NCBI GenBank assembly: GCA_020720115.1
Contig: DYPD01000001.1
Span: 3,044-67,043 of the forward strand
Direction: 5' to 3'
Length of the DNA stretch: 64,000 bases
Source of the DNA: Thiomargarita sp.
GTDB taxonomy: Bacteria; Pseudomonadota; Gammaproteobacteria; Beggiatoales; Beggiatoaceae
The notes beneath the pieces were generated by a model. That model ran no database searches, was not told where the DNA came from, and saw nothing but the letters and a program-made list of their open reading frames with translations. The stretch's first letter is position 1, and each line of letters begins with the position of its first letter. The translations under genes and the position numbers were made by a program. Shown here one piece after another: positions 1 to 64,000 of this stretch.

Positions 1-1471
1 CTTGCGGCGCGGTGTCGTCAAGGGGAATTTTGAGCGAACCGCGCAGGCTGAGAGTGTCCGCATCTGCATTGCCTGCTTGCAAATCGCTGGTGTGTAACAG
101 CCAACCCGATTGCCAGCGTTGCCAAGTGAGGCTGCCCTGTAAGTGCTGGAGTTTGATGGGATCGGCAAAGATCATTGACAGCTTGATTTGTGCGTCTTGG
201 CTATTGAGCGTCAGGCTGCCGACCTTGGGCGTGATATTCAACACGCCAGAAACATTCTGCACGCCGGGCAACGCCTGCCAAGGGCGGCTGCTGGCTTGCT
301 GGAAATGAGTGCGCACTTCCCAATCGTCAGGCTGGAGGAGGAAATGTGTGCTGTGAAGTTCGGCGTGGGGCTGGGTGGCGCTCAATGCCGTGCGCAGGGA
401 CGGCGGCAGCGACGTCAAGCTACTCAACAGCGGCGCTAATTCTTGAAGGCGCAAAAAGCCAATTTGTCCCTGGAGTTGCAGCCCTTGAGCGGCATTGGGC
501 AAGGGCGTTGCCAGCAACTCCATTTGGCTAGGAGGCCATTGTGCTTCTGAGGTGGCAAAGCTGAAATTATCCACCTGCATATGCCAGCCCACCGCGCCCA
601 CCGGTTGCCAGAGAATATCTGCCGCTACCTGCGGTAACACTAATTCGGTACGAGACGCGGCAAGCTGTAAATCACGCACCTGGAGATGCCCTTGCAGCCG
701 TTGCAAACGCTGGGCGTTCCACTGGGTGCGGGTGCGAAAACTCACTTGTCCACCTTGCGCATACAGCCCTAAGCCAGCGGCGGTCGGCGGGGCATAGGCT
801 TGCAGCGGCAGTTGTAAAGAACCCTCGACACTGTATTCTGCGCCGCCCTGACGTTGTAGTTGGAGTTCTACCGCATTGAAGCGCACGGGGGCGGGCTGGG
901 TGGCTGATTGCCAGACCAGGCTGGCATTGTGCAGTTGAATGCGATCCTGCTGTAAAAACCAGTGCAACAGCCGGTGAAAATGCGCCGCTGCGCTAGGCTT
1001 TGCAAAACTATCTGAAGACGCGGGCACGCCGCTTAAGCGCAATTGCCGATCTGCCTCGCGGTTGAGGGTAAAATAACCGCCGTCAATCTCGATATTTTGT
1101 GTAATCACTTGCCCTTGCAACAAGGAAGCGATTAAATCCAAACGCAGTTGCGCTTGCTTAAAGCCCGCCACGCCCTTGCCTGCGTTGTCGCTCCCTATTT
1201 GACTCATGCCTAGGTGCAACACCGGCGTCCACGCTTGCCATTCAGTGCGCACGCTTTGCAGCTTAACGGGTTGTTGTAGTGCCTGGCTGAGCCAGCCTTG
1301 GAGTTTAGGATGATAATGCTCTAGCGCAGCAAACCCCACATAGATTCCCAGTAGCAGCAAGCCCGCTAGCAATACACACAGAGAAAACAAGCGCCACAGC
1401 AAATGTAACAGCACACGTCCCACCGCCAGCACATAGCTATCGCGTATCACATACTCAACAGAAGATTTCAT
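1..1471 (-). CDS. YhdP/AsmA2-family membrane protein, N-terminal part (3' end lies beyond the left edge)
   Basis: Absent from the ORF track because there is no stop inside the window. Hand translation from ATG at 1471-1469 gives MKSSVEYVIRDSYVLAVGRVLLHLLWRLFSLCVLLAGLLLLGIYVGFAALEHYHPKLQGWLSQALQQPVKLQSVRTEWQAWTPVLHLGMS... I checked this frame line by line down to position 2 and found no stop. An N-terminal TM anchor followed by a repetitive beta-rich region is typical of YhdP-like proteins. Confidence 0.55.
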   Translation of the reverse strand, partial: MKSSVEYVIRDSYVLAVGRVLLHLLWRLFSLCVLLAGLLLLGIYVGFAALEHYHPKLQGWLSQALQQPVKLQSVRTEWQAWTPVLHLGMSQIGSDNAGKGVAGFKQAQLRLDLIASLLQGQVITQNIEIDGGYFTLNREADRQLRLSGVPASSDSFAKPSAAAHFHRLLHWFLQQDRIQLHNASLVWQSATQPAPVRFNAVELQLQRQGGAEYSVEGSLQLPLQAYAPPTAAGLGLYAQGGQVSFRTRTQWNAQRLQRLQGHLQVRDLQLAASRTELVLPQVAADILWQPVGAVGWHMQVDNFSFATSEAQWPPSQMELLATPLPNAAQGLQLQGQIGFLRLQELAPLLSSLTSLPPSLRTALSATQPHAELHSTHFLLQPDDWEVRTHFQQASSRPWQALPGVQNVSGVLNITPKVGSLTLNSQDAQIKLSMIFADPIKLQHLQGSLTWQRWQSGWLLHTSDLQAGNADADTLSLRGSLKIPLDDTAPQ

Positions 1472-1580
1472 GGGTCAATCGAGGTTTTCAGGATTTTAAA
1501 CATGTTAGTATTTGCATCATCTTTATCTATCTATTTTTGTCATCCACTGGTCATTTATGAGGAACTGCTTTTAGAACTTT

Positions 1581-2156
1581 ATGCCTAAACAATTTTTTAA
1601 GCGGTACATGCCCAATGCTACCAGCATTAAGCAGCATCCGCGTCTGCAATTTCTAGGCTCTTTGCTTCAGGATCCGCGCCTTTGGCATTTACACCGGCGT
1701 TCTATTGCGGGTGGTATGGCGGTAGGTTTATTCTGTGCTTTTGTGCCAATTCCCTTTCAAATGGTCTTGTCAGCGGGTATTGCTGTCTATTTTCGTGTCA
1801 ATGTGCCGCTGGCTTCTGCGCTGATTTGGTTGACTAATCCTATCACCATTCCGCCGCTGTTTTATGTATTGTATGCCTTTGGTTGTTTTCTGCTGGGGCG
1901 TGAGCAAGAACCGCTACATTTTGAATTTTCCCTGACTTGGTTAATGCAGGTTTTAGATCATATCTGGCTGCCAACGCTGCTGGGTACTGTTATTGCCGCA
2001 GTGGTTAGTTCGTTTTTGGGCTATTGGATCGTGTCTTGTCTGTGGCGTTACCAGGTCGTGCGTGCTTGGCGCAGTAGGCAAAAACGCCACGCCCAAGCCA
2101 AACTTAAACACGCTCTGCGTGATGATGTCTTTCAACAAAAACACAGTAGTAAATAA
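1581..2156 (+). CDS. DUF2062 domain membrane protein
   Basis: The N-terminus MPKQFFKRYMP...HPRLQFLGSLLQDPRLWHLHRRSIAGGMAVGLFCAFVPIPFQ matches the DUF2062 pattern as I remember it. Confidence 0.7.
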   Translation: MPKQFFKRYMPNATSIKQHPRLQFLGSLLQDPRLWHLHRRSIAGGMAVGLFCAFVPIPFQMVLSAGIAVYFRVNVPLASALIWLTNPITIPPLFYVLYAFGCFLLGREQEPLHFEFSLTWLMQVLDHIWLPTLLGTVIAAVVSSFLGYWIVSCLWRYQVVRAWRSRQKRHAQAKLKHALRDDVFQQKHSSK

Positions 2157-2170
2157 TACAAGGAGTCTAC

Positions 2171-3562
2171 TTGAATATGGAACTGCTCGGTCAGTGGGTT
2201 GCACAATTAAACGGCATCGTCTGGGGCATTCCCATGCTAGTGCTGATTCTCGGTACAGGCTTATACCTGATGCTCGGTTTGCGCCTATTGCCGTTGCGTA
2301 AGCTGGGACTTGGCTTTGCCACCCTGTGGCGTGGACGCACCCCCGCGCCAGACGGCAAGGGCGACATTTCGCCCTTTAATGCGTTGATGACAGCACTTTC
2401 TGCCACCGTTGGTACGGGTAACATTGCTGGCGTTGCAACAGCCATTGCGCTGGGTGGACCCGGCGCGGTGTTTTGGATGTGGTGTACCGCTTTAGTCGGT
2501 ATGGCCACCAAATACGCCGAAGCCGTGTGCGCTGTACAGTACCGCGAAGTAGACGCCAACGGCAGCTACGTCGGGGGACCAATGTATTACATCAAAAATG
2601 GTTTAGGTAAGCGTTGGGCTTGGTTAGGCACTGCGTTCGCTATCTTCGGCATGTTGGCAGGTTTTGGTATTGGCAATACAGTGCAATCTAACTCAGTCGC
2701 CGACGCACTGTATAGCGCCTTTGCCGTGCCGCCCTGGATCAGCGGGCTGGTCATGGCGGTGCTGGTTGCCGCCGTGCTACTGGGTGGCATTCGCCGTCTT
2801 GCCGCTGTTGCTGGTCAGCTAGTGCCGCTGATGGCAGTGGTTTATGTAGGTGGGAGCCTGGTTATTTTGCTGGTCAATTTCAGCGCCTTGCCCGATGCAC
2901 TGTCGCTGATTATTCACCACGCCTTTAATCCGATGGCTGCCGCTGGTGGTTTTGCTGGCGCAACGCTTGCCGCCGCCATTCAATTTGGCGTCGCACGCGG
3001 GGTATTTTCCAACGAAGCCGGCTTAGGCAGTGCGCCTATGGCACACGCATCTGCCACCACCACCGGACCTGTCGAACAGGGCATTATTGCCATGCTCGGC
3101 ACATTTATTGACACCCTGGTGATTTGCACTGCAACCGCTCTGGTCATCATTGTCTCTGGGACTTGGCTACAAATTGATCCCGCCACTGGCAAAGCCCTCA
3201 CGGGTTCAGCCTTGTCTATGACCGCTTTCAACCAAGCATTGCCTGGCTTTGGTAGCTATGTCGTCACCTTCGGTTTAGTTATTTTTGCCTTCACCACCTT
3301 GCTTGGCTGGAGTCTTTACGGTGAGCGTTGCGTGGAATACTTGTTCGGTGTGAGAGCCATCATACCTTTTCGCCTGCTGTGGGTGCTGGCAGTGCCAGCG
3401 GGTGCGCTGCTGCATGAGCATCTGAACTTCGTTTGGCTGGTGGCAGACACGCTCAATGCTTTGATGGCACTCCCTAACCTGATTGCTCTGTTAGCCCTGA
3501 GTCCGCTGATTTTCCGTATAACTCAGCAGCATTTTAGCCGACAAGCTGCGTTAGGCAGATAA
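2171..3562 (+). CDS. alanine/glycine:cation symporter (AGCS family)
   Basis: 463-aa polytopic protein. It carries the AGCS signature SPFNALMTALSATVGTGNIAGVATAIALGGPGAVFWMW. Confidence 0.85.
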   Translation: MNMELLGQWVAQLNGIVWGIPMLVLILGTGLYLMLGLRLLPLRKLGLGFATLWRGRTPAPDGKGDISPFNALMTALSATVGTGNIAGVATAIALGGPGAVFWMWCTALVGMATKYAEAVCAVQYREVDANGSYVGGPMYYIKNGLGKRWAWLGTAFAIFGMLAGFGIGNTVQSNSVADALYSAFAVPPWISGLVMAVLVAAVLLGGIRRLAAVAGQLVPLMAVVYVGGSLVILLVNFSALPDALSLIIHHAFNPMAAAGGFAGATLAAAIQFGVARGVFSNEAGLGSAPMAHASATTTGPVEQGIIAMLGTFIDTLVICTATALVIIVSGTWLQIDPATGKALTGSALSMTAFNQALPGFGSYVVTFGLVIFAFTTLLGWSLYGERCVEYLFGVRAIIPFRLLWVLAVPAGALLHEHLNFVWLVADTLNALMALPNLIALLALSPLIFRITQQHFSRQAALGR

Positions 3563-3567
3563 TTCCC

Positions 3568-4362
3568 ATGCCCGATAACAACGCCGAAAATTTGCCCGTC
3601 CGCCGCCGTCGTCGCGGCATTTATTTATTGCCCAACCTATTTACCACCGCCGCTTTGTTTTCTGGGTTTTATGCCATCGTCGCTGCCATGCACGAGAAGT
3701 TTGAAATCGCGGCAATAGCGATTTTGATCGCTATGATTTGGGACATGCTTGATGGGCGCATCGCTCGTTTAACCAACACCCAAAGCGCCTTTGGTGCGGA
3801 ATACGACAGCCTGTCCGATCTGGTGTCTTTTGGCTTAGCCCCCTCGCTACTCATGTACCAATGGGGACTGGACACGCTAGGCAAATCCGGTTGGTTGGCG
3901 GCGTTCATTTACACCGCCTCTGCCGCCCTACGCTTGGCGCGTTTCAATACCCAAATCGCCACTGCCAACAAAGCCTTTTTTCAAGGCTTACCCAGCCCCG
4001 CTGCGGCGGCTTTGCTGGCGGGCATGGTGTGGGTTGGTAATGATTATGGAATCAACGGCGAGTCTTTGAATTTCCTGATTTTTTTCGTTACCATTGGCGC
4101 AGGTTTGCTGATGGTTAGCAATATACGCTATCGCAGTTTTAAAGACCTGGATTTGAAAGGCAAAGTGCCCTTTGTGCGAGTGCTATTGATGGTGCTGCTG
4201 TTTGTGCTGGTGTCCATTGATCCCTCACAAATGCTGTTGCTGTTTTTCGCCCTCTATGCCTTATCGGGACCCGCTGTGACCTTGCGCCTGTTGCGCCAAC
4301 ATCTGGCATTACGCCGTAAACGCGCTGAGCGTAAGGACACAGCAGACCCACCGCCGCCTTAA
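3568..4362 (+). CDS. pssA: CDP-diacylglycerol--serine O-phosphatidyltransferase
   Basis: CDP-alcohol phosphatidyltransferase motif DGRIARLTNTQSAFGAEYDSLSDLVSFG. The protein is multi-TM and the size fits. Confidence 0.85.
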   Translation: MPDNNAENLPVRRRRRGIYLLPNLFTTAALFSGFYAIVAAMHEKFEIAAIAILIAMIWDMLDGRIARLTNTQSAFGAEYDSLSDLVSFGLAPSLLMYQWGLDTLGKSGWLAAFIYTASAALRLARFNTQIATANKAFFQGLPSPAAAALLAGMVWVGNDYGINGESLNFLIFFVTIGAGLLMVSNIRYRSFKDLDLKGKVPFVRVLLMVLLFVLVSIDPSQMLLLFFALYALSGPAVTLRLLRQHLALRRKRAERKDTADPPPP

Positions 4363-5111
4363 CGCGACGGCGGTGTACATTCTTGCACCGCTTTCAAAAT
4401 GCCGCGCAATAAATTCACTTCTGCTTGTTCTAAGCCGGTGCGGTTGAACAAGCGGTGCAAGCGCCGCACTAAACGCTTGGGTTGCGCGGGATCGTAATAG
4501 CCGATGTGCTCTAAAGTGGCAAACAAGTGCGCATAAAACCGCTCCAAATCCTCGCTGGTTGCTGGTGCAAAGCCACGTTCTTCGGGCATTTGTGCCACTG
4601 CCTCCGGCATTTGCGCAGCCGCCCAACAAAGGCGCATTTCGTAGCAAAGCACCTGCACCGCCGCCGCCACATTCAGCGAAGAAAACTGCGGATTAGTGGG
4701 GATTTTCACCAAAAAATGACAATAATCCAACTCCTCGTTGGTCAATCCCGAATGCTCGCGCCCAAACACCAACGCCACTTCGCCGCCAACGGCTAGGGTT
4801 TTTTCCGCGCACTGGGTCGGATCAATTTCCGGCCAAGGAATACTACGGCTGCGGGCGCTGGCGCCAAACACCAAACGACAGCCCGCCAAAGCCTGGGGTA
4901 AACTTTCGCACACCTGCGCCCGCTCCAAAATCCCGCTGGCGCCAGAAGCGCGGGCAGTGGCAACGGCGCTGGGAAAAGTATGGGGTTTGACCAGCATCAA
5001 CTGGCGCAACCCCATATTCATCATGGCGCGAGCGGTCGCCCCTATGTTACCTGGGTGCGAAGTCTCCACCAGCACCACGCGAATCTGTTCCAGCATTATA
5101 CAATCACTCAC
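4359..5111 (-). CDS. trmJ: tRNA (cytidine/uridine-2'-O)-methyltransferase TrmJ (SpoU family)
   Basis: N-terminus IRVVLVETSHPGNIGATARAMMNMGL, C-terminal TrmJ-type extension, 250 aa. Confidence 0.8.
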   Translation of the reverse strand: MSDCIMLEQIRVVLVETSHPGNIGATARAMMNMGLRQLMLVKPHTFPSAVATARASGASGILERAQVCESLPQALAGCRLVFGASARSRSIPWPEIDPTQCAEKTLAVGGEVALVFGREHSGLTNEELDYCHFLVKIPTNPQFSSLNVAAAVQVLCYEMRLCWAAAQMPEAVAQMPEERGFAPATSEDLERFYAHLFATLEHIGYYDPAQPKRLVRRLHRLFNRTGLEQAEVNLLRGILKAVQECTPPSR

Positions 5112-5168
5112 TTTGTTATAAAAATCAATAAATTAGGTTAAAGGCTTCAAGCCAGGCGGCATTTTAAC

Positions 5169-5945
5169 ATGATTGACACCCATTGCCATTTAGACGACGC
5201 AAGCTTCGCCCCCGATAGAGACGCAGTGCTGGCGCGGGCGCGGGCGGCAGGCGTACAAGCGCAGATTATCCCCGCCATCACCGCCGCCAGTTGGACAGCA
5301 ATACGCACGCTCTGTGCGCAGCACGCGGATTTATACCCAGCTTACGGGCTGCATCCTATGTATTTAAGCGAACACACCAACGACCATCTGGAGGCGCTGG
5401 CGCATTGGCTCGAACACGAACAACCTGTGGCGGTTGGCGAATGTGGACTGGATTATTTTGTTGATGGCTTGGATCGCAGCGCACAAGCTTTTTTCTTTCA
5501 AGCACAACTACAGCTTGCTGCTGAGTTTCATTTGCCGCTGATCATTCATGCGCGGCGGTCAGTGGATGAGGTGCTGAAAATGTTGCGCCATTTTATCCGA
5601 CGCGGGCAGCCCTTAAGCGGCGTAGTACACAGCTTTTCGGGCAGCGTGCAACAAGCGCAACAATTGATAGACGCAGGTTTTTACTTGAGTTTTGGCGGTC
5701 CCGTTACCTATGCACGCGCCCAACGCCTGCGCTCCTTAGCGCAAAGCCTACCGCTGGAGAGCATTCTGCTGGAAACAGACGCCCCCGATCAGCCCTTGGC
5801 AAACCGCCAAGGGCAGCGCAACGAACCCAGCTATTTGTCAGAAGTGTTAGCAACAGTGGCACAATTGCGCGGCTTAAGCCCCACCGCATTAGCAGACGCC
5901 ACTAGCGCCAACGCTCGGCGCTTATTTTCGCGCCTACCCGCTTAG
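5169..5945 (+). CDS. TatD-family metal-dependent hydrolase
   Basis: MIDTHCHLDD start, GECGLDY, IIHARR and ETDAPD motifs. Confidence 0.85.
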   Translation: MIDTHCHLDDASFAPDRDAVLARARAAGVQAQIIPAITAASWTAIRTLCAQHADLYPAYGLHPMYLSEHTNDHLEALAHWLEHEQPVAVGECGLDYFVDGLDRSAQAFFFQAQLQLAAEFHLPLIIHARRSVDEVLKMLRHFIRRGQPLSGVVHSFSGSVQQAQQLIDAGFYLSFGGPVTYARAQRLRSLAQSLPLESILLETDAPDQPLANRQGQRNEPSYLSEVLATVAQLRGLSPTALADATSANARRLFSRLPA

Positions 5946-6166
5946 CCTTGTTCTCGCCAAGCCTTAGCAGCCACAATGTTCACAGATTCATGCAGTTCCG
6001 AATACGCCAGCAACGCCTCACCGCGTTCTAATTGCTGACGCACCGCCTGCACTTTTTCCGCAAAACTGCACTCTTGGTCGCCATAATCCGAGCCTTCGCG
6101 CAGCACAAAATGCTCAATAATGTTGGTCAAAGTTTCAGGTTCTAAGGCATCAATAGGGATAAGCAT
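5942..6166 (-). CDS. yheU: YheU family protein (UPF0270)
   Basis: 74 aa. MLIPIDALEPETLTNIIEHFVLREGSDYGD...SELHESVNI closely parallels E. coli YheU as I remember it. Confidence 0.7.
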   Translation of the reverse strand: MLIPIDALEPETLTNIIEHFVLREGSDYGDQECSFAEKVQAVRQQLERGEALLAYSELHESVNIVAAKAWREQG

Positions 6167-6167
6167 G

Positions 6168-6671
6168 TCACATGACTCTCTGTTGCGGATATTTTAAGCG
6201 CACGCGCAAATGCCGAAAGCTGTCAGCCGCTACACTGTCTGCACAAATCAACAAGTGATCGCTACGCCCATTCGGCAAACGCAGATAAATCAACACAAAC
6301 CAAGGCTGTACACGACTGTCTTCAATGGCGGCAACCTGTTCATCATCCAAATACAACTGATGATGCTGCAAGACCAATTCGCGCGGCAGCCTGCGCTTGC
6401 GCCACAGCAAATGCCGCTGCACGCTATGCCAAAAGTGCCCGCTAATCGCCAGCCACAGCAACCAGCACATTCCCCAAGGCAGCGGCGTTAAAGCCACGCA
6501 CACAGCCGCGCCTATGTGCGTAAAACTCAGTAAAATCAACAAACAATGCGAAAAGCCTAAATGCAGGCGCAAAGGCTGGCGGATATTCAACAAGGTTTCA
6601 ACCCTCAGCGGGAAATTGCTGCAAAGCAGTAAAAAATAAAACTGGCTATAATGGGTTTTTTTGATAACCAT
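6168..6671 (-). CDS. YgfX/CptA-like inner-membrane protein (DUF1434)
   Basis: Two TM helices (LLILLSFTHIGAAVCVALTPLPWGMCWLLWLAISG) plus a C-terminal LLICADSVAADSFRHLRVRL. These resemble E. coli YgfX (..WLAADSMDEAEWRDLRRIL). The track ORF runs to 6716. I prefer the internal ATG at 6671 because the longer form abuts the ppa start. Confidence 0.5.
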   Translation of the reverse strand: MVIKKTHYSQFYFLLLCSNFPLRVETLLNIRQPLRLHLGFSHCLLILLSFTHIGAAVCVALTPLPWGMCWLLWLAISGHFWHSVQRHLLWRKRRLPRELVLQHHQLYLDDEQVAAIEDSRVQPWFVLIYLRLPNGRSDHLLICADSVAADSFRHLRVRLKYPQQRVM

Positions 6672-6718
6672 AAGCAGGCAACAGATTTTACTCCTCAACT
6701 TCTTTAAGGATACCACTC

Positions 6719-7267
6719 ATGAATCTTGACCGCGTAACTCCAGGCGAAGACGTACCCAACCATGTCAATGTCATTATCGAAATCCCTGCGCACAGCGATC
6801 CGGTAAAATACGAAGTAGATCATAAAACGGGCGCCATGTTTGTGGATCGTTTCATGAGCGCCGCCATGCACTACCCCTGCAACTACGGCTATGTACCTCA
6901 TACTTTGTCAGAAGATGGTGATCCGGTAGATGTGTTAGTGCTCACGCCCGTGCCCGTCATCAGCGGCGCAGTGGTGCGCTGCCGCCCGTTATCGCTATTG
7001 CGCATGACCGACGAATCAGGACCGGATGCAAAGATTTTAGCGGTGCCCGCTGATAAGGTTTGTACCGATTACCGCAACGTCAAATCTATGGATGATTTAT
7101 CCGAATACTTAATTCGCCGCATTGCGCATTTCTTTGAACATTACAAAGATGTAGAACACAACAAATGGGTTAAAATTGATGGCTGGGAAGATATAGAATC
7201 TGCCTATGAAGAAATTCGCCGAGGCATAGAGCGTTACAATCAAGTACCAGAAAAACCCTTGTTCTAA
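6719..7267 (+). CDS. ppa: inorganic pyrophosphatase
   Basis: [30 protein letters not shown] and [11 protein letters not shown] family I PPase motifs. Confidence 0.95.
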
Positions 7268-7278
7268 GCAACCACCAT

Positions 7279-7306
7279 AAAAAAACCGCTAAAAAGCGGT
7301 TTTTTT
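7279..7306. terminator. bidirectional rho-independent terminator (ppa / convergent asnB-like gene)
   Basis: aaaaaACCGCTaaaaAGCGGTtttttt. A 6-bp stem flanked by an A-run and a T-run, lying between convergent genes. Confidence 0.7.
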
Positions 7307-7357
7307 ATGCAAACAACGCCACAAAGCATCGCAGCACTGCTGAGTGAATAATCCTTT

Positions 7358-9109
7358 CTAGTGCGCATTGAAAAATTGCTCATACCAAAGCATAAAAGTG
7401 ACTAACATCCAGAGCTTAAGCCCGTGTCGTTGTCCTTTAACTGCCACTGCATCATAGTTCACAATCTGTTGTACATAGTCAGGATTGAATAAACCCAGGC
7501 GGCGTATGCGTTGTTTAGATAAACGCTGGCGCGCAAAGCGTCGCAATTCACCTTGAAACCAATAATGCACCGGCACGCGCATCCCAGATTTCGGACGCTC
7601 GATAATGGGGCGCGGCACTAAATCATGCACCGCACGTTTTAAGATGCTTTTTTCGGTCGCGCCTTCCAGTTTGAGGTGCGGTGGCACGCGCATACTGGTC
7701 TCGATAATGCGCCGCGAAAAGAGCGGCGGCAACGCCAGTAAGCCATTGGCAGCAGTCATTTTTTCGACCTTGACCAAAATCAGATTAGCGCCTTTGAGAC
7801 GGATGTTAGTCGCCATCAATTTATTTAGCAGGTGCTTAGGCTGTGCGGCATGAAAAAACGGCTGAAGCAATGCGACTAAGCCTTTATCACCTTGAATTGC
7901 TTTGTAAATATCCTGATTTAAGAGTTCTGTCAAATCCGTATAGGCGCGTTGAAAAGCATGTAAATATTGGCGCTCTAGCCAGCCATCCGCCGCTTCACTG
8001 CCTGGGCTTCCATATAAGTGACTGAGCAGCATAGGAATATTTTTGGGTCCGCCAAAACAGGGATCGCCGCCTTCACCGTTGAGCACCACTGGCGTGTGTT
8101 GCGCGGCAAATTCCGCCAGCAAATAATTGGGCATGGACACGGGATCGCCGATGGGATCATCCAGACGCCAACAAATCTCTTCCAAGCGGTCGCTGAAGTG
8201 CTGCGGGCGCACTTCCAACAAATGGTGTTCAGTGCGGCAATGGCGCACCATCAGGTCAATAAATTCCTGTTCATGCGGGTATTTTGTGCCGAAATGCACC
8301 GAAAAGGTGGGAAAAGTCTGTTGCGGGTGCAGGTGCTTTGCCATCGCCAGCACCGAACTAGAATCAATACCGCCAGACAGGAAAAAACCTGGTGTTTGTG
8401 CGCTAGTGTGCAGGCATTCTTCAGTTGAGAGCGCCAGCGCCGCCCGCACTTGCGCAACAGAGTCCTCAGTCGTGTGCGGGTCCTGCGCTTGCCATTCCCA
8501 TTGTTCAAAGTTAAACCAACGGCGCAGGCTGACTTGTCCGTTGCGAAAAGTCAGCAAAGTACCCGGCTGAAGTTCATAAACTCCTTCCAACATAGTGCCC
8601 TCGCCAGGTACAAAGCTAAAGGTGAAATATTCCGCCAACGCCGCCGGACGCAGCTTTTTATCTAATTGGCTATCGGCAAACAAGGCTTTGATTTCACTAG
8701 AAAATAATAGCCGTTGTCCGGTCTGCGCCCAATATAAGGCTTTCACGCCCGCCGCATCACGCAGCAAATAAAAATTTTCCCCCGCAGACCAGGCTAAAAC
8801 AAAAGCACCTTCTAAGTTTTCAGCGACCTGAGCACCGCCGGTTTTAAGGCGGTTCAAGAGTTCTTGAATTGATGAACTATTGTGATAAAAAACTCCGGCG
8901 TAACCTAAAGCTGCTTGCGTTGTGTGTATGACTTGTGCGGCAGTGTTAATGCGGTTTTTTCCATGCCCAATTTCTATTCTTTGGGTGTCTTGTTCAACTG
9001 CACAGTGCTCCCAACCTTGTCTACAGCGATGCTTAAGCAACTGCGCCATGCGTTCTAATAAACCAGGCTGTGCTGTACCACAATAACCAAATAATGCACC
9101 CATAATCAC
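7358..9109 (-). CDS. asparagine synthetase B-family amidotransferase-like protein lacking the N-terminal Cys nucleophile
   Basis: PP-loop FFLSGGIDSSSVLAMA. AsnB-like N-domain (LLRDAAGVKALYW, FSSEIKALF). The N-terminus is MIMGALFGYCG, not MCG. Confidence 0.8.
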   Translation of the reverse strand: MIMGALFGYCGTAQPGLLERMAQLLKHRCRQGWEHCAVEQDTQRIEIGHGKNRINTAAQVIHTTQAALGYAGVFYHNSSSIQELLNRLKTGGAQVAENLEGAFVLAWSAGENFYLLRDAAGVKALYWAQTGQRLLFSSEIKALFADSQLDKKLRPAALAEYFTFSFVPGEGTMLEGVYELQPGTLLTFRNGQVSLRRWFNFEQWEWQAQDPHTTEDSVAQVRAALALSTEECLHTSAQTPGFFLSGGIDSSSVLAMAKHLHPQQTFPTFSVHFGTKYPHEQEFIDLMVRHCRTEHHLLEVRPQHFSDRLEEICWRLDDPIGDPVSMPNYLLAEFAAQHTPVVLNGEGGDPCFGGPKNIPMLLSHLYGSPGSEAADGWLERQYLHAFQRAYTDLTELLNQDIYKAIQGDKGLVALLQPFFHAAQPKHLLNKLMATNIRLKGANLILVKVEKMTAANGLLALPPLFSRRIIETSMRVPPHLKLEGATEKSILKRAVHDLVPRPIIERPKSGMRVPVHYWFQGELRRFARQRLSKQRIRRLGLFNPDYVQQIVNYDAVAVKGQRHGLKLWMLVTFMLWYEQFFNAH

Positions 9110-9110
9110 T

Positions 9111-10376
9111 TTAACCTATGTTAAATGAGCTGGCAGATAACCGCTTAAACTCTACGACAGAACGAGTCACGCAATCTTCAATAGACACGCCATTCAGGTA
9201 ATTTCCGGTTATTGCCAAAGGTAAAGAGTGCAACTGTTCATCAAGCTGATGTACTAGCCATTGGTGTTCTACCCGCAGTGCGGGTAAAGCATTTAACTTT
9301 GTTTGCCATTGTAAAATATCATTCTGTGCAATACCTAACACTTGACAGATCAGGCGGCGCTTTTCTACTTCAGAAAGCTGTTGTGGCTTGAAATGAAAAG
9401 TAAAACCACGATAGGTTTCATGTTCTACCGTGTCTCTGGAAACCATCGAATAAAATCCATTATCCACCGCAATAATACCCGCCAGTTGTTCTAACTTGAG
9501 CGCAGTTTTTTCTACTAAAACACCCACAGACTCTACTTGCACGGTTTGCACAGGCGTTAGCAGTTCAGACAGTGCGGGGAATGCAGTTTGTAATAAGGTT
9601 TTAGCCGCCTCTACGGGTGTTGCAATGGTTAAATAACGACTGCGCACTAGCGTACTGGCGTTTGTAGTGTCTGTGTGTAGTTGTAGACTAAACTCAGGGT
9701 GAGAAAAACTGAGTTCTTGTACGCTGGTTTGAGTGCGAATTTCAATCCCAGGTGCTTTGCTGATAGCCTCTGCAATGCTTTGCAAACCCTGTGGAAAGGT
9801 AAAGCTCTTCAAAACTGATTTGTGCCTTGGTTTTTTCCGAAACAAGAGTTCTGCGGGAAATTCATCTGCGGTTTGGCAAATCACGGCATTGAACGCATGT
9901 TGAAACACGCGCTGGTAATTGGTATTTCCGAACAATCCTGTGTAATAGGCTTTGACGGTACGCCCGCGTTTGGGTTCTAAAAAGAGCTTTAGCGGAGTTA
10001 AAAACAAGGGCAACCAACTGAGTTGCGAAGGGATTGAATAGCTTTTTTCATTACGCCAGAAACGAAAAATTGCGGTGTTTTTCTTGCGGGCTTGTTCTAT
10101 TAAATGTAAATCTTGCAGAATATCAATTAAATTACCATATGAATTGAAACAAGAATGTGCGCCCATTTCTACCCAGAAATCTTGTGCGGGCGTTTGAAAT
10201 ACATGCGAATGTAGCGCACCGCCGAGGCGCTCAGTTGTTTCCAACAACAACACTGACCAGCCTTGTTTGGCGCACCAATGCGCCATGCTCAAACCGCTGA
10301 TACCGCCGCCGATAACGATCATGTCATAGGCTTTTTCATTGGCTGAAAAAGCCTGAGTTGTGGTATTTTGTGCCAT
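9111..10376 (-). CDS. FAD-dependent oxidoreductase (amine oxidase / protoporphyrinogen oxidase-like fold)
   Basis: Dinucleotide-binding [41 protein letters not shown]. Its stop lies 1 nt from the asnB-like start. Confidence 0.75.
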
Positions 10377-10438
10377 TCTTTCATCCTTGTTTTGTGCTTG
10401 CCAGCATGACTGGTGGGCGCATTAATATAGAGTCATAC

Positions 10439-10951
10439 ATGTCCAGTCAATTCAAACTGATTCAAGCGGATATTACCAGCTTAAGCCTGGATGCGATTGT
10501 CAATGCCGCGAATAATTCACTGCTCGGCGGTGGCGGCGTAGACGGCGCTATTCACCGTGCGGCGGGCGCACAGTTGTTAGCCGAGTGCCGCGCCCTAAAC
10601 GGCTGTGCCACTGGCGCTGCGAAAATTACCCAAGGCTACCGCTTGCCAGCGCGTTACATCATTCACACCGTTGGACCCATTTGGCAAGGCGGGCAGGCGG
10701 GTGAAGCAGAATTACTCGCAGCTTGCTACCAAAACAGCCTGCAATTGGCGTTGGAGTACGGTTGCAAAAGTATTGCATTGCCTGCCATCAGTTGCGGCGT
10801 CTATGGCTATCCCATTGAACTTGCTACACCAATTGCTGTGCAACAGTGCCGCGCTTGGTGCGCCGCGCATCCAGGTATTGAAACCCTGTATTTTGTGGCT
10901 TTTAACCAGGCTGTAAAACAGGCTTACGAACAGGCTCTAACCCTATGTTAA
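10439..10951 (+). CDS. ymdB: macro-domain protein, O-acetyl-ADP-ribose deacetylase type
   Basis: [36 protein letters not shown] and [10 protein letters not shown]. The start is taken at the internal ATG 10439 (MSSQFKL) rather than the track start 10358. Confidence 0.85.
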
Positions 10952-11805
10952 TTAACAAACTTTGTATTATCGGTGTGGGGCTAATCGGCGGCTCGCTGGC
11001 GCGGGCGCTGAAAGCCGCAGGCGAATGCGCTGAAGTGGTCGGCTGCGGACGCAATGCAGAAAACCTGCAAAAAGCCGTCGAATTGGGCGTCATTGATAGC
11101 TATTACAGCGACATGCGTAGTGCTGCTGAGGGCGCGGATGTGGTCGTGGTAGCGACGCCATTGGGCGCAATGGCGGAGGCTTTCGCGCAAATCGCCCCGG
11201 TGTTGCGTGAGGACGCACTGATTACCGATGTAGGCAGCACCAAAGCCAGCGTGGTAGCAGATGCTCGCGCCCACCTCGGCGCTCATTTTCCGCGCTTTGT
11301 GCCTGGGCATCCTATCGCCGGATCAGAGCAAAACGGCGTAACTGCTTCCTTTGCTGAGCTTTTTCAAAATCGTCGCGTGATTCTCACGCCGCTGCCGCAA
11401 ACTGACGCAAACGCGCACCAGCGCATCAAACGCATGTGGGAAATCACGGGCGCGGAAGTGGTGGATATGAATGTGGCGCATCACGATGAAGTGCTGGCGG
11501 CGACCAGCCATTTGCCGCATGTGCTGGCGTATACGCTGGTGGATTCACTGGCGCGAATGGAAGATCGGCGGGAAATTTTCCGCTTCGCAGCCGGCGGTTT
11601 TCGTGACTTTACCCGCATTGCCTCCAGTCATCCGCGCATGTGGCACGACATCTGTCTGGCTAATCAAACCGCTTTGGTGCATATGCTAGAAATCTTTGCG
11701 CATGATTTGCAAAAAGTGACCGATATGATTCGCTGTGCAGACAGCAAAGCTTTAGAAGAACTTTTCACCCGTGCTAAACAAAAACGAGATGAATTCAGTG
11801 GCTAA
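10945..11805 (+). CDS. tyrA: prephenate/arogenate dehydrogenase
   Basis: [18 protein letters not shown] Rossmann motif, [21 protein letters not shown]. Confidence 0.85.
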
Positions 11806-12361
11806 AGACTTATACGCAGCAATTAACACGGCATTACAAAGAGCGGGCGCAGAGGTGAGTGCCGCAGAAGCGCAAGGTGTTCTATGTGGCTTTTTATGTG
11901 CCAGTTTGGATTCCAATAGCAACGCTTGGATTGCATCGCTTTTACCAGCGATTGAAGACGGAGATGTATTAGCTCAACAAACCCAGCAGCTTTTAATTAA
12001 ATTACAAGGCTTCTATAGAGAACAATTAAACTCCAGTGATTTTCAATTTGCTTTATTGCTGCCAGACGACGAGCAGGCTTTGCAACAACGCTTAATTGAG
12101 CTTACCCGCTGGTGTGACGGTTTTACTTTAGGACTCAGTGTGGGTGGTTTAAGTCAGCAACGCAGTTTTGCTTTAAGCCAGGAAAGCCAAGAATTTTTAA
12201 CAGATGTGTTGAAATTTTCTGACTTAGAAACTGAATTAGCAGAAAATGAAGAACACGAAACTGCGTATATGGAATTGGTAGAATACCTTAAAGTAGGTAT
12301 TCTCACTTTATATGAAGATTGTCATCCTGCACAAATATTACCCGCATTAGGTATTCAATAG
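11771..12361 (+). CDS. ygfB: UPF0149 family protein YgfB
   Basis: AEAQGVLCGFLCA, LTRWCDGFTLGL and an acidic C-terminal region parallel E. coli YgfB. An alternative start is ATG 11789. Confidence 0.7.
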   Translation: MLNKNEMNSVAKDLYAAINTALQRAGAEVSAAEAQGVLCGFLCASLDSNSNAWIASLLPAIEDGDVLAQQTQQLLIKLQGFYREQLNSSDFQFALLLPDDEQALQQRLIELTRWCDGFTLGLSVGGLSQQRSFALSQESQEFLTDVLKFSDLETELAENEEHETAYMELVEYLKVGILTLYEDCHPAQILPALGIQ

Positions 12362-12364
12362 ATA

Positions 12365-13957
12365 GTGTCTTTTAATAGTTCTGCTTTTATTTCTGCAATA
12401 ATAAGAAACATACATGAAGAGGTTTATGCAATGGGTACTAGAGATGATGAGTTGCTGTTTGCTGCTGAATTACCAGAACAACCGCAGCCGCCAACGGAAA
12501 AAATAACCCGTTTATTGCACGATGCGCGCTGGAAGCTATTGGTGGTAGATGATGATGCTGATATTCATGCCGTAACCAAGTTGGTTTTTAAGGATTTTTC
12601 TTTTAACAACCAAGCCATTGAAATGCTTAATGCACAGAGCGCACAGCAAGCAGAAGCCTTGCTGCATGTGCATCCTGATATACATTTGGCGTTGATTGAT
12701 GTGGTGATGGAAACTGAGAATGCTGGGCTGCAATTGGTTGAATATATTCGTCATCAGTTAAAAAATTCTTTGATGCGTTTGCTGTTGCGCACCGGACAAC
12801 CCGGTCAAGCGCCTGAAGCGCATGTTATACAAGCTTATGATATTAATGGTTATTTAGAAAAAACTGAACTCACTGCGCAAAAGCTCATCAGTGCAGTGAC
12901 AACGGCGTTGCGTAGCTATGTGCAGATCAGCGAGCAGTCTCAGCAGCTTGAAAAGCTGCGTATTCATGCCGAAGCGGGGGAAAAGGCTAAACAAGCCTTT
13001 GTGGCAAATATTAGCCATGAAATTCGCACTCCCTTAAATGCGATTCAAGGTTTTGTGCAGAATCTGTTGCAAACCAATCCGACTTATAACCAGCAATCAG
13101 CCTTGAATATTATTTTGGATTCAAGCAAGCATTTAACTACCTTGATTGATGATTTGCTGGCGCTCGCTCGCCTTGAATCAGAAACGCAAAGTGTTCAAAT
13201 AGAAACCCTGTATTTGCCAGATTTTTTACGAGAGATCATTGAATTGAGTCGCCATTTAGCAGAACTGGCAGAGGTACATTGGGACGCCGAAGTAGAGCAA
13301 CCCATGCCGCATGAATTGACCACTGATGGGCAATTGTTGCGGCAAATATTGTTACGTTTGCTCAATAATGCGATTAAGTTTGCCACTGCACAGCCGCATG
13401 GACAGGGGCGCGTGGTCTTGCGAGTGCGCTATGAAGCACAAGCAATTCATTTTCGTATTGAAGATAACGGTCCTGGCATGAGCGACGCTGAAAAGCAGCA
13501 GGCGTTTGCCGCGTTTCAGCAAGGAGAAACTCGTGGCATGAAAAATCAAGGGCTTGGCATTGGTTTAACTTTGGGACAAAAATACCTGCGGTTGCTAGGG
13601 ACGGATTTGCAAATTAACTGTGTGCAACAGCAGGGTTGCCGTTTTCAATTTGCGCTGCCGCTCTCGGCGGCGACGCCTTGGGGCGAGGTGAAAAATGCCT
13701 GTGGCGTAGCACCGAAAAAGTCGCGGCGCCGAGAAATTGCGCCGCATGGCTTACCACCTGCGCCCTCATTAGAAAAATTGCAAAGTTTATATGAACTTGC
13801 GGTGCAGGGATATTTACAAGACATTGCCGATGAAGCCGAGCGTTTACACGAATGGGAGCCGCGTTTTCACCGCTTTGCTGATGAATTGCGCCGTTTAAGC
13901 GAAGATTTTGAAAAATCAAAATTATGCGAATATCTCAAAGCCTATTTAGACGCCTAA
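12365..13957 (+). CDS. hybrid response-regulator receiver / histidine kinase (REC-HisKA-HATPase)
   Basis: REC: KLLVVDDDADIHAV...LALIDVVM. H-box: FVANISHEIRTPLNAI. G-boxes: EDNGPGMS, GLGIGLTLG. No TM or sensor domain. The start is GTG 12365 or ATG 12431. Confidence 0.8.
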   Translation: MSFNSSAFISAIIRNIHEEVYAMGTRDDELLFAAELPEQPQPPTEKITRLLHDARWKLLVVDDDADIHAVTKLVFKDFSFNNQAIEMLNAQSAQQAEALLHVHPDIHLALIDVVMETENAGLQLVEYIRHQLKNSLMRLLLRTGQPGQAPEAHVIQAYDINGYLEKTELTAQKLISAVTTALRSYVQISEQSQQLEKLRIHAEAGEKAKQAFVANISHEIRTPLNAIQGFVQNLLQTNPTYNQQSALNIILDSSKHLTTLIDDLLALARLESETQSVQIETLYLPDFLREIIELSRHLAELAEVHWDAEVEQPMPHELTTDGQLLRQILLRLLNNAIKFATAQPHGQGRVVLRVRYEAQAIHFRIEDNGPGMSDAEKQQAFAAFQQGETRGMKNQGLGIGLTLGQKYLRLLGTDLQINCVQQQGCRFQFALPLSAATPWGEVKNACGVAPKKSRRREIAPHGLPPAPSLEKLQSLYELAVQGYLQDIADEAERLHEWEPRFHRFADELRRLSEDFEKSKLCEYLKAYLDA

Positions 13958-16098
13958 CTGCCCCAGCCGTTTGGCGTCTGCTGTTTTTGAACCTGAGCAT
14001 AACCCTGCTGTATTGGGGCATGTCGCATTTCGTTTGGGTGTTTTTTAATAAATTCGGCATGTTGCCCGCGCCCATTTGGCCTGCCGCTGCCCTGGCATTG
14101 AGCGCCGCTTTTATCTTTGGACGACAAGTGACGGTGGGTATTTATGTCGGTGCAGTGTTAGCCAATTGGCTCTCTTTGCAAACCCTCTTGCCGGTTGCCT
14201 TGGGTATTGGCGTTATGAACACCCTCGCGCCTGTGCTAACCGCGCATCTGATCCGCAGTCATATGCACGTCAATCCGCCATTTCGCACCGTGCATGATAT
14301 TTTTGCGTTTATCTTCTTTGGGGTGTTGCTACATGCGGCGCTCACAGCGACTGGCGGCGCTGGCTCGTTGCTGTTTGCTGGACGCGCTGCGCTCGGTATG
14401 ATTGCCGAAATTTGGTTACGCTGGTGGTTGGCACACGCCAGTGGCGTCGTGTTATTGTCGCCCTTGCTGATTTTAATTTGGCATCGGCCTTCACTGACTT
14501 TGCTACACGGGCGTTGGTCAGAATTTTTGCTGCTGTTTATTCTATCCACTGCCTTGACCATTTTTATTTTTTTCTTCCTTAACAATAACTTGCATTTTCT
14601 TATCAGCTTACCCTGGCTGCTGCTTATTGTGTTGGTGTGGTGTTCGACACGCTTTGCCCAGCGCGAAACCAGTGTGTTGTTGACCACCTTATTGACCATC
14701 AGCATTGCTGCCACCGTCATGGGACACGGACCTTTTGCATCGCACAATAACCCATTGCCGATGGTTTCTTTAGGCATTATGGGGTTGGTGTTTGCCTTCA
14801 GCGCCTTAGTGCTGGGCGCAGTATCCTGCGAACGCCGCGAAGAAGCACGGCAATTTCGCCAACTGGTTGAACGCTCTCCAGTTGCCAAACTGGTGTACGA
14901 CATCGAAAGTCGGCGGATTCTGATGGCAAATTTGGTACTGGAAGAAACCTTTGGCACACCAACGAGAACTATGGATAACTTGCAAGACTGGTTAAGCCAA
15001 ATTTGCCCAGATGAACAACAGCGTGAACAACTGGCAGGACATTGGTATCAATTGGAACAAGAAGCACGCCAAGAACAGGGCATTCCGCAAATAGAAATCA
15101 AATTAAAAAATCAGCGCCTAGAATCACGTTATATGCGCATTTTCCTAGTGGTTATAGGTTCACGCTATGTCGCCACCTTTAATGACTTATCCGAAATAAA
15201 AACCTTTAATGAAGAACTGGAAGACCGCGTGCGACAACGCACCGATGAATTGCGCCGTAGCAATGAAGAACTTCGGGCATCTTTAGAGCAATTACACGAA
15301 GCACAAAATCAATTGGTCGAAGCAGAAAAAATGGCGGCTTTGGGTAGATTGGTGGCTGGCGTAGCGCACGAAATCAATACCCCCGTTGGTATTGGCGTGA
15401 CAGCAGCGACCCATTTGCAAATGAAACTGCAAGAACATCGTGCGACCTATGAACAAGGACAGCTTACTCGTGGTGCGTTTGAAAAACTGCTGAATGTTGC
15501 TGAAGAAAGTTGCAGCATTATTGAAGCAAATTTAGCCAAAGCCGCTGGCTTGATTCAAAGTTTCAAACGGGTTGCTGTTGACCAGGCTCATTTAGAAAAA
15601 CGCTGGTTTGAATTATCCGCTTATTTGGAAGAAGTGCTGCACACTTTGCAACCGCGTTTGAAATCTACGCCGCATCTGGTGTACTTAAATTGCCCGCCGG
15701 ACTTAAAAATCTATTCATACCCGGGAGTATTTTCACAAATTATCAGCAACTTTGTGCTCAATTCCTTAAAACACGGCTTAGATGTAGACCGTGCCGGACA
15801 AATGAAAATCTGTGTGCAATTGAAAGAAGATGAATTACTCCTGGATTATCACGACGACGGACGGGGCATTGCCGCTGAGCACTTGAAACACATTTTTGAG
15901 CCATTTTTCACCACCGCACGCGGGCGCGGCGGCACAGGATTGGGTTTGCACATCATCTACAACCTAGTCACCCAAACCTTGGGCGGGCAAATTGAATGCA
16001 GTAGCGCGCCCGGTCGAGGCGTGCATTTTACCGTCAAATTATCGCTACACAATTTGCGCGAAGACAGCAGCAAAAAACTGATGCCAACACCGAATTAG
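13924..16098 (+). CDS. membrane sensor histidine kinase (MASE1-like N-terminal domain, PAS-like, coiled coil, kinase core)
   Basis: About 8 TM helices at the N-terminus (WPAAALALSAAFIFG...). H-box LVAGVAHEINTPVGIG. ATPase DDGRGI and GGTGLGLHI. Overlaps the preceding kinase gene by 34 nt. Confidence 0.8.
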   Translation: MRISQSLFRRLTAPAVWRLLFLNLSITLLYWGMSHFVWVFFNKFGMLPAPIWPAAALALSAAFIFGRQVTVGIYVGAVLANWLSLQTLLPVALGIGVMNTLAPVLTAHLIRSHMHVNPPFRTVHDIFAFIFFGVLLHAALTATGGAGSLLFAGRAALGMIAEIWLRWWLAHASGVVLLSPLLILIWHRPSLTLLHGRWSEFLLLFILSTALTIFIFFFLNNNLHFLISLPWLLLIVLVWCSTRFAQRETSVLLTTLLTISIAATVMGHGPFASHNNPLPMVSLGIMGLVFAFSALVLGAVSCERREEARQFRQLVERSPVAKLVYDIESRRILMANLVLEETFGTPTRTMDNLQDWLSQICPDEQQREQLAGHWYQLEQEARQEQGIPQIEIKLKNQRLESRYMRIFLVVIGSRYVATFNDLSEIKTFNEELEDRVRQRTDELRRSNEELRASLEQLHEAQNQLVEAEKMAALGRLVAGVAHEINTPVGIGVTAATHLQMKLQEHRATYEQGQLTRGAFEKLLNVAEESCSIIEANLAKAAGLIQSFKRVAVDQAHLEKRWFELSAYLEEVLHTLQPRLKSTPHLVYLNCPPDLKIYSYPGVFSQIISNFVLNSLKHGLDVDRAGQMKICVQLKEDELLLDYHDDGRGIAAEHLKHIFEPFFTTARGRGGTGLGLHIIYNLVTQTLGGQIECSSAPGRGVHFTVKLSLHNLREDSSKKLMPTPN

Positions 16099-16493
16099 TG
16101 TTCAAGCCGGCAAGCTTCCCAAAGCGCCTGCACAGTCTCAGGCAGGCGCATGGGATCAAAAGGCTTGGGAATCACGCCCACCGCGCCTTGCGCTTTGTAG
16201 TCGGCAATTTCTTCTGGAGTGCTCTTAGAAGTCATAAAGACCACTGGAATATTTGCTAATTCAGGTGCTTGGCGTAGCAGTGCCAGGGTTTCTGAACCGC
16301 TCATACCGGTCATGATGACATCCAGCAAAATCAAATCGGGTGCAAAATCCAGCACTTCCACCAACGCCATTTCGCCGGAATCACACAGCTTCACCTCATA
16401 GCCGCCCAGTCGCCCTAAGCTGACCTCAACCATAGTGCGTAAATCTTGCGCATCATCCACATACATGATTTTTCGTAGCGGCGCTAAACTCAT
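16095..16493 (-). CDS. single-domain CheY-like response regulator
   Basis: IMYVDDAQD, DLILLDVIMTGMSG, VVFMTSK, GVIPKPF. Confidence 0.85.
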   Translation of the reverse strand: MSLAPLRKIMYVDDAQDLRTMVEVSLGRLGGYEVKLCDSGEMALVEVLDFAPDLILLDVIMTGMSGSETLALLRQAPELANIPVVFMTSKSTPEEIADYKAQGAVGVIPKPFDPMRLPETVQALWEACRLEH

Positions 16494-16545
16494 TGTTCTA
16501 TCCTTATAAAACCTTATTAATCAGGTGGTTGATGAAAATTCAATG

Positions 16546-17484
16546 TTACAGTGGGGCGGGCACTTTGTGCAAAACCTCCTCCACCACCATGACTGCTTGC
16601 TGCCCGGCAAAACGTGCTTGTGAATCCATTTTCAAACGGTGCGCTATCACAGGCACCGCGATTTCTTGAATGTGCTCTGGCGCCACATAATCCAAGGCAT
16701 CAAAAGCGGCTAACGCCTGCGCGGTTTTCATCAATGCCAGTGCCGCACGCGGGCTTGCGCCCATGGCCACGCCTGGCATTTCGCGGGTTGCCCGCACCAG
16801 CGCCACAATATAATGTTGCAATTCTTGGCTAATTGCCACTGCTTGCACTTGCGCCCGTAGGGTTTGGATGTCCTCGCGGCTGGCGCAGGTGGCTAAAGTA
16901 TCCAGCGGATCAGCCTGTGCCTGGCGTTGGGTCAGGATTTGTACTTCGGCTTCCTGCGACACATAGCCCAAACTAAAGCGTAGCGCAAAACGATCCATTT
17001 GTGCTTCAGGTAACGGGTAAGTCCCATGAAATTCCACAGGATTTTGTGTGGCTATGACAAAAAATGTCGGACTGAGCGGATAGCGTTTGCCATCCAAACT
17101 CACTTGCCGTTCGCCCATCGCTTCTAACAGCGCCGACTGTGCACGCGGCGAAGCACGGTTAATTTCATCTGCCAGCAAAATTTCGGTAAAAACCGGTCCT
17201 TGATGAAAACGAAAGGTCTGCGCTTGCTGATCAAAAATAGAGACACCGAGAATATCTGAAGGCAATAAATCCGGTGTGAATTGGATGCGATTGAAATCCG
17301 CATTTAAAGATTTAGATAAAGCTTTGGCTAAAGTGGTTTTACCTGTCCCTGGCAAATCTTCTAGCAACACATGCCCGCCACTGGCAAAAGCAGCTAAGAG
17401 CTTACGAATCGCATCCCTATGTCCTTGAATCAGCGTTTGAATATTGGTTAGAATCTTTTGATAAATCTCAGTGGCATGTGGCAT
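16546..17484 (-). CDS. MoxR-family AAA+ ATPase
   Basis: GHVLLEDLPGTGKTTLAKALSK, LLADEINRASPRAQSALLEAM, ATQNPVEFHGTYPLPEAQMDRF. Confidence 0.9.
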   Translation of the reverse strand: MPHATEIYQKILTNIQTLIQGHRDAIRKLLAAFASGGHVLLEDLPGTGKTTLAKALSKSLNADFNRIQFTPDLLPSDILGVSIFDQQAQTFRFHQGPVFTEILLADEINRASPRAQSALLEAMGERQVSLDGKRYPLSPTFFVIATQNPVEFHGTYPLPEAQMDRFALRFSLGYVSQEAEVQILTQRQAQADPLDTLATCASREDIQTLRAQVQAVAISQELQHYIVALVRATREMPGVAMGASPRAALALMKTAQALAAFDALDYVAPEHIQEIAVPVIAHRLKMDSQARFAGQQAVMVVEEVLHKVPAPL

Positions 17485-17664
17485 ACAAGTTCATTTATTT
17501 AGGCAGTTCTATAAGAAAAATCAAAGAAAAATGCGGAACAAATTCCAACATTTTCTCGGTTTTATGGCGGTCGCACAGACGCACAGACCGAAGAAGCATT
17601 CCCTTCAGCTTTTGGACATTTTACCCTCTTAACCCCTTTCCATATACAGAAACATCATTTTTCT

Positions 17665-17730
17665 CGTGCCCGCATTCCACGCGGCGTGACGTGGCGGTTT
17701 TCGCGTGCGGGCGTTCCACGCTGCATGAGC
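17665..17730. repeat. two imperfect ~27-bp direct repeats in the moxR/yfgM intergenic region
   Basis: cgtgcccgcattccacgcggcgtgacg (17665-17691) and cgtgcgggcgttccacgctgcatgagcg (17703-17730). tgcccgca and tgcgggc are also mutually complementary. Confidence 0.4.
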
Positions 17731-17862
17731 GATTCCGAAGTTCAGCCTGTCAGTACAAGACGCCTGATTGGATTTGCGATAGAATACCCGTCTTTTGACA
17801 GCAGGCTGGCAAGCACCCTGGTGTTGGCTGGGTGAGCACTTCTATATTTTTAGGAATTTATC

Positions 17863-18654
17863 GTGGCAACTTACGAAACGGAAGAAGAACAAATCGAAGC
17901 CATTAAAAAATGGTGGAAGGATAATGGGCAGTCCGTAGTGGTGGGGATTGCGTTGGGTTTTACGCTGTTATTTGGCTGGCATACCTGGCGTAATTATCAG
18001 GAAAGTCAGGCGGAGCAGGCGTCTTATACTTATGAAGAGGTGTTCTCTTTAGCACAACAAAATCAGCCAGATAAGATGACTGCGGTCGCGCAAAAGTTGC
18101 TTGCTGATCATCCAAATAGCACCTATGCGGTGCTGACGGCGTTTTTGCAAGCGCAGCAAAATGTGAAAGCGGATCAATTGGAAGCGGCTAAAGCGAATTT
18201 GCAATGGGTGATTGATAATGCGGATTTGCCAGAGTTGAAAAGCCTGGCGTATTTGCGTAAGGCGCGTTTGCTGATGGATGCGAAGGCGCTGGAAGCCGCG
18301 CAACAGGCGCTTGATGAGGTGCATATTAAAGCCTATGAGGGGCTAAAAAATGAGTTGCAAGGGGATATTTATTTGGCGCAAAACAGCCCGAAAGATGCCC
18401 TGGCGGCTTATGCGAAGGCTTTGCAGGATGAGTCCTTGTCTGCGCAGCAGCGCAGTTGGCTGGAGATGAAGTGGGATAACTTGGGTGGCGATGCGCAAGC
18501 AGTCAGTGCGCCTAATGTGCTGCCGCCAGAGTGGTTGTTGATTCCGTCTGACGTGTTGGCGAATGCGGCGACGGCGGGCTTGCAAGCGCAAGAAGCGATG
18601 GCTACGCCGGTGACTATTAATCTGTCTTCTCCCACCCTTGATGTTGTGCAATAG
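17863..18654 (+). CDS. yfgM: YfgM-family membrane-anchored TPR-like protein
   Basis: GTG start. EEEQIEAIKKWWKDNGQSVVVGIALGFTLLFGW is the typical YfgM N-terminus. Located upstream of bamB, as in other gammaproteobacteria. Confidence 0.75.
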   Translation: MATYETEEEQIEAIKKWWKDNGQSVVVGIALGFTLLFGWHTWRNYQESQAEQASYTYEEVFSLAQQNQPDKMTAVAQKLLADHPNSTYAVLTAFLQAQQNVKADQLEAAKANLQWVIDNADLPELKSLAYLRKARLLMDAKALEAAQQALDEVHIKAYEGLKNELQGDIYLAQNSPKDALAAYAKALQDESLSAQQRSWLEMKWDNLGGDAQAVSAPNVLPPEWLLIPSDVLANAATAGLQAQEAMATPVTINLSSPTLDVVQ

Positions 18655-18676
18655 AACGCTTGGAGGCATCTATTTT

Positions 18677-19855
18677 ATGAAGCCAAATTTTATGCTGCTG
18701 AGTGTTACGCGCTTTGCGATTGCTTTGGGATTGGGCGGTTTGCTGGCGGGCTGCGGTTGGTTTGGCGCTAAGGATAATATTGAGCCGCCGTCGCCGTTGG
18801 TGAACCTGGTTTCGGGGTTTCAAACGCCAGTGCTGTGGCAAAATAATACGGGTGCTAAGCTTAAGGGCAATGCGCTGAAATTGCGTCCAGCAGTGCATGG
18901 AAATCAATTGCTTATCGCCACACCAGCGGGTGAGGTGGAAAGTCTGAATCTGGACAATGGCGCAAGTCTGTGGCGTTCGCGCTTGAAGTTTGATTTAACC
19001 GGCGGTCCGGGCGTGAGTGAGGATTTGGTGCTGGTGGGCGGACGCAAAGGGGATGTGGTGGCTTTGTCGCTGAGCGATGGCAGCGAACTCTGGCGTGTGC
19101 AGGTGTCTAGTGAGGTTTTGTCTGCACCGCAAGCGGCTCACGGTATTGTGATTGTGCGTAGTGTGGATGGTAAACTCACGGCTTTGAGTGCTAAAAATGG
19201 GCAACGTCTGTGGGTTTATGAGCGCCAAGTGCCGCTGCTGAGTTTGCGTGGCACCAGCACGCCGATGATTGATGGCAGCACTGTTTATGCAGGATTTGAC
19301 AGTGGTTATCTGAGCGCCGTTAATCTCGATGACGGTAAGCCTTTGTGGGAAACCCGCTTGAGCCAACCCAGCGGGCGTTCGGAATTAGAGCGAATGGTAG
19401 ACATTGATGCTGACCTTGCGATGTTTAAGGGCGTGTTGTTTATCACCGGTTTTCAAGGACGTACTGTGGCTTTTGATGTGCTTAAGGGCGAGGCGTTGTG
19501 GAATAAGGAAACTTCTTCTTACAGCGGCTTGGCGGTGGATGACCAAGCGGTTTATCTCAGCGATAGCCAAGGTTATGTGCAAGCCTTTGATCGCTATAGC
19601 GGGCGCGTTTTGTGGCAACAAGAAAAACTACAATACCGCCGCCTGAGTGCACCCGCATTGGTTGGCAATTACCTGGTGGTGGGCGATTTTGAGGGCTATT
19701 TGCATTGGTTGCGCAAAGAAGATGGACAATTTGCCGCACGCACAGAAACCGATAAATCCGGGCTACGCATCGCGCCGATAGCGACCGACAAGGGTTTACT
19801 GGTACTCACCAATCAGGGTACGCTGTATCTGCTACAAACACCGCCACCCGCATGA
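18677..19855 (+). CDS. bamB: outer-membrane protein assembly factor BamB
   Basis: Lipobox LLAGC. Repeated PQQ-like blades (LWRSRL, LWRVQV, LWVYE, LWETRL, ALWNKE, VLWQQE). GGAGG lies 10 nt upstream of ATG 18677. Confidence 0.85.
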   Translation: MKPNFMLLSVTRFAIALGLGGLLAGCGWFGAKDNIEPPSPLVNLVSGFQTPVLWQNNTGAKLKGNALKLRPAVHGNQLLIATPAGEVESLNLDNGASLWRSRLKFDLTGGPGVSEDLVLVGGRKGDVVALSLSDGSELWRVQVSSEVLSAPQAAHGIVIVRSVDGKLTALSAKNGQRLWVYERQVPLLSLRGTSTPMIDGSTVYAGFDSGYLSAVNLDDGKPLWETRLSQPSGRSELERMVDIDADLAMFKGVLFITGFQGRTVAFDVLKGEALWNKETSSYSGLAVDDQAVYLSDSQGYVQAFDRYSGRVLWQQEKLQYRRLSAPALVGNYLVVGDFEGYLHWLRKEDGQFAARTETDKSGLRIAPIATDKGLLVLTNQGTLYLLQTPPPA

Positions 19856-20640
19856 TTTTGCTGTCCTGGTGGGATTTACTGCTAGGTGCTTCGTTGCTCT
19901 TTGCCCTAGCAGCCTTGTGCGCTCTGATCGGTTTACTCAGCATGACTCAGCGCATCTTGATCGCCGCCACCCGTGCCTTCGTACAACTGCTGGCTATTGG
20001 CTTCATCCTCAAATATCTTTTCTTCCAATCCCACCCCGGACTTACCTTGCTGATGGCTTGCGTTATGTTGCTGGCTGCCAGCTACGAAGTGCTTCATCAG
20101 CAACACCGCCGCTTTAACGGCTGGTGGGGGTTTGGACTAAGCAGTGGCGCGATTGCGCTCTCTTCGCTCCCAGTCGCGGTCTTTACCCTATTGTTTTTGT
20201 TGCAGCCGCAGCCCTGGTATGCGCCCCAATATTCCATCACCCTCATGGGCATCTTGGTTGGCAATGTCATGAGCGGCGTCGCCCTGGGATTAGAACGGCT
20301 CACCCATTCAGTGGTACAACAAAAAAACGCCTTGGAAGCCCGCTTAATGCTGGGGCATACCTGGAGCGAAACCATCAGCAGCATTCGCCTAGACAGCGTG
20401 CGCACGGGTTTGATTCCGCTACTCAACAGCATGGCAGCAGCAGGCATCATCACCTTACCAGGCATGATGACCGGACAAATCATGGCGGGCGCATTGCCCG
20501 TAGAAGCAGTCAAGTATCAGATTCTCATGTTTTTGCTGATTGGTGCGAGTACAGGGTTTGGCACAGTGCTGGCGGTATTTATAGGCGCACGGCGTTTGTT
20601 TGATCAGCGCGAACGCTTGCGCCTGGATAGACTCACCTAA
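19852..20640 (+). CDS. fetB: FetB/YbbM-type (UPF0014) ABC-like permease
   Basis: RAFVQLLAIGFILKYLF and LPGMMTGQIMAGALPVEAVKYQILMFLLIG parallel E. coli FetB. ATGA start/stop overlap with bamB. Confidence 0.75.
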   Translation: MILLSWWDLLLGASLLFALAALCALIGLLSMTQRILIAATRAFVQLLAIGFILKYLFFQSHPGLTLLMACVMLLAASYEVLHQQHRRFNGWWGFGLSSGAIALSSLPVAVFTLLFLLQPQPWYAPQYSITLMGILVGNVMSGVALGLERLTHSVVQQKNALEARLMLGHTWSETISSIRLDSVRTGLIPLLNSMAAAGIITLPGMMTGQIMAGALPVEAVKYQILMFLLIGASTGFGTVLAVFIGARRLFDQRERLRLDRLT

Positions 20641-20666
20641 AAAAACTGCCAAATGGCGGTTTTTTT
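20640..20666. terminator. bidirectional terminator-like hairpin
   Basis: aaaaaaCTGCCaaatGGCGGttttttt between convergent genes. The stem is short (5 bp, one G-U pair). Confidence 0.5.
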
Positions 20667-20676
20667 AGGCAGATTT

Positions 20677-21159
20677 TTACAGGTAACGCAAGACCTTAGC
20701 CGGATTACCCGCGACAATAGCATTCGGCGGCACATCTTTAGTCACCATACTCCCCGCTCCGACAATGGCGTTTTCACCCACAGTCACGCCCGCCAGCAGC
20801 GTCACACTAGAGCCGATAGAAGCGCCTTTTTTCACCACCGTTGGCAAACACTGCCAATCGGCTTCCGTTTGTAGCCCGCCATCGGCAGTGGTAGCGCGTG
20901 GAAACATATCATTGATAAAGGTGACGTTATGACCGATAAACACGTTATCTTCAATGGTCACGCCCTCGCAAATAAAGCTGTGGCTAGAGATTTTGCAGTT
21001 TTTGCCGATTTTTGCGCCTTTTTGGATTTCGACAAAAGTGCCCACCTTGCTGCCATCTCCTACCTCACAGCCATAAAGATTCGTAAAATCATAGACTTTA
21101 GTGCCTTCACCGAGTTTTACATCGGGGGCGATTTTGCGCAATACTGGAGCGTCGCTCAT
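20677..21159 (-). CDS. left-handed beta-helix (hexapeptide repeat) acyl/acetyltransferase
   Basis: 160 aa with repeated [LIV]G..x.I hexapeptide units ([56 protein letters not shown]). Confidence 0.8.
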
Positions 21160-21345
21160 ACAAATATTCTCCTTAAAAAGTGATGTGGAAATAGCCTGGT
21201 TTACCCAGCGTTGAATGACTGACCGAGATGAGTAGGCAGTTTCAAGTCGGCAGCAATGTTTATCAGTGGCAATTGTGCAAGCTGCTCGCCTAAGAGCGGT
21301 GCAACCTCATACCAAACGTGACTATTCCAGGCGTTGGTAGCCTAA

Positions 21346-24300
21346 TCAGAGACTTGCGGTGTTGCAGGTTAAGCTGTGGACCAGGCTGGCTTTGCCATTA
21401 CTGCCAGGCGCAATGCCTGCCTCTACTGGCGGCGTCACCTCAATGGTTAAAGTGCTGCTGAGAGGACTTTCAGTTGCAAATAAGCCAAAACTCAGGCTGC
21501 CAATGGGGGTTTGGGTGTCTGCTATTTCTACCTCGGAAGTGCCTATAATTTCACCTTTGGAGGCGCTGATGCTGATTTTAGTGCCGCTGACCAGAGGATT
21601 ACCGAATTTGTCTTGAATGCCTTTTAAGGTCAGTGGCGAACAGTTAGGCACGAATGCGGGAGGAAGCTTGTTGAGCGGTGTGCTGGAATCAATAGAGGCG
21701 TAAAGCTGCAAAGCATCGGTTTGCGTTTCGGCAGAAAACAATACGTTTATACTCGCCCAGATGGTAGTGTTTTCCTGAAATTGACCATCTGCTTTATCAA
21801 AAAAGCCATTACCATTCACGTCAATATAGAGTTCTCCGTCTTCATGGTCTCCAGAATCATTGGCATCAATATAGGGTTCGCTTAAATCAACCAGGAGTTT
21901 GTCGCCGGCATCGTAATATCCATTGCCGTTCATATCTTCAAAGCTTTCACTGCCACTGGTATAAGCAACGATGCGGTTTAAGCCGAGATTACCTGTTGGA
22001 GAAATACCGCCTAAATCGGGCGTGGTGGGGGCTGCTGATTGTAAAATAGCTGTTGCTTGCCCCAATGTTGTGGTGCTGGAAAAAGCCCCAGAACCAACAC
22101 TTGTGCCAATAGTGCCGCCTTCGCTGATAAAATTCACTACAGTGCCATCAGTCACTATGTTGCCGAAGCGATCCCCGACATAGGCGGTTATCAGGTCTTG
22201 CAGTCCAAAATGTACGCCGCCAGCGATGTTTAGGTATTGAGCGGCTAAACCCAAATGCCGAGCGTCTGGTACGCCACCAGCGATGCTCACTCGTGCCAAG
22301 GTGCTGATATTGGCGCTACGCACAGTAGCCACTACGTCTACCACACCCGCCACGCGCCCGCTGAGCAATACCGCTTTAACCTGTCCATTCAGGGTGGTCG
22401 CACAGGCGGTAATGGTTTGGTTGCCAATGTTGCTGCCGCAGTTTTGCATGGCACTGGAGAGACTTTCGCCGCCGCCCAAGCGGGTGTTACCCAGGGTAAA
22501 GTCTACGTTTTGGTTATTTACCAAATTACCCAGGTTATCTTTCACCACAAAGGTTAAGGTAGCAGATTGTGGATTGCTACTGCCCTGAATGCCGATCACT
22601 TTGGGCGTTACTTCAAGTACCTCAATAGTGCCTATGCCGCTAGGCTGCACTGTTAAAGATAAAAAAGCACTAATGGGATTGTTATCCGCGCCTGTAACAG
22701 TAGCGGTAATGGTGCTAATGCCCGCTGTCGTCAAAGCACTGAAAATCACTTGCGCCTGTCCATTGGCGTCTGTTACCGCCGAAGGTTCAATGCGACCTGC
22801 GCCAGCAGTGCTAAAGTCAATTTTTGCGTTAGATACTGGGTTGTCTAATTCATCCAGCACGGTCGCAGTGATAGTATCGTTGCCAGTCAGACTCAGCGGA
22901 CGCGGCAAGGTTGAAGAGCGTAGATTGATCTTTGTAGGAATGCCAGACGAGGTAAAGCGCACTGTGACCGCGTTAGAATTAAGATCGCCAGTGCTGGCGC
23001 TGATAGCGGCTTCACCTGCCTGGCGAGCAATCAGCCCTAGTTCGCCGCGCCCCTGTGCATCAGTCACTACTTGAAAGGCGTCTAACATAGCACTGCCACT
23101 GACTAAGCGAAAATTTACCGTCTGTCCAGCTATGCCTGCGCCCTTGCTGTCACGCAAATTGACATTTAAGCGCACCGCTGTTTTGCCATCGGCAATGCCC
23201 GTGTTGTTGCTGGCATCAAGAGTGAGTTGCGCACCAAAGTAGAGGGTAAATTGCTGAGAGGCATTGCCAGCACGGATTTCAACTTTAACATTTGCTTGCG
23301 TAGTGGCGCTGATCAGCACATCCACCAGCCCATTCTCATCAGTGGTTTTGGTCTGCAATAGTTGGTTGTCTCGATAAAAACTGACCGGAAAGCGACTGAC
23401 CGGAAAACCCTCTTTAGAAAAAATCCGCGCTTGTGCTTTGGCATTGCCGCTTGCCAAGACCTGAGGCGTAACAGTGGCTTCCATTTGGCGATTTTCGCCC
23501 AAACTGGCAAAAAACTGGACGGTTGCTTCGTCGCTTAACTCCCCACTATGCGCTTGCACTATGACAGCACCGCCATTACTGCTGAGGTCTGAAACCTTGA
23601 CTTTGGCTGTGCCGTCGTTGCCAGTGACTGCTTGTGCAGGGTTGAGTGTGGCATTCTCACCCACCAGGGTAAAGCTTATTTTTTCCCCGACAACCAAAGC
23701 ATTGTTGGCGTCTTTTAAGATTGCCGTCAACTCGGCGCTGGCGTTGGCATTAAGGTTATCCGGTGACAGCGCCAATTTGCCACCAAAGTAAAAGTGCAAA
23801 ACTCGGTTAATGCCGCCGCTGGTGATGGTTAGAGTAACGTTTTCTGCTTGCGTATGGGTTAAACGAAACACCGCTTGCCCGTTACTGTCGGTGGTGGTGG
23901 GCACTTCTAATAACTGTGCGCCATTGGAGGCGCTGGCACTAAAGGGGGTATTCGGTAATAAATCACCTTGCGCATTCTGATTACTGCTCTCTTTCTTGCG
24001 AAGCGCCACCTGTACATTGGCTACACCGCCCGGATTTAGAAAGGTTTTATCTGCGCTGAGTTCGATTTCATCTACATTAATGTTGCTGGTATTAGCCGTC
24101 GGCGTCTTGAACTCGATCCGCGCTTCGCGCCTTGGTAATGTGCCCGCTTGCACACCAATTAAGCTGGTTTCTACGTTGCGGTTGCGTACATTAAGGCTGA
24201 CTTGCCCGTTGGTGCTGGTCTGGGCGGTGAAAAATTCGAGTTCTGCATTGCCAGCTAGACTAAAAAACTGTATGGATTCGCCGACGATGGCGCTGCCTTG

Positions 24301-25080
24301 CGCATCTAGCAGGCGTGCGACTAGCTGCGTGGCGGTAGTGCCGTCGGCTGAGCCGGTGCTGTCGGCGGGCAGTAACGTTAGGTTTGCGCCAAAATGCAGT
24401 ACCAGGCTACGTTGCAGAGTACCGGCACTGATGTCTAGTTGCGCATTTTCCGGCGCAACACCGATGATTTTTACCAGCGCCCGCCCGCTGCTGTCGGTGG
24501 TGGCACTGCTGCGGTCTAAAATGGCTTGCCCTTTGAGGCTGAAATTGAGGCTTTGCCCGACCAGCGGCACGCCTGCGTTATCTTGCAAGCGCACCTCGAT
24601 TTGCGCTTGATCGGTGGCTTGCAGCACTGTTGCCGAGGGCGTTACCAGTAGGTTTTGCTGGGTGTTGTTGTTAGCAAGAAAATTCACTTGGGCGTGGGCG
24701 GTTAGGGCTTCGTATTGCGCCTGCACGGTGACAGTGCCGCCGTCGTTGCCCAGGTCTTTTACCGTAACCTTGGCGGTGCCTTCGCTGTCGGTAACGGCGC
24801 TGCTGGGCGTGAGGGTTTCTGCATTGCCTGCGGTGAAATTGAACTGAATGCTTTTGCCAGCGAGTGGCGCATTGTTTTTATCTTTGAGCAGCGCAGTCAG
24901 CACTATGGAGCCGCTGGCATTGCTGCTTGCTGGCAGGAGCGCCAAGGTTGCGCCTTCGGTTGCTGTGGCTGTGGTGCTGGTGCTGCCGCTTCCGCCGCCT
25001 AAGCAACCAGTGAGGAAAAAGCCTAGGAATAACCACAGGAGATAATGTTTGTTGCTACAATGCAGCTTTTGGGTTGTCAT
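21346..25080 (-). CDS. giant surface lipoprotein with about 9-10 bacterial Ig-like (Big_1/invasin-type) repeats and a C-terminal Ca-binding-like region
   Basis: Lipobox FFLTGCLGGGSG. Recurring ~90-aa units end in ..TD..G.A.V.V (AVTDSEGTAKVTV, ATTDSSGRALVKI, TTTDSNGQAVFRL, AVTGNDGTAKVKV, VVTDAQGRGELGL, AVTDANGQAQVIF). D-x-N-G-N-G-x-x-D motifs (DMNGNGYYDAGD, DVNGNGFFDKADG). Confidence 0.8.
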   Translation of the reverse strand: MTTQKLHCSNKHYLLWLFLGFFLTGCLGGGSGSTSTTATATEGATLALLPASSNASGSIVLTALLKDKNNAPLAGKSIQFNFTAGNAETLTPSSAVTDSEGTAKVTVKDLGNDGGTVTVQAQYEALTAHAQVNFLANNNTQQNLLVTPSATVLQATDQAQIEVRLQDNAGVPLVGQSLNFSLKGQAILDRSSATTDSSGRALVKIIGVAPENAQLDISAGTLQRSLVLHFGANLTLLPADSTGSADGTTATQLVARLLDAQGSAIVGESIQFFSLAGNAELEFFTAQTSTNGQVSLNVRNRNVETSLIGVQAGTLPRREARIEFKTPTANTSNINVDEIELSADKTFLNPGGVANVQVALRKKESSNQNAQGDLLPNTPFSASASNGAQLLEVPTTTDSNGQAVFRLTHTQAENVTLTITSGGINRVLHFYFGGKLALSPDNLNANASAELTAILKDANNALVVGEKISFTLVGENATLNPAQAVTGNDGTAKVKVSDLSSNGGAVIVQAHSGELSDEATVQFFASLGENRQMEATVTPQVLASGNAKAQARIFSKEGFPVSRFPVSFYRDNQLLQTKTTDENGLVDVLISATTQANVKVEIRAGNASQQFTLYFGAQLTLDASNNTGIADGKTAVRLNVNLRDSKGAGIAGQTVNFRLVSGSAMLDAFQVVTDAQGRGELGLIARQAGEAAISASTGDLNSNAVTVRFTSSGIPTKINLRSSTLPRPLSLTGNDTITATVLDELDNPVSNAKIDFSTAGAGRIEPSAVTDANGQAQVIFSALTTAGISTITATVTGADNNPISAFLSLTVQPSGIGTIEVLEVTPKVIGIQGSSNPQSATLTFVVKDNLGNLVNNQNVDFTLGNTRLGGGESLSSAMQNCGSNIGNQTITACATTLNGQVKAVLLSGRVAGVVDVVATVRSANISTLARVSIAGGVPDARHLGLAAQYLNIAGGVHFGLQDLITAYVGDRFGNIVTDGTVVNFISEGGTIGTSVGSGAFSSTTTLGQATAILQSAAPTTPDLGGISPTGNLGLNRIVAYTSGSESFEDMNGNGYYDAGDKLLVDLSEPYIDANDSGDHEDGELYIDVNGNGFFDKADGQFQENTTIWASINVLFSAETQTDALQLYASIDSSTPLNKLPPAFVPNCSPLTLKGIQDKFGNPLVSGTKISISASKGEIIGTSEVEIADTQTPIGSLSFGLFATESPLSSTLTIEVTPPVEAGIAPGSNGKASLVHSLTCNTASL

Positions 25081-25188
25081 GTTGAATACTCAGCAGGTGA
25101 TGGCACGATTTTTCTGATTATCTCTTACTCCAGAGGCTTAATACAAATCCATAAGCTTTTAAGCCCGGTTTCATGTTTTAGCACACTT

Positions 25189-26970
25189 ATGCCAAAAATT
25201 TTTGACTGTTCTTTGATGCGGTGTAAATCGCTGGTGGGCTATGTTTGGGTTGCTTTGCTACTGCTGCTCAATGCCTGTGCGCCACAACCGCCACAGCCGT
25301 CGCCTGGGCATTTGCATAGCCAGCCTCCCGCAGCGCCTACTGACGCCGAAACCACTGCGGCGATTCCACCAGTGGTTACGCAAGCGCCGTTTTTGCCGCC
25401 GCCCGCGCCCGTTGAGGAAGAAGAACGCTATACGGTGGTGGTGGAAAATATTCCCTTGCAGAGTTTTTTGTTTGCCTTAGCGCGAGATGCGCGGCGCAAT
25501 ATAGAAATTGCCCCAGGCTTAAAAGGCTTTGTCACCATGAATGCGCTAGATCAAAGTCTGGAGCAAATTCTGGATCGGGTCGTGCGGCAAAGCGAAGAGT
25601 TGCGCTATGACATTGTAAATGGAGACATTATCGTCAGCCGCGATATGCCCTATGTGCATACCTATACCGTAGATTATGTCAACCTGAGCCGGCAAAGTGA
25701 TAGTAGCGTGAGTGTTTCAACCCAGGTAGTGACTGGCTCGGTAGGCGATCAACAGAGTGCGGGCGCTTCATCAGACAGCAATAACTCTACTTCTTCTATC
25801 AAAAATATGAGTACGCATCAATTCTGGGACAGTTTGGTGGAAAACATTCGCACCATTTTGCGCACTCAAGTGACAGTAACGGAAAAACTCAAAAGCGATG
25901 CCCAAGTAGGTGAGGAAACGCCGGCTAATCGCGTAGAAGAACGTACTGTAACAAGTGAACAAAACGTCATGGTCAATAAAGAAGGTGGCTTGATTACAGT
26001 TCGTGCAACTAAAAGGCAACATGCTGAAATTCGAAACTTTCTTACCCTGGTCTTGGAAAGTGTGCAACGTCAGGTGTTGATTGAAGCAACCATAGTGGAA
26101 GTGCAACTGAGCGATCAATATCAAGCGGGGATTGATTGGAAGCGGCTGGATGGGGATTTTTCTTATGAACAAACCACTACGAGCGGCAGTGCTTTTGGTA
26201 ACGCGCCCCCTGCCTATGTGTTTCGCTACGCCAATCCCTTGAGTGCAATTGGCGACATCGCCGCCGCCTTAAAAATGCTTGAGCACTATGGCAACACTAA
26301 AGTCCTTTCTAGCCCCAAAATCATGGCGTTAAATAACCAAACCGCAGTGCTCAAAGCAGTGGATAACCGTGTTTATTTCAGTGTCAACATTGAAGAGCGG
26401 GAAGCCACACAAAACTCGGCGGCGCGTACTCGTTTCGACACGCAAATACATACAGTGCCAGAAGGACTGATCATGAGCATTACGCCGCAAATCAGCGACA
26501 AAGACGAAGTGATTTTGAATGTGAGACCCACAGTGTCGCGCATTATTGATTATGTGCGAGACCCTAGTTTGGCTCTAGCGACCCGCAATACGCCAGGGCT
26601 TAATATTCCTAACAGCCTTATCCCCGTCGTGCAAGTGCGTGAAATGGAGTCCTTGTTGCGCATCAACAGCGGTGATGTCGCCATTATTGGTGGTTTAATG
26701 CAGGATTCCGCAGTACAGGGTAAAGACGGTGTGCCGGTGCTGTCGCGCTTACCCATTGTCGGGGATGCCTTCAGCTACCGAGATGACAAATACGTCAAAA
26801 CCGAATTGGTGATTTTCTTGCGTCCGTTGGTAATTAAACGCGCCAGCGTTGAAGGCGGAGATTTGCAGGATTTCCGCCGTTATTTAAGCAATCCAGAGCA
26901 TCCTGATCGCAGCCCGCCAACCGGATTACCCTTAAACCCTGGCAACTGGTATCCAGGCTCTGCCAATTAA
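25189..26970 (+). CDS. lipoprotein secretin, MshL/GspD-like
   Basis: Lipobox LLLLNAC after ATG 25189 (or 25216). Secretin core LSSPKIMALNNQTAVLKAVDN and GVPVLSRLPIVGDAFSYRDDKYVKTELVIFLRPLVI. Confidence 0.8.
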   Translation: MPKIFDCSLMRCKSLVGYVWVALLLLLNACAPQPPQPSPGHLHSQPPAAPTDAETTAAIPPVVTQAPFLPPPAPVEEEERYTVVVENIPLQSFLFALARDARRNIEIAPGLKGFVTMNALDQSLEQILDRVVRQSEELRYDIVNGDIIVSRDMPYVHTYTVDYVNLSRQSDSSVSVSTQVVTGSVGDQQSAGASSDSNNSTSSIKNMSTHQFWDSLVENIRTILRTQVTVTEKLKSDAQVGEETPANRVEERTVTSEQNVMVNKEGGLITVRATKRQHAEIRNFLTLVLESVQRQVLIEATIVEVQLSDQYQAGIDWKRLDGDFSYEQTTTSGSAFGNAPPAYVFRYANPLSAIGDIAAALKMLEHYGNTKVLSSPKIMALNNQTAVLKAVDNRVYFSVNIEEREATQNSAARTRFDTQIHTVPEGLIMSITPQISDKDEVILNVRPTVSRIIDYVRDPSLALATRNTPGLNIPNSLIPVVQVREMESLLRINSGDVAIIGGLMQDSAVQGKDGVPVLSRLPIVGDAFSYRDDKYVKTELVIFLRPLVIKRASVEGGDLQDFRRYLSNPEHPDRSPPTGLPLNPGNWYPGSAN

Positions 26971-27265
26971 AGCGGGTGAAAGAAGCCTGTATGTGTCACA
27001 TTGTTTTCATACTTTTTTGTCAACATAGCCCGCGCTTGAATACCTTAAGTTCATCTGGGGCTTGCGGATTGCCAACATTTCCCTATCGGATTGCGACCCG
27101 TAAGTGCTTAACCGGATTCCCGTTGGTCTTGGGGTATGGGCGCTCCTGGCTCTTAATTGAGCGTTGTTTCAGCCGGTGCAACTGTTTTTCTAGTAATCTT
27201 GTACTCTATTACGGAGTCTCCCCCCTTTTTTTGCACCGGCTTTCTTTTTTTCTTAATCTCTGCGT

Positions 27266-28162
27266 GTGTTTGCTTTACCTTCCCCTATTCAAGCAGTTGT
27301 TTTCCGCGATCAGCCAGTGTTCGTCAAACGCGACGATCTGCTGCACCCCTGGCTTAATGGCAATAAGGCAAGAAAACTTCAGGCTTATTTGCAACACGAT
27401 TTTCCTGGTGTGGATACGCTGGTGTCTTATGGCGGTAACCAATCCAATGCGATGCTGGCATTAGCGGGTTTGGCGCGGTTGCGCGGCTGGCGTTTTCTCT
27501 ACTACGGCAAACCCTTGCCGCGTACTTTACAAACCCACCCCAGCGGCAACTTGCAAGCGGCTTTAGCCCAGGGCATGACCTACATTGCTGTGCAAACATT
27601 TGACTTTACAAACTTTCCAGGCAATGTGCTGTATGTTCCCCAAGGTGGTGCAAGCCGTTGGGCAGAACCAGGTATTGCTGTTTTAGCGCAGGAAATTCAA
27701 GAGTTTGCGCGTTTAATGCGGCTTGCAGAGTTAGGCGTGATTGTCGCTTCTGGTACTGGCACAACGGCTTTTTTTCTGCATAGGCACCTAAAAGCCAGCG
27801 GCATTCACGTTTTTACCGTTCCTTGTGTCGGCGATAGCGCCTATTTGCGCCAACAATTTAGCCAATTAGCAGAAACTTCCGGTGAGCATCCCAAGCAAGC
27901 CGCTTATCCGCACCTTTTAGAATCTGAAAAAACCTATCATTTCGGGCACTTGTATGCAGAATTTTGGCATCTCTGGCAAGCTCTGAAAGCCCAAACCGGC
28001 ATTGAATTTGACCTGCTCTACGATCCCCTTGCCTGGCAAGTGCTTTTGCAGCAACGCCATATTTTGCCCGCTCATCTGCTGTATTTACACTGCGGCGGCA
28101 TCAGTGGCAACGAATCCATGCTGAAACGCTATGCACGTTTTTGTACAATGCTCTCATCTTGA
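27266..28162 (+). CDS. PLP-dependent ACC deaminase / D-cysteine desulfhydrase family protein
   Basis: GTG start. SPIQAVVFRDQPVFVKRDDLLHPWLNGNKARKL is the family N-terminal signature containing the PLP lysine. Confidence 0.8.
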   Translation: MFALPSPIQAVVFRDQPVFVKRDDLLHPWLNGNKARKLQAYLQHDFPGVDTLVSYGGNQSNAMLALAGLARLRGWRFLYYGKPLPRTLQTHPSGNLQAALAQGMTYIAVQTFDFTNFPGNVLYVPQGGASRWAEPGIAVLAQEIQEFARLMRLAELGVIVASGTGTTAFFLHRHLKASGIHVFTVPCVGDSAYLRQQFSQLAETSGEHPKQAAYPHLLESEKTYHFGHLYAEFWHLWQALKAQTGIEFDLLYDPLAWQVLLQQRHILPAHLLYLHCGGISGNESMLKRYARFCTMLSS

Positions 28163-28195
28163 ACTGTATTGACTGACACTACCAGAGGAATACCC

Positions 28196-29434
28196 ATGTC
28201 ATTAATTCGCGCTTTTGCTGCTTTACGCCCGCAACCAGACTACACAGCAGCGGTGGTTGCGCCGCCCTATGATGTGCTCAATACCGAAGAAGCCTGTCAG
28301 CGGGTAGATGGGCGTCCGTGGAGCTTCCTGCACATCTCCCGTCCAGAAATTGACCTGCCGCCCGGCACCGATCCCTACTGTGCCGCCGTTTACGAAAAAG
28401 CCGCGGAAAATCTGCAAAACATGCGCAACAACAGCATCTTGCGACAAGATGAGCAAGCCTACTACTACCTTTACGAACTCATCATGGGCGAACACCGCCA
28501 AACCGGTTTAGTCGCCGTCGCCTCCGTCAGCGATTACGATAGCAACCGCATCCGCAAACACGAATTTACCCGCCCAGACAAAGAAGACGACCGCGTGCGC
28601 CAAATTGACAGCCTTAATGCGCAAACCGGACCTGTGCTCCTGACCTACCGCCAAGACGCAGGCATCCAAAGCCTCATAGATCGCATCACCGCTGCCACGC
28701 CGTTGGTCAACGTCACCGCCGACGACGGCATAGTGCATCGTCTGTGGTTGGTCAGTGCCCAAAGCGACATCGAAAAAATCACCGAAACCTTTGACGCCAT
28801 GCCTAACCTTTACATCGCCGACGGGCATCATCGCTCCGCCGCCGCCTCGCGGGTCGCCGCTAAACGCCGCACCAGTAACCCCAACCACAGTGGCGAAGAA
28901 GCTTATAACTACTTTTTGGTCGTCATGTTTCCCGACACCCGCATGAAAATCCTCGACTACAACCGTGTCATCAAAGACCTTAACGGACTGAGCCAAGACG
29001 AATTTCTGCGCCAAATCGCCGAAAATTTCAGCGTCACCCAGGTTGACGGACAATACAAACCCACGCAACGCGGCACCTTTGGCATGTATCTCGACGGCAA
29101 CTGGTATCAACTTGCCATCAACCCCGACAAAGTATCCAACGAAGACCCAGTTGCCGCCCTTGATGTCAGCCTACTCAGTGACAACCTGATTTCACCGATA
29201 CTTGGCATCAGCGACCCGCGCCGCGACAAACGCATAGACTTCGTGGGCGGCATTCGCGGCTTGAAAGGCTTAGAAAAGCGCGTCAACAGCGGCGAAATGG
29301 CAGTGGCTTTTGCGCTTTACCCGACTAGCATTGAAGAACTCATGGCAGTCGCCAACGCCGGACAGGTGATGCCGCCCAAATCCACCTGGTTTGAACCCAA
29401 ACTCGCCGACGGCTTAGTCTCGCACCTGCTCTAA
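28196..29434 (+). CDS. DUF1015 domain protein
   Basis: MSLIRAFAALRPQPDYTAAVVAPPYDVLNTEEA and YIADGHHR motifs. GAGG lies upstream of ATG 28196. Confidence 0.8.
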   Translation: MSLIRAFAALRPQPDYTAAVVAPPYDVLNTEEACQRVDGRPWSFLHISRPEIDLPPGTDPYCAAVYEKAAENLQNMRNNSILRQDEQAYYYLYELIMGEHRQTGLVAVASVSDYDSNRIRKHEFTRPDKEDDRVRQIDSLNAQTGPVLLTYRQDAGIQSLIDRITAATPLVNVTADDGIVHRLWLVSAQSDIEKITETFDAMPNLYIADGHHRSAAASRVAAKRRTSNPNHSGEEAYNYFLVVMFPDTRMKILDYNRVIKDLNGLSQDEFLRQIAENFSVTQVDGQYKPTQRGTFGMYLDGNWYQLAINPDKVSNEDPVAALDVSLLSDNLISPILGISDPRRDKRIDFVGGIRGLKGLEKRVNSGEMAVAFALYPTSIEELMAVANAGQVMPPKSTWFEPKLADGLVSHLL

Positions 29435-29470
29435 CGGCAATGGGCGCAAGGTTTTTTGCAACCGCCCCAC

Positions 29471-29506
29471 AAAAAAACGCCAGGGTAGATGCCCTGGCGT
29501 TTTTTT
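29471..29506. terminator. bidirectional rho-independent terminator (DUF1015 gene / infB)
   Basis: aaaaaaACGCCAGGGtagatgCCCTGGCGTtttttt. A 9-bp GC-rich stem with an A-run and a T-run, between convergent genes. Confidence 0.85.
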
Positions 29507-29524
29507 ATGTGGATAAGTGATTGA

Positions 29525-32500
29525 TTAATTGAGCGTACGCTTTACCTGCGTCCGTTCGTAGACTTCGATCTGGTCGCCCGGTTTAACGTCATTGTAATCC
29601 TTCACGCCGATGCCGCATTCCATACCGGCTTTGACTTCGCCCACGTCGTCTTTGAAGCGCCGTAGCGATTCCAATGCGCCCTCGAAAATCACCACGTTGT
29701 CGCGTAACACGCGGATTGGATTGTTGCGTTTGACCGTGCCTTCCAGCACCAAGCAACCTGCCACTGCGCCGATTTTTGCCACGCGGAATACATCACGGAC
29801 TTCTGCCAAACCGATGATTTCTTCGCGGATTTCTGGCGATAACATGCCGTTAATGGCTTGTTTGACTTCATCAATGGCTTCGTAAATGATGCTGTAGTAG
29901 TGCAGATCAACTTCTTCTTCCTGCACTCGCCGCCGCGCTGAACTGTCGGCACGCACATTGAACCCAATTAAAATAGCTCCAGAAGCCACCGCAAGATTAA
30001 CATCAGATTCGGTAATGCCGCCCACACCGTGCGCCACTATAGCCACCTTGACCTCGCTGCTAGAGAGCTTGATGAGGGATTCGCTAAGGGCTTCCACCGA
30101 GCCTTGTACATCGGCTTTGAGCACAATGTTAAGGGTGTTGATTTTGCCTTCTTCCATTTGCGAAAAGACATTTTCCAGCTTGGCGGCGTGTTGCTTGGCA
30201 AGCTTGACTTCGCGGAATTTGCCTTGGCGAAACAGCGCAATTTCACGGGCTTTGCGTTCGTCTGCCACCATAGTGACTTCGTCTCCCGCCAAAGGTGTGC
30301 CGGATAAGCCCAGCACTTCAACCGGAACCGAAGGTCCAGCGTCTTTCACCGACTGACCGCTTTCGTCCAACAGGGCGCGTACTCGACCAAATTCTTGTCC
30401 TGCCAAGATCATGTCACCGCGATGCAAAGTACCGCGTTGCACCAGTACGGTTGCAATAGCCCCGCGTCCGCGATCCAGACGAGACTCAACCACCACGCCA
30501 TGCGCCGGACCGTCAGCAACAGTGCGCAATTCGAGCACTTCGGCTTGCAGCAAAATGCCTTCTAACAGGCTATCAATGCCCGTGCCTTTTTTCGCTGAAA
30601 CATAGACAAACATGGTGTCGCCGCCAAATTCTTCTGACACCACTTCGTGCATGAGCAGTTCTTGCTTGACACGCTCTGGGTCGGCTTCGGGTTTATCAAT
30701 TTTGTTGATCGCCACAATCATGGGCACTTTCGCTGCACGCGCATGTTGAATGGCTTCAACGGTACGCGGCATCACGCCGTCGTCAGCCGCCACGACCAGC
30801 ACCACAATGTCAGTAATTTTCGCACCACGCGCACGCATGGCGGTGAAAGCTTCGTGACCTGGGGTGTCAAGGAAGGTGATCATGCCGTGCTCAGTTTCAA
30901 CGTGATACGCGCCTATGTGCTGGGTAATGCCACCCGCTTCGCCCGCTGCAACACGGGTACGGCGGATGTAATCCAACAACGAGGTTTTACCATGATCCAC
31001 ATGCCCCATGATGGTGACAACGGGGGGACGCGGCACTTCGTCGCCGTCGCTTTTCATTTCTGCCAGTTCCGCTTCCAGATCGTTTTCTTTCAACATGAGC
31101 GGAACATGCCCCATTTCCTCCACCACAATAGCAGCGGTTTCTTGGTCAATCACCTGATTGATGGTCACCATAGTGCCCATTTTCATCATGGTTTTGATGA
31201 CTTCAGCGGCTTTGATGGACATCTTTTGCGCCAGTTCGCCCACCGTAATGGTTTCTGGAATCCCCACTTCATGCACCATAGGCGCAGTAGGACGAGTAAA
31301 ACCATGTTTGTTTTCAACGGCTTTAGACTGTGCAGAGGTTTTGTTCTTTTTGCGCAGGCGACGCTGCTTTTCTTCCTGCTCTGGCGTCAGTTGCTTATCT
31401 TTGCGCCCACCACCGCGACTGTCTTTGTTTTCGCGTCCTTCAGGGCGATCTGTGCGGACGCTTTTCTTCTTCGCGCCACCACCGCCACCCGCGCCAGGAC
31501 CCGCAGTGTGACCTGCACTATGACCCGCATTGTGGGTGTGGGTTGCTGGCTTTTTCACCTCTTGCCCACCAGTGGCAGCAGGACGATTATCACTTGAGCG
31601 TGGTGCAGGTTTGCGTCTGTCGTCAGTGGGTTTATGGGCAGCGGGACGCCGATCTGTTCTAGCCGTCTGGGTTTGTGCTCCAGCAGGGCGCGTTTTTTGA
31701 GTAGTTGGAGTAGTCACAGGCGCATGTTTCTGCACCACTGGCTCTGCAATGGCTTGCGCTTCAACCGTGTCAACCGGTTTAACCGGCTCAACAGTTACAC
31801 TCTCGGCGTTAGCAGCGGCAGCAGCAGCAGCAGCTGTTTCAGCAATTAACTGACTTTCTTCCACATAATAGGTGGTTTCTGCAGCGGCTGCTTTTTGGCT
31901 TTGTTTGCGTGCCAGTGCTTCAGCTTCTTTCGCTTCTTTGCGTGCGCGTTCTAGCGCCCGTTCTTGTGCGCGTTCTTCGGCTTCTTGTTTTTGCCGTTGA
32001 ATTTCTACCGCGTCTGCTTGCCGTCGCACAGCTTCTACAGCATCACGCTGTTTACGCTGTTCAAGTTCTTTAGCTTCACGTTCTTGGCGAGCTTTTTCTT
32101 CTGCTTTGCGTTTGATTTCTGCTTCAATACCGCGTTGGGTTTCTTCCGAATGGGTATTGTGATGGATCATCGCCGCTACTTGAGGCGCCTCGTCAGCGGC
32201 GCTACGCTGGATGTAGGTGCGCTTTTTACGCACCTCAATGCTAACGGTTTTCTTACCTTGTGCGCTAGGCACTTTCAACTCGCTGATGGTTTTACGCTTT
32301 AAGGTAATTTTCTTTTTCTCCGCTTCATTATCTTTACCATGTACATGCCGCAAATGGGTCAATAATCGGCGTTTTTCGTTCTCATCAATATGGTCGTCGA
32401 CATTTTTGGCAGCTAATCCGGCCTCGCCTAATTGCGTCAACAAAAGGTCAATAGGGATCCCCACGTCGTTTGCAAATTGTCGTATTGTTACTTCAGCCAT
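29525..32500 (-). CDS. infB: translation initiation factor IF-2
   Basis: [20 protein letters not shown] and NKID G-domain motifs. Charged low-complexity N-terminal region. Confidence 0.97.
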
Positions 32501-32520
32501 GTAGCTTTACCTCCTTATAC

Positions 32521-34017
32521 CTAGTCCTGCTTCTCGTCAGCAAACCAGGGCGCACGCGCCGTCATGATTAAAGCCGCAGCGCGAGCTTCATCCATGTGTT
32601 CTAGTTCCAGTAAATCGTCAACCGCCTGTTCTGCCAAGTCATCCAACGTGGTTATGCCACGGCTTGCCAATTGATACGCCAGGATTTCATCCATACCTTC
32701 CATTGCTAACAATTCTGCTGAAGGGGCTTGGCTTTCCAATAATTCCTCATTGGCGATTTCCTGCGTAACTAAGGCATCTTTTGCGCGATTGCGCAATTCT
32801 TCTACTATGTTTTCATCAAAGCCTTCAATGTCGAGTATTTCATTCAAAGGTACATAAGCCACTTCCTCAATAGTAGAGAAACCTTCGGCGACTAATAAAC
32901 CCGCCACATCTTCATCTACATCCAGTTTATTCATAAACAATTGGACTAGGCTATGTACTTCCACTTCTTGTTTCTTTTCCGCTTCTGAAGCGGTCATTAC
33001 ATTCAGATGCCAACCGGTCAATTGGCTGGCTAATTTAACATTCTGTCCGCCGCGCCCGATGGCTTGAGAAAGCTGATCTTCGGCAACTGCTACATCCATG
33101 CTGTGCGCATCTTCGTCAATGATGATAGACACCACTTCTGCAGGAGACATGGCATTAATCACGAATTTTGCTGGATTTTCGTCCCACAAAATAATGTCCA
33201 CGCGCTCGCCGCCTAACTCGCCAGACACCGCCTGCACCCGTGAACCGCGCATTCCAACGCACGCGCCCACTGGATCAATGCGCGGGTCTTGCGTATGCAC
33301 CGCGATTTTGGCGCGAGAGCCAGGATCACGCGCTGCATGGACCACTTTGATCAGACCTTCGTTAATTTCCGGTACTTCTAACTTAAATAATTCAATTAAC
33401 AATTCTGGTGCTACGCGGCTGATCAATAACTGAGGACCGCGACTTTCCGGTTTGACGCTACGCAAATACCCGCGAATACGATCCCCTAAGCGCACAGATT
33501 CACGCGGCAGCATTTCGTCGCGGTTAATCACGGCTTCGACATTGTTACCTAAGTCTAGGATAACATTGCCTTTTTCAACGCGCTTTACAATCCCGCTGAG
33601 TAATTCGCCAACCCGCGCTAGATAAGCAGCAACCACTTGCGCCCGCTCGGCTTCGCGCACTTTCTGCATAATGACTTGGCGGGCAGTTTGCGCTGCAATG
33701 CGCCCAAAAGCCACAGATTCCATCGCTTCAACCAAAGTCTCGCCGACCAAAATCCCCGGCTTTTTAGCTTGTGCAGCAGTTAAGCTAATCTGGCGTTCTT
33801 CAGATTCAAACGCCTCATCATTCACCACGACCCAGCGCCGCTGAGTAATGTAGTCACCGGTATGACGATCAATTTTGATTTCTACATCCCAATCATAGCC
33901 GTAGCGTTTTTTGGTTGCATTGACCAGTGCGCATTCCAGCGCCTCAAAAATAATATTTTTATCTACGCCTTTTTCATTGGACACCATGTCCACGACGACT
34001 AAAATTTCTTTACTCAT
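32521..34017 (-). CDS. nusA: transcription termination/antitermination factor NusA
   Basis: MSKEILVVVDMVSNEKGVDKNIIFEALECAL, S1/KH regions, C-terminal acidic repeats. Upstream of infB. Confidence 0.97.
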   Translation of the reverse strand: MSKEILVVVDMVSNEKGVDKNIIFEALECALVNATKKRYGYDWDVEIKIDRHTGDYITQRRWVVVNDEAFESEERQISLTAAQAKKPGILVGETLVEAMESVAFGRIAAQTARQVIMQKVREAERAQVVAAYLARVGELLSGIVKRVEKGNVILDLGNNVEAVINRDEMLPRESVRLGDRIRGYLRSVKPESRGPQLLISRVAPELLIELFKLEVPEINEGLIKVVHAARDPGSRAKIAVHTQDPRIDPVGACVGMRGSRVQAVSGELGGERVDIILWDENPAKFVINAMSPAEVVSIIIDEDAHSMDVAVAEDQLSQAIGRGGQNVKLASQLTGWHLNVMTASEAEKKQEVEVHSLVQLFMNKLDVDEDVAGLLVAEGFSTIEEVAYVPLNEILDIEGFDENIVEELRNRAKDALVTQEIANEELLESQAPSAELLAMEGMDEILAYQLASRGITTLDDLAEQAVDDLLELEHMDEARAAALIMTARAPWFADEKQD

Positions 34018-34160
34018 AAGCGTTCCCTTTTACCCCCGATCTGTCTCCCGCCATACTCGTTTAATCGCTCTTATCAGACGCGCCCGAAAACAGGGTTAAA
34101 ACCTTATAAAACAAGATGCTGAAAGCACACTGAAGTGATGTTACTGGCGTTCTTACGCAA

Positions 34161-34664
34161 CTATAACTCAGGCACCAAATGCGCTTTATCCACCTGAGCA
34201 TAAGGTAAACGATAAAGCACCTTATCTATTTCTACTAATATCTCGTTATGCTCCACACCCAGCAAAAGCCCATTAAAATTACGTCTGGGTGCGCCCTCAG
34301 CCATCGGCAGTGGACGCTGCAAGCGAATTTTTGCCTGCTGTCCAATAAAACGGCTAAAGTGCTCTAGTGCAAACAGCGGTCGGTCTAAGCCCGGGGAAGA
34401 CACTTCTAGCGTATATTGCCCACGAATCGGGTCTTCCACTTCCAATACACCGCTGACTTGGTACGACACCGCCTCGCAATCGTCAATTCCGATCCCCTCA
34501 GGATGATCAATATACAGGCGCAACAAGGTATCGTGCCGCCCTTGGCTCAGGCTTTCTACACCCAGCAATTCATAACCCAGCCCGTTGACGACTGGTTGCA
34601 AAAGTTCAGTTAAGGCTTTATGCAGCAAAGTTTTACTGTCTCCATAAACAAAAAGTGGGCACAA
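34161..34664 (-). CDS. rimP: ribosome maturation factor RimP
   Basis: LTELLQPVVNGLGYELLGVE...LRLYIDHPEGIGIDDCEAVS...YTLEVSSPGLDRPL. The true start may be an internal non-ATG codon. Confidence 0.85.
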   Translation of the reverse strand: MCPLFVYGDSKTLLHKALTELLQPVVNGLGYELLGVESLSQGRHDTLLRLYIDHPEGIGIDDCEAVSYQVSGVLEVEDPIRGQYTLEVSSPGLDRPLFALEHFSRFIGQQAKIRLQRPLPMAEGAPRRNFNGLLLGVEHNEILVEIDKVLYRLPYAQVDKAHLVPEL

Positions 34665-34744
34665 TGCCCACGTTTTTTCAGCTATTCTGTGCGCTTTGGG
34701 GCATTTCTATGCGCTAAAGCGTCTCTACAAAAAGGCTTCTGCAA

Positions 34745-34773
34745 TAAAAAAACCCCGGAAACGGGGCTTTTTT
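34745..34773. terminator. strong bidirectional terminator-like hairpin upstream of rimP
   Basis: aaaaaaaaCCCCGgaaaCGGGGctttttt. Confidence 0.6.
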
Positions 34774-35067
34774 GCAACTGCGCAACTGCATCTATGCGCC
34801 TTACGCGAACATCCTTAAAGCAATTAAGCCAGCCATTCTAAAGTATTTGCAATAGCATAGCAACTTATTGAGTTTTTTTGCGCATCCTGAAAGGGAAGAT
34901 GATAAACCAATCTTGGATTGTTACCAGGCGTTGCTGTGTGAGATTGTTTTTGGGGCGGCTATCTCTCGTTTTCATAAACATTGCAACGCGCTAGACTGAG
35001 CTGTCGTCGCTCTAGCAGTCCAACATTTCGTAGACCATGCCACCGAAAACCTGAGTTAAAAACGCAG

Positions 35068-35307
35068 ATGCCTCGTATAGAACAGCTTATCCAAGACCCG
35101 AATGTTAAAGAATGTTTTGCTTTGATTTACGCGCCGCGCCAGCAAAAGCGTGGGCGTTTCCCTGATAATTGCGTGCAAGTGGTGGCATCGCGTGAAGCTG
35201 CGTTAGCGGGTGCAAAACCGCTGGAGCATCTGCATCCGGCGATTGTTTGCGGTCCTTCGCGTTCTTCGGAGGGCTTTATGCTGTTTTATTTGGTGCAGTG
35301 GTTGTAA
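35068..35307 (+). CDS. hypothetical 79-aa protein (weak call)
   Basis: Internal ATG of track ORF 34981..35307 (MPRIEQLIQDPNVKECFALIYAPRQQKRGRF...). Composition resembles the core genes. There is no clear SD and no family I recognise. Confidence 0.3.
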   Translation: MPRIEQLIQDPNVKECFALIYAPRQQKRGRFPDNCVQVVASREAALAGAKPLEHLHPAIVCGPSRSSEGFMLFYLVQWL

Positions 35308-35313
35308 GACTGG

Positions 35314-35889
35314 TTACAGAAAGTGAATAGAATAGCCGAAAGTGTGCATGTCGGGTACTGCATTGCGTAGTTCTAAGCTGACATGCACCGGTTGGTTGGG
35401 TTGTAATTGGGTGGTTACTTCGCTGGCGTTGAGATACTCTTGCGGGGCTAAACGCCGAATGCCAATGACTTGATTTTTCTCATCTTCAAAGCGAATTTCT
35501 AAGCCTGGATAGGGCTGTGGAAAGGTTGCTTGGTTGGCGAAAATAAAATGCAGCAGCACTGCGCCTTGGTAGGTTTCATGTTTACCCATGAAATTGTTGC
35601 TGACATGCAGTTGGTCTAATGCGCGGGTGACAGGCAACTGACAGCTTGCGTAGTAGCAGAATTTTTCTAACCAGGGGCGAATCTGTGCATGTTGTAGCAC
35701 ATAATCGCGCTGCGTGAACCAAAAATATTGCGCGACCAGTGCGGCTAAAAGCAACAATCCGCAGAAGCTCCAAAACAGGGTGCTACGCCTGCGCTTGCGG
35801 GCTAAACGGGCTTCTTCCTCCGCGACCAGTTCATGCAGAATTTCTTCTTCGGTGAGTTTTTCGGGGGGATGCGCGTTGCTGTTAGCCAT
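35314..35889 (-). CDS. DUF3426 domain membrane protein
   Basis: Single TM (LFWSFCGLLLLAALVAQYFWF) followed by a beta-rich domain ...LHFIFANQATFPQPYPGLEIRFEDEKNQVIGIRRLAPQEYL, typical of DUF3426. Confidence 0.65.
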   Translation of the reverse strand: MANSNAHPPEKLTEEEILHELVAEEEARLARKRRRSTLFWSFCGLLLLAALVAQYFWFTQRDYVLQHAQIRPWLEKFCYYASCQLPVTRALDQLHVSNNFMGKHETYQGAVLLHFIFANQATFPQPYPGLEIRFEDEKNQVIGIRRLAPQEYLNASEVTTQLQPNQPVHVSLELRNAVPDMHTFGYSIHFL

Positions 35890-35897
35890 TGTTTTTC

Positions 35898-36680
35898 CTA
35901 TAAAATTTCCATACCCATGACATGATAACCGGCGTCTACATAGATCACTTCGCCAGTGATGCCAGCGGCTAAATCAGAACAAAGGAAGGCGCTGGCATTG
36001 CCGACGTCTTCAATGCTGACGTTGCGACGTAGCGGTGCGGTTTTTTCGGCACGGTCTAACATGCTGCGAAAGTCGCTGATGCCAGAAGCGGCGAGGGTGC
36101 GAATGGGTCCGGCAGACACAGCATTAACGCGAATACCTTCAGGTCCTAAGCTGCTTGCCATGTAACGTACATTGGCTTCAAGGCTGGCTTTTGCCAATCC
36201 CATGAGATTGTAGTTCGGTAGCACGCGCTCTGAACCTAAATAAGTCATGGTGACGAGTGCGGCGTTGCGTCCTTGCATCAGGCTGCGTCCGGCTTTTGCC
36301 AATGCGGTGAAGCTATAGGCGCTGATGTCGTGGGCGATTTTGAAGGCTTCGCGGGTGCAACCTTCAATAAAGTCGCCTTTTAGAGCGTCGCCGGGTGCGA
36401 AAGCCACTGAATGCACAATGCAGTCCAAACCATCCCAGGTTTTTTGCAGTTCGGCAAACACTGCGGCAATTTCCTCATCGCTGCTGACATCGCAAGGCAA
36501 CACCAGGCTGGAATTGCACTCAGCCGCTAATTTTTCTACCCGACTCTGTAATTTTTCCCCCTGAAAAGTGAACGCCAGTTCTGCGCCCTCGCGGTGCATG
36601 GCTTGCGCCACGCCCCAAGCGATTGAGCGATTGCTTGCCACGCCCACAATCAGGGCTTTTTTGCCCGCTAAGAATCCCAT
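35898..36680 (-). CDS. fabI: enoyl-[acyl-carrier-protein] reductase (NADH) FabI
   Basis: [59 protein letters not shown]. Confidence 0.95.
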
Positions 36681-36796
36681 AATAGCTTCTCCTTAAGTCT
36701 TGTTTTGAAAGGCGCAGAGTATAGCAAATAACTGGCGGTTGAAGCTGCTGCCAAGTTTTGCAGGCTACGCTAAAACCTATGGGCTATGTACAATAC

Positions 36797-36842
36797 GCGG
36801 GTTTCTTTGCAACCCGCTCTGGCGGGTTGTCTTCTATTGTTT
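36797..36842 (+). promoter_or_regulatory. argG leader: mutually exclusive hairpins, the second followed by a U-rich tract (attenuator/terminator-like)
   Basis: A=GCGGGTT (36797-36803), B=AACCCGC (36811-36817), C=GCGGGTT (36822-36828), then gtcttctattgttt. B can pair with either A or C. The element ends 24 nt before the argG ATG. Confidence 0.35.
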
Positions 36843-36865
36843 GGCTAAAACTCAGGTAAAACAGC

Positions 36866-38083
36866 ATGTCTAAGGTCAATAAAATTGTGCTCGCCTATTC
36901 AGGCGGTTTGGATACTTCGATTATTTTGCGCTGGTTACAAGAAGAATATCAGGCAGAAATCGTCACTTTCACCGCAGATATTGGGCAGGAAGAAGAACTT
37001 GAACCGGCTCGCGCCAAAGCTGAAGCAATGGGCGCAAAAGCTATCTACATTGAAGATTTGCGCGAAGAATTTGTGCGGGATTTTGTTTATCCCATGTTCC
37101 GTGCTAATGCGATTTACGAAGGTGAATATTTGCTCGGTACTTCAATTGCGCGTCCGCTGATTGCCAAGCGCATGGTGGAGATTGCCAAAGAAACCGGCGC
37201 AGATGCCATTTCACATGGCGCAACCGGCAAAGGCAATGATCAGGTGCGTTTCGAGTTGGGCGCTTATGCGCTAAAACCGGATGTCAAAGTCATAGCGCCT
37301 TGGCGCATTTGGGACATGACTTCACGCGAAAAACTCATGGCGTATGCAGAAAAACACGGGATTCCAGTAGAAATGAAGCGCGGCACTAAATCGCCCTACT
37401 CAATGGATGCCAATTTGTTGCACATTTCTTATGAAGGGGATTTGTTAGAAAATCCTTGGAATGCGCCGGAAGAAGCCATGTGGCGCTGGTCAGTTGCACC
37501 CGAAGCCGCGCCTGATGTCGCCACCGAATTAGAACTGACTTTTGCGGGCGGCGATATTGTTGCGGTCAACAATGAACTGCTGTCGCCCGCGCAAGTGTTA
37601 GCTTATTTGAACAAAATCGCCGGTGAAAATGGCGTTGGGCGCTTAGATTTAGTAGAAAATCGCTATGTCGGCATGAAATCACGCGGTTGCTACGAAACCC
37701 CCGGCGGCACTGTGATGCTCAAAGCCCACCGCGCTATGGAATCCTTAACCCTAGACCGCGAAGTGGCGCATCTGAAAGACGACCTCATGCCGCGCTACGC
37801 CAGCCTGATTTACAACGGCTATTGGTGGAGTCCTGAGCGCAAAATGCTGCAAACCATGATTGATCAAACGCAAAGTGTGGTGAATGGCAAAGTGCGTGTG
37901 AAGTTGTACAAAGGCAATGTGATTGTCACCGGACGCCACTCCGACAACGATAGCCTGTTTGACGCCACCATCGCCACCTTTGAAGACGATGCAGGCGCTT
38001 ACAACCAATTCGACGCTGAAGGTTTCATTAAACTCAACGCCTTGCGGATGCGCATCGCCGCTCGTTTAGGGCGCGAAGTTTAA
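36866..38083 (+). CDS. argG: argininosuccinate synthase
   Basis: [47 protein letters not shown]. Confidence 0.97.
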
Positions 38084-38186
38084 GCAGCTTGTAAAACACT
38101 TGTAAAAGTAGTCTAGGGTTTGCGCCCTATGTTTTTGGCGGCGCAAACCCCAAAAAACCCAATTTGCTAGGTCTTCAAAGGAGAAA

Positions 38187-39965
38187 ATGGATATGAGCAT
38201 CAACCGTCGAGAATTTCTACAACTCATCAGCGCCGCTGCTGCTGCTGGATTATTTCCCGCGTCCAGTTTTGCCGCCCAAAAACAACCGAGCGCACTCTAC
38301 GAAGTGCCCAATTTCGGCAACGCCCGTTTGCTACATTTCACCGACTGCCACGCGCAATTGTTGCCGGTTTATTTCCGCGAACCCAACGTCAACCTCGGCG
38401 TACACGGCATGTTAGGCAAGGCGCCGCATCTGGTTGGCGACAAATTGCTGCAACACTTCGGTGTCAAAGCCGGCAGCATCGAAGCCCATGCGCTGACCTA
38501 TCTGGGTTTCGACAAAGAAGCGGCAAAATACGGCAAAATCGGCGGTTTTGCGCATTTAGCCACGCTGGTTAAACAACTGCGCGACAGTTTTGGCAGCAAC
38601 AAAACCCTGCTACTTGACGGCGGCGACACCTGGCAAGGCTCAGGCACTGCCCTGTGGACACGCGGCATGGACATGGTCGGCGCCTGCAACCTGTTGGGCG
38701 TGGATGTCATGACCGGACACTGGGAATTTACCTACCTAGAAGAAGAAATTTTTGCCAACCTTGAAGCCTTCAAAGGCGATTTTGTTGCGCAAAACATTAA
38801 GGTTAAAGAAGAAGCCAGCTTTGATTACGGACACGACTACGACGAAAACAGCTACCACGCTTTCAAACCCTATGTCATCAAAGACTTAGGCGGCGTGCGT
38901 GCCGCCATCATCGGACAAGCCTTTCCCTACACCCCAATCGCCAATCCCGCCCGTTTCATCCCCAACTGGACCTTCGGTATCAACGACCAAGACATGCAGG
39001 ACTTGGTAGACAAAATCCGCGCCGAAGAAAAACCCGACCTGGTCATCGTCCTCTCCCACAACGGCATGGACGTAGACTTAAAAATGGCATCCCGCGTCAT
39101 CGGCATTGACGCCATCATGGGCGGACACACCCATGACGGAATGCCCGCGCCCACCGAAGTAAAAAACCCAGGCGGCATTACCCTCGTCACCAACGCCGGC
39201 TCCAACGGCAAATTCCTCGGCGTATTAGATTTTGCCGTCAAAAATGGCAAAGTCAGCGGCTACCAATACCGCTTGCTGCCCCTCTTCTCCGAGCTACTCG
39301 CAGCCGATCCCGCCATGGCCGCTTACATCGAAAAAACCCGTGCACCGCACTTAAGCAAACTGCAAGAAGAACTCGCTGTTGCCGATCAACTCCTGTACCG
39401 ACGTGGCAACTTCAACGGCACTTTTGACCAACTCATCTGCGACGCCCTGCGCGTACAAAGCGACGCACAAATCGCCCTCTCTCCAGGCTTTCGCTGGGGC
39501 ACCAGCGTCCTACCCGGACAAGCCATCACCATGGAACACATACTGGATCAAACCGGCATGACCTACCCAGAAACCTATGTGCGCGACATGAAAGGGCGCG
39601 ACATCCACCTGATTTTAGAAGACGTGTGCGACAACCTGTTCAACAGCGATCCCTACCGTCAACAAGGTGGCGACATGGTGCGCGTCGGCGGTATGGATTA
39701 CGTCTGCGATCCCACCGCCGAAATGGGTAGCCGCATCAAAGACATGCGCCTAGACGACGGCAGCACAATAGACCTGGAAAAAAATTACAAAGTGGCAGGC
39801 TGGGCAACTGTCGGCAGTGCATCCCCCGGCGCCCCCGTGTGGGAATTGGTCGCCGACTACCTACGCGACCGCAAAACCGCCAAACTGGACAAAATAAACA
39901 CACCTAAACTCATGAATGTAAAGAACAATCCTGGTTTAGTAGACTATATGGGAGCGATAGTTTAG
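38187..39965 (+). CDS. soxB: thiosulfohydrolase SoxB
   Basis: Tat signal NRREFLQLISAAAAAGL..FA. Dimetal phosphoesterase motifs (FTDCHAQL, GGDTWQGS, GHWEF, LSHNG, GGHTHD) plus a 5'-nucleotidase-like C-domain. The size fits SoxB. Confidence 0.88.
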   Translation: MDMSINRREFLQLISAAAAAGLFPASSFAAQKQPSALYEVPNFGNARLLHFTDCHAQLLPVYFREPNVNLGVHGMLGKAPHLVGDKLLQHFGVKAGSIEAHALTYLGFDKEAAKYGKIGGFAHLATLVKQLRDSFGSNKTLLLDGGDTWQGSGTALWTRGMDMVGACNLLGVDVMTGHWEFTYLEEEIFANLEAFKGDFVAQNIKVKEEASFDYGHDYDENSYHAFKPYVIKDLGGVRAAIIGQAFPYTPIANPARFIPNWTFGINDQDMQDLVDKIRAEEKPDLVIVLSHNGMDVDLKMASRVIGIDAIMGGHTHDGMPAPTEVKNPGGITLVTNAGSNGKFLGVLDFAVKNGKVSGYQYRLLPLFSELLAADPAMAAYIEKTRAPHLSKLQEELAVADQLLYRRGNFNGTFDQLICDALRVQSDAQIALSPGFRWGTSVLPGQAITMEHILDQTGMTYPETYVRDMKGRDIHLILEDVCDNLFNSDPYRQQGGDMVRVGGMDYVCDPTAEMGSRIKDMRLDDGSTIDLEKNYKVAGWATVGSASPGAPVWELVADYLRDRKTAKLDKINTPKLMNVKNNPGLVDYMGAIV

Positions 39966-40033
39966 GGCAATTATAAACAGGTTCTTTTCAAATCGCGGTG
40001 AAAGTCGTTGACAACAGCGGTTTAGAAAGCCAT

Positions 40034-40194
40034 GTAGGGTGGGCAAAAGCCGTCCGTGATATGGGAAAAGAATTTGAATTAACCACGGCGTTGCCCACCA
40101 TTCGGGTAGTATTGAAGCATCGAATGGTGGGTAAATTCCGTGGTAATTATGTGCCAACAAATGAAATTCATTGGACGGAATTAGCCCACCCTAC
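40034..40194. repeat. MITE/REP-like element with nested inverted repeats
   Basis: Outer arms GTAGGGTGGGCaaaagCCGTCC (40034-40055) and GGACGGaattaGCCCACCCTAC (40173-40194). Inner perfect 11-bp hairpin CCCACCATTCG (40094-40104) / CGAATGGTGGG (40121-40131). Confidence 0.55.
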
Positions 40195-40240
40195 ACGGCT
40201 GTTAAAATAGAAAATTGATACAGTCTTATGTTAAAGGAGT

Positions 40241-42409
40241 ATGAACATGGTAACAATTATTCAAGGTACAACTAAAAAACCTGTTTCTGCACAAAGGCTG
40301 GCAGATTTCTTTGCGCATCATACGGAATATGACGGTTTTTTGTATATAGGCTATCCGATTATCGGTACTGCTGAAGGCCCCTATCCAATTGATGCCATTC
40401 TAATTTCAAGAAGCAAAGGACTTGTGGTTATCAGCCTAGTGGAAGGCCGAGATATAGATAAAAATGATGCGCAAAGCATTCAAGATGATAGCTGCAACAA
40501 GCTAGAGTCAAAACTCAGAGCACATAAAGCTTTAATGCAAGGACGAAAATTATTAGTTCCAATTTATCCGGTGATATTTGCACCTGCCATTAATGATGTT
40601 TCCGGTATTACCACCGATGATTACCCAATATGTAATGAAATAAATTTAGGCACATGGCTTGATAGTTGTGACTGGAGTGATTCAGAACATTTTGAGTCTT
40701 TAGTTGCTATTATCCAGGCAATATCAACGATTCGCAAAGGCCGCAAAAAAAGAGATGTTCAGAAGCTAGATTCTCGTGGAGCTAAGCTAAAACACTTGGA
40801 AGATTCCATTGCTAATCTTGATAATCTACAAGGTCGGGCAGTCATAGAAACAGTTGATGGTGTTCAGCGCATTCGCGGCCTGGCAGGTTCAGGAAAAACC
40901 ATCGTACTGGCATTGAAAGCAGCATATTTACATGCTCAACATCCTGAGTGGAAAATAGCGGTTACTTTTCACACTAGGTCGCTTAAAGGTCAATTTCGTC
41001 AACTTATTCATACTTTTACGATTGTACAGACCAATGAAGAACCAGACTGGGAAAATCTTCATATTATTCAATCATGGGGAGCACCAGGCGGAGGCGACAA
41101 GCACGGCTTATATTATAGCTTTTGCCAAGTTCATGGCTTAGAGTATTTTGATTTTAGTGCTGCTAAGCTTAGATTTGGACAGAACAATCCTTTTGCAGGT
41201 GCATGTCAGAAAGCACTTGACGATTGCACATCTACTTCTGCTATCTATGATGTGATTCTCGTAGATGAAGCGCAGGATTTTCCACCAGCGTTCTTGAGGA
41301 TGTGCTATGAATTACTTAAGCTTCCTGAAAAGCGTCTTGTGTATGCCTATGATGAATTACAGAATCTGAGTTCTCAGGCATTACCTCCGCCTGAAGAAAT
41401 TTTTGGCAAACATCACGACGGAACACCTAGAGTGACTCTTGTGAATCAACTTGGAAAACCTCAACAGGATGTAATTCTTGAAAAATGTTATCGTAATTCT
41501 CGTCCTGTATTAGCAACGGCTCATGCACTAGGATTTGGTATTTACAAAATACCCAGCGAAGGTATGAGTACCGGCTTAGTTCAAATTTTTGACCAGACTC
41601 AACTTTGGCAAGAAGTTGGCTATGACGTAACAGATGGAGAGTTGGCTGATGGTTGTGAAGTTACGCTTTCTAGAACAGAAAAAAGTAGCCCTCATTTTCT
41701 TGAAGAACATTCTGTCATTGATGACTTAATTCAGTTCCACTGTTTTAAATCTAAAGAGGAACAAGACCAGTGGGTTGCTGACGCCATTCACTTCAATCTT
41801 AAAAATGACGAACTACGTTCAGATGATATTATCGTTATCAACCCCGATCCTTTGTCGACAAGAGCTGCCGTTGGGCTAATCCGAAAAAAACTTTTTGAGC
41901 ATGGTATCAACTCTCACCTTGCAGGTGTCGATACTTCTCCTGATGTATTTTTTGACAGCGATAATGACTCTGTTGCATTTACTGGAATACATAGAGCAAA
42001 GGGCAATGAGGCCGGTATGGTTTACATTGTCAATGCTCAAGATTGTTATTCGTCATTTGGGAATATGGCAACCGTGCGCAATCGTCTGTTTACAGCGATT
42101 ACTCGGAGTAAAGCATGGGTTCGCGTTCTCGGTATAGGCTCAGGTATGCAATCTCTGATACAGGAATTTGAGCAAGTCAAAACTAATAAATTCAAGTTGC
42201 ATTTTCATTACCCAACTAAGGGAGAAAGAAAGAATCTCAATATTATTAATCGCGATATGACTAAAGATGAGGCTCGTATAGTGCAACAAAAGAAAAGTGA
42301 TGCTATAAAGCTTATTGACGATTTGGAGAATGGCCGAATTTTCCTTGAAGACCTTGGTTCAGAGCAACTTAAGCGACTTAAAACCATTCTGGACAGGGAG
42401 ACACAGTAA
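40241..42409 (+). CDS. superfamily-1 (UvrD/PcrA-like) helicase with N-terminal NERD/PD-(D/E)xK-like domain
   Basis: Walker A LAGSGKTIVLALKAAYL. Walker B YDVILVDEAQDF. YDELQNL, CYRNSRPV, FTGIHRAKGNEAGMVYIV, LFTAITRSKAWVRVLG. N-terminus: PIDAILISRSKGLVVISLVEGR. The AAGGAG position favours ATG 40247 over 40241. Confidence 0.85.
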   Translation: MNMVTIIQGTTKKPVSAQRLADFFAHHTEYDGFLYIGYPIIGTAEGPYPIDAILISRSKGLVVISLVEGRDIDKNDAQSIQDDSCNKLESKLRAHKALMQGRKLLVPIYPVIFAPAINDVSGITTDDYPICNEINLGTWLDSCDWSDSEHFESLVAIIQAISTIRKGRKKRDVQKLDSRGAKLKHLEDSIANLDNLQGRAVIETVDGVQRIRGLAGSGKTIVLALKAAYLHAQHPEWKIAVTFHTRSLKGQFRQLIHTFTIVQTNEEPDWENLHIIQSWGAPGGGDKHGLYYSFCQVHGLEYFDFSAAKLRFGQNNPFAGACQKALDDCTSTSAIYDVILVDEAQDFPPAFLRMCYELLKLPEKRLVYAYDELQNLSSQALPPPEEIFGKHHDGTPRVTLVNQLGKPQQDVILEKCYRNSRPVLATAHALGFGIYKIPSEGMSTGLVQIFDQTQLWQEVGYDVTDGELADGCEVTLSRTEKSSPHFLEEHSVIDDLIQFHCFKSKEEQDQWVADAIHFNLKNDELRSDDIIVINPDPLSTRAAVGLIRKKLFEHGINSHLAGVDTSPDVFFDSDNDSVAFTGIHRAKGNEAGMVYIVNAQDCYSSFGNMATVRNRLFTAITRSKAWVRVLGIGSGMQSLIQEFEQVKTNKFKLHFHYPTKGERKNLNIINRDMTKDEARIVQQKKSDAIKLIDDLENGRIFLEDLGSEQLKRLKTILDRETQ

Positions 42410-43104
42410 TGCCAACTCCAGAGCAAATTCGCCAACAAATGGAAATGCTCACCGCAGACTTAGTGGGTTTAAGCCTTTGTGATCGCCAAAATTTTCCATC
42501 ATTGCGTGATCTTGGTCATGGTTGCTATGAAGTTGGCATTGGGGAACGAGGCAATGTGAGTTATGCGCTCAAGAATGTTCCTTATCACGACATATATGTG
42601 GAGTTAGATCGAACCCAAACTTACAATTTGCGAATGCTTGATGGCGCACTTATCCAAATGATGTATCGATTCAGAGATAACCAAGTTGAATCTCATCGTT
42701 TGGCATTTTTTCCATCTCCATTTTTGGATGAATTCCAAAATAACCCAGAAATATACCTAGAAGATGAAATTTATGCTGAAGTTATTATGAAGAATATCGT
42801 GCCATTTCCTCTTCGTTTTGATTTTGATTGCCGAGACGAGATTGTTGTCGAGGTAGAACACCCAAAATCCCACCTTACATTAGGACAATATCAGAATTGT
42901 AGAATTCCTGTAAGCGCACCTTTAACGCCTTACCACTTTCTCGGATTTATTCTAAGAAATTTCTATAATACTGCCTACCATACATTTTCTACTAAAATTT
43001 CTTCTTTCTCAGAAGTTTTTAATATATCTATAACTGATTCAGAGATGGAGTTGTTATATGTTCAGATTCCTACTCAAGCTAGGTTGCAAAGCCGAAAATC
43101 CTGA
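42409..43104 (+). CDS. DUF2290-like protein (helicase partner)
   Basis: 231 aa. The start overlaps the helicase stop (TAATG at 42407-42411). LRFDFDCRD...EVEHPKSHLTLGQYQNCRIPV resembles the HP.SHLH...R.P core I associate with DUF2290. Not verified by search. Confidence 0.5.
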   Translation: MPTPEQIRQQMEMLTADLVGLSLCDRQNFPSLRDLGHGCYEVGIGERGNVSYALKNVPYHDIYVELDRTQTYNLRMLDGALIQMMYRFRDNQVESHRLAFFPSPFLDEFQNNPEIYLEDEIYAEVIMKNIVPFPLRFDFDCRDEIVVEVEHPKSHLTLGQYQNCRIPVSAPLTPYHFLGFILRNFYNTAYHTFSTKISSFSEVFNISITDSEMELLYVQIPTQARLQSRKS

Positions 43105-43172
43105 AAAGCTGTTGGTGATTTTTGAACAAGCGCCCGCAGGGGCGCATTGCAGCAGATGCTTGAAGAGAGGGC

Positions 43173-44318
43173 TTAATGTGTGATGTTTTGCAGGACTTTT
43201 TGTACATCCAGCGGAAAGTCTGGGTGGGTGGCGCTGTAGTAGCTGATTTCTGACAGGGTGTGCCAAATATCGTTGTCGGCTGCGAATGCTTTGTAGTTGT
43301 CATACACGCGACGAAAATCCGCATCTTTTGCGGCTTCTTCTGCCAGCACTTCGCTGGTTATTTGTTTCAGTTGTGCTAAGACTGCGGGCGGAAACGCCAG
43401 CACTTTGACGTTTTTATCGGCTAACAATTCGCGCAATGCGTTTAGATTGAGGATTTCAAATTGGATGTGCATCCATTGATTGGTCGCCATTGCCGCTTCT
43501 TCGATCATTTTTTGTAAATCCGGTGTCAGGCTGTCCCAGGCGGCTTGGTTGACTATGAGTTCTAGGGTGGTGCCTGGCTCGTGCCAGCCTGGGGTGTAGT
43601 AGTAGCGAGCGGCGCGATCTAAGCCTAGCCGCTTGTCGTGATAGGGTCCGACCCATTCGGCGGCGTCAATGTTGCCGCGTTCTAGGGCGGTGTAGAGTTC
43701 GCTACCCGCCAGTAAAACCGGTACGCCACCGGCTTTAGAGAGCACTTTGCCGCCCAGTCCGGGCATCCGCATTTTTAATCCCTTGAGGTCTTCTATGCTG
43801 TTGATTTCTTTCTTAAACCAGCCGCCCATTTGTACGCCGGTGTTGCCGACTGGAAAGGGTACGACGTTAAAGGGTTTGTACAGTTCGCGCCAGAGTTTTA
43901 AGCCGTCGCCGCCGTAAAGCCAGGCGTTCATGCCGGACGCATTCATGCCAAAGGGTACGGAGGACATGAATTGCGCGGCGGGTACTTTGCCTGCCCAATA
44001 GTAAGCGGCGCCGTGTCCGAGTTGTACTGAGCCTTGTGACACTGCATCAAAGGTTTGCAACGCGGGGACTAATTCGCCACCAGCGTATACCTGGATTTTG
44101 ATGCGTCCGTTGCTCATGGTTTCGACGCTTTTGGCAAAGCGATCTACGCCTTCTTGGAATACTGGAAAATTCGGTGGCCAAGTGCTGACCATTTTCCACT
44201 GATAGGTTTTTTCTGGGGCTACTGTTTTGCTGTCGGGTGCGGGTGCGCTTTCGTTACAACCGCCAAGCAGTGCTGTTGAGCACAGCAGGACGCCAAAAAA
44301 TAATTGCTTCAGGTGCAT
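43173..44318 (-). CDS. TRAP-transporter solute-binding lipoprotein (DctP family), orphan
   Basis: Lipobox LLGGC. WKMVSTWPPNFPVFQEGVDRFAKSVETMSNGRIKIQVYAGGELVPALQTFDAVSQG. No dctQ/dctM adjacent. Confidence 0.8.
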   Translation of the reverse strand: MHLKQLFFGVLLCSTALLGGCNESAPAPDSKTVAPEKTYQWKMVSTWPPNFPVFQEGVDRFAKSVETMSNGRIKIQVYAGGELVPALQTFDAVSQGSVQLGHGAAYYWAGKVPAAQFMSSVPFGMNASGMNAWLYGGDGLKLWRELYKPFNVVPFPVGNTGVQMGGWFKKEINSIEDLKGLKMRMPGLGGKVLSKAGGVPVLLAGSELYTALERGNIDAAEWVGPYHDKRLGLDRAARYYYTPGWHEPGTTLELIVNQAAWDSLTPDLQKMIEEAAMATNQWMHIQFEILNLNALRELLADKNVKVLAFPPAVLAQLKQITSEVLAEEAAKDADFRRVYDNYKAFAADNDIWHTLSEISYYSATHPDFPLDVQKVLQNITH

Positions 44319-44410
44319 CTCATAGTCTCCAAATGTCAGTGTTAGTTAAGTTAAAACACAAAGCGGCTTTTATACGCTGTTGACGCGGAAAAGTTCAAGT
44401 CGCCCATCGC

Positions 44411-45961
44411 TCAGTCCATGATTTCGGCAGGCGGTGGCAATTCGCTTAAGGTTTCGGTTCCCCGCACGCAATTGATAATGTACTGAGTCAATAGCGGTAC
44501 CGGGCGTCCGGTTGCGCCCTTTTTTTTGTCGGCATGTACAGCAGTGCCTGCCACATCTAAATGCGCCCACTGGTATTTTTTCGTAAAGCGCGATAAAAAA
44601 CAGGCGGCGCTGATCGCGCCAGCGGATTTGTCACCGACGTTTTTCATATCGGCAAAGGGACTGTCGAGTAATTCCTGGTAATCATCCCACAGCGGCATTT
44701 CCCAAGCGCGGTCGCCGGTTTCGCGTCCGGCGTTGAGTAATTCGTTGGTCAAGGGGCTGTGGTTGCTGAATAAGCCGTGCGCATGATGCCCCAGGGCGAT
44801 AACGCAAGCGCCGGTGAGCGTGGCAATATCAATCACCACTTCGGGTTTGTAGCGTTCGCAATAGGTCAGCGCATCGCAGAGAATCAAGCGCCCTTCGGCG
44901 TCTGTGTTAATGATTTCCAGGGTTTGCCCAGATAGGCTGGTGACAATATCGCTGGGGCGCGTGGCGGTGCCGCTGGGAGAATTTTCCGTACAGGGCATGA
45001 TGCCGATGAGATTAACCGGGAGCTGTAACTCAGCCACCGCCGACAGCACGCCTAACACGCTGGCAGCACCGCACATATCGTATTTCATGTCTGGCATGTT
45101 TTCTGGCTTTTTCAGGCAGAGTCCGCCGGTATCAAAGGTCACGCCCTTGCCGACTAACACTATCGGCGCTTGGTTTTTGCCCCCGCCCTGGTAATCGAGA
45201 ATAATCATTTTCGGTGGTTCGGCGCTGCCTTGTGACACCGCCAAAAAAGCACCCATGCCTAAGTTGCGCATGTCCGCCTCGTCTAACACCGAACAGCGCA
45301 ACACAGCAGAAGTTTTTTGGTAATTCGCGCACAGCTTATGTGCCTGCTCGCTCAAATAACTGGGCGTGCAAATGTTTGGCGGCAAATTTGCCAAATTTTT
45401 GGTCAGTTTAACCCCCGTTGCAATGGCTTGCGCCTCTGCCGATGCCTGCTCCGCCAACGGCAATTCGCGCCGTGAAGACACAGTGAAAATGATTTTGCGC
45501 AACGGACGGCGGGTAATGTCTTTTTTGCTTTTCAGTTGATCGAAGCGGTACAAAGTGGTGCTGGCGATTTCAATGGCATAACGCACGCGCCAATGGGTAT
45601 CACGCCCGCGCACATTGAGTTCCGTCAAATAGCACACGGTTTCCATAGACCCCATGTCGTGCAAAATATCAACGGTTTTCGCCATGATTTTACGGTACTG
45701 CGCATCGCCCAATTCGCGCTCGCGCCCGCAACCAATCAGCAACACCCGATCTGACAGCGTACCTGGCACATTGTGCAGCAAGAGCGATTGCCCCAGTTTC
45801 CCCTCCAAATCGCCGCGTCTTAAAATTGCCGACAAGTGCCCGTCGCTGGCGTCATCTAAGCGCCGCGCATTATCCGACAAGCGCCGAGGCTCATAAACGC
45901 CGACCACCACGCAGGCAGTGCGTTGTTTTTCTGGGTGCCCGCTTTTGATACTAAACTCCAT
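44411..45961 (-). CDS. pepA: leucyl aminopeptidase
   Basis: VGKGVTFDTGG, NTDAEGRLILCDAL, DIATLTGA. Confidence 0.95.
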   Translation of the reverse strand: MEFSIKSGHPEKQRTACVVVGVYEPRRLSDNARRLDDASDGHLSAILRRGDLEGKLGQSLLLHNVPGTLSDRVLLIGCGRERELGDAQYRKIMAKTVDILHDMGSMETVCYLTELNVRGRDTHWRVRYAIEIASTTLYRFDQLKSKKDITRRPLRKIIFTVSSRRELPLAEQASAEAQAIATGVKLTKNLANLPPNICTPSYLSEQAHKLCANYQKTSAVLRCSVLDEADMRNLGMGAFLAVSQGSAEPPKMIILDYQGGGKNQAPIVLVGKGVTFDTGGLCLKKPENMPDMKYDMCGAASVLGVLSAVAELQLPVNLIGIMPCTENSPSGTATRPSDIVTSLSGQTLEIINTDAEGRLILCDALTYCERYKPEVVIDIATLTGACVIALGHHAHGLFSNHSPLTNELLNAGRETGDRAWEMPLWDDYQELLDSPFADMKNVGDKSAGAISAACFLSRFTKKYQWAHLDVAGTAVHADKKKGATGRPVPLLTQYIINCVRGTETLSELPPPAEIMD

Positions 45962-46604
45962 GTACTCCTCCTGAATAGGATAGAATTTTTGAATAGAAGG
46001 GCAAATTTTTCGGTCTTGAACGAAATGGGCGGATTTTCTGCTTTTTAACGCTAAATAAATGTTACTTGGTGTCTATAAAGTATCTTTTTTTTAAGCACTT
46101 GCCGAGATTTTTTGCCTTTTTAAGCACACCTCATTTTACAACTTAGAAAATCTAGGCTTTTATTGTAGACGATTTTTTGCCTAAGCGCCTAGATGCGCAG
46201 CCTTTATTTATCAAAATACTGTTATTAATCAATTTATTAACTATTTATTTTTAGGCTTAAATGAAGGCTTTTATAGTGCTATTAGAGGGGTGCTAAGGAT
46301 GAAACCTGACTCGATTAAAGAAGGCAAAATTTGCCTAAAGGCGGCTCGTTTTAGGAAATTTGCACTTAGTTCTCCAATCAGCAAAAAATTTGCTGGGTTT
46401 GCGACTATCCCGAAAAACCAGCATTTACTTCACTCTAAGGTTTATGGCAGAAAAATTTATGAAATTTCTATAACCTGTGGCTAAAATGAGCCTTTTGCCA
46501 GAAAACTGGCGTGCTACACAAAAGGCTCAAAAATCCACCGCTACGGCGGGGCGGATAATGAGTATTGTGTCTGACGTGAACTGAATGAGATGAAAGAGGA
46601 ATAC

Positions 46605-48404
46605 ATGCGCAGTCATTATTGTGGACAAGTTGATACGCAACTACTGGACGAAACCGTCACCTTATGCGGTTGGGTACACCGTCGCCGCGATCACGGCGGG
46701 GTGATTTTTATTGATTTACGCGACCGCGAAGGTTTGGTGCAAGTCGTGTTCGATCCCGACACCGCTGAAGCCTTCGCCAACGCCGAAAAAGTGCGCAACG
46801 AATATGTGCTGCGCGTGATAGGACGTGTGCGCCGCCGCCCAGCGGGCACAGAAAACGCCGACATCCGCACCGGACAGATTGAAATCCTGGGCAAACAACT
46901 CGACATTCTCAACGCCGCCGAAACCCCGCCGTTCCAACTTGACGACGACGACATCCACGAAGACGTGCGGTTACGCTATCGCTACATTGACTTACGCCGC
47001 CCGCACATGTTTGCCCGCTTCAAACTGCGCCATCAAGTCACGCAAGCCATGCGCCGCTACCTCGACGACAACGGCTTCATGGACATCGAAACCCCCATGC
47101 TCACCAAAGCCACCCCCGAAGGCGCACGCGACTACCTCGTCCCCAGCCGCACCCACAACGGCAGCTTCTTCGCCCTGCCCCAATCACCGCAGCTATTCAA
47201 ACAACTACTCATGATGTCAGGCATGGATCGCTACTACCAAATCGTGCGCTGCTTCCGCGACGAAGACCTACGCGCCGACCGCCAACCCGAATTCACCCAA
47301 CTCGACCTAGAACTCTCCTTCATTGACGAACCCACCCTACGCAACATCATGGAAAACCTGGTGCGCTACGTGTTCAAACACGCCATCCATGTTGATTTAC
47401 CCGAATCATTCCAAGTCATGACCTACGCCGAAGCCATCCGCCGCTACGCCTCCGACAAACCCGACCTACGCATCCCCCTAGAACTCGTTGACATCGCCGA
47501 CCTACTCAACAACGTCGAATTCAAAGTCTTCGCCGCCCCCGCACAAGACCCCAAAGGGCGCGTCGCCGCCCTGCGCGTCCCCGGCGGCAACGACAAACTC
47601 TCCCGCAAACAAATAGACGACTACACCCAATTCGTCAGCATCTACGGCGCAAAAGGCTTGGCATACATCAAAGTCAACGAACTCGCCAAAGGGCGCGACG
47701 GCTTACAATCACCGATACTCAAATTCCTCCCCGACGAAGCAATCAACGGCATTTTGCAACGCACCAACGCACAAGATGGCGACCTCATCTTCTTCGGTGC
47801 AGACAAAGCCAAAATCGTCAACGAATCACTCGGCGCACTGCGCCTAAAACTCGGCGAAGACCTCAACCTCCGCCAAGGCGACTGGCGCATTCTGTGGGTT
47901 ACAGACTTCCCCATGTTCGAGTGGGACGACAAAGAAAACCGCTGGTTCGCCATGCACCACCCCTTCACCGCCCCTAACATAGACGACATCAACACCCTCA
48001 AAAACGACCCAGAACGCGCCCTCTCGCGTGGCTACGACATGGTACTCAACGGCTCAGAAATCGGCGGCGGCTCCATCCGCATCCACCGCCCCGACATGCA
48101 AAACGCCGTCTTTGAAATCCTCGGCATAGGCGAAACCGAAGCCCGCGAAAAATTCGGCTTCCTACTCGACGCCCTAAAATACGGCTGCCCCCCGCACGGC
48201 GGCATGGCATTTGGACTAGACCGCCTCGTCATGCTCATGGCAGGCGCAACCTCCATCCGCGACGTGATCGCCTTCCCCAAAACCCAAACCGCCAGTTGCC
48301 CGCTCACCGCCGCCCCCTCCCACGCCAGCGACGCACAACTGCGCGAATTGGGGATTCGTTTGAAAGTCAAGCAAACAGACAACAAGTCAGAAACGGCTGA
48401 GTAA
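46605..48404 (+). CDS. aspS: aspartate--tRNA ligase
   Basis: MRSHYCGQV..., [52 protein letters not shown] lies 5-11 nt upstream of ATG 46605. Confidence 0.97.
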
Positions 48405-48414
48405 GCGACTTAAA

Positions 48415-48452
48415 AACTGTGAATTTTCCTTTAATTAGGAAAACTCACAGTT
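48415..48452 (+). terminator. long hairpin downstream of aspS
   Basis: AACTGTGAATTTTCCT ttaatt AGGAAAACTCACAGTT (16-bp stem, one mismatch). No T-run follows. Confidence 0.4.
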
Positions 48453-48578
48453 ACCTGTTAGCAACACAACCAACATTGAATAGTTAAATTTTTTAACTAT
48501 ACACTGTACGTTTAGACAGCATTCGTCTAATGGATAATCCCGTGTAATTCCGAATCACGTCAAAACAAGGAAAATGTC

Positions 48579-49322
48579 ATGGCGGGTATTTCAAAAATTG
48601 AATGGACCGAACAAACTTGGAATCCAACAACGGGTTGCGACAAGATTTCAGCGGGCTGCAAGCATTGCTACGCTGAAATCATGGCAAAACGACTGCAAGC
48701 CATGAAAGCAAAGGGATATGACAACGGCTTCAAATTAAGCATTCTGCCTGAACGTCTTGCCCCCCCATTCAAACGTAAAAAACCGACGACTTTCTTTGTC
48801 AATTCCATGAGCGATTTGTTTCATCAAGGCATTCCTGATGAATACTTAGATCAGGTATTCAATACGATTCATCAAACACCGCAACACCGTTATCAGATAT
48901 TGACCAAACGTGCCGAGCGATTGCCCGTGTATTTCAAAGACCGCGCTATCCCACAGAACGTCTGGCTAGGCGTGACCGTTGAAAACATCAAAGAAGGCTT
49001 GCCGAGAATAGATTTTTTAAGAAAAGTGCCTGCCAGTATTCGCTTCTTATCAATTGAACCTTTGTTAGAAGACTTAGGCGAAGTTGATTTAACGGGCATT
49101 CACTGGGTTATTGTGGGCGGTGAGAGCGGTGCAAAAGCTAGAAAAATGGAGCAATCTTGGGTAGAACATACCAAAGCACAATGCGAAGCTCAAAAAGTAT
49201 CATTTTTCTTTAAGCAATGGGGAACTTGGGGGGCTGATGGCACGAAAAGAGACAAAAAGAAAAATGGGCGGTTATTGCAAGGAAAAGCCTGGGATGGGAT
49301 GCCTGTTCAAACGAGAGTTTAA
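48579..49322 (+). CDS. phage Gp37/Gp68-family protein (DUF5131, three-Cys motif)
   Basis: ISKIEWTEQTWNPTTGCDKISAGCKHCYA (C-x6-C-x2-C), WLGVTVEN, IHWVIVGGESG. Confidence 0.85.
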   Translation: MAGISKIEWTEQTWNPTTGCDKISAGCKHCYAEIMAKRLQAMKAKGYDNGFKLSILPERLAPPFKRKKPTTFFVNSMSDLFHQGIPDEYLDQVFNTIHQTPQHRYQILTKRAERLPVYFKDRAIPQNVWLGVTVENIKEGLPRIDFLRKVPASIRFLSIEPLLEDLGEVDLTGIHWVIVGGESGAKARKMEQSWVEHTKAQCEAQKVSFFFKQWGTWGADGTKRDKKKNGRLLQGKAWDGMPVQTRV

Positions 49323-49325
49323 GAT

Positions 49326-49777
49326 ATGCCTAAAAAAGAATATGACTGGGAAATTGGACAGCCACCACCTCCTAGCCTATATTGAACAATACATCAAAAC
49401 GCTCAATCAAAACCCATCAATACCCTCATTTAAACTATAGCCAAACTATATCATTTATACGACGCACTATGCAAAAACCTTCTAGGTTTCAAAAACCTAG
49501 AAGGTTTGGCTTCTAAAAATGATGTACTTTTGCTATAGCTGTTATTGATGCTTTTGCAGGGGGTGGCTTATATCAGGATGCTAATGGCTGTGAGCATCAT
49601 GGCTCTCCTGTCAAAATAATAAACGCCACTGAAAATGGGAAAAAGCTTGTTGAGTCAGGTAGAAAATTTCCCTTTACAGTTGATGCAAAATTGTTTTTTC
49701 TAGATGAGTTGGCTGAGGTATTTGCTCATGATATGTTCCTTGTTTTAACTGGCTTTTTGGTTTCTTGTTGTTTATAA
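49326..49777 (+). pseudogene. tcmP: decayed three-Cys-motif partner gene (tcmP-like) in three frames, 3' part missing
   Basis: Frame a 49326-49385: MPKKEYDWEIGQPPPPSLY*. Frame b to 49440: ..HHLLAYIEQYIKTLNQNPSIPSFKL*. Frame c 49523-49777: ..AIAVIDAFAGGGLYQDANGCEHHGSPVKII...KLFFLDE... The F.L/.IDAFAG.G/GSP pattern matches my memory of TcmP, the usual neighbour of Gp37/Gp68. Confidence 0.5.
49475..49507. repeat. perfect 15-bp-stem hairpin inside the tcmP remnant
   Basis: AAACCTTCTAGGTTT caa AAACCTAGAAGGTTT. It lies in a 98-bp segment bracketed by direct CTATAGC (49435-49441 and 49533-49539). Confidence 0.6.
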
Positions 49778-49785
49778 ATTTAACC

Positions 49786-49812
49786 AAAAAAATAAACTTG
49801 AGCAAGTTTATT
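49786..49812 (-). terminator. terminator-like hairpin at the 3' end of the five-gene operon
   Basis: The minus strand reads AATAAACTTG ct CAAGTTTATT followed by TTTTTGG. The stop codon of the 266-aa gene lies in the stem. The stem is AT-rich and therefore weak. Confidence 0.4.
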
Positions 49813-50608
49813 CATTGATTTTAAATTTCTCATTAACTTTGCGGCGGATTTTGTTGATTGGCGGCAAGCCATAGACTTGTCGAATTTCATCTACCAATTG
49901 TTCCATATAATCATCACATTCACGGATTCTCGTTTGATCCGTTGTAGTACCAACAATGTAAAGATCACGAAACTCAGTATGATGATAAAAAATGGCGCCG
50001 GCTTGCACATCAAACCCGATTTTAATCAGCCAGCCTTGTTCTAAATTTCTAAAACGCCGATTTAAGGAACTGACGATACCGTGCAAAGCAATACCAATAC
50101 GATCATAATGCTGCAATTGTTCTTCTGGTGTTTGTGGAAAGCGGCTTTGAATTTTCTCTTCATCTAAAATATGATCGGAAAAGTATTGTTGTTTATTATC
50201 AAATACACCTATGTAATGTAGTTTATTAAAAGCAAAATAGTTTTTACACTTGGGTCGCAACCCCTGTACATTCAAATGAGTATCTGGTAATTGTTTCAAT
50301 ACCGGGGTGCTGGTATCCAACCAATGCCCAATGATTTGCAGCAAAGAATACAGCAACCCGAAAATCGTCAGCACAAACAACATAATAAAAATTGCAGCAG
50401 TGATAGGATTAGCGACAATTACACCTTGTATATCATGCTGAAGTTCAGTAGAAATCAAAAAATACCAAAAAACAGTAAAGGCTAAGCATAGAGGTATAAT
50501 GGTTAGAGCTATACTTATCCGCAAAGGATAATCCCGTATCCAGCGATTTAAAACCTGTTTGAAATGGCTGGCAAAGTCGCTGAGTATTTGTCCAAATTCA
50601 GTTGCCAT
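49808..50608 (-). CDS. membrane protein of unknown function (at least 2 N-terminal TM helices plus a ~160-aa soluble C-domain), last gene of the STAND operon
   Basis: TM segments ISIALTIIPLCLAFTVFWYFLI and ITAAIFIMLFVLTIFGLLYSLLQII. The start is 2 nt after the WD40 gene stop. No motif I recognise. Confidence 0.7.
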   Translation of the reverse strand: MATEFGQILSDFASHFKQVLNRWIRDYPLRISIALTIIPLCLAFTVFWYFLISTELQHDIQGVIVANPITAAIFIMLFVLTIFGLLYSLLQIIGHWLDTSTPVLKQLPDTHLNVQGLRPKCKNYFAFNKLHYIGVFDNKQQYFSDHILDEEKIQSRFPQTPEEQLQHYDRIGIALHGIVSSLNRRFRNLEQGWLIKIGFDVQAGAIFYHHTEFRDLYIVGTTTDQTRIRECDDYMEQLVDEIRQVYGLPPINKIRRKVNEKFKINE

Positions 50609-50610
50609 GA

Positions 50611-53600
50611 TTATTTAACCCCAGTAATAGTTGGTTCAATCGGCTGCATGAGAATTTCTCGCGGTTCATTCATATCCAAAGTGTAAAACGCCAAGCGTTG
50701 GCTGGATGCCAAGGGCACTACCAGCCGGCAAAGTTTTTCTGAGGGCTGACAATGAATAGCGAAATCCCAATAGCGTTCTTTAGCGACAGTAGGCAAATGC
50801 AGCGTAAATAGAATCTCGGCAGGTTGTTTACTGAGGTCCCACAAACGCAATTTTGCTTCAGCATTCAGTGTCCACAAAGCATTGCCTTCCTGACTAAACT
50901 TCACTCTAAACACCTCTGCATCATCAAGCAAGCGCACGGGTTTTAATCCCTGATCTAAAGCGGCAAACGAATAAATATTTACATCGCCATTGAGCCCAGC
51001 CTCGACAAAATGCTTGCTATCAGGGCTAAAGTCCGCCCATAGTATTTCATTATTTGATTCAGGAAATGTGGGCAAGGGCACGGGTTGACTGCTTTGCAAT
51101 GCCCATAAGCGAGTCTGCCCGCGATTCCCTTGGTTATTACCGCTGCTTAATAAATAAGCCCCGCCAGAATTGAATGAAACCCTAAACAGATTTCCGCTAT
51201 GAGAGGGAAAAGAATCAATAGTTTCACCGTCGCTACTCTTTGTAATCCAACCCATAGAACCATTTGCGTTGGCAGTAACCAAATGCACATTGTCAGGCGC
51301 AAAAGCTACATCATACACAGCGCGCCAATCCGCCTGCATAAAGGTTTTTGGCTCAAGCAATTGCGCATCTGCCACTTGCCACAAAGTTGCCCCGTTATGC
51401 GCTCCAGCACTGAGCAACTGCTTGCCGTCATTACTGAAACCTAGATTAAAAATGCTCTTAATCTTTCCTGTGTTTGGACTTTCAGTGCAGCTTAATGGCA
51501 AACCGCCTTGATCATACAAACAAATATTACCTGCTTTAAAACCTACCGCCACCCTCTTGCCTTGCGGAGAAATAGCCACCGAGGTCGGCGTTCCATTGAG
51601 TTTAACTAAATATTGAAAGCCAGAATTGTCTGTATAGGGGGCGGGAATACGCCATTTTTTTATCTGCCCCTCATAACCCGCACTGTACACATAACTGCCG
51701 CCACGCGCTAAAGCCATTACATCCGCCGTATGCCCTTGTAACACATTCAGAGCACCGCCACCCGCTTCCACATCCCACACCCGAATGCTTTGATCCTGAC
51801 TACCGGACAACAGCAGAGTGCCCTCCTGATTAAATGCCAGCGCGTGAATTTTGCCTCTATGTCCACGAAAAATCTGTTTTTCCTGCTTTGACTCCAATTC
51901 CCAAATAGAAATCTTGTAATCATCATCCGCACTTGCCAGCAAGCGGTTATCCGGGCTGAATGCCAAGGCTCTTACCTTAGAAGTACGCGAAAAGCTATCA
52001 ACATACTTAAAATTTCCCGCTTCCAATTGCCATAGTTGCACAGCTTGCTTATCCAGAGAGGCAGCCGCCAGTAATTTTCCATCAGGGCTAAATGCCAATT
52101 GAATAATCCCGCCTCCAGTAATTATTGTTGTATCAGTTGCCTCTAACTTTCCCTCTTGCGTAATTCGCCACAGTTTAATCTCAGGTGCGATACCAGCCAC
52201 CGCCAACCAAGCACCATCAGGACTCATTGCCAAACTCAACAATTCATCCTCGGTATTGATTTCAACCGGTTCTTTGGCTTCTTTTAACCAGATTTGCCTC
52301 AACCAACCTTGCTTATCGGCTGTCACCAACCAGCGCCCCTGGGGTTCAAAGGCAATGGCGTTAATTTGATGATCAGTTTTTTGCAAAGCCAAAGGGAAAG
52401 GTTTGGCTGTTTCAGTATTAAAAATCACTAAAGCACCATTAGAACCACCAGCCGCCAACCATTGCCCATCCTGGCTTAAAGCGGAAGTACGCAAAGGAGT
52501 GCCTGGTGTCTCAAGCTTAAACGGAGTAGGAGAAATTTTTCGCATTTTCATGAAACCAGTTAAATAATCGCGTAAAAAACGCCTGCTCTCATCTATGCCT
52601 TGTTCCTTTTCTAATTTATAGCTTTCCTGCAAATAAACCTGTGCATTTTGGTAGTCATCAATATTCACTACCGCTTTTGCGCTGGTGAGTTTCGAGTCAA
52701 ACAATGCTTTTGAGCGCGTATGCAATAAATCTCTTTCTCTGATGGACTGTATCGTTTGTAAGGCAATAAGAATCAATAGAAAAGTACCAGCAAGCAAGGC
52801 AGCAAAGACTTTTATAAGACTCTGCATCCTTTGAGTTTTCATCGCTTGTGATTGTTGTAAACGTTCCGCTCTTTCTTTTTCTAACAATAGCTTTTGATTT
52901 TCAGCTTCCGCTGTTATTTTTTCTAATAATAAATTTTGATTATCAGTTAATAGTTGTTGATTCTTGACTTCGGCTTCTGCCCTGTCTTTTTCTAACAATA
53001 GTTTTTGATTTTCAGCTTCCGCCTTTTCTTTAGAAGCTTTGGCATCCTGATCCTGTTCTTGTAGCTTAAATATTTGAGCAAATAATTTATTATCAGACTC
53101 GGCTTTTTCTTTTTCTAACCTAATTTTTTCAGCTTCTTTTTGAGCTAATTTTAACTGAAATTCTTGACGGTAAGAATTATTAATTGCTTTTTCTTTTTCT
53201 AGTTTTTCATCCATATATTCTTTAGAAGAAAAAATAACTTTTCCTAGTTTGGATAAAAATAGTTGCTCACGTTTGTCAAGATGTTTTAATTTATCATTGG
53301 TCGTGAAATTTAGCGGCATCAGCTCCCGCCGAATATATTTTCTGAAACGACATAGAGTTACACTCTGATCTATAAGCGTATCCAAAGCAGAGGTTGCAGA
53401 GATGTCTTTTAGTTTTTCTTTTTGAATGTCTGTATAAACTTCAAATAAATCTCGCTCTTTTTCAGCAAATTTTTGCAAAAAATGCCATTGTCTGATAATA
53501 GCCTCATGCCGAAAAGAACATTGGCTTTTGTCATGTGAAAATCTTAAAATTCCCTTAAAGTGATCCATCACTGCTGCAACATGTGGTTTTTCTACCTCTA

Positions 53601-55083
53601 TGTCATTTTTTATTTCGTCGTCATCAAAAGCAATCTGCCGATATACAAACTCTCCTATATTTAGCTTATTTAATTCCTCAAGAGAAGTTGATTGATAAAA
53701 GTAGTAGTCTGCCGTGTCTTTTTTATAAAATTCTTGAACTCTGGTTCGCTGTTGTTTATGCACTGCAACCAATCGAGCAATTTCATCCAAAGAAACAGTG
53801 CCACCTAAGAAGCTAGTGTCAGGATCATTATCATAAACAGAAAAATCGTCCTTACATCTTGGAATGACCAAACGCCGAAATAATATTCCAGCAATCTCTT
53901 GAGCTATAGCAATGGAAAGCTTCTCACCGTTCTCTAATGACGGTTCAGCCTGGTAATCTCTATTTAGGCACTGATTAAAGATACCTTCTAATTCATCTTT
54001 TTTAGGATCGCTCTGATAGCAAAAAAAATGTAAGAATTTATTGTACTCATTTAAACTCAGGAGAATTTTTTTTGCACCTGAATCTATAGCTCTAGTTCTA
54101 GCTCTTTGTTTTTCCTGCTTAAATAATTCATGCAGAACATATTGTAACAATGATAATTTATCTGGTTCATACAAAAACTGTGTATTTTCCCCCTCTTTTT
54201 TATATAGCTTATCTAATAAATAATCTGAAAATTTATCATCAACCTGTATTTCATAATTGCGCAAATCTTCATATGATTTATCTATTCCACACAGCTTAGC
54301 TACTAGCTCTGGCTTTTGAATATTAACAATAGCCTGTTTAAGATTGTCTCTACTGATAAATGGCAAGTAATAAAAGCTGTTATTAATTTTATCAACTAAA
54401 CCAGGATAATTTGCGCAGGGTTGTAATTCCTCAGAACGTAATGCAATTAACACATAAATTTTATTAGGATAATATTTCTCTTTTGGAGAAACCGTATTTA
54501 GGATAAATTGAATAAATGATTGATTAGGATTATGTTCTTTTTCATCGCTTGGTTCAGCGGAGCCTATTTGCTTAACAACAGGGTTAACAAATAACTGCTC
54601 AAACTGATCTATCACCAGTAAAAAAGGTTTATCTATACCAAGCGTATTTTCCAAAAGACAATCGTGCAAACTATAAGAATCCACATCTTTTTTTATTTCT
54701 GATTTTATTTTTGAAAAATCAGTATTTTCCTTGACTAATGCTTTATTAACTAACTGATTTTTTAAGGTTAAAAACGGCTCTTCACTGCTGGATGCTCGGA
54801 TATAAACCAATGTCCAGTCTTTCTTTTCTGACCATACCTTGCTTTTTAATCCACCCATTAGCCCTGCGTATATCAATGAGCTTTTGCCAGAACTTGATTG
54901 CCCGATCAAAGCAACAAAATTTTCATAGGTTAAGCGGCTGCGTAGTTCTAATAACTCGTCATCACGACCAAAAAAAATGGAATGTTCTCTCATTTTGAAA
55001 TGACGGATACCAGGATAGAGATTACTGTCTGAACTCATGTGTTGATTACCCATATTCGATTTCACTGTGGTTTTATGTGGCAA
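50611..55083 (-). CDS. STAND-type P-loop NTPase - helical region - coiled coil - single TM - 14 WD40 repeats
   Basis: N-terminus YPGIRHFKMREHSIFFGRDDEL...VALIGQSSSGKSSLIYAGL (Walker A) and PFLLVIDQFEQLF (Walker B). Coiled coil with repeated AEAENQKLLLEK. TM LIKVFAALLAGTFLLILIALQTI (about aa 756-778). 14 units such as FSPDGKLLAAASLDKQAVQLWQL, FSPDNRLLASADDDYKISIWEL, FNQEGTLLLSGSQDQSIRVWDV. Confidence 0.85.
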   Translation of the reverse strand: MPHKTTVKSNMGNQHMSSDSNLYPGIRHFKMREHSIFFGRDDELLELRSRLTYENFVALIGQSSSGKSSLIYAGLMGGLKSKVWSEKKDWTLVYIRASSSEEPFLTLKNQLVNKALVKENTDFSKIKSEIKKDVDSYSLHDCLLENTLGIDKPFLLVIDQFEQLFVNPVVKQIGSAEPSDEKEHNPNQSFIQFILNTVSPKEKYYPNKIYVLIALRSEELQPCANYPGLVDKINNSFYYLPFISRDNLKQAIVNIQKPELVAKLCGIDKSYEDLRNYEIQVDDKFSDYLLDKLYKKEGENTQFLYEPDKLSLLQYVLHELFKQEKQRARTRAIDSGAKKILLSLNEYNKFLHFFCYQSDPKKDELEGIFNQCLNRDYQAEPSLENGEKLSIAIAQEIAGILFRRLVIPRCKDDFSVYDNDPDTSFLGGTVSLDEIARLVAVHKQQRTRVQEFYKKDTADYYFYQSTSLEELNKLNIGEFVYRQIAFDDDEIKNDIEVEKPHVAAVMDHFKGILRFSHDKSQCSFRHEAIIRQWHFLQKFAEKERDLFEVYTDIQKEKLKDISATSALDTLIDQSVTLCRFRKYIRRELMPLNFTTNDKLKHLDKREQLFLSKLGKVIFSSKEYMDEKLEKEKAINNSYRQEFQLKLAQKEAEKIRLEKEKAESDNKLFAQIFKLQEQDQDAKASKEKAEAENQKLLLEKDRAEAEVKNQQLLTDNQNLLLEKITAEAENQKLLLEKERAERLQQSQAMKTQRMQSLIKVFAALLAGTFLLILIALQTIQSIRERDLLHTRSKALFDSKLTSAKAVVNIDDYQNAQVYLQESYKLEKEQGIDESRRFLRDYLTGFMKMRKISPTPFKLETPGTPLRTSALSQDGQWLAAGGSNGALVIFNTETAKPFPLALQKTDHQINAIAFEPQGRWLVTADKQGWLRQIWLKEAKEPVEINTEDELLSLAMSPDGAWLAVAGIAPEIKLWRITQEGKLEATDTTIITGGGIIQLAFSPDGKLLAAASLDKQAVQLWQLEAGNFKYVDSFSRTSKVRALAFSPDNRLLASADDDYKISIWELESKQEKQIFRGHRGKIHALAFNQEGTLLLSGSQDQSIRVWDVEAGGGALNVLQGHTADVMALARGGSYVYSAGYEGQIKKWRIPAPYTDNSGFQYLVKLNGTPTSVAISPQGKRVAVGFKAGNICLYDQGGLPLSCTESPNTGKIKSIFNLGFSNDGKQLLSAGAHNGATLWQVADAQLLEPKTFMQADWRAVYDVAFAPDNVHLVTANANGSMGWITKSSDGETIDSFPSHSGNLFRVSFNSGGAYLLSSGNNQGNRGQTRLWALQSSQPVPLPTFPESNNEILWADFSPDSKHFVEAGLNGDVNIYSFAALDQGLKPVRLLDDAEVFRVKFSQEGNALWTLNAEAKLRLWDLSKQPAEILFTLHLPTVAKERYWDFAIHCQPSEKLCRLVVPLASSQRLAFYTLDMNEPREILMQPIEPTITGVK
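52875..53022. repeat. 37-nt direct repeat (1 mismatch) spaced 111 nt apart inside the coiled-coil coding region
   Basis: ctttttctaacaatagCttttgattttcagcttccgc (52875-52911) versus ctttttctaacaatagTttttgattttcagcttccgc (52986-53022). In frame, encoding AEAENQKLLLEK. Confidence 0.8.
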
Positions 55084-55110
55084 TGTTATTTGTAAAAATA
55101 TAACCTAGAT

Positions 55111-55674
55111 TTAAGGACACTGGTGTGTCCAATGACGATCCTTAGCCTGTCCTAGCCTGCAAAGAATCCCTTGTAGTATGTCATCTTCAACCAGTTCATC
55201 CTCCATGTCTTTATTATATTTATGTTGAGCATTGCCTGATTTCCTAATATATCGCCATCTAATATTAAATGAACATTCAAGATGTGGATGATGAGCGCAA
55301 ACATCATTTAGAATCTGAAAAAACACAATATTTCCAATTTTCTGCGTGAAAAAATCGGAGTCACATACTATGGAACTTGCCTCAGCATAGGAAAACCCAT
55401 TAGACAGTACAAAAAAGGCAAAATCCCAATTTTCGGGGTTTTTTTCTGGCTTAGGTTGTTTTTCTTGTTTTAAGCCAAAATCATCTTCTTGTGCCTGTAT
55501 ATTGGTATTTAATTTATCTATAAACTTGACAGAGTCGTTATCCAGTTTGAGATAAGAGGCTGCAAGTTCATCCTGTATTTTAGTAAGTAAATATGTAATT
55601 AAGGTTTTCTCCATTTTATTGTGCTCTTTTCTAGCAACATAAACATGCAGCAGCAAAGTTTTTTCACTGGACAT
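55111..55674 (-). CDS. hypothetical 187-aa protein in the STAND operon
   Basis: Start taken at ATG 55674 (MSSEKTLLLHVYVARKE...), preceded by GGTGGAG. The longer track ORF (to 55722) would overlap the upstream mini-gene. No motif I recognise. Confidence 0.6.
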   Translation of the reverse strand: MSSEKTLLLHVYVARKEHNKMEKTLITYLLTKIQDELAASYLKLDNDSVKFIDKLNTNIQAQEDDFGLKQEKQPKPEKNPENWDFAFFVLSNGFSYAEASSIVCDSDFFTQKIGNIVFFQILNDVCAHHPHLECSFNIRWRYIRKSGNAQHKYNKDMEDELVEDDILQGILCRLGQAKDRHWTHQCP

Positions 55675-55700
55675 ACAATCTCCACCTTGTATTTTTTTGT

Positions 55701-55871
55701 TTAGAGTTTTACCGTGCCACACCGCCCGTCTATTTCAGGGTTGCATTCTTGCGGTGGTGGTTTAGGCTGTTCTTTCTTTGGGTCTTCATTATTTTTATCT
55801 GCAGCATAAGCCCATAAACACAAGCCTACGTTTAAAAGCAAGTAAAGCAGTAATTTTTTGTGTATAGGCAT
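55701..55871 (-). CDS. unannotated 56-aa secreted mini-protein (signal peptide plus 33-aa Pro/Lys-rich mature part with C-x7-C)
   Basis: Hand translation: MPIHKKLLLYLLLNVGLCLWAYAADKNNEDPKKEQPKPPPQECNPEIDGRCGTVKL*. AGGAG lies 5 nt upstream of the ATG. It sits 11 bp after the upstream gene and 26 bp before the next. Below the track length cutoff. Confidence 0.5.
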   Translation of the reverse strand: MPIHKKLLLYLLLNVGLCLWAYAADKNNEDPKKEQPKPPPQECNPEIDGRCGTVKL

Positions 55872-55882
55872 GAAATCTCCTG

Positions 55883-57853
55883 CTAATTACCTGATGGCTT
55901 TCTTTCTATAAGCTGTTTTATGTAGGCACATAATATCTCGAATATATCCAGTGTTTTTGGATAAGAAGATATATCTTTAAAACTGGGTTGTTCGTTATCT
56001 TTAAAACTGGGTTGTTCGTTTATGAGATGCCAAAGCCTTTCTAACTCACCCCTAGTTTCCATAAGTTGAATAACCTTGGGTATTTGTTCCATTTTTGAGC
56101 CATTCAATAGCCCATCAGAAATATTAGATGAAAACTTGACAATTTCAAACTCTGCTTGAAGCAACCTGATTAAATCATCTTTGATTTTTTCCTTTACTAA
56201 ATCAGCGCTAGCTGTATCAAATTTAACAGGATAACTAAAAGTTAAACAATTTGTTAGTATAGATATATTTTCTCTTAATTCAAATATATTTGTAAAATTT
56301 GCTTCTCTTAATAGCTTTATTTGCTCATCTGAAAGAATATTTTCGCGGGAAGACTTCTCGACCAAAATAACACACTGCTCCTCTGATTTATTAGTCAAAA
56401 AATTAGCCAACTTGTACCATTCATCGTCTGCGTATGCTGTATCTAGCAGCACAATCAGAATTTGAGATTTCATTATAAAGCCATTTAGGACTTCCGTTTT
56501 AGTAAAAAAGCGAGGAATCTCTCTTTCCGAACAAATTAAATACTGCTTTATATTTTCCTGGTGTACATATTTTTTTGAGATTTGTGTTGGATTTTTTCTG
56601 AGTTGCTTTGCTAGCTTATCTGTAAATTCATTTACCCAATCAACATCTGACTCTGAAAAATCTACAAAAATATTGTAGATAAATTTTGAGCTATTATTAG
56701 AAGTATTCGATTCAAGAGTAACGGATGCCTCATTTTGTTTTGTCATCGCTAATAATTCCGGTTTCTTTATTTTGTAATTACATAACAATGGAAAAATCTC
56801 TTGTTTAGTATGGTTTCTTTCTGTAAGCGCAATTTTGTCATCATCAGGTCTCAGCCCATGTGTTTTATGCGCTATAGGATAGAAATAAATTTGCCCCTGT
56901 ATTTCATCTATGAATTCAATTTTTCCAATACTATAGCCGTGAGAACGCTTGCAATCTGTATTGTAATACTCTAAACCAAATAAAGAACGTCCAATCCAGG
57001 TACGATAAGGAAACGCACCATTTTCACTGATAACACGATAGCTTGGGTCGTGCATATGCCCGCACAAATGCGCTATGAAGCGCCCATCTAAATTGATTTC
57101 TCCGCGCAAATGCTGTTGCGAATCCCTGTCCAGCCAAGTTTGCGGATGATGGGTGAGCAACAGACAGGCTTGGTGTTGGCTTGCCCATGCGGGTCCATCT
57201 TCTGGACTATGGAAAGGTGCATGGAATTGTTTCGTGTGTAGTGCGAGTTTGCCTTCGTAATCGCCGTTTTGCAGTTGTAAAAAGGCGGTGTTGAGTCCGA
57301 AAATACCGAGTTTTGCGCCTTCTTTTTCGAGTGTGTAGGCAAAATCGCCAGGCAGCATTCCGAGTTTGAGGTCTTTGGGGATAAGCGGCTGATTGTTAAA
57401 CCAATCAGTGTAATTTCTAAAGGCTTTGTTGATGATTTTACGGTAGGGCGATTGCGGGTTTTCCCAAAATTCATCTTGGATTTCTCGGTCTTCTTGCCAT
57501 TGAAGCAAAAGTTTCAGTGAGGGGTCTTTGGCTTTGAGATTGGTGGGGGTGGGTCTGATGAGATCGTGGTTGCCAGGAACGGGAAGGAATTTGGGTTGGT
57601 TTTTGGGGTCAATGCGCTCAAAGGCTTGCCAAAGTGCGTCCAGTATGGCATTCAGCTTATTAAACTCTTCCGCTGTGCCTTTTTGCACCAGATCGCCGGT
57701 AAAGAGCACTAAATCCCAAGGTTGCCCACCGGTTTTTTCATAAAGTTTGGCAAGATGTTGAAACCAGCGTTCTCTGTAGGTGGGATACATCCAGTCTTGA
57801 TCGCGCATCCCGCAGTGCAGATCGGTTAAGTGTAGCCAGGTAAATTGTGCCAT
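55883..57853 (-). CDS. calcineurin-like metallophosphoesterase fused to a TIR-like module and a C-terminal helical tail
   Basis: MPE motifs LHLTDLHCG, FTGDLV, VPGNHDL, LLTHHP, CGHMHD. After about aa 395: FIYNIFVDFSESDVDWVNEFTDKLAKQL ... SQILIVLLDTAYADDEWYKLANFL, which resembles a TIR beta-A/alpha-A and the ..S.W..EL region. Confidence 0.75.
   Translation of the reverse strand: MAQFTWLHLTDLHCGMRDQDWMYPTYRERWFQHLAKLYEKTGGQPWDLVLFTGDLVQKGTAEEFNKLNAILDALWQAFERIDPKNQPKFLPVPGNHDLIRPTPTNLKAKDPSLKLLLQWQEDREIQDEFWENPQSPYRKIINKAFRNYTDWFNNQPLIPKDLKLGMLPGDFAYTLEKEGAKLGIFGLNTAFLQLQNGDYEGKLALHTKQFHAPFHSPEDGPAWASQHQACLLLTHHPQTWLDRDSQQHLRGEINLDGRFIAHLCGHMHDPSYRVISENGAFPYRTWIGRSLFGLEYYNTDCKRSHGYSIGKIEFIDEIQGQIYFYPIAHKTHGLRPDDDKIALTERNHTKQEIFPLLCNYKIKKPELLAMTKQNEASVTLESNTSNNSSKFIYNIFVDFSESDVDWVNEFTDKLAKQLRKNPTQISKKYVHQENIKQYLICSEREIPRFFTKTEVLNGFIMKSQILIVLLDTAYADDEWYKLANFLTNKSEEQCVILVEKSSRENILSDEQIKLLREANFTNIFELRENISILTNCLTFSYPVKFDTASADLVKEKIKDDLIRLLQAEFEIVKFSSNISDGLLNGSKMEQIPKVIQLMETRGELERLWHLINEQPSFKDNEQPSFKDISSYPKTLDIFEILCAYIKQLIERKPSGN
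55973..56020. repeat. perfect 24-bp tandem duplication within the tail of the MPE-TIR-like gene
   Basis: atctttaaaactgggttgttcgtt x2 (55973-55996 and 55997-56020). In frame, giving NEQPSFKD-NEQPSFKD. Confidence 0.9.
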
Positions 57854-57955
57854 GATGTGTGATTTTTAGTGTGGTTTTGTGAGAGGTAAGGCGGCATTCT
57901 TGCACAGTTATTCGGGCTTCTCAAGCCTGTAAAAGTAGCTTGTTTTGGCTGTTTT

Positions 57956-58462
57956 TTAAGAGATATTTTGGAGCACTATTTGCCAGTCGGTGCTGTTCAT
58001 GAGGAATTGCCAATTGAAAAATTCTTCTTCTAATAAGGGGAGGTGGGTGAATAAGGCTGTATAGTTGTTTTCTTCTGCTTGTTGTTCTAGGTAGTAGGCG
58101 AGTTCTCCTAAGCGGGTGGCGGCTATGCTACGGGCTTCGCCTTTTAAGGCGTGTAGTAGTTGCTTTAGTTGGTTGTGGGTGGGGTTGGATTCTTGGCTAA
58201 GGGCTTTGAGGGCTTGTAGGCGTTTTTGGGTGTCTTCGCTGAAAGCGGTTTTGAGTGCTTGTAATATGTCTGGGTTGCCGAGCACTAGCTGTTGTAGGCG
58301 CGGTATGTCGAGCACTGGAAGCTCTTTGAGGTTCAGTGGCAAGGCGCATTTGGCAGGTAATTGGCTGGCTGCTCTGGGACGGATAATAGGCGCATTTGAT
58401 GTGTAGGCTGTGGTGGTCATGTGGAGCATAATAGAATAGTCCTCTGGTTTGACATAGCGCAA
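57956..58462 (-). CDS. Hpt (histidine phosphotransfer) domain protein
   Basis: LKQLLHALKGEARSIAATRLGELAYYLEQ is the classic H-x-x-K-G Hpt helix. The start codon is uncertain. Confidence 0.7.
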   Translation of the reverse strand: MRYVKPEDYSIMLHMTTTAYTSNAPIIRPRAASQLPAKCALPLNLKELPVLDIPRLQQLVLGNPDILQALKTAFSEDTQKRLQALKALSQESNPTHNQLKQLLHALKGEARSIAATRLGELAYYLEQQAEENNYTALFTHLPLLEEEFFNWQFLMNSTDWQIVLQNIS

Positions 58463-58612
58463 AGCAGCCTGGTGAGTGAAGGAAGCGGGGGTGTTTTATG
58501 TTTTTTTAAGCAATGCTTGCACCATGCAAAAATAATATATAAATCAATGTCTTTTTGTGTTAAATTGAGTTTTTTGTGGGATTTGGGTGGCGATTTTTTG
58601 CTGTCCTTGCAA

Positions 58613-58634
58613 ATTGCAAAACATTTTGCAATTG
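58613..58634. promoter_or_regulatory. perfect palindrome, candidate operator upstream of the glycosylation-type cluster
   Basis: AATTGCAAAA ca TTTTGCAATT, 45 bp upstream of ATG 58679. Confidence 0.3.
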
Positions 58635-58678
58635 TTTAGGGCTTTTCATTTAAAAACAGGTTATTTGGTTTTAAGTTT

Positions 58679-60451
58679 ATGCGCTTTCTTAATGTTTTTA
58701 ATTTTCGTGTCTGGCATGGGTTGCTGATTTGCGCTGCTGTGTGGGGGTTGTATGGGCATACCTTGGATGTCCCCTTTTATATGGATGATTTCTCTTCTAT
58801 TCAGGAGAATCCTTTAATTTACAATTGGCAGGGGGTGGATGCTTTATGGCAATACGCGCCTGCTAGAATTGTTGGGTATTTGAGTTTTGCTTTGAATTAT
58901 GCTTTACATCAATTCAATACGGCTGGTTTTCATGTGGTGAATATTTGGCTGCATTGTTTGGTGGGAATGGCTTTGTATGCTTTGTTGGCGGGCTTGTTGC
59001 GCACGCCGCATGTGCGCAAGGCGGTTGAGACGCATCCGCTGTTGCTGTGGCTGCCGTTGGTGGCAACTTTGCTGTTTGTGCTGCATCCGCTACATATTCA
59101 GGCGGTGACTTACATTGTGCAGCGCCTCGCGGCGTTGGCGGCGTTGTTTTATATTGCGGCAATGGCGGCTTTTGTGCAGGCGCGGCTGGCGCAAGGGCGT
59201 ACCCGTTGGCTATGGGCAGTTGCTTGCGTGTTGCTGGGGGGATTGGGTTTGCTGACTAAGCAAAATACCGTGACTTTGCCGCTGGCTTTGCTGCTGCTGG
59301 AGGCGCTGTTTTTTAGCGAAAATCGGCAGCGTTTGTTGTTGTTGACGGGCGGCGTCTTTTTGGGTTTGTTCGGTTTGTGGGTGCTGCTGGCGTATGGTTT
59401 TCAATACCACCCTTTTTCGCTGGATGCTATGCAGGCGGCGACGCGGGAGACCACTACCATTTCGCGTGAGGATTATCTGGCAACGCAAATGACGGTGATC
59501 TGGACTTATATCCGCTTGTTTTTTCTGCCAATTGGGCTGCATATTGACTATGATTTAGTGCCGCTGACGGGGTTTGCTAATGTTACTGTGTTGAAGGCGC
59601 TGCTGGCGCACTTGGGCATTGTGGGGTTGGCGCTCTGGTCTGCACGGCGTCATCCGTTGCTGGCTTTTGCGCTCTTGTTTTATTACTTGGCGCACAGCGT
59701 GGAATCCAGCGTGATTCCCATCCGCGACGTGATTTTTGAACACCGCACCTATTTGCCTGACCTGGGTTTAGTGCTCTTGAGTGCTTGGTTTGTGCTTTTG
59801 ATTGTGCCGCTGTGGTTGCACTGTTACGCGATCCTTGCCTTGTTATTACTGACCTTTAGTGTACAAAGTTATGCCACTTGGCAACGCAATCAGCTTTGGC
59901 GCGATCCCATTGCTTTGTGGCGCGATAATGTTCAACAAGCGCCGAACAACCCACGCGGCTGGTCTATTTTGGGTAAGCATTATTTGCAAGCGCAGCGTCC
60001 CCTAGAAGGTATTGATGCTTTGCAGCGTTCTATGCGCTTGCAAAAAGCTTCTGGCAAAAACAGCATTAACACCATTGATGTCATTAATTTAATTGTAGGA
60101 TTGAAGTTGCTTAAACGCTATGAAGAAGCGTTAGAATTAACGCATAATGTGATGGAGCATCCAATGCAACCGATGCTAAAAGCAAAGTTTCTTATTAACC
60201 AGGGTAATATTTACTTTGAAATGCAGCGTTTGCCGGAAGCCGAAGCGGCGCTACGCAAAGCCATTGAAGTTGATCCCAACAGCATTATCGGACGCGCTAA
60301 CCTCGCCAGCTTGCTGGGTAACACCGGGCGTTTTGACGAAGCCGAAGCCCTGTATCTGGAAGTTTTGCGTATTGATCCCGATAGCCAAGTGACCCAAACC
60401 AATTTGGCAACTTTGCGTAAATTCCGTGAACAGCAACAGGGTGTCCAATAA
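58679..60451 (+). CDS. polytopic membrane protein with C-terminal TPR repeats (TMTC/PMT-like putative glycosyltransferase)
   Basis: About 11 TM helices. The N-terminal HTLDVPFYMDDFSSIQENPLI motif is common to TPR-fused GT-C-like proteins. The C-terminal TPR is AEAALRKAIEVDPNS...AEALYLEVLRIDPDS. Confidence 0.7.
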   Translation: MRFLNVFNFRVWHGLLICAAVWGLYGHTLDVPFYMDDFSSIQENPLIYNWQGVDALWQYAPARIVGYLSFALNYALHQFNTAGFHVVNIWLHCLVGMALYALLAGLLRTPHVRKAVETHPLLLWLPLVATLLFVLHPLHIQAVTYIVQRLAALAALFYIAAMAAFVQARLAQGRTRWLWAVACVLLGGLGLLTKQNTVTLPLALLLLEALFFSENRQRLLLLTGGVFLGLFGLWVLLAYGFQYHPFSLDAMQAATRETTTISREDYLATQMTVIWTYIRLFFLPIGLHIDYDLVPLTGFANVTVLKALLAHLGIVGLALWSARRHPLLAFALLFYYLAHSVESSVIPIRDVIFEHRTYLPDLGLVLLSAWFVLLIVPLWLHCYAILALLLLTFSVQSYATWQRNQLWRDPIALWRDNVQQAPNNPRGWSILGKHYLQAQRPLEGIDALQRSMRLQKASGKNSINTIDVINLIVGLKLLKRYEEALELTHNVMEHPMQPMLKAKFLINQGNIYFEMQRLPEAEAALRKAIEVDPNSIIGRANLASLLGNTGRFDEAEALYLEVLRIDPDSQVTQTNLATLRKFREQQQGVQ

Positions 60452-60454
60452 AAC

Positions 60455-61591
60455 ATGCCATCTAATCATCCTATCCCCTTAAAGGTTTTGCTTACCAGCA
60501 CTTCTTATCCCGCAACTCGTGAAGATTGGCGAGGGGTGTTTATTGCTCATATGACTCATGCTTTAGCTGCGCAACCGAATACAGAAATCAGCATTTGGGC
60601 GCCGCCAGGTGAATTGCCAAGCAAGGTACGCTACCTGTGTACTCCTCAAGAACGCGAGTGGCTACACAATCTAATGGAACAAGGTGGGATTGCGCACTTG
60701 CTCCGTCAAGGTGGTTTACAAGCAGGGCGTTCTGCTTGGCATTTGTTGAGTTTGTTGCGCACGTTTTATCGGCGCGAACGTGGACAAGCCGATGTACTGC
60801 ATATCAATTGGTTGCAGAATGCTTTGCCATTAGGTAAAGGAAAAGAACCCTTGCTGGTGACAGTGCTGGGCAGTGATTTGAAATTGCTGAAACTACCCGG
60901 CATGGCGTTATTACTACGCCGCGTTATGCGCGAGCGTCCAACTATAATTGCTCCCAATGCGGAATGGATGGTTGAACCTTTGCAAAAACAATTTGGTGCA
61001 GTTGCAGAAATTCGCCCTATTGTATTCGGCATTGCTGATGTTTGGTACGCATTAAAACGCAATTGGCAACAACCACAAAAAAAATGGTTAGTCGTATTGC
61101 GCCTGACCAAAAAGAAAATAGGACATTTATTTGAATGGGGAGAAAGCTTGTTTAAAGACAGTGAACAAGAATTGCACTTATTTGGTCCCATGCAAGAAGA
61201 AATGAACATTCCTAGCTGGGTGTATTATCATGGTTCAACTCATCCTAAAGCCCTGCAAGAAACTTGGTTTCCTCAAGCCGCTGGGTTGATTTCTTTAAGC
61301 CAACATGATGAAGGGCGTCCGCAAGTAATGCTAGAAGCTATGGCAGCGGGTTTGCCTATTATTGCCTCAGATATTCCAGCGCATGTTGATTTATTACAAC
61401 ACCAAAAAACAGGTTGGTTATGCCATAACCAAGCAGGTTTTAACCAAGCCATTCATCATTTAAGCGATGTTGATACAAATGAAGCACTTTCTCAACAAGC
61501 GCGAACTTGGGTTAAACAACATGTAGGAACTTGGGATGATTGCGCGCAACGCTATATGCAAGCCTATCGTGATTTACTGGAGCGAGCATGA
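60455..61591 (+). CDS. glycosyltransferase family 4 (GT-B)
   Basis: EGRPQVMLEAMAAGLPIIASDIPAH E-x7-E region. Confidence 0.85.
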   Translation: MPSNHPIPLKVLLTSTSYPATREDWRGVFIAHMTHALAAQPNTEISIWAPPGELPSKVRYLCTPQEREWLHNLMEQGGIAHLLRQGGLQAGRSAWHLLSLLRTFYRRERGQADVLHINWLQNALPLGKGKEPLLVTVLGSDLKLLKLPGMALLLRRVMRERPTIIAPNAEWMVEPLQKQFGAVAEIRPIVFGIADVWYALKRNWQQPQKKWLVVLRLTKKKIGHLFEWGESLFKDSEQELHLFGPMQEEMNIPSWVYYHGSTHPKALQETWFPQAAGLISLSQHDEGRPQVMLEAMAAGLPIIASDIPAHVDLLQHQKTGWLCHNQAGFNQAIHHLSDVDTNEALSQQARTWVKQHVGTWDDCAQRYMQAYRDLLERA

Positions 61592-62517
61592 GTTCTGCAC
61601 AAGGCATTCTAGTATTAGGCGCCAGTGGTTTTGTTGGACAACAACTGATACCGCATTTACCCTTGCCCGTTTATACCTTATCACGTCGTCCATTAACCAA
61701 TATGCCGACGGGTGTAAAAACGCTACAAACCCACTTAGATGACGTACAAATCCTAAAAGAAATCCTGCCGCATTGCCGCTGGTTAGTGCATTTAGCCAGC
61801 GATTCAACGCCCGGTGTATCGGCAGGCAAGCCCTTGTTTGAAGCAGAACACAATCTACTACCGAATTTACGTTTGTTTGAGTTGCTGCAAGATTATCCGC
61901 AGGTCAATTTGCTTTACTTATCTTCTGGCGGTGCGGTCTATGGTAATCCACAAGCAGACATTGTGTCAGAACAAAATCTATTGCAACCCTTATCCTATTA
62001 CGCTGCTGGTAAAATAGCCCTAGAAGCCTTTATTCTTGCATTAGTGCAACAAAGCCCGCGTCATGCAATAATTCTTCGACCTTCAAATTTCTATGGAACG
62101 GGTCAAACCTATCGCCCCGGCTTTGGCATTATTCCAACCATACTGGAATATCAGCGTCTTGGTAAACCTTTACAAATCTGGGGCGACGGCGAAAATGTGC
62201 GGGATTATTTGTTCATTAAAGACTTTATCGAATTATGTTTATTACTGTTGCAACAAACTGAACTTGAAACAGGGACAAAGATTTACAATGTAGGTGCGGG
62301 TCGTGGTTACAGCCTAAATCAACTTTGTGATCTCTTAGAACAAGTAACAGGACAACCCGTATTGCGTGAATATCACGCGGCGCGTACAGTAGATGTACGG
62401 CATATTGTATTAGATACTTCTCGCATTCACGCAGACTATAGTTGGCAAGCACAGACCAGTTTGCAGGAAGGGTTGCAACAGACGTGGGAATGGTGGAAAA
62501 CAGCTACAGGACAATAA
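61588..62517 (+). CDS. NAD-dependent epimerase/dehydratase (SDR)
   Basis: ILVLGASGFVGQQL, SSGGAVYG, YYAAGK (YxxxK). ATGA overlap with the GT4 gene. Confidence 0.85.
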   Translation: MSSAQGILVLGASGFVGQQLIPHLPLPVYTLSRRPLTNMPTGVKTLQTHLDDVQILKEILPHCRWLVHLASDSTPGVSAGKPLFEAEHNLLPNLRLFELLQDYPQVNLLYLSSGGAVYGNPQADIVSEQNLLQPLSYYAAGKIALEAFILALVQQSPRHAIILRPSNFYGTGQTYRPGFGIIPTILEYQRLGKPLQIWGDGENVRDYLFIKDFIELCLLLLQQTELETGTKIYNVGAGRGYSLNQLCDLLEQVTGQPVLREYHAARTVDVRHIVLDTSRIHADYSWQAQTSLQEGLQQTWEWWKTATGQ

Positions 62518-62519
62518 CC

Positions 62520-63275
62520 ATGCAGACAGCGTATCAACATGAATATTCACAACTAAACTACAGAGAATCAATGTATGATCGTGAAGCGCGAGAAAGAAAA
62601 GCACAGACAATGGTCAAAATATTAGCTGAATTTTATGGTGAAGCACGGCTAACAGAACTTAAAGTATTAGATATTGGGAGTTCCACCGGAATTATTGACA
62701 ATTATTTATCTAACTATTTTGCCAAAGTGACTGGTATTGATATTGATGCTGCTGCTATACAATTTGCACAGCAGGCTTTTAATAGAGAAAACTTGTTATT
62801 TCAATTAGATGATGCAATGAATTTAAGTTTTTCTGACAATAGTTTTGATGTTGTTATTTGCTCTCAGATTTATGAACATGTACCAGATGCCAAAAAGATG
62901 CTGGCAGAAATATATCGTGTTTTAGATTCTGGTGGTGTTTGTTATTTTGCTGCAACTAATCGTTTAAGTATTCAAGAACAGCATTATAATTTACCCTTTT
63001 TATCCATATTACCTAAATCAATAGCGCATTTATACCTTAAACTTACAAAAAAAGGCAATTTTTACTACGAAACTCATTTTACTTACTGGCATTTGAAAAA
63101 ATTAGTGAGCCAATTTGAATTGATTGATTTCACCAAAAATTTAATTTACTCTCCTGAAAAATATGATGCTGAATACATGCTTCCATTAAAATCCATGAAA
63201 CAAAAAATAGCTAAATTTATAGTGAAAAACTTCTATGCTTTATGTCCTGGCTATATATGGTTGTTAAAAAAATAG
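62520..63275 (+). CDS. class I SAM-dependent methyltransferase
   Basis: Motif I VLDIGSSTGII. FDVVICSQIYEHV and GGVCYFA. The start is taken at ATG 62520 rather than the track start 62442. Confidence 0.8.
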   Translation: MQTAYQHEYSQLNYRESMYDREARERKAQTMVKILAEFYGEARLTELKVLDIGSSTGIIDNYLSNYFAKVTGIDIDAAAIQFAQQAFNRENLLFQLDDAMNLSFSDNSFDVVICSQIYEHVPDAKKMLAEIYRVLDSGGVCYFAATNRLSIQEQHYNLPFLSILPKSIAHLYLKLTKKGNFYYETHFTYWHLKKLVSQFELIDFTKNLIYSPEKYDAEYMLPLKSMKQKIAKFIVKNFYALCPGYIWLLKK

Positions 63276-64000
63276 TGATAGATTTTTAATAAAGACCACA
63301 ACGTCATATCGCCTATAAAAATCACTATTCTAAATCCCGCAATTAGCACAGCAACAGAAGCCAAATGTAATGATGGGTTGAGCAAGTTTCCAGAAACCAC
63401 TTCAAATACCCCAATCCCCTGTGGGGCAAAAAAAGATACAAACCCGATTGCCCAAGCAAACATATAGGTTGATATTATTTCTAAGAGTGGAATGTTTTGC
63501 GTGAGCGAAGGAAAAGAGGTTAAATAAAAAACAAAAGAGGCAGACAAAACCATCCAGATATACAAATAAATAATCAGTCCCCAAAAATAACTCCTTCCAT
63601 CAATTCCATGAGGTGCTACAAGCAACATCCTATTGATAATGTATGGCATACTAAAAATACTGACTATGCCACCCACCATGCTCATGAGAGCAATCCAACC
63701 CCAATAAGTTTGCCCTTGAAAGTAATATAAGCCAGCCCCTCCCATAGAAAAAGCAATACTTAAAACGAAAAAATATTCAAAAACAAACAATGCGGTCAAT
63801 TGTGGATGATTAATACCTTGACGGCTAAAGTCCATCACTCGGCTGGCTGTGTGCCAGATACCCCCAGGTAAATAACGAGCCGGCAAACGTGTCACATAAG
63901 TTCTAAAAGCAAAGACATATGAAATATTAACGCCCGATGTGCGAGCACTGATCCAAGTACCCCAAGCCATACAAAAATGTCCAATCATCCAAATAAATAC
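63251..64000 (-). CDS. flippase-like / lysylphosphatidylglycerol-synthase-TM-type (UPF0104) membrane protein, 5' end beyond the right edge
   Basis: Polytopic, with FAPQGIGVFEVV near the C-terminus. The reading frame stays open from 63988 to the window end. Confidence 0.55.
   Translation of the reverse strand, partial: VFIWMIGHFCMAWGTWISARTSGVNISYVFAFRTYVTRLPARYLPGGIWHTASRVMDFSRQGINHPQLTALFVFEYFFVLSIAFSMGGAGLYYFQGQTYWGWIALMSMVGGIVSIFSMPYIINRMLLVAPHGIDGRSYFWGLIIYLYIWMVLSASFVFYLTSFPSLTQNIPLLEIISTYMFAWAIGFVSFFAPQGIGVFEVVSGNLLNPSLHLASVAVLIAGFRIVIFIGDMTLWSLLKIYHYFFNNHI

Follow-up and report, generated by a model that had tools for sequence, protein, structure and literature searches.

A five-gene block of Thiomargarita sp., contained in a stretch of 64,000 nucleotides that we analysed as a whole (the window), encodes what we consider, with some reserve, to be an NLR-like receptor of the nSTAND1 clade that spans the inner membrane, together with partners encoded in trans. 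The receptor, gene D, appears to belong to a widespread family whose members are paired with a TIR-family partner. The partner in this block, gene A, appears to be a derived form in which a metallophosphoesterase domain has been gained. The block may serve phage defence or, alternatively, envelope signalling.

Gene order, composition and signals of the block

The five genes, A to E, are uninterrupted ORFs on the minus strand, and the JGI gene calls for the source contig give the same five, including the 56-aa gene B. Intergenic gaps are 11 nt (A–B), 26 nt (B–C), 27 nt (C–D, or 57 nt with the ATG start of D), and 2 nt (D–E), which bears out the co-directional arrangement with gaps of 2–27 nt described in the original prediction. 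For D, homologue alignment favours the ATG at 55053, the start called by JGI, over a TTG at 55083 that gives 1490 aa. The features are as follows:

55883..57853, minus strand: gene A, 656 aa (ORF and Pfam)
56774..57853, minus strand: A aa 1–360, metallophosphoesterase domain (alignment A1; GC 0.45)
56267..56722, minus strand: A aa 378–529, TIR-family module without the catalytic Glu (partner-family HMM and alignment)
55886..56266, minus strand: A aa 530–656, helical tail (alignment A1 and TRF)
55701..55871, minus strand: gene B, 56 aa, predicted secreted mini-protein (ORF and JGI call)
55111..55674, minus strand: gene C, 187 aa, cytoplasmic (ORF; frame open up to a GTG at 55722)
50611..55053, minus strand: gene D, ATG start, 1480 aa (Pfam and alignment)
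52828..55053, minus strand: D aa 1–742, predicted cytoplasmic part with NTPase, helical region and coiled-coil-like stretch
52750..52818, minus strand: D aa 746–768, transmembrane (TM) helix LIKVFAALLAGTFLLILIALQTI (hydropathy)
50614..52500, minus strand: D aa 852–1480, 13–14 WD40 blades in two propellers, predicted periplasmic (self-profile and Pfam)
49808..50608, minus strand: gene E, 266 aa (hydropathy and homologue search)
49786–49812, minus strand: terminator-like hairpin, A/U-rich, overlapping the E stop codon and followed by a U-run

The hairpin 3′ of E folds at −10.3 kcal/mol (z = −4.2; RNA fold of 49780–49820), and these values and the U-run support the terminator that had been proposed here. 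A simple terminator scan did not pick it up because the stem is A/U-rich. Promoter-like sites at the locus are no more frequent than expected by chance. As previously suggested, the block is AT-rich compared with aspS (GC 0.57), though it is a mosaic: GC is 0.45 in the phosphoesterase part of A, 0.32 in its TIR module and tail, 0.35 in C, about 0.33–0.335 in the ATPase part of D, 0.455 in the WD40 part of D, and 0.37 in E. The adjacent DUF5131 gene, at first taken for a decayed phage-type neighbour, is intact and full-length (Pfam). PADLOC recognises a Helicase-DUF2290 pair and a DUF5131 candidate near the block. No PADLOC model matches the NTPase or the TIR-family partner and none covers the five-gene set, in line with the earlier view that it corresponds to no named system.

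The receptor family and its TIR-family partner

Gene D matches nSTAND1 at 138.8 bits (cut-off 27.1) and also matches WD40 families (Pfam), and both its Walker A (GQSSSGKS, aa 51–58) and Walker B (LLVIDQFE, aa 145–152) motifs are intact. The cytoplasmic part would end in a Lys/Glu-rich, heptad-like stretch of roughly 130 aa that is coiled-coil-like by eye and holds a 42-bp ×2 repeat at 52864–52946. Next comes the sole hydrophobic helix in D (Kyte-Doolittle 19-residue mean of 2.54), and beyond it 13 WD40 blades are clearly recognised by a self-profile, which leaves space for a 14th. These results support the original description of D as a STAND NTPase with a TM helix and a WD40 repeat sensor.

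The TM helix is a feature of the family. It lies between the NTPase and the WD40 region in all three D homologues that adjoin phosphoesterase-TIR proteins and, in a genome scan, at aa 380–650 in 71 of 76 full-length relatives. In the 15 residues flanking these helices, Lys and Arg together average 5.8 on the N-side against 2.7 on the C-side, and 68 of the 71 relatives have more of them on the N-side. One relative encodes two PG_binding_1 domains beyond the helix (E = 5e-37). D itself has three Lys/Arg residues on the N-side versus four on the C-side (counted by eye), which is not decisive, so the topology is argued from its relatives. Taken together, the family-wide helix, the charge bias and the peptidoglycan-binding domains of one relative point to a sensor outside the cytoplasm. 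D would thus cross the inner membrane and most probably expose its WD40 sensor to the periplasm. This placement departs from the cytosolic Avs/NLR proteins to which the block was initially likened.

Relatives of D are regularly paired with another gene. Among 79 evaluable relatives, drawn from many phyla, 67 are immediately preceded on the same strand by a gene for a ∼500-aa protein with a TIR_2 domain (over the Pfam cut-off) and DUF4062. Of four close phosphoesterase-TIR homologues whose contigs were examined, three are followed by an nSTAND1-TM-WD40 gene, with overlapping stop and start codons, and the fourth is not. In two loci (L002 and L004), SLATT_2 proteins and ParE/YoeB-type toxin genes adjoin the pair. 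The available portions of the literature yielded no description of membrane-spanning STAND receptors paired with a TIR-family partner. Co-occurrence across genomes, raised in the original prediction, is thus found for the pair; for the full set, the A-C-D-E order is repeated in one other contig only (L087). This deeply diverged contig encodes, in order, a TIR-like A′, a 179-aa protein, an nSTAND1-TM-WD40 protein and E′. Preservation of the arrangement at only 26–31% identity argues for selection on it.

Gene A encodes a calcineurin-like metallophosphoesterase, as proposed (Metallophos, 50.4 bits versus a cut-off of 21.5). It retains D11, H13, D54, N95-H96-D97, H235, H266 and H268, which are invariant in a 13-sequence alignment (A1) and which we take to be the metal-binding motifs of the phosphoesterase family. 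An NCBIfam anti-phage phosphoesterase model scores 33.5 bits on A versus a cut-off of 420. More than 1000 homologues match the domain, and they include fusions to EAD1/3/7/8, TIR, NACHT, NB-ARC, FGS, CHAT and caspase domains in cyanobacteria, Beggiatoa, Desulfobacteraceae and Myxococcales.

The second module of A scores 16.7 bits against Pfam TIR, under the cut-off of 21.3. It matches the partner-family HMM (E = 3e-5), whose profile matches solved TIR domains, and is 30% identical to its L087 counterpart (E = 9e-11). A reads DEWY--K where the family motif is S-x-W-C-x-x-E, and the catalytic Glu kept in 45 of 54 partner proteins is thereby replaced; the module is therefore not a candidate NADase. 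Of the TIR-like module first proposed, the family assignment stands and the NADase role is unsupported. The helical tail stands where homologues have DUF4062-type modules. It has no Pfam match and contains a perfect 24-bp ×2 duplication (55972–56020) that encodes NEQPSFKD twice (TRF). The missing DUF4062 modules find no match in any frame of 54900–56900, where only A's own TIR region matches. A is 656 aa long, compared with 830–893 aa in its closest full-length relatives, and the lengths of A, B and C sum to 899 aa. By these comparisons, A appears to be a derived, lineage-specific form of the TIR+DUF4062 partner that gained a phosphoesterase, lost the catalytic Glu and had DUF4062 replaced by the tail.

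Genes B, C and E

Gene B had been predicted as a 56-aa signal-peptide gene, and its ORF, the JGI call and a strong Shine-Dalgarno sequence (GGAGA, 4 nt ahead of the ATG) agree. A hydrophobic stretch (aa 6–25) is followed by a predicted signal-peptide cleavage site between AYA and A, and the predicted mature peptide is 32 aa long, Lys/Pro/Glu-rich, and contains two Cys. Sequence search found no homologue of B. L087 may hold a positional analogue, provided that one nucleotide in a T12 run is corrected.

Gene C likewise has a Shine-Dalgarno sequence, AGGTGGAGA, 4 nt ahead of its ATG. Searches of 5.8 billion clustered proteins and of 1.84 billion representatives gave no homologue, and its AF2 model is of too low confidence to be usable (pLDDT 37). 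By sequence C is an orphan, cytoplasmic and lineage-specific. The 179-aa protein of L087 occupies the position of C and has a C-terminal motif in common with it, and homology between the two is marginal by BLAST (E = 0.43), with a local z of 3 and a z of 6.2 for the tail, which was chosen post hoc.

Gene E was originally described as polytopic. It has instead two TM helices (about aa 29–53 and 69–94 by hydropathy) and a C-terminal soluble domain of ∼170 aa, predicted to be cytoplasmic, with the family domain at about aa 113–253 (nt 49850–50272). Pfam and PDB searches gave no match for E, and its predicted structure likewise falls short of usable confidence (pLDDT 53). A search with the domain finds 121 homologous clusters other than the queries, including fusions to NACHT-like STAND and to TIR_2. 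E-domain genes also lie directly downstream of STAND-TPR proteins, and the nearest homologue of E is encoded immediately 3′ of an nSTAND1-WD40 gene. Other relatives adjoin Na+/H+-exchanger-like proteins or lie within an Mrp antiporter operon. The domain defines an unannotated family tied to STAND NTPases and Na+/H+-exchanger-like proteins, and this cytoplasmic domain replaces the earlier picture of E as a generic membrane-acting effector.

Proposed function and relation to known systems

We conjecture that D would hold its NTPase/oligomerisation module and coiled-coil-like stretch in the cytoplasm, cross the membrane once and expose two WD40 propellers to the periplasm, the compartment into which the two-Cys peptide B would be secreted. 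The propellers would sense a ligand or an envelope perturbation, and NTP-dependent oligomerisation of D at the cytoplasmic face would then cluster A. The phosphoesterase of A, activated by clustering, would hydrolyse NAD+ or a nucleotide, leading to growth arrest or death. The intact N-terminal phosphoesterase would thus supply the enzymatic output, and the TIR-family module would most probably only dock A onto D. Docking is a guess because A lacks DUF4062-type modules and B and C lie between the two genes; Pfam detects no EAD in either A or D that they might have in common. E may be a second, membrane-level output or a regulator, and B and C may be modulators. One element of the original prediction is retained here: the candidate effector is encoded apart from the sensor and switch. 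Comparative genomics lists the phosphoesterase family of A among conflict-system effectors (PMC7159879, PMC8195603).

The neighbourhoods of distant relatives suggest another role. Across 64 such loci, 127 proteins encoded in the flanks yield only ∼5 PADLOC matches, all via generic models, and these flanks have no defence-island signature. They contain OMP_b-brl_2 (8), OmpA (4), PD40 (4) and MFS (4) Pfam matches, and housekeeping genes for iPGM, shikimate kinase and queuosine synthesis. The partner-NTPase pair of Bacteroidota is part of a conserved block whose other products are a HEAT/MFS-like membrane protein of ∼1060 aa, an outer-membrane beta-barrel protein, a 434-aa protein, a 1712-aa PKD/Big_5 surface protein and sometimes a HAMP-SpoIIE phosphatase. 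Core contexts unrelated to defence, which would count against a defence system, thus largely prevail in the distant family, whereas the window itself holds PADLOC elements near the block. It is therefore possible, and we hold this tentatively, that the block is concerned with envelope or cell-surface signalling and not with immunity. The sensor would monitor the cell wall, outer membrane or cell-cell contacts, and the TIR/phosphoesterase partner, by making or degrading a nucleotide second messenger, would adjust physiology with no suicide. The peptidoglycan-binding domains in one sensor region and the antiporter associations of E-domain relatives are consistent with such signalling. However, the sub-branch nearest the window is conflict-like, with its SLATT_2 proteins and ParE/YoeB-type toxins, and the phosphoesterase family of A is fused elsewhere to caspase, CHAT, NACHT and EAD domains. 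Moreover, the block has a higher AT content than its neighbours and two elements recognised by PADLOC are close by, and TIR and DUF4062 domains, where tested, are NAD+-consuming immune effectors.

Two further readings appear improbable. A conventional cytosolic antiphage sensor, in which the helix is a mere tether and the WD40 region binds a phage protein inside the cell, would fit the combination of STAND, repeat sensor and candidate nucleotide- or NAD+-degrading effectors seen in Avs/bNACHT logic (PMC7159879), and WD40 sensors are indeed found in Apaf-1 and other cytosolic STANDs, as well as in certain bacterial clades of these proteins. We consider it unlikely: one helix after a 740-residue cytoplasmic part carries the C-terminus across the membrane unless the helix is non-spanning, and the one-sided charge bias in relatives, the peptidoglycan-binding domains at the sensor position in one of them and the lack of a PADLOC Avs match all disfavour it. 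Slightly less likely still is a decaying, non-functional remnant in which the partner has lost TIR catalysis and its C-terminal modules and B and C are chance ORFs. The shortness of A and the 899-aa sum, the lost Glu, the lack of sequence-detectable homologues of B and C, and the very low GC mid-operon would suit this reading. Yet no frame retains the missing modules, all five ORFs are uninterrupted, the ribosome-binding sites of B and C are strong and correctly spaced, A and D keep their phosphoesterase and Walker motifs, and the order of truncated partner, small gene, NTPase and E is kept in L087.

The membrane-spanning receptor that we favour has relatives among several described systems. 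Its NTPase is a clear member of the nSTAND1 clade of conflict systems (Kaur, Iyer, Burroughs and Aravind, eLife 2021, PMC8195603; PF20703). Calcineurin-like phosphoesterase and TIR are listed there as effector domains linked to nSTAND1-type NTPases. The published descriptions available connect nSTAND1 with FGS/CLec sensors and with N-terminal EADs or fused effectors, and do not mention the TM helix, extracytoplasmic sensor or upstream TIR+DUF4062 gene of the D family. A and D have no EAD detectable by Pfam. The conflict network of Kaur et al. (eLife 2020, PMC7159879) has an effector family in common with the phosphoesterase of A, but its MoxR-vWA ternary, DO-GTPase-GAP1, EACC1-caspase and NucA cores are absent from this block. 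There, SLATT 2TM proteins accompany nucleotide-related effectors, as they do in L002 and L004; E has no Pfam match and does not belong to the SLATT group. Metis MisA is a calcineurin-like phosphoesterase reported to deplete NAD+ to NMN and AMP in defence (as cited in bioRxiv 10.64898/2026.09.04.749371). With MisA, a metallophosphoesterase acting as an immune effector that degrades NAD+ has a precedent, and the comparison with A is one of enzyme type.

The block follows the tripartite logic of Avs and bNACHT systems, with sensor repeats, a STAND switch and an effector. An Avs protein is one cytosolic polypeptide that carries its effector fused at the N-terminus and senses phage terminase, portal and similar proteins inside the cell. 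Here, in contrast, the effector is a separate gene, the sensor would lie beyond a TM helix, and no PADLOC Avs model matches. The partner of the wider family, which combines TIR_2 with DUF4062, recalls the DUF4062/NIR NADase systems (Swarozyc, Vulcan/Vesta and Evangelion; 2026 preprints). The DUF4062-STAND-WD40 combination of the D family also echoes animal TEP1/NWD1 (DUF4062-NACHT-WD40). Compared with both groups, the bacterial family encodes its TIR/DUF4062 protein separately and its STAND protein appears to be membrane-spanning; A itself lacks DUF4062. Toll-like receptors combine an extracytoplasmic repeat sensor, a single TM helix and a cytoplasmic TIR-family partner, with no NTPase. Their sensor and switch have no homology to those of the block, and the comparable layout of D and A would be a functional analogy only.

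Operon layout and the probable membrane topology of gene D

The best-supported reading of the locus is a membrane-spanning STAND receptor that would carry a periplasmic WD40 sensor and use a trans-encoded cytoplasmic partner as its output. Five minus-strand open reading frames make up the operon, all at the positions given in the original prediction, and the same five genes appear in JGI's own calls on the source metagenome contig (3300000234):

55883-57853, minus strand: gene A, ORF of 656 aa, phosphoesterase/TIR-like protein
55701-55871, minus strand: gene B, ORF of 56 aa, predicted secreted mini-protein
55111-55674, minus strand: gene C, 187 aa, orphan; the open frame runs on to a GTG at 55722
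50611-55083, minus strand: gene D, 1490 aa from a TTG (1480 aa from the ATG at 55053), STAND NTPase with WD40 repeats
49808-50608, minus strand: gene E, ORF of 266 aa, membrane protein

The intergenic gaps A/B, B/C, C/D and D/E measure 11, 26, 27 (or 57) and 2 nt, and both B and C have a strong Shine-Dalgarno sequence 4 nt ahead of the ATG. The terminator-like hairpin proposed after E is upheld by RNA folding: a hairpin rich in A and U (-10.3 kcal/mol, z = -4.2) precedes a U-run 3′ of the gene. Promoter-like sites were no more frequent in our scan than expected by chance. The island had also been described as AT-rich; its GC content is indeed low against the 0.57 of aspS, but it is not uniform, with values of 0.32–0.35 in the TIR and tail regions of A, in C, and in the NTPase and coiled-coil-like part of D, 0.37 in E, and 0.45 in the phosphoesterase of A and the WD40 region of D. 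This mosaic within 49808-57853 suggests that modules may have been exchanged by recombination.

Gene D encodes an nSTAND1 NTPase (PF20703; residues 23–328 of the 1490-aa form, 138.8 bits against a cut-off of 27.1, E = 4.7e-40) and matches many WD40/propeller families in Pfam. Walker A (GQSSSGKS at aa 51, by the criterion GxxxxGK[ST]) and Walker B (LLVIDQFE at aa 145, by hhhhD[DEQ]) are both invariant among the aligned homologues. A self-profile finds 13 WD40 blades with space for a 14th, and the predicted combination of STAND NTPase and WD40 repeats is thereby borne out. The NTPase begins at about residue 13–23, without an N-terminal domain ahead of it. A single strongly hydrophobic helix (aa 746–768) follows a Lys/Glu-rich stretch that reads by eye as a coiled coil; in this stretch, just ahead of the helix, lies an in-frame tandem repeat of 42 bp x2 with 82% matches (52864-52946). 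All three D homologues that adjoin phosphoesterase-TIR genes likewise have a transmembrane (TM) helix between NTPase and WD40.

Scanning the NTPase alignment against one genome per species yielded 80 loci from Acidobacteriota, Bacteroidota, Verrucomicrobiota, Planctomycetota, Alphaproteobacteria, Cyanobacteria and other groups. A helix is found at aa 380–650 in 71 of the 76 full-length relatives. Its 15-residue flanks hold on average 5.8 Lys and Arg residues on the N-terminal side vs 2.7 on the C-terminal side, and the N-terminal flank is the richer in 68 of the 71. Beyond the helix, 44 of the 76 have WD40 repeats and the others a TPR, FG-GAP-like or rhodanese-like region; in one relative (L007) this part contains two peptidoglycan-binding domains (PG_binding_1, E = 5e-37) and a GH19-like piece. 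Since an ATP-binding N-terminal domain must be cytoplasmic, the helix would most probably place the sensor outside the cytoplasm, and both the positive-inside bias of the family and the PG_binding_1 domains of L007 argue for this topology. The flanking charges of D alone are not decisive.

The partner gene and the phosphoesterase of gene A

The NTPases of this family are usually encoded beside a second gene. Among the 79 loci with enough upstream sequence, 67 have as their adjacent same-strand upstream gene a protein of 450–540 aa that matches the profile of a TIR-family partner, mostly with a gap of -20 to +20 nt. TIR_2 is above the cut-off in all six partners scanned against Pfam; DUF4062 is at the cut-off in one of these six, sub-threshold in three and without report in two, and it is above the cut-off in the upstream protein of L010, which the TIR profile missed. 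Solved TIR domains (L6, RPP1, Cat1 and TLR2, for example) are among the matches of the partner-family profile, and 45 of the 54 partners retain the TIR Glu. A helix shared across the family, positive charges concentrated on its N-terminal side and peptidoglycan-binding domains past the helix together indicate a STAND receptor with a putatively periplasmic sensor, paired with a TIR+DUF4062 protein across many phyla. We found no description of this TM architecture or of the TIR-partner pair in the literature on nSTAND1, DUF4062 and transmembrane or periplasmic STAND proteins; coverage of that literature is incomplete, so the absence is not proof of novelty. L020 (8425-16386) contains two copies of the partner gene, identical in length and HMM score (509 aa, E = 4.6e-30), and its nSTAND1 genes are fragmented; this suggests that the region either was duplicated in tandem and acquired frameshifts or is misassembled.

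Gene A is co-directional with D, lies upstream of it and carries the TIR module of the partner family. Unlike the pair-type partners, it lacks DUF4062 modules, and B and C (∼830 nt) intervene where the partner abuts the NTPase in those 67 relatives. Its phosphoesterase matches PF00149 (Metallophos) at 50.4 bits against a Pfam cut-off of 21.5. A keeps every residue that is invariant across an alignment of 13 homologues; D11, H13, D54, N95, H96, D97, H235, H266 and H268, all invariant there, we take to be the metal-binding motifs (DxH, GD, GNH[DE], H and GHxH). The TIR-like module scores 16.7 bits in Pfam, under the cut-off of 21.3, and residues 378–529 are matched by the partner-family profile (E = 3e-5). 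Here the family motif SxWCxxE reads DEWY--K by both MAFFT and HMM alignment, with a two-residue deletion and a Lys at the Glu position. The catalytic Glu is therefore gone from A, and the 'TIR-like Glu' once put forward as a target for mutation does not exist in this protein.

The phosphoesterase domain has >1000 homologues at 45–55% identity in cyanobacteria, Beggiatoa sp. PS, Desulfobacteraceae, Myxococcales and other Gammaproteobacteria, where its fusion partners include EADs, TIR, NACHT/NB-ARC/AAA_35, FGS, CHAT and caspase domains. Such a set of fusions is the effector repertoire of Kaur et al. (PMC7159879, PMC8195603). The phosphoesterase-TIR homologues of A are 830–893 aa long and consist of phosphoesterase, TIR, DUF4062 and a third module; A ends after the TIR-like module and has a helical tail in place of further modules. 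A perfect in-frame tandem duplication of 24 bp x2 lies in this tail (55972-56020, NEQPSFKD twice). On the contigs examined, an nSTAND1-WD40 gene with overlapping stop and start follows three of four phosphoesterase-TIR homologues, with a SLATT_2 gene upstream in two of these three loci (L002 and L004); no such NTPase gene lies behind the fourth. The phosphoesterase profile has no match in the 80 distant D-family loci; the domain is thus an N-terminal extension confined to one lineage. The best-supported reading is that the partner in the window's lineage swapped a catalytic TIR for a phosphoesterase, the TIR-like module probably being retained as an adaptor. Gene A may thus offer a natural case of a dead TIR module acting as adaptor for a phosphoesterase effector. 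In L005, a second, divergent phosphoesterase paralogue (3-1958) lies upstream of the phosphoesterase-TIR/nSTAND1 pair; downstream (9249-14480) the locus encodes a protein of 1743 aa that combines kinase, AAA_16, GAF and guanylate-cyclase domains.

Genes B, C and E and their distant counterparts

Gene B has a signal-peptide-like N-terminus. Gene E does encode membrane helices, as expected, but only two, followed by a soluble C-terminal part of ∼170 aa, and is not the polytopic protein first envisaged. B, C and E have no homologues in the loci of A and D homologues, and all three are orphans in a word-indexed search. When C and E, concatenated into one query, were searched exhaustively with HMMER against 1.84 billion representatives, C gave no matches and the C-terminal domain of E (residues ∼113–253) gave 121 clusters. 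These clusters match no Pfam family or PDB sequence, and a PDB profile search gave TM noise only. Architectures in which the domain occurs include attachment to TM helices (the form seen in E), a tandem pair, a C-terminal fusion on a NACHT-like STAND protein, and a combination with both TIR_2 and TM helices. Single-sequence AF2 models of E (pLDDT 53) and C (pLDDT 37) are too poor for a fold search, and the predicted beta-beta-alpha-beta-beta-beta-alpha order of the E domain only hints at a roadblock/longin-like fold. Assignment of E to SLATT (PF18181/PF18183) was rejected, as E has no Pfam match above noise and the SLATT_2 proteins of L002 and L004 are unrelated to E.

The full operon arrangement recurs in one contig only, the deeply diverged L087 (GC 0.30). 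There an nSTAND1-TM-WD40 gene of 1384 aa is followed after 6 nt by the closest relative of E (30% identity). A 179-aa ORF precedes the nSTAND1 gene and, ahead of this ORF, the contig encodes the C-terminal end of an A-like protein, with a TIR-like module that shares 30% identity with that of A (E = 9e-11). The 179-aa protein has C's position, a similar length and a common C-terminal motif, GI.CR...A...HW...C-end, with overall similarity that is marginal. Between the A-like and C-like genes (549-790) is an open frame of 75 codons that lacks a start codon; lengthening the T12 run at 568-579 to T13 would bring an upstream ATG, at 549, into frame with it, and the product would then be a signal-peptide-like, Lys/Pro/Glu-rich peptide. 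The T12 run could be a homopolymer assembly error or a real frameshift, and the resemblance of the frame to B is suggestive and no more. Support for B and C is limited to their ribosome-binding sites and to positional conservation in this one diverged contig. The idea that B and C are remnants of lost modules was discarded: a 54-sequence partner HMM run over six frames of 54900-56900 matched the TIR region of A alone, and hhalign of C and its L087 counterpart against the partner alignment gave no match.

A metagenome scan with an eight-sequence E alignment uncovered further contexts, those of more distant E-domain genes. In at least 12 loci (L089-L091, L098, L101, L104-L106, L111 and L114-L117) the E-domain gene is followed by a 340–410-aa protein with 7–9 TM helices, a homologue of Na+/H+ exchangers (PF00999); in L114 the two genes lie within an Mrp antiporter operon, with mrpF on one side and mrpG on the other. 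STAND-TPR proteins, one of them with TIR_2, precede E-domain genes in three loci. Because the domain is associated with STAND NTPases in several independent contexts, we regard E as a genuine component of the system. Its C-terminal domain represents an unannotated family tied to STAND NTPases and Na+/H+-exchanger-like proteins, and is directly testable.

Genomic context, role and relation to known systems

Nearby genes of note in the window are:

40241-43104, plus strand: 722-aa UvrD-type helicase and 231-aa DUF2290 protein, reading frames abutting
48579-49322, plus strand: full-length DUF5131 protein (Pfam positions 2–243 of 243)
57956-58462, minus strand: 168-aa Hpt-domain protein (Pfam E = 3.4e-10)

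The helicase and DUF2290 proteins match PADLOC 'Helicase' (E = 0) and 'DUF2290' (E = 5e-105), a recognised candidate defence pair; their GC is 0.40 vs 0.48 for the window, and dctP, pepA and aspS separate them from the operon, ∼7 kb away. The DUF5131 protein corresponds to PADLOC candidates PDC-M30B and PDC-M41B (E ∼1e-110), with a weak 'radical SAM mobile pair protein A' match, and no partner gene for it is evident in the 485-nt gap ahead of gene E. The region had first been called decayed; this gene is intact. The Hpt-domain gene is co-directional, 102 nt upstream of A and host-like in GC (0.48), and nothing points to its being part of the operon.

Toxin-antitoxin-type and SLATT genes adjoin the loci most closely related to the window. 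Farther afield, L012, L023, L038, L042 and ∼20 other Bacteroidota loci share a conserved block around the TIR-partner/nSTAND1-TM-WD40 pair: a ∼1060-aa HEAT/MFS-like membrane protein, the pair, a ∼350-aa outer-membrane beta-barrel, a ∼430-aa protein and a ∼1700-aa PKD/Big_5 surface protein, in some cases with a HAMP-SpoIIE phosphatase. Pfam matches on the flanks of the distant family comprise outer-membrane barrels, OmpA, PD40, MFS and housekeeping enzymes. PADLOC, run without a control set on 127 flanking proteins from 64 distant loci, gave ∼5 matches, all to generic models, which speaks weakly against a defence-island context for the wider family. We give a role in conflict or defence about an even chance; envelope signalling is the alternative, to which we assign a clearly lower probability. 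Were the latter the role, rather than immunity, TIR and STAND modules would be unreliable as defence markers. Uncertainty about the locus endures because its topology and contacts are inferred, the full arrangement was seen only once more and the literature base is incomplete.

To our knowledge, all characterised bacterial STAND or NLR-like immune sensors detect ligands inside the cell. A bolder reading, which we advance only tentatively, is that D belongs to a widespread group of outward-looking NLR-like receptors with a periplasmic repeat or peptidoglycan-binding sensor, one TM helix, a cytoplasmic STAND switch and a separate TIR-family partner; on this view the window locus would have diverged from the basic form, with a phosphoesterase as its output, a secreted peptide as modulator and, as a new element, a membrane protein associated with STAND proteins. 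No description of such a family was found in the literature searched. If it exists, bacteria could detect phage or competitor attack, or a breach of the envelope, before anything reaches the cytoplasm. If the sensor is indeed periplasmic, an 'outside-in' branch would be added to bacterial NLR-type signalling, and the widespread gene pair would offer a concrete system in which the transmembrane control of a STAND switch could be tested.

Searches with PADLOC-DB 2.0 and NCBIfam recognised no system in the operon. PADLOC matches are limited to PDC-S10 for A (E = 0.004) and a WD40-driven HEAT-ARM_XIII match for D, with nothing for the NTPase module and none for B, C or E; for the family's partners and NTPases it has no model, giving only weak ThsB-type TIR matches. 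The parts of the gene set (nSTAND1, calcineurin-like and TIR effectors) are of known kinds; no description was found, in an incomplete literature base, of the outside-sensor TM architecture, the conserved TIR+DUF4062 partner gene or the E-domain family. A shared EAD, on the effector and on the NTPase or core protein encoded beside it, marks the EAD-coupled conflict systems of Kaur et al. (2020). This is not so in A and D, neither of which has a Pfam match to EAD families PF19955–PF19961 at E ≤ 0.1, whereas many homologues of the A phosphoesterase carry EADs. Avs proteins require a fused N-terminal effector; D has no domain ahead of its NTPase and matches no Avs profile in PADLOC. The proposed analogy with Avs and NLR-like systems holds for the switch, an nSTAND1 NTPase, but most probably not for the compartment, given the family-wide TM helix, the charge bias and, in L007, PG_binding_1 beyond the helix. 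The outward-looking reading would instead give D the layout of Toll-like receptors, but built from NLR parts.

What the first reader, a model, noticed from the sequence alone, without database searches (positions are those of the whole stretch)
50611..55083. STAND NTPase split by a transmembrane helix: WD40 propellers predicted on the periplasmic side
The Walker A/B NTPase, helical region and coiled coil (about aa 1-750) are followed by one strongly hydrophobic 23-residue segment, LIKVFAALLAGTFLLILIALQTI (DNA 52750-52818). About 710 residues follow, carrying 14 WD40-like blades, enough for two 7-bladed propellers. An ATP-dependent N-domain must be cytoplasmic. A single-pass N-in topology would therefore put the whole sensor outside the cytoplasm. 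Characterised bacterial STAND/NLR-like sensors detect cytoplasmic phage proteins, so an envelope-facing STAND receptor would be mechanistically unusual.
Basis: inference. Interest (0 to 1): 0.7.

Follow-up and report, generated by a model that had tools for sequence, protein, structure and literature searches.

The report
Membrane-spanning STAND NTPase with periplasmic propellers
A Beggiatoa-like bacterium encodes an NLR-type ATPase switch that is threaded once through the inner membrane so that its two WD40 "sensor" propellers most likely sit in the periplasm; this turns out to be the normal design of a whole, named but uncharacterised, protein family rather than a one-off oddity.

Summary
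The gene lies on the minus strand (50611-55053). It encodes an nSTAND1 P-loop NTPase, a 166-residue coiled coil, one strongly hydrophobic helix (aa 756-778, DNA 52750-52818) and two 7-bladed WD40 propellers.

The periplasmic reading is supported, though not proven, by three lines of family evidence:
- The helix sits at the same place in 114/120 homologues and 65/71 GTDB species loci.
- Lys+Arg in its flanks is about 6.2 on the N side against 2.8 on the C side.
- In Bacteroidota and Acidobacteriota the next gene encodes a signal-peptide outer-membrane β-barrel.

The window protein's own flanking charge is neutral, and a few close relatives have cleanly lost the helix.

The window cassette has five genes on one strand:
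- a Metallophos + TIR-like effector;
- a 56-aa secreted peptide;
- a 187-aa protein;
- the STAND protein;
- a 2TM-Roadblock protein.

Its core is syntenic in a distant metagenomic contig.

It is a divergent member of a named family (Pfam PF20703). Periplasm-sensing STANDs have been predicted in passing in the literature. No text I could search describes the TM as a trait of the nSTAND1 clade, or its outer-membrane partners. None has been tested experimentally.

The parts
50611..55053 (-). nSTAND1-coiled coil-TM-2xWD40 propeller gene. It is 1480 aa from the ATG at 55053; the open frame extends to a TTG at 55083.
   Evidence: ORF list and translation. The identical 1480-aa protein P0001 is called on 4 public contigs. 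Pfam nSTAND1 plus WD40 families.
54100..55017 (-). nSTAND1 P-loop NTPase domain (aa 23-328). Walker A is at 54880-54903 and Walker B at 54598-54621.
   Evidence: PF20703 at E 4.7e-40. Motif coordinates. G/K/S of Walker A and D/Q/F/E of Walker B are invariant in alignment A3.
52819..53316 (-). Cytoplasmic coiled-coil stalk of about 166 residues (aa 590-755), with a 42-nt tandem duplication (AEAENQKLLLEK motif). It is an insertion relative to homologues.
   Evidence: Composition. Tandem repeat at 52864-52946. Insertion seen in alignment A3. The AF2 helix continues into the TM.
52750..52818 (-). Single transmembrane helix (aa 756-778).
   Evidence: KD 2.54; the only segment above 1.6. The only negative Hessa sum. 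The equivalent helix is present in 114/120 and 65/71 homologues.
52534..52749 (-). Juxtamembrane helical region on the predicted periplasmic side (aa 779-850), conserved in the ~1200-aa subfamily.
   Evidence: Conserved motif LF(D/E)SQLT.A...AR..DY..A..IL.E. AF2 helices at model residues 40-109.
51622..52521 (-). WD40 propeller 1 (blades 1-7, about aa 855-1154).
   Evidence: Repeat HMM, AF2 model, Foldseek.
50674..51615 (-). WD40 propeller 2 (blades 8-14, about aa 1157-1470). Its last blade carries the conserved Cys pair HCQPSEKLCR (50725-50754).
   Evidence: Cys pair FRC-x4-7-CW conserved in the subfamily.
49808..50608 (-). Downstream partner of 266 aa: two TM helices (aa 33-51 and 72-90) plus a cytoplasmic Roadblock/LC7-fold domain. 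Its start lies 2 nt after the STAND stop codon.
   Evidence: Hydropathy. 142 representative homologues, none with a Pfam family. AF2 pLDDT 85.8. Foldseek finds Roadblock/MglB, TM-score 0.7-0.78 normalised to target. The closest homologue P0123 sits 6 nt downstream of another nSTAND1-TM-WD40 gene.
55111..55674 (-). 187-aa protein of unknown function immediately upstream of the STAND gene.
   Evidence: Gene call on L001. No Pfam, PADLOC or NCBIfam match. A 179-aa protein at the same position in L090 shares only a weak C-terminal motif.
55701..55871 (-). 56-aa ORF with an N-terminal signal-peptide-like segment and a CX7C motif; a possible small secreted peptide.
   Evidence: Gene call on L001. 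Sequence MPIHKKLLLYLLLNVGLCLWAYA/ADK.... The signal peptide is judged by eye only.
55883..57853 (-). 656-aa predicted effector: calcineurin-like metallophosphoesterase (aa 7-270) plus a degenerate TIR-like domain (about aa 390-502) plus a C-terminal region with no recognised domain.
   Evidence: Pfam Metallophos at E 5e-13 and weak TIR. 41% identity through aa 502 to the Metallophos-TIR_2 protein P0311. More than 1000 homologues are fused to EAD1/2/7/8, bDLD1, TRADD-N, TIR, STAND NTPases, CHAT or caspase.

Best explanation
The gene encodes a divergent member of the nSTAND1 clade of STAND (NLR-like) NTPases. It is built as a bitopic inner-membrane receptor.

Predicted layout:
- Cytoplasm: the P-loop NTPase, its helical arm and a 166-residue coiled-coil stalk.
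- Membrane: one helix crosses it.
- Periplasm: a short helical region and two 7-bladed WD40 propellers.

It is the switch and sensor of a same-strand cassette. The other members are a cytoplasmic metallophosphoesterase + TIR-like effector, a small secreted peptide, a 187-aa protein and a membrane-anchored Roadblock-fold protein.

Proposed mechanism:
1. A ligand that appears in the periplasm binds the propellers. Candidates are a phage or competitor-derived protein, or an envelope-damage product.
2. The membrane separates the sensor from the NTPase. The Apaf-1/NLR type of auto-inhibition, in which the repeats clamp the NTPase, is therefore impossible.
3. The signal must instead pass by ligand-driven clustering or re-packing of the continuous stalk-TM helix. 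This would bring the cytoplasmic NTPase modules together for NTP-dependent oligomerisation.
4. Oligomerisation then licenses the nucleotide/NAD+-degrading effector. The Roadblock protein probably acts as a membrane-side regulator or scaffold of the NTPase.

Shown: domain content, single TM, family-wide TM conservation and charge bias, envelope partners in relatives, and synteny.
Inferred: the topology of this particular protein, immune function, the ligand, the clustering mechanism and the roles of the partners.
For: Architecture.

Single TM with no return segment.

TM conserved between the NTPase and the sensor, whatever the sensor type: 114/120 homologues and 65/71 GTDB loci from Bacteroidota, Acidobacteriota, Proteobacteria, Planctomycetota, Verrucomicrobiota and others.

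Positive-inside bias.

Exported or outer-membrane partners: signal-peptide outer-membrane β-barrel genes lie 0-30 nt downstream in 25 loci of two phyla, and involve three unrelated barrel families. A signal-peptide-like N-terminus occurs in 25/49 downstream ORFs against 1/64 upstream ORFs. An exported 342-aa protein overlaps the stop codon of the closest homologue, P0002.

Long charged helical stalk after the TM in Bacteroidota members.

Conflict-system context: the upstream gene is TIR_2+DUF4062 in 54/64 loci. It is a caspase, TIR or Metallophos-TIR-DUF4062 protein in metagenomic relatives. DUF4062 is an experimentally shown NADase effector (papers read). The window's Metallophos domain belongs to the family fused to EADs, death-like domains and STANDs.

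Cassette synteny in the distant locus L090.

Rosetta-stone fusion: the Roadblock-like domain is fused to a NACHT-like multi-TM NTPase in P0158.

Neighbourhood: PADLOC-listed candidate defence genes lie within 10 kb.
Against: - The window protein's own TM flanks carry equal K+R (3 against 3). The net-charge difference is only about +1 to +2 towards the N side. The same is true of its syntenic relative L090.
- Four members of the same ~1200-aa subfamily lack just the TM yet keep the juxtamembrane helices, the propellers and the conserved Cys pair. The sensor can therefore presumably also work in the cytoplasm.
- The window cassette has no outer-membrane partner.
- Its upstream proteins lack the DUF4062-like adaptor module that links effectors to nSTAND1 genes elsewhere.
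- No EAD or PADLOC defence model matches.
- No topology predictor such as DeepTMHMM could be run, and nothing here is experimental.
Confidence: 0.6

Rival explanations
1. The topology is as predicted, but this is not an immune system. It would be a trans-envelope signalling or housekeeping device, for example envelope-stress sensing, control of an outer-membrane channel, or cell-cell communication in a filamentous bacterium. The NTPase would act as a regulated switch and the TIR/Metallophos proteins as signal generators or scaffolds rather than suicide effectors.
For: - The dedicated outer-membrane barrel partners, including TonB-receptor-like proteins with a Plug domain, resemble transport or signalling machinery.
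- The three-gene unit is chromosomal and widespread across species genomes.
- An Hpt phosphorelay gene lies just upstream in the window.
- Roadblock domains normally regulate NTPases in polarity and signalling.
- No PADLOC model matches.
Against: - The upstream genes swap between caspase, TIR, DUF4062 and Metallophos modules. This is the hallmark of conflict systems.
- These same modules are fused to EADs, death-like domains, CHAT and other STANDs.
- DUF4062 and TIR are demonstrated NADase effectors.
- Candidate defence genes lie nearby.
Confidence: 0.2
2. The hydrophobic helix tethers the protein to the cytoplasmic face of the membrane, or is buried in an oligomer, without translocating the C-terminus. 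The propellers would then stay cytoplasmic and sense cytoplasmic ligands at the membrane.
For: - TM-less relatives have an otherwise identical sensor.
- The flanking charge is neutral in the window protein and in L090.
- Canonical WD40 propellers and all characterised STAND sensors are cytoplasmic (literature read).
- The conserved Cys pair is kept in TM-less variants, so it is no evidence for an oxidising compartment.
Against: - A 21-23-residue uninterrupted hydrophobic helix bounded by charges is too long and too hydrophobic for an in-plane or re-entrant anchor.
- With no second TM, both ends cannot be on the same side.
- The strong family-wide positive-inside asymmetry has no reason to exist for a peripheral anchor.
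- Outer-membrane and secreted operon partners and the post-TM stalk in Bacteroidota members point to the periplasm.
Confidence: 0.1
3. The periplasmic propellers are not the ligand sensor. They would be an anchor or scaffold that binds peptidoglycan, an outer-membrane protein or a neighbouring cell. The triggering signal would be perceived elsewhere, for example as membrane perturbation sensed by the TM/stalk, or by the 187-aa or Roadblock partner in the cytoplasm.
For: - Conserved outer-membrane partners suggest a constitutive trans-envelope complex.
- The blades are not recently amplified or hypervariable at DNA level.
- Conserved cytoplasmic partners exist.
Against: - Across the family the post-TM module is swapped between WD40, TPR and FGE/SUMF1 arrays. 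These are the same repertoire that serves as the ligand sensor in other STANDs.
- The number of propellers varies from one to three or more.
Confidence: 0.1

Closest known systems
nSTAND1 clade of STAND NTPases (Pfam PF20703; named by Kaur, Iyer, Burroughs & Aravind, eLife 2021, PMC8195603)
   Same: The NTPase domain matches the family model well above threshold. The C-terminus carries a superstructure-forming repeat array. A single TM sits between the two, as in about 92-95% of the relatives examined. The gene lies beside nucleotide/NAD+-targeting effector genes, in a multicellular-type bacterium.
   Different: It is only 24-34% identical to any relative and has several insertions, including a 166-aa cytoplasmic coiled coil. 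As a result the TM lies about 600 residues after Walker B instead of about 350. It lacks both the TIR-DUF4062 adaptor-bearing upstream gene and the outer-membrane downstream gene typical of the family, and has a 2TM-Roadblock partner instead. The paper's text describes nSTAND1 with FGS sensors and EADs, and does not discuss a TM.
Apaf-1 and bacterial Apaf-1-like AP-ATPase-WD40 proteins
   Same: A STAND NTPase followed by two tandem 7-bladed WD40 propellers. Foldseek TM-score to mouse Apaf-1 (3sfz) is 0.48.
   Different: There is no NB-ARC match. No CARD or caspase is fused. A membrane lies between the NTPase and the propellers, so the propeller-on-NTPase auto-inhibition of Apaf-1 cannot apply.
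Characterised antiviral STANDs (Avs1-7, bNACHT, and the 2026 survey 'Diverse bacterial pattern recognition receptors sense the core phage proteome')
   Same: The tripartite logic of effector, STAND NTPase and repeat sensor is shared. WD40 and FGE sensors are listed among defence-associated STANDs.
   Different: Those proteins are soluble, sense cytoplasmic phage proteins and usually carry the effector at the N-terminus. Here no PADLOC Avs or NACHT model matches, the effector is a separate gene, and the sensor is predicted to be extracytoplasmic.
TM-containing bacterial NACHT proteins and the NACHT-TM-CLec DGR targets of Thiohalocapsa PB-PSB1 (Kibby et al. 2022 preprint, Supplementary Discussion; Doré et al. 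PNAS 2024)
   Same: These are the published predictions that some bacterial STANDs sense intramembrane or periplasmic signals.
   Different: They belong to a different NTPase clade (NACHT). They mostly have multi-TM regions, or C-type-lectin sensors diversified by DGRs. The prediction is made in one or two sentences, with no family-wide topology analysis, no outer-membrane partners and no WD40 sensors.
Bitopic bacterial receptors with a cytoplasmic enzyme, one TM and an extracytoplasmic repeat or propeller sensor (e.g. Ser/Thr kinases PknD and PkwA; my own knowledge, not checked here)
   Same: The N-in/C-out type II layout is the same. Signalling across a single helix by ligand-induced dimerisation or clustering is the mode of action I propose here.
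   Different: The cytoplasmic module is an oligomerising STAND NTPase, not a kinase. The output is a separate degradative effector, not phosphorylation.

Membership tests
nSTAND1 (PF20703) | Match to the family HMM above Pfam's gathering score | tested here: met
   138.8 bits against a cut-off of 27.1, E 4.7e-40. Only model positions 2-244 of 379 are covered, because of insertions.
nSTAND1 (PF20703) | Intact Walker A (GxxxxGKS) and Walker B (hhhhDQFEE) motifs | tested here: met
   GQSSSGKS at aa 61-68 and LLVIDQFE at aa 155-162. These residues are invariant columns in alignment A3.
nSTAND1 (PF20703) | C-terminal superstructure-forming repeats or FGS sensor | tested here: met
   14 WD40 blades in two propellers.
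nSTAND1 (PF20703) | Single TM helix between the NTPase arm and the sensor. This is an empirical family trait found here, not part of the published definition. | tested here: met
   The window TM is aa 756-778. The trait is present in 114/120 and 65/71 relatives.
nSTAND1 two/three-gene unit as seen in GTDB genomes (TIR_2-DUF4062 protein / nSTAND1-TM-sensor / outer-membrane barrel) | Upstream gene ending in the DUF4062-like adaptor module | tested here: not met
   Profiles built from 5 and from 16 adaptor sequences find nothing in the window's 656-aa, 187-aa or 56-aa proteins (E 0.3 or worse; hhalign probability 0.1%).
nSTAND1 two/three-gene unit as seen in GTDB genomes | Downstream signal-peptide outer-membrane β-barrel gene | tested here: not met
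   The window's downstream gene is a 2TM-Roadblock protein. Barrels are found in 25 other loci.
EAD-coupled conflict systems (Kaur et al. 2020/2021) | Matching effector-associated or death-like domains on the NTPase and on effector proteins | tested here: not met
   No EAD, bDLD or TRADD-N Pfam hit in any cassette protein. The NTPase domain starts at residue 23, leaving no room for one. The Metallophos domain itself is homologous to EAD-fused ones.
Avs / bNACHT antiviral STANDs | Match to Avs or NACHT models; N-terminal fused effector | tested here: not met
   PADLOC gives only a WD40-driven HEAT-ARM_XIII hit. There is no NACHT or NB-ARC Pfam hit and no NCBIfam hit.
Bitopic N-in/C-out (type II) inner-membrane protein | Exactly one membrane-spanning segment | tested here: met
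Bitopic N-in/C-out (type II) inner-membrane protein | Positive-inside charge asymmetry | tested here: inconclusive
   The window protein has 3 against 3 K+R. The family has 6.3 against 2.8 and 6.15 against 2.91.
Bitopic N-in/C-out (type II) inner-membrane protein | Experimentally mapped location of the C-terminal domain | not testable with these tools
   This needs PhoA/LacZ or sfGFP fusions, or protease accessibility. DeepTMHMM and Phobius were not available.
Roadblock/LC7 (the downstream 266-aa partner) | Roadblock fold (α-β-β-α-β-β-β-α) and sequence-family membership | tested here: inconclusive
   The fold is met: Foldseek finds Roadblock and MglB, E 4e-5 to 1e-3, TM-score 0.7-0.78 normalised to target. 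No Pfam family matches the protein or 10 homologues.

The most novel reading that the evidence does not exclude
The nSTAND1 clade as a whole would be a class of trans-envelope NLR-like receptors. An oligomerising STAND NTPase in the cytoplasm would be wired through a single helix to repeat sensors in the periplasm. In Bacteroidota and Acidobacteriota it would work with a dedicated outer-membrane β-barrel partner. This would let the cell detect phage, bacteriocin or contact-dependent attack at the envelope before anything reaches the cytoplasm, and then fire NADase, caspase or phosphoesterase effectors. It would be the first NLR-type immune switch activated without direct sensor-NTPase contact. 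The window cassette (Metallophos-TIR-like, secreted peptide, 187 aa, STAND, 2TM-Roadblock) would be a distinct Beggiatoaceae-type variant of it.
Probability: 0.4. Interest if true: 0.85.

Novelty: new variant of a known kind. Interest (0 to 1): 0.6.

Why it matters
All experimentally characterised STAND/NLR switches, in bacteria, plants and animals, sense ligands in the compartment that holds the NTPase. They are kept off by the sensor folding back on the NTPase.

A STAND whose sensor lies across a membrane cannot use that mechanism. It would combine the logic of surface receptors with that of NLRs in one polypeptide.

The family evidence gathered here has three parts: a conserved TM, a charge asymmetry, and outer-membrane partners. 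It turns a one-gene curiosity into a testable statement about hundreds of genomes, including culturable Bacteroidota such as Dyadobacter and Mucilaginibacter.

It also points to periplasmic surveillance as a largely unexplored layer of bacterial immunity or envelope signalling. For the window organism itself, it adds a five-gene candidate conflict cassette with two partners of unknown role.

Tried and rejected
1. I looked for the DUF4062-like adaptor, which ends the upstream proteins of other nSTAND1-TM loci, in the window's 656-, 187- and 56-aa proteins. Two HMMs and hhalign found nothing.

2. I tested whether the conserved Cys pair in the last blade (FRC-x4-7-CW; HCQPSEKLCR in the window) marks a periplasmic disulfide. 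It is retained in TM-less relatives, so it does not discriminate.

3. I tested whether the N-terminal helical domain of the Bacteroidota outer-membrane partners is homologous to the STAND post-TM region. It is not (hhalign probability 0.1%).

4. The promoter/terminator scan of 49000-58800 gave counts no higher than shuffled sequence. The operon limits therefore rest only on gene spacing.

5. PADLOC, NCBIfam and Pfam on the 187-aa and 266-aa proteins gave no significant family.

6. Tandem Repeats Finder found only a 42-nt duplication in the coiled coil. There is no DNA-level repetition of WD40 blades, so no sign of recent blade amplification.

7. The GTDB scan did not return the window's own genome. 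The taxon was inferred from AspRS: 78% identity to Ca. Venteria ishoeyi and 73-74% to Beggiatoa species.

8. BLAST of the window's 266-aa protein against the exported 342-aa downstream protein of the closest homologue found no similarity. The downstream slot is filled by unrelated proteins in different lineages.

9. I considered a gene fusion or assembly artefact and rejected it. The same 1480-aa product is called on four independent contigs (JGI, Logan and NCBI sources), and the architecture is family-wide.

Full report
**1. What is in the sequence**

The ORF at 50611-55083 is on the minus strand. Read from the TTG it has 1490 codons. The ATG at 55053 gives a 1480-aa product, and exactly that protein (P0001) has been called on four public contigs: JGI sample 3300000234 'TB_GS09_5', Logan run SRR1560848, and an NCBI record.

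- It is the only stretch with a Kyte-Doolittle 19-mer mean above 1.6 (2.54; the runner-up is 1.53).
- It is the only one with a negative summed Hessa-scale energy (-1.6 against +6.5 or more; scale values from memory). No second hydrophobic segment could return the chain.
- Pfam places an nSTAND1 NTPase at aa 23-328 (E 4.7e-40) and WD40/β-propeller families from about aa 864 to the end.
- Walker A (GQSSSGKS) and Walker B (LLVIDQFE) are intact.
- Residues 590-755 are a Pro/Gly-free, E/K/Q/L-rich stretch with a 42-nt internal duplication. This is a coiled coil.
- A repeat HMM trained on the protein finds 12 blades. Two degenerate ones complete 14.
- AlphaFold2 on aa 740-1490, using a 32-sequence alignment, gives pLDDT 87.8 and pTM 0.81. 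It shows one unbroken helix from aa 741 to 806 running through the TM, two short helices, then about 54 β-strands.
- Foldseek's best PDB matches are double-propeller proteins: 2ymu, Apaf-1 and AIP1.

**2. The TM is a family trait, not an oddity**

I searched aa 1-850 against the 5.8-billion-protein collection. This returned 250 relatives, all 34% identical or less.

- Of the 120 listed, 114 have one strongly hydrophobic 19-23-mer, usually at aa 480-560. It sits between the NTPase arm and whatever follows: WD40, TPR, SUMF1/FGE or unannotated sequence.
- The helix is conserved in position and hydrophobicity but not in sequence. That is the signature of a membrane span.
- An independent sample of 80 loci from GTDB species genomes covered Bacteroidota, Acidobacteriota, Alpha-, Beta- and Gammaproteobacteria, Planctomycetota, Verrucomicrobiota and Cyanobacteria, all diderm. 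It gave 65 of 71 sufficiently long ORFs with the helix, at a median of 348 residues after Walker B.
- In the window protein the helix lies about 600 residues after Walker B. This is because of several insertions, chiefly the coiled coil.

**3. Topology**

The NTPase needs cytoplasmic nucleotide. One span therefore implies N-in/C-out.

- *Positive-inside rule.* Across the 114 homologues, K+R in the 15 residues before the helix averages 6.3 against 2.8 after it, with N>C in 109 (Wilcoxon p 5e-20). The GTDB set gives 6.15 against 2.91, N>C in 57/65. The sequences are related, so the p-values overstate independence. The direction, however, is uniform across phyla.
- *Gene context.* In 22 loci of one BLAST cluster (the members I scanned with Pfam are Bacteroidota), the gene 0-30 nt downstream encodes a protein with a signal peptide and either an OMP_b-brl_2 barrel or a Plug/TonB-receptor-like barrel. 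In Acidobacteriota the slot holds a signal-peptide Phenol_MetA_deg-type barrel.
- *Signal peptides.* A signal-peptide-like N-terminus occurs in 25/49 downstream ORFs against 1/64 upstream ORFs. The closest homologue of the window protein (P0002, from a sister sample) is followed, with overlapping stop and start, by an exported 342-aa protein.
- *Periplasmic stalk.* Bacteroidota members carry a charged helical stalk of about 130 residues after the TM, as expected for something that spans the periplasm.

Against this:
- The window protein's own flanks are charge-neutral (3 against 3). So are those of its syntenic relative.
- Four members of the same ~1200-aa subfamily (P0024, P0068, P0092, P0118) have a clean deletion of the TM alone.
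- A conserved Cys pair in the last blade is kept in those TM-less forms, so it says nothing about compartment.

I put the N-in/C-out reading at about 0.8 for this protein.

**4. The cassette**

All genes are on the minus strand:
- 57853-55883: a 656-aa protein with a calcineurin-like phosphoesterase domain and a degenerate TIR-like domain.
- 55871-55701: a 56-aa ORF with a signal-peptide-like start and a CX7C motif.
- 55674-55111: a 187-aa protein with no detectable family.
- The STAND gene itself.
- 50608-49808, starting 2 nt after the STAND stop: a 266-aa protein with two TM helices and a C-terminal domain.

The C-terminal domain of the 266-aa protein has 142 representative homologues but no Pfam family. 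Its AF2 model (pLDDT 85.8) matches Roadblock/LC7 and MglB. That domain also occurs fused to the C-terminus of a NACHT-like, multi-TM NTPase, P0158.

The cassette core is syntenic in a distant contig, L090. That contig carries, in order:
- a TIR-like fragment (E 9e-11 to the 656-aa protein);
- a 179-aa gene;
- an nSTAND1-TM-WD40 gene of 1384 aa (26-28% identity, TM at aa 645);
- 6 nt later, a 2TM-Roadblock gene (31% identity).

**5. Function**

- The Metallophos domain has more than 1000 homologues at 40-55% identity. They are fused to EAD1/2/7/8, bDLD1, TRADD-N, TIR, NACHT/NB-ARC/AAA_35, SUMF1, CHAT or caspase. They occur in Nostoc, Microcoleus, Beggiatoa sp. PS and Desulfobacteraceae. This is the effector repertoire of the 'conflict systems of multicellular bacteria' of Kaur et al..
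- In other nSTAND1-TM loci the immediately upstream gene is TIR_2+DUF4062 in 54 of 64 GTDB loci. Elsewhere it is a caspase, a TIR, or a Metallophos-TIR-DUF4062 protein. All end in a shared DUF4062-like adaptor module.
- Two 2026 preprints showed DUF4062 to be a TIR-like NADase effector.
- The window's proteins lack that adaptor and any EAD. How the effector is coupled here is unknown.
- Within 10 kb lie a PADLOC 'DUF2290 + helicase' pair and a DUF5131 gene that matches PADLOC candidate models.
- The host is a Beggiatoaceae-like gammaproteobacterium.

I conclude that this is most likely a conflict or defence cassette (about 0.55-0.6). A non-immune envelope-signalling role is the main rival.

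**6. Mechanism (inferred)**

The membrane separates the propellers from the NTPase. The Apaf-1/NLR auto-inhibition by sensor-NTPase contact cannot operate. The unbroken stalk-TM-juxtamembrane helix and the long coiled coil suggest a pre-formed dimer or trimer. Periplasmic ligand binding would cluster or re-pack it. That would drive NTP-dependent oligomerisation under the membrane and license the effector. The Roadblock protein is a plausible membrane-side regulator.

**7. What is known**

- nSTAND1 was named in Kaur et al. 2021 (PMC8195603). [quoted passage not shown] The main text does not mention a TM. Figures could not be read.
- Doré et al. 2024 predict a periplasmic C-type-lectin domain for one NACHT DGR target.
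- The 2026 STAND survey treats sensing as intracellular.
- PADLOC 2.0 has no model for the TIR-DUF4062 / nSTAND1 / OMP trio.

The idea is therefore anticipated. The clade-wide topology, the outer-membrane partners and the Roadblock-type cassette were not found in the searchable literature, and nothing has been tested experimentally.

**8. Verdict**

The protein is a divergent member of a named family in which the membrane span is the rule. Its cassette is a variant of that family's usual gene set. Interest is moderate to high (0.6): low as a single-gene curiosity, higher for the family-level implication.

Noticed in passing
window 55701-55871 (-): A 56-aa ORF lies between the effector gene and the 187-aa gene. 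It starts with a signal-peptide-like segment (MPIHKKLLLYLLLNVGLCLWAYA/AD) and has a CX7C motif. A comparable 73-aa signal-peptide ORF lies upstream in the P0009 locus (L009 2063-2284). It could be a secreted peptide belonging to the system.
   Followed up: partly
window 40241-43104 (+): A UvrD-like helicase (722 aa) and a DUF2290 protein (231 aa) overlap by one base. They match the PADLOC 'Helicase' model (1129.7 bits, E reported as 0) and 'DUF2290' model (E 5e-105) almost end to end. This is a candidate defence pair about 7 kb from the STAND cassette.
   Followed up: partly
window 48579-49322 (+): A DUF5131 (phage Gp37/Gp68-like) gene lies next to the cassette on the opposite strand. It matches PADLOC candidate models PDC-M30B and PDC-M41B at E ~1e-110.
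   Followed up: no
window 57956-58429 (-): A stand-alone Hpt phosphotransfer-domain protein (157 aa) is encoded about 100 nt upstream of the Metallophos-TIR-like gene, on the same strand. Whether it belongs to the cassette is unknown.
   Followed up: no
proteins P0024, P0068, P0092, P0118 (homologues; alignment): Members of the same ~1200-aa nSTAND1-WD40 subfamily have lost exactly the TM helix. They keep the charged pre-TM helix, the juxtamembrane helices, both propellers and the Cys pair. This suggests that the sensor's compartment is toggled by gain or loss of one helix.
   Followed up: partly
loci L010-L089 (GTDB genomes), e.g. L018 4503-10133: There is a widespread, tightly spaced three-gene unit: a TIR_2-DUF4062 protein, an nSTAND1-TM-(stalk)-WD40 protein, and a signal-peptide outer-membrane β-barrel (OMP_b-brl_2, Plug/TonB-receptor-like, or Phenol_MetA_deg). 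It is absent from PADLOC 2.0, and I found no description of it in the searchable literature.
   Followed up: partly
L003 2854-4284, L007 4608-7004, L006 3688-4545, L009 3077-3616; proteins P0268, P0311, P0288 and others: A C-terminal module of about 180-280 residues (a DUF4062-like domain plus a second flavodoxin-like domain) is shared by caspase, TIR, Metallophos-TIR and otherwise unannotated small proteins encoded just upstream of nSTAND1-TM genes. It behaves like an effector-to-NTPase adaptor.
   Followed up: partly
protein P0158 (1371 aa): This is a NACHT-like NTPase with about eight predicted TM helices. It carries the same Roadblock-like domain as the window's 266-aa protein at its C-terminus. 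It is a fusion that links this domain family to membrane-embedded STAND NTPases.
   Followed up: no
window 21346-26970: A 1244-aa protein with seven Big_1 Ig-like repeats and an invasin D3 domain lies next to a secretin-domain protein. These are envelope and adhesion genes unrelated to the finding.
   Followed up: no
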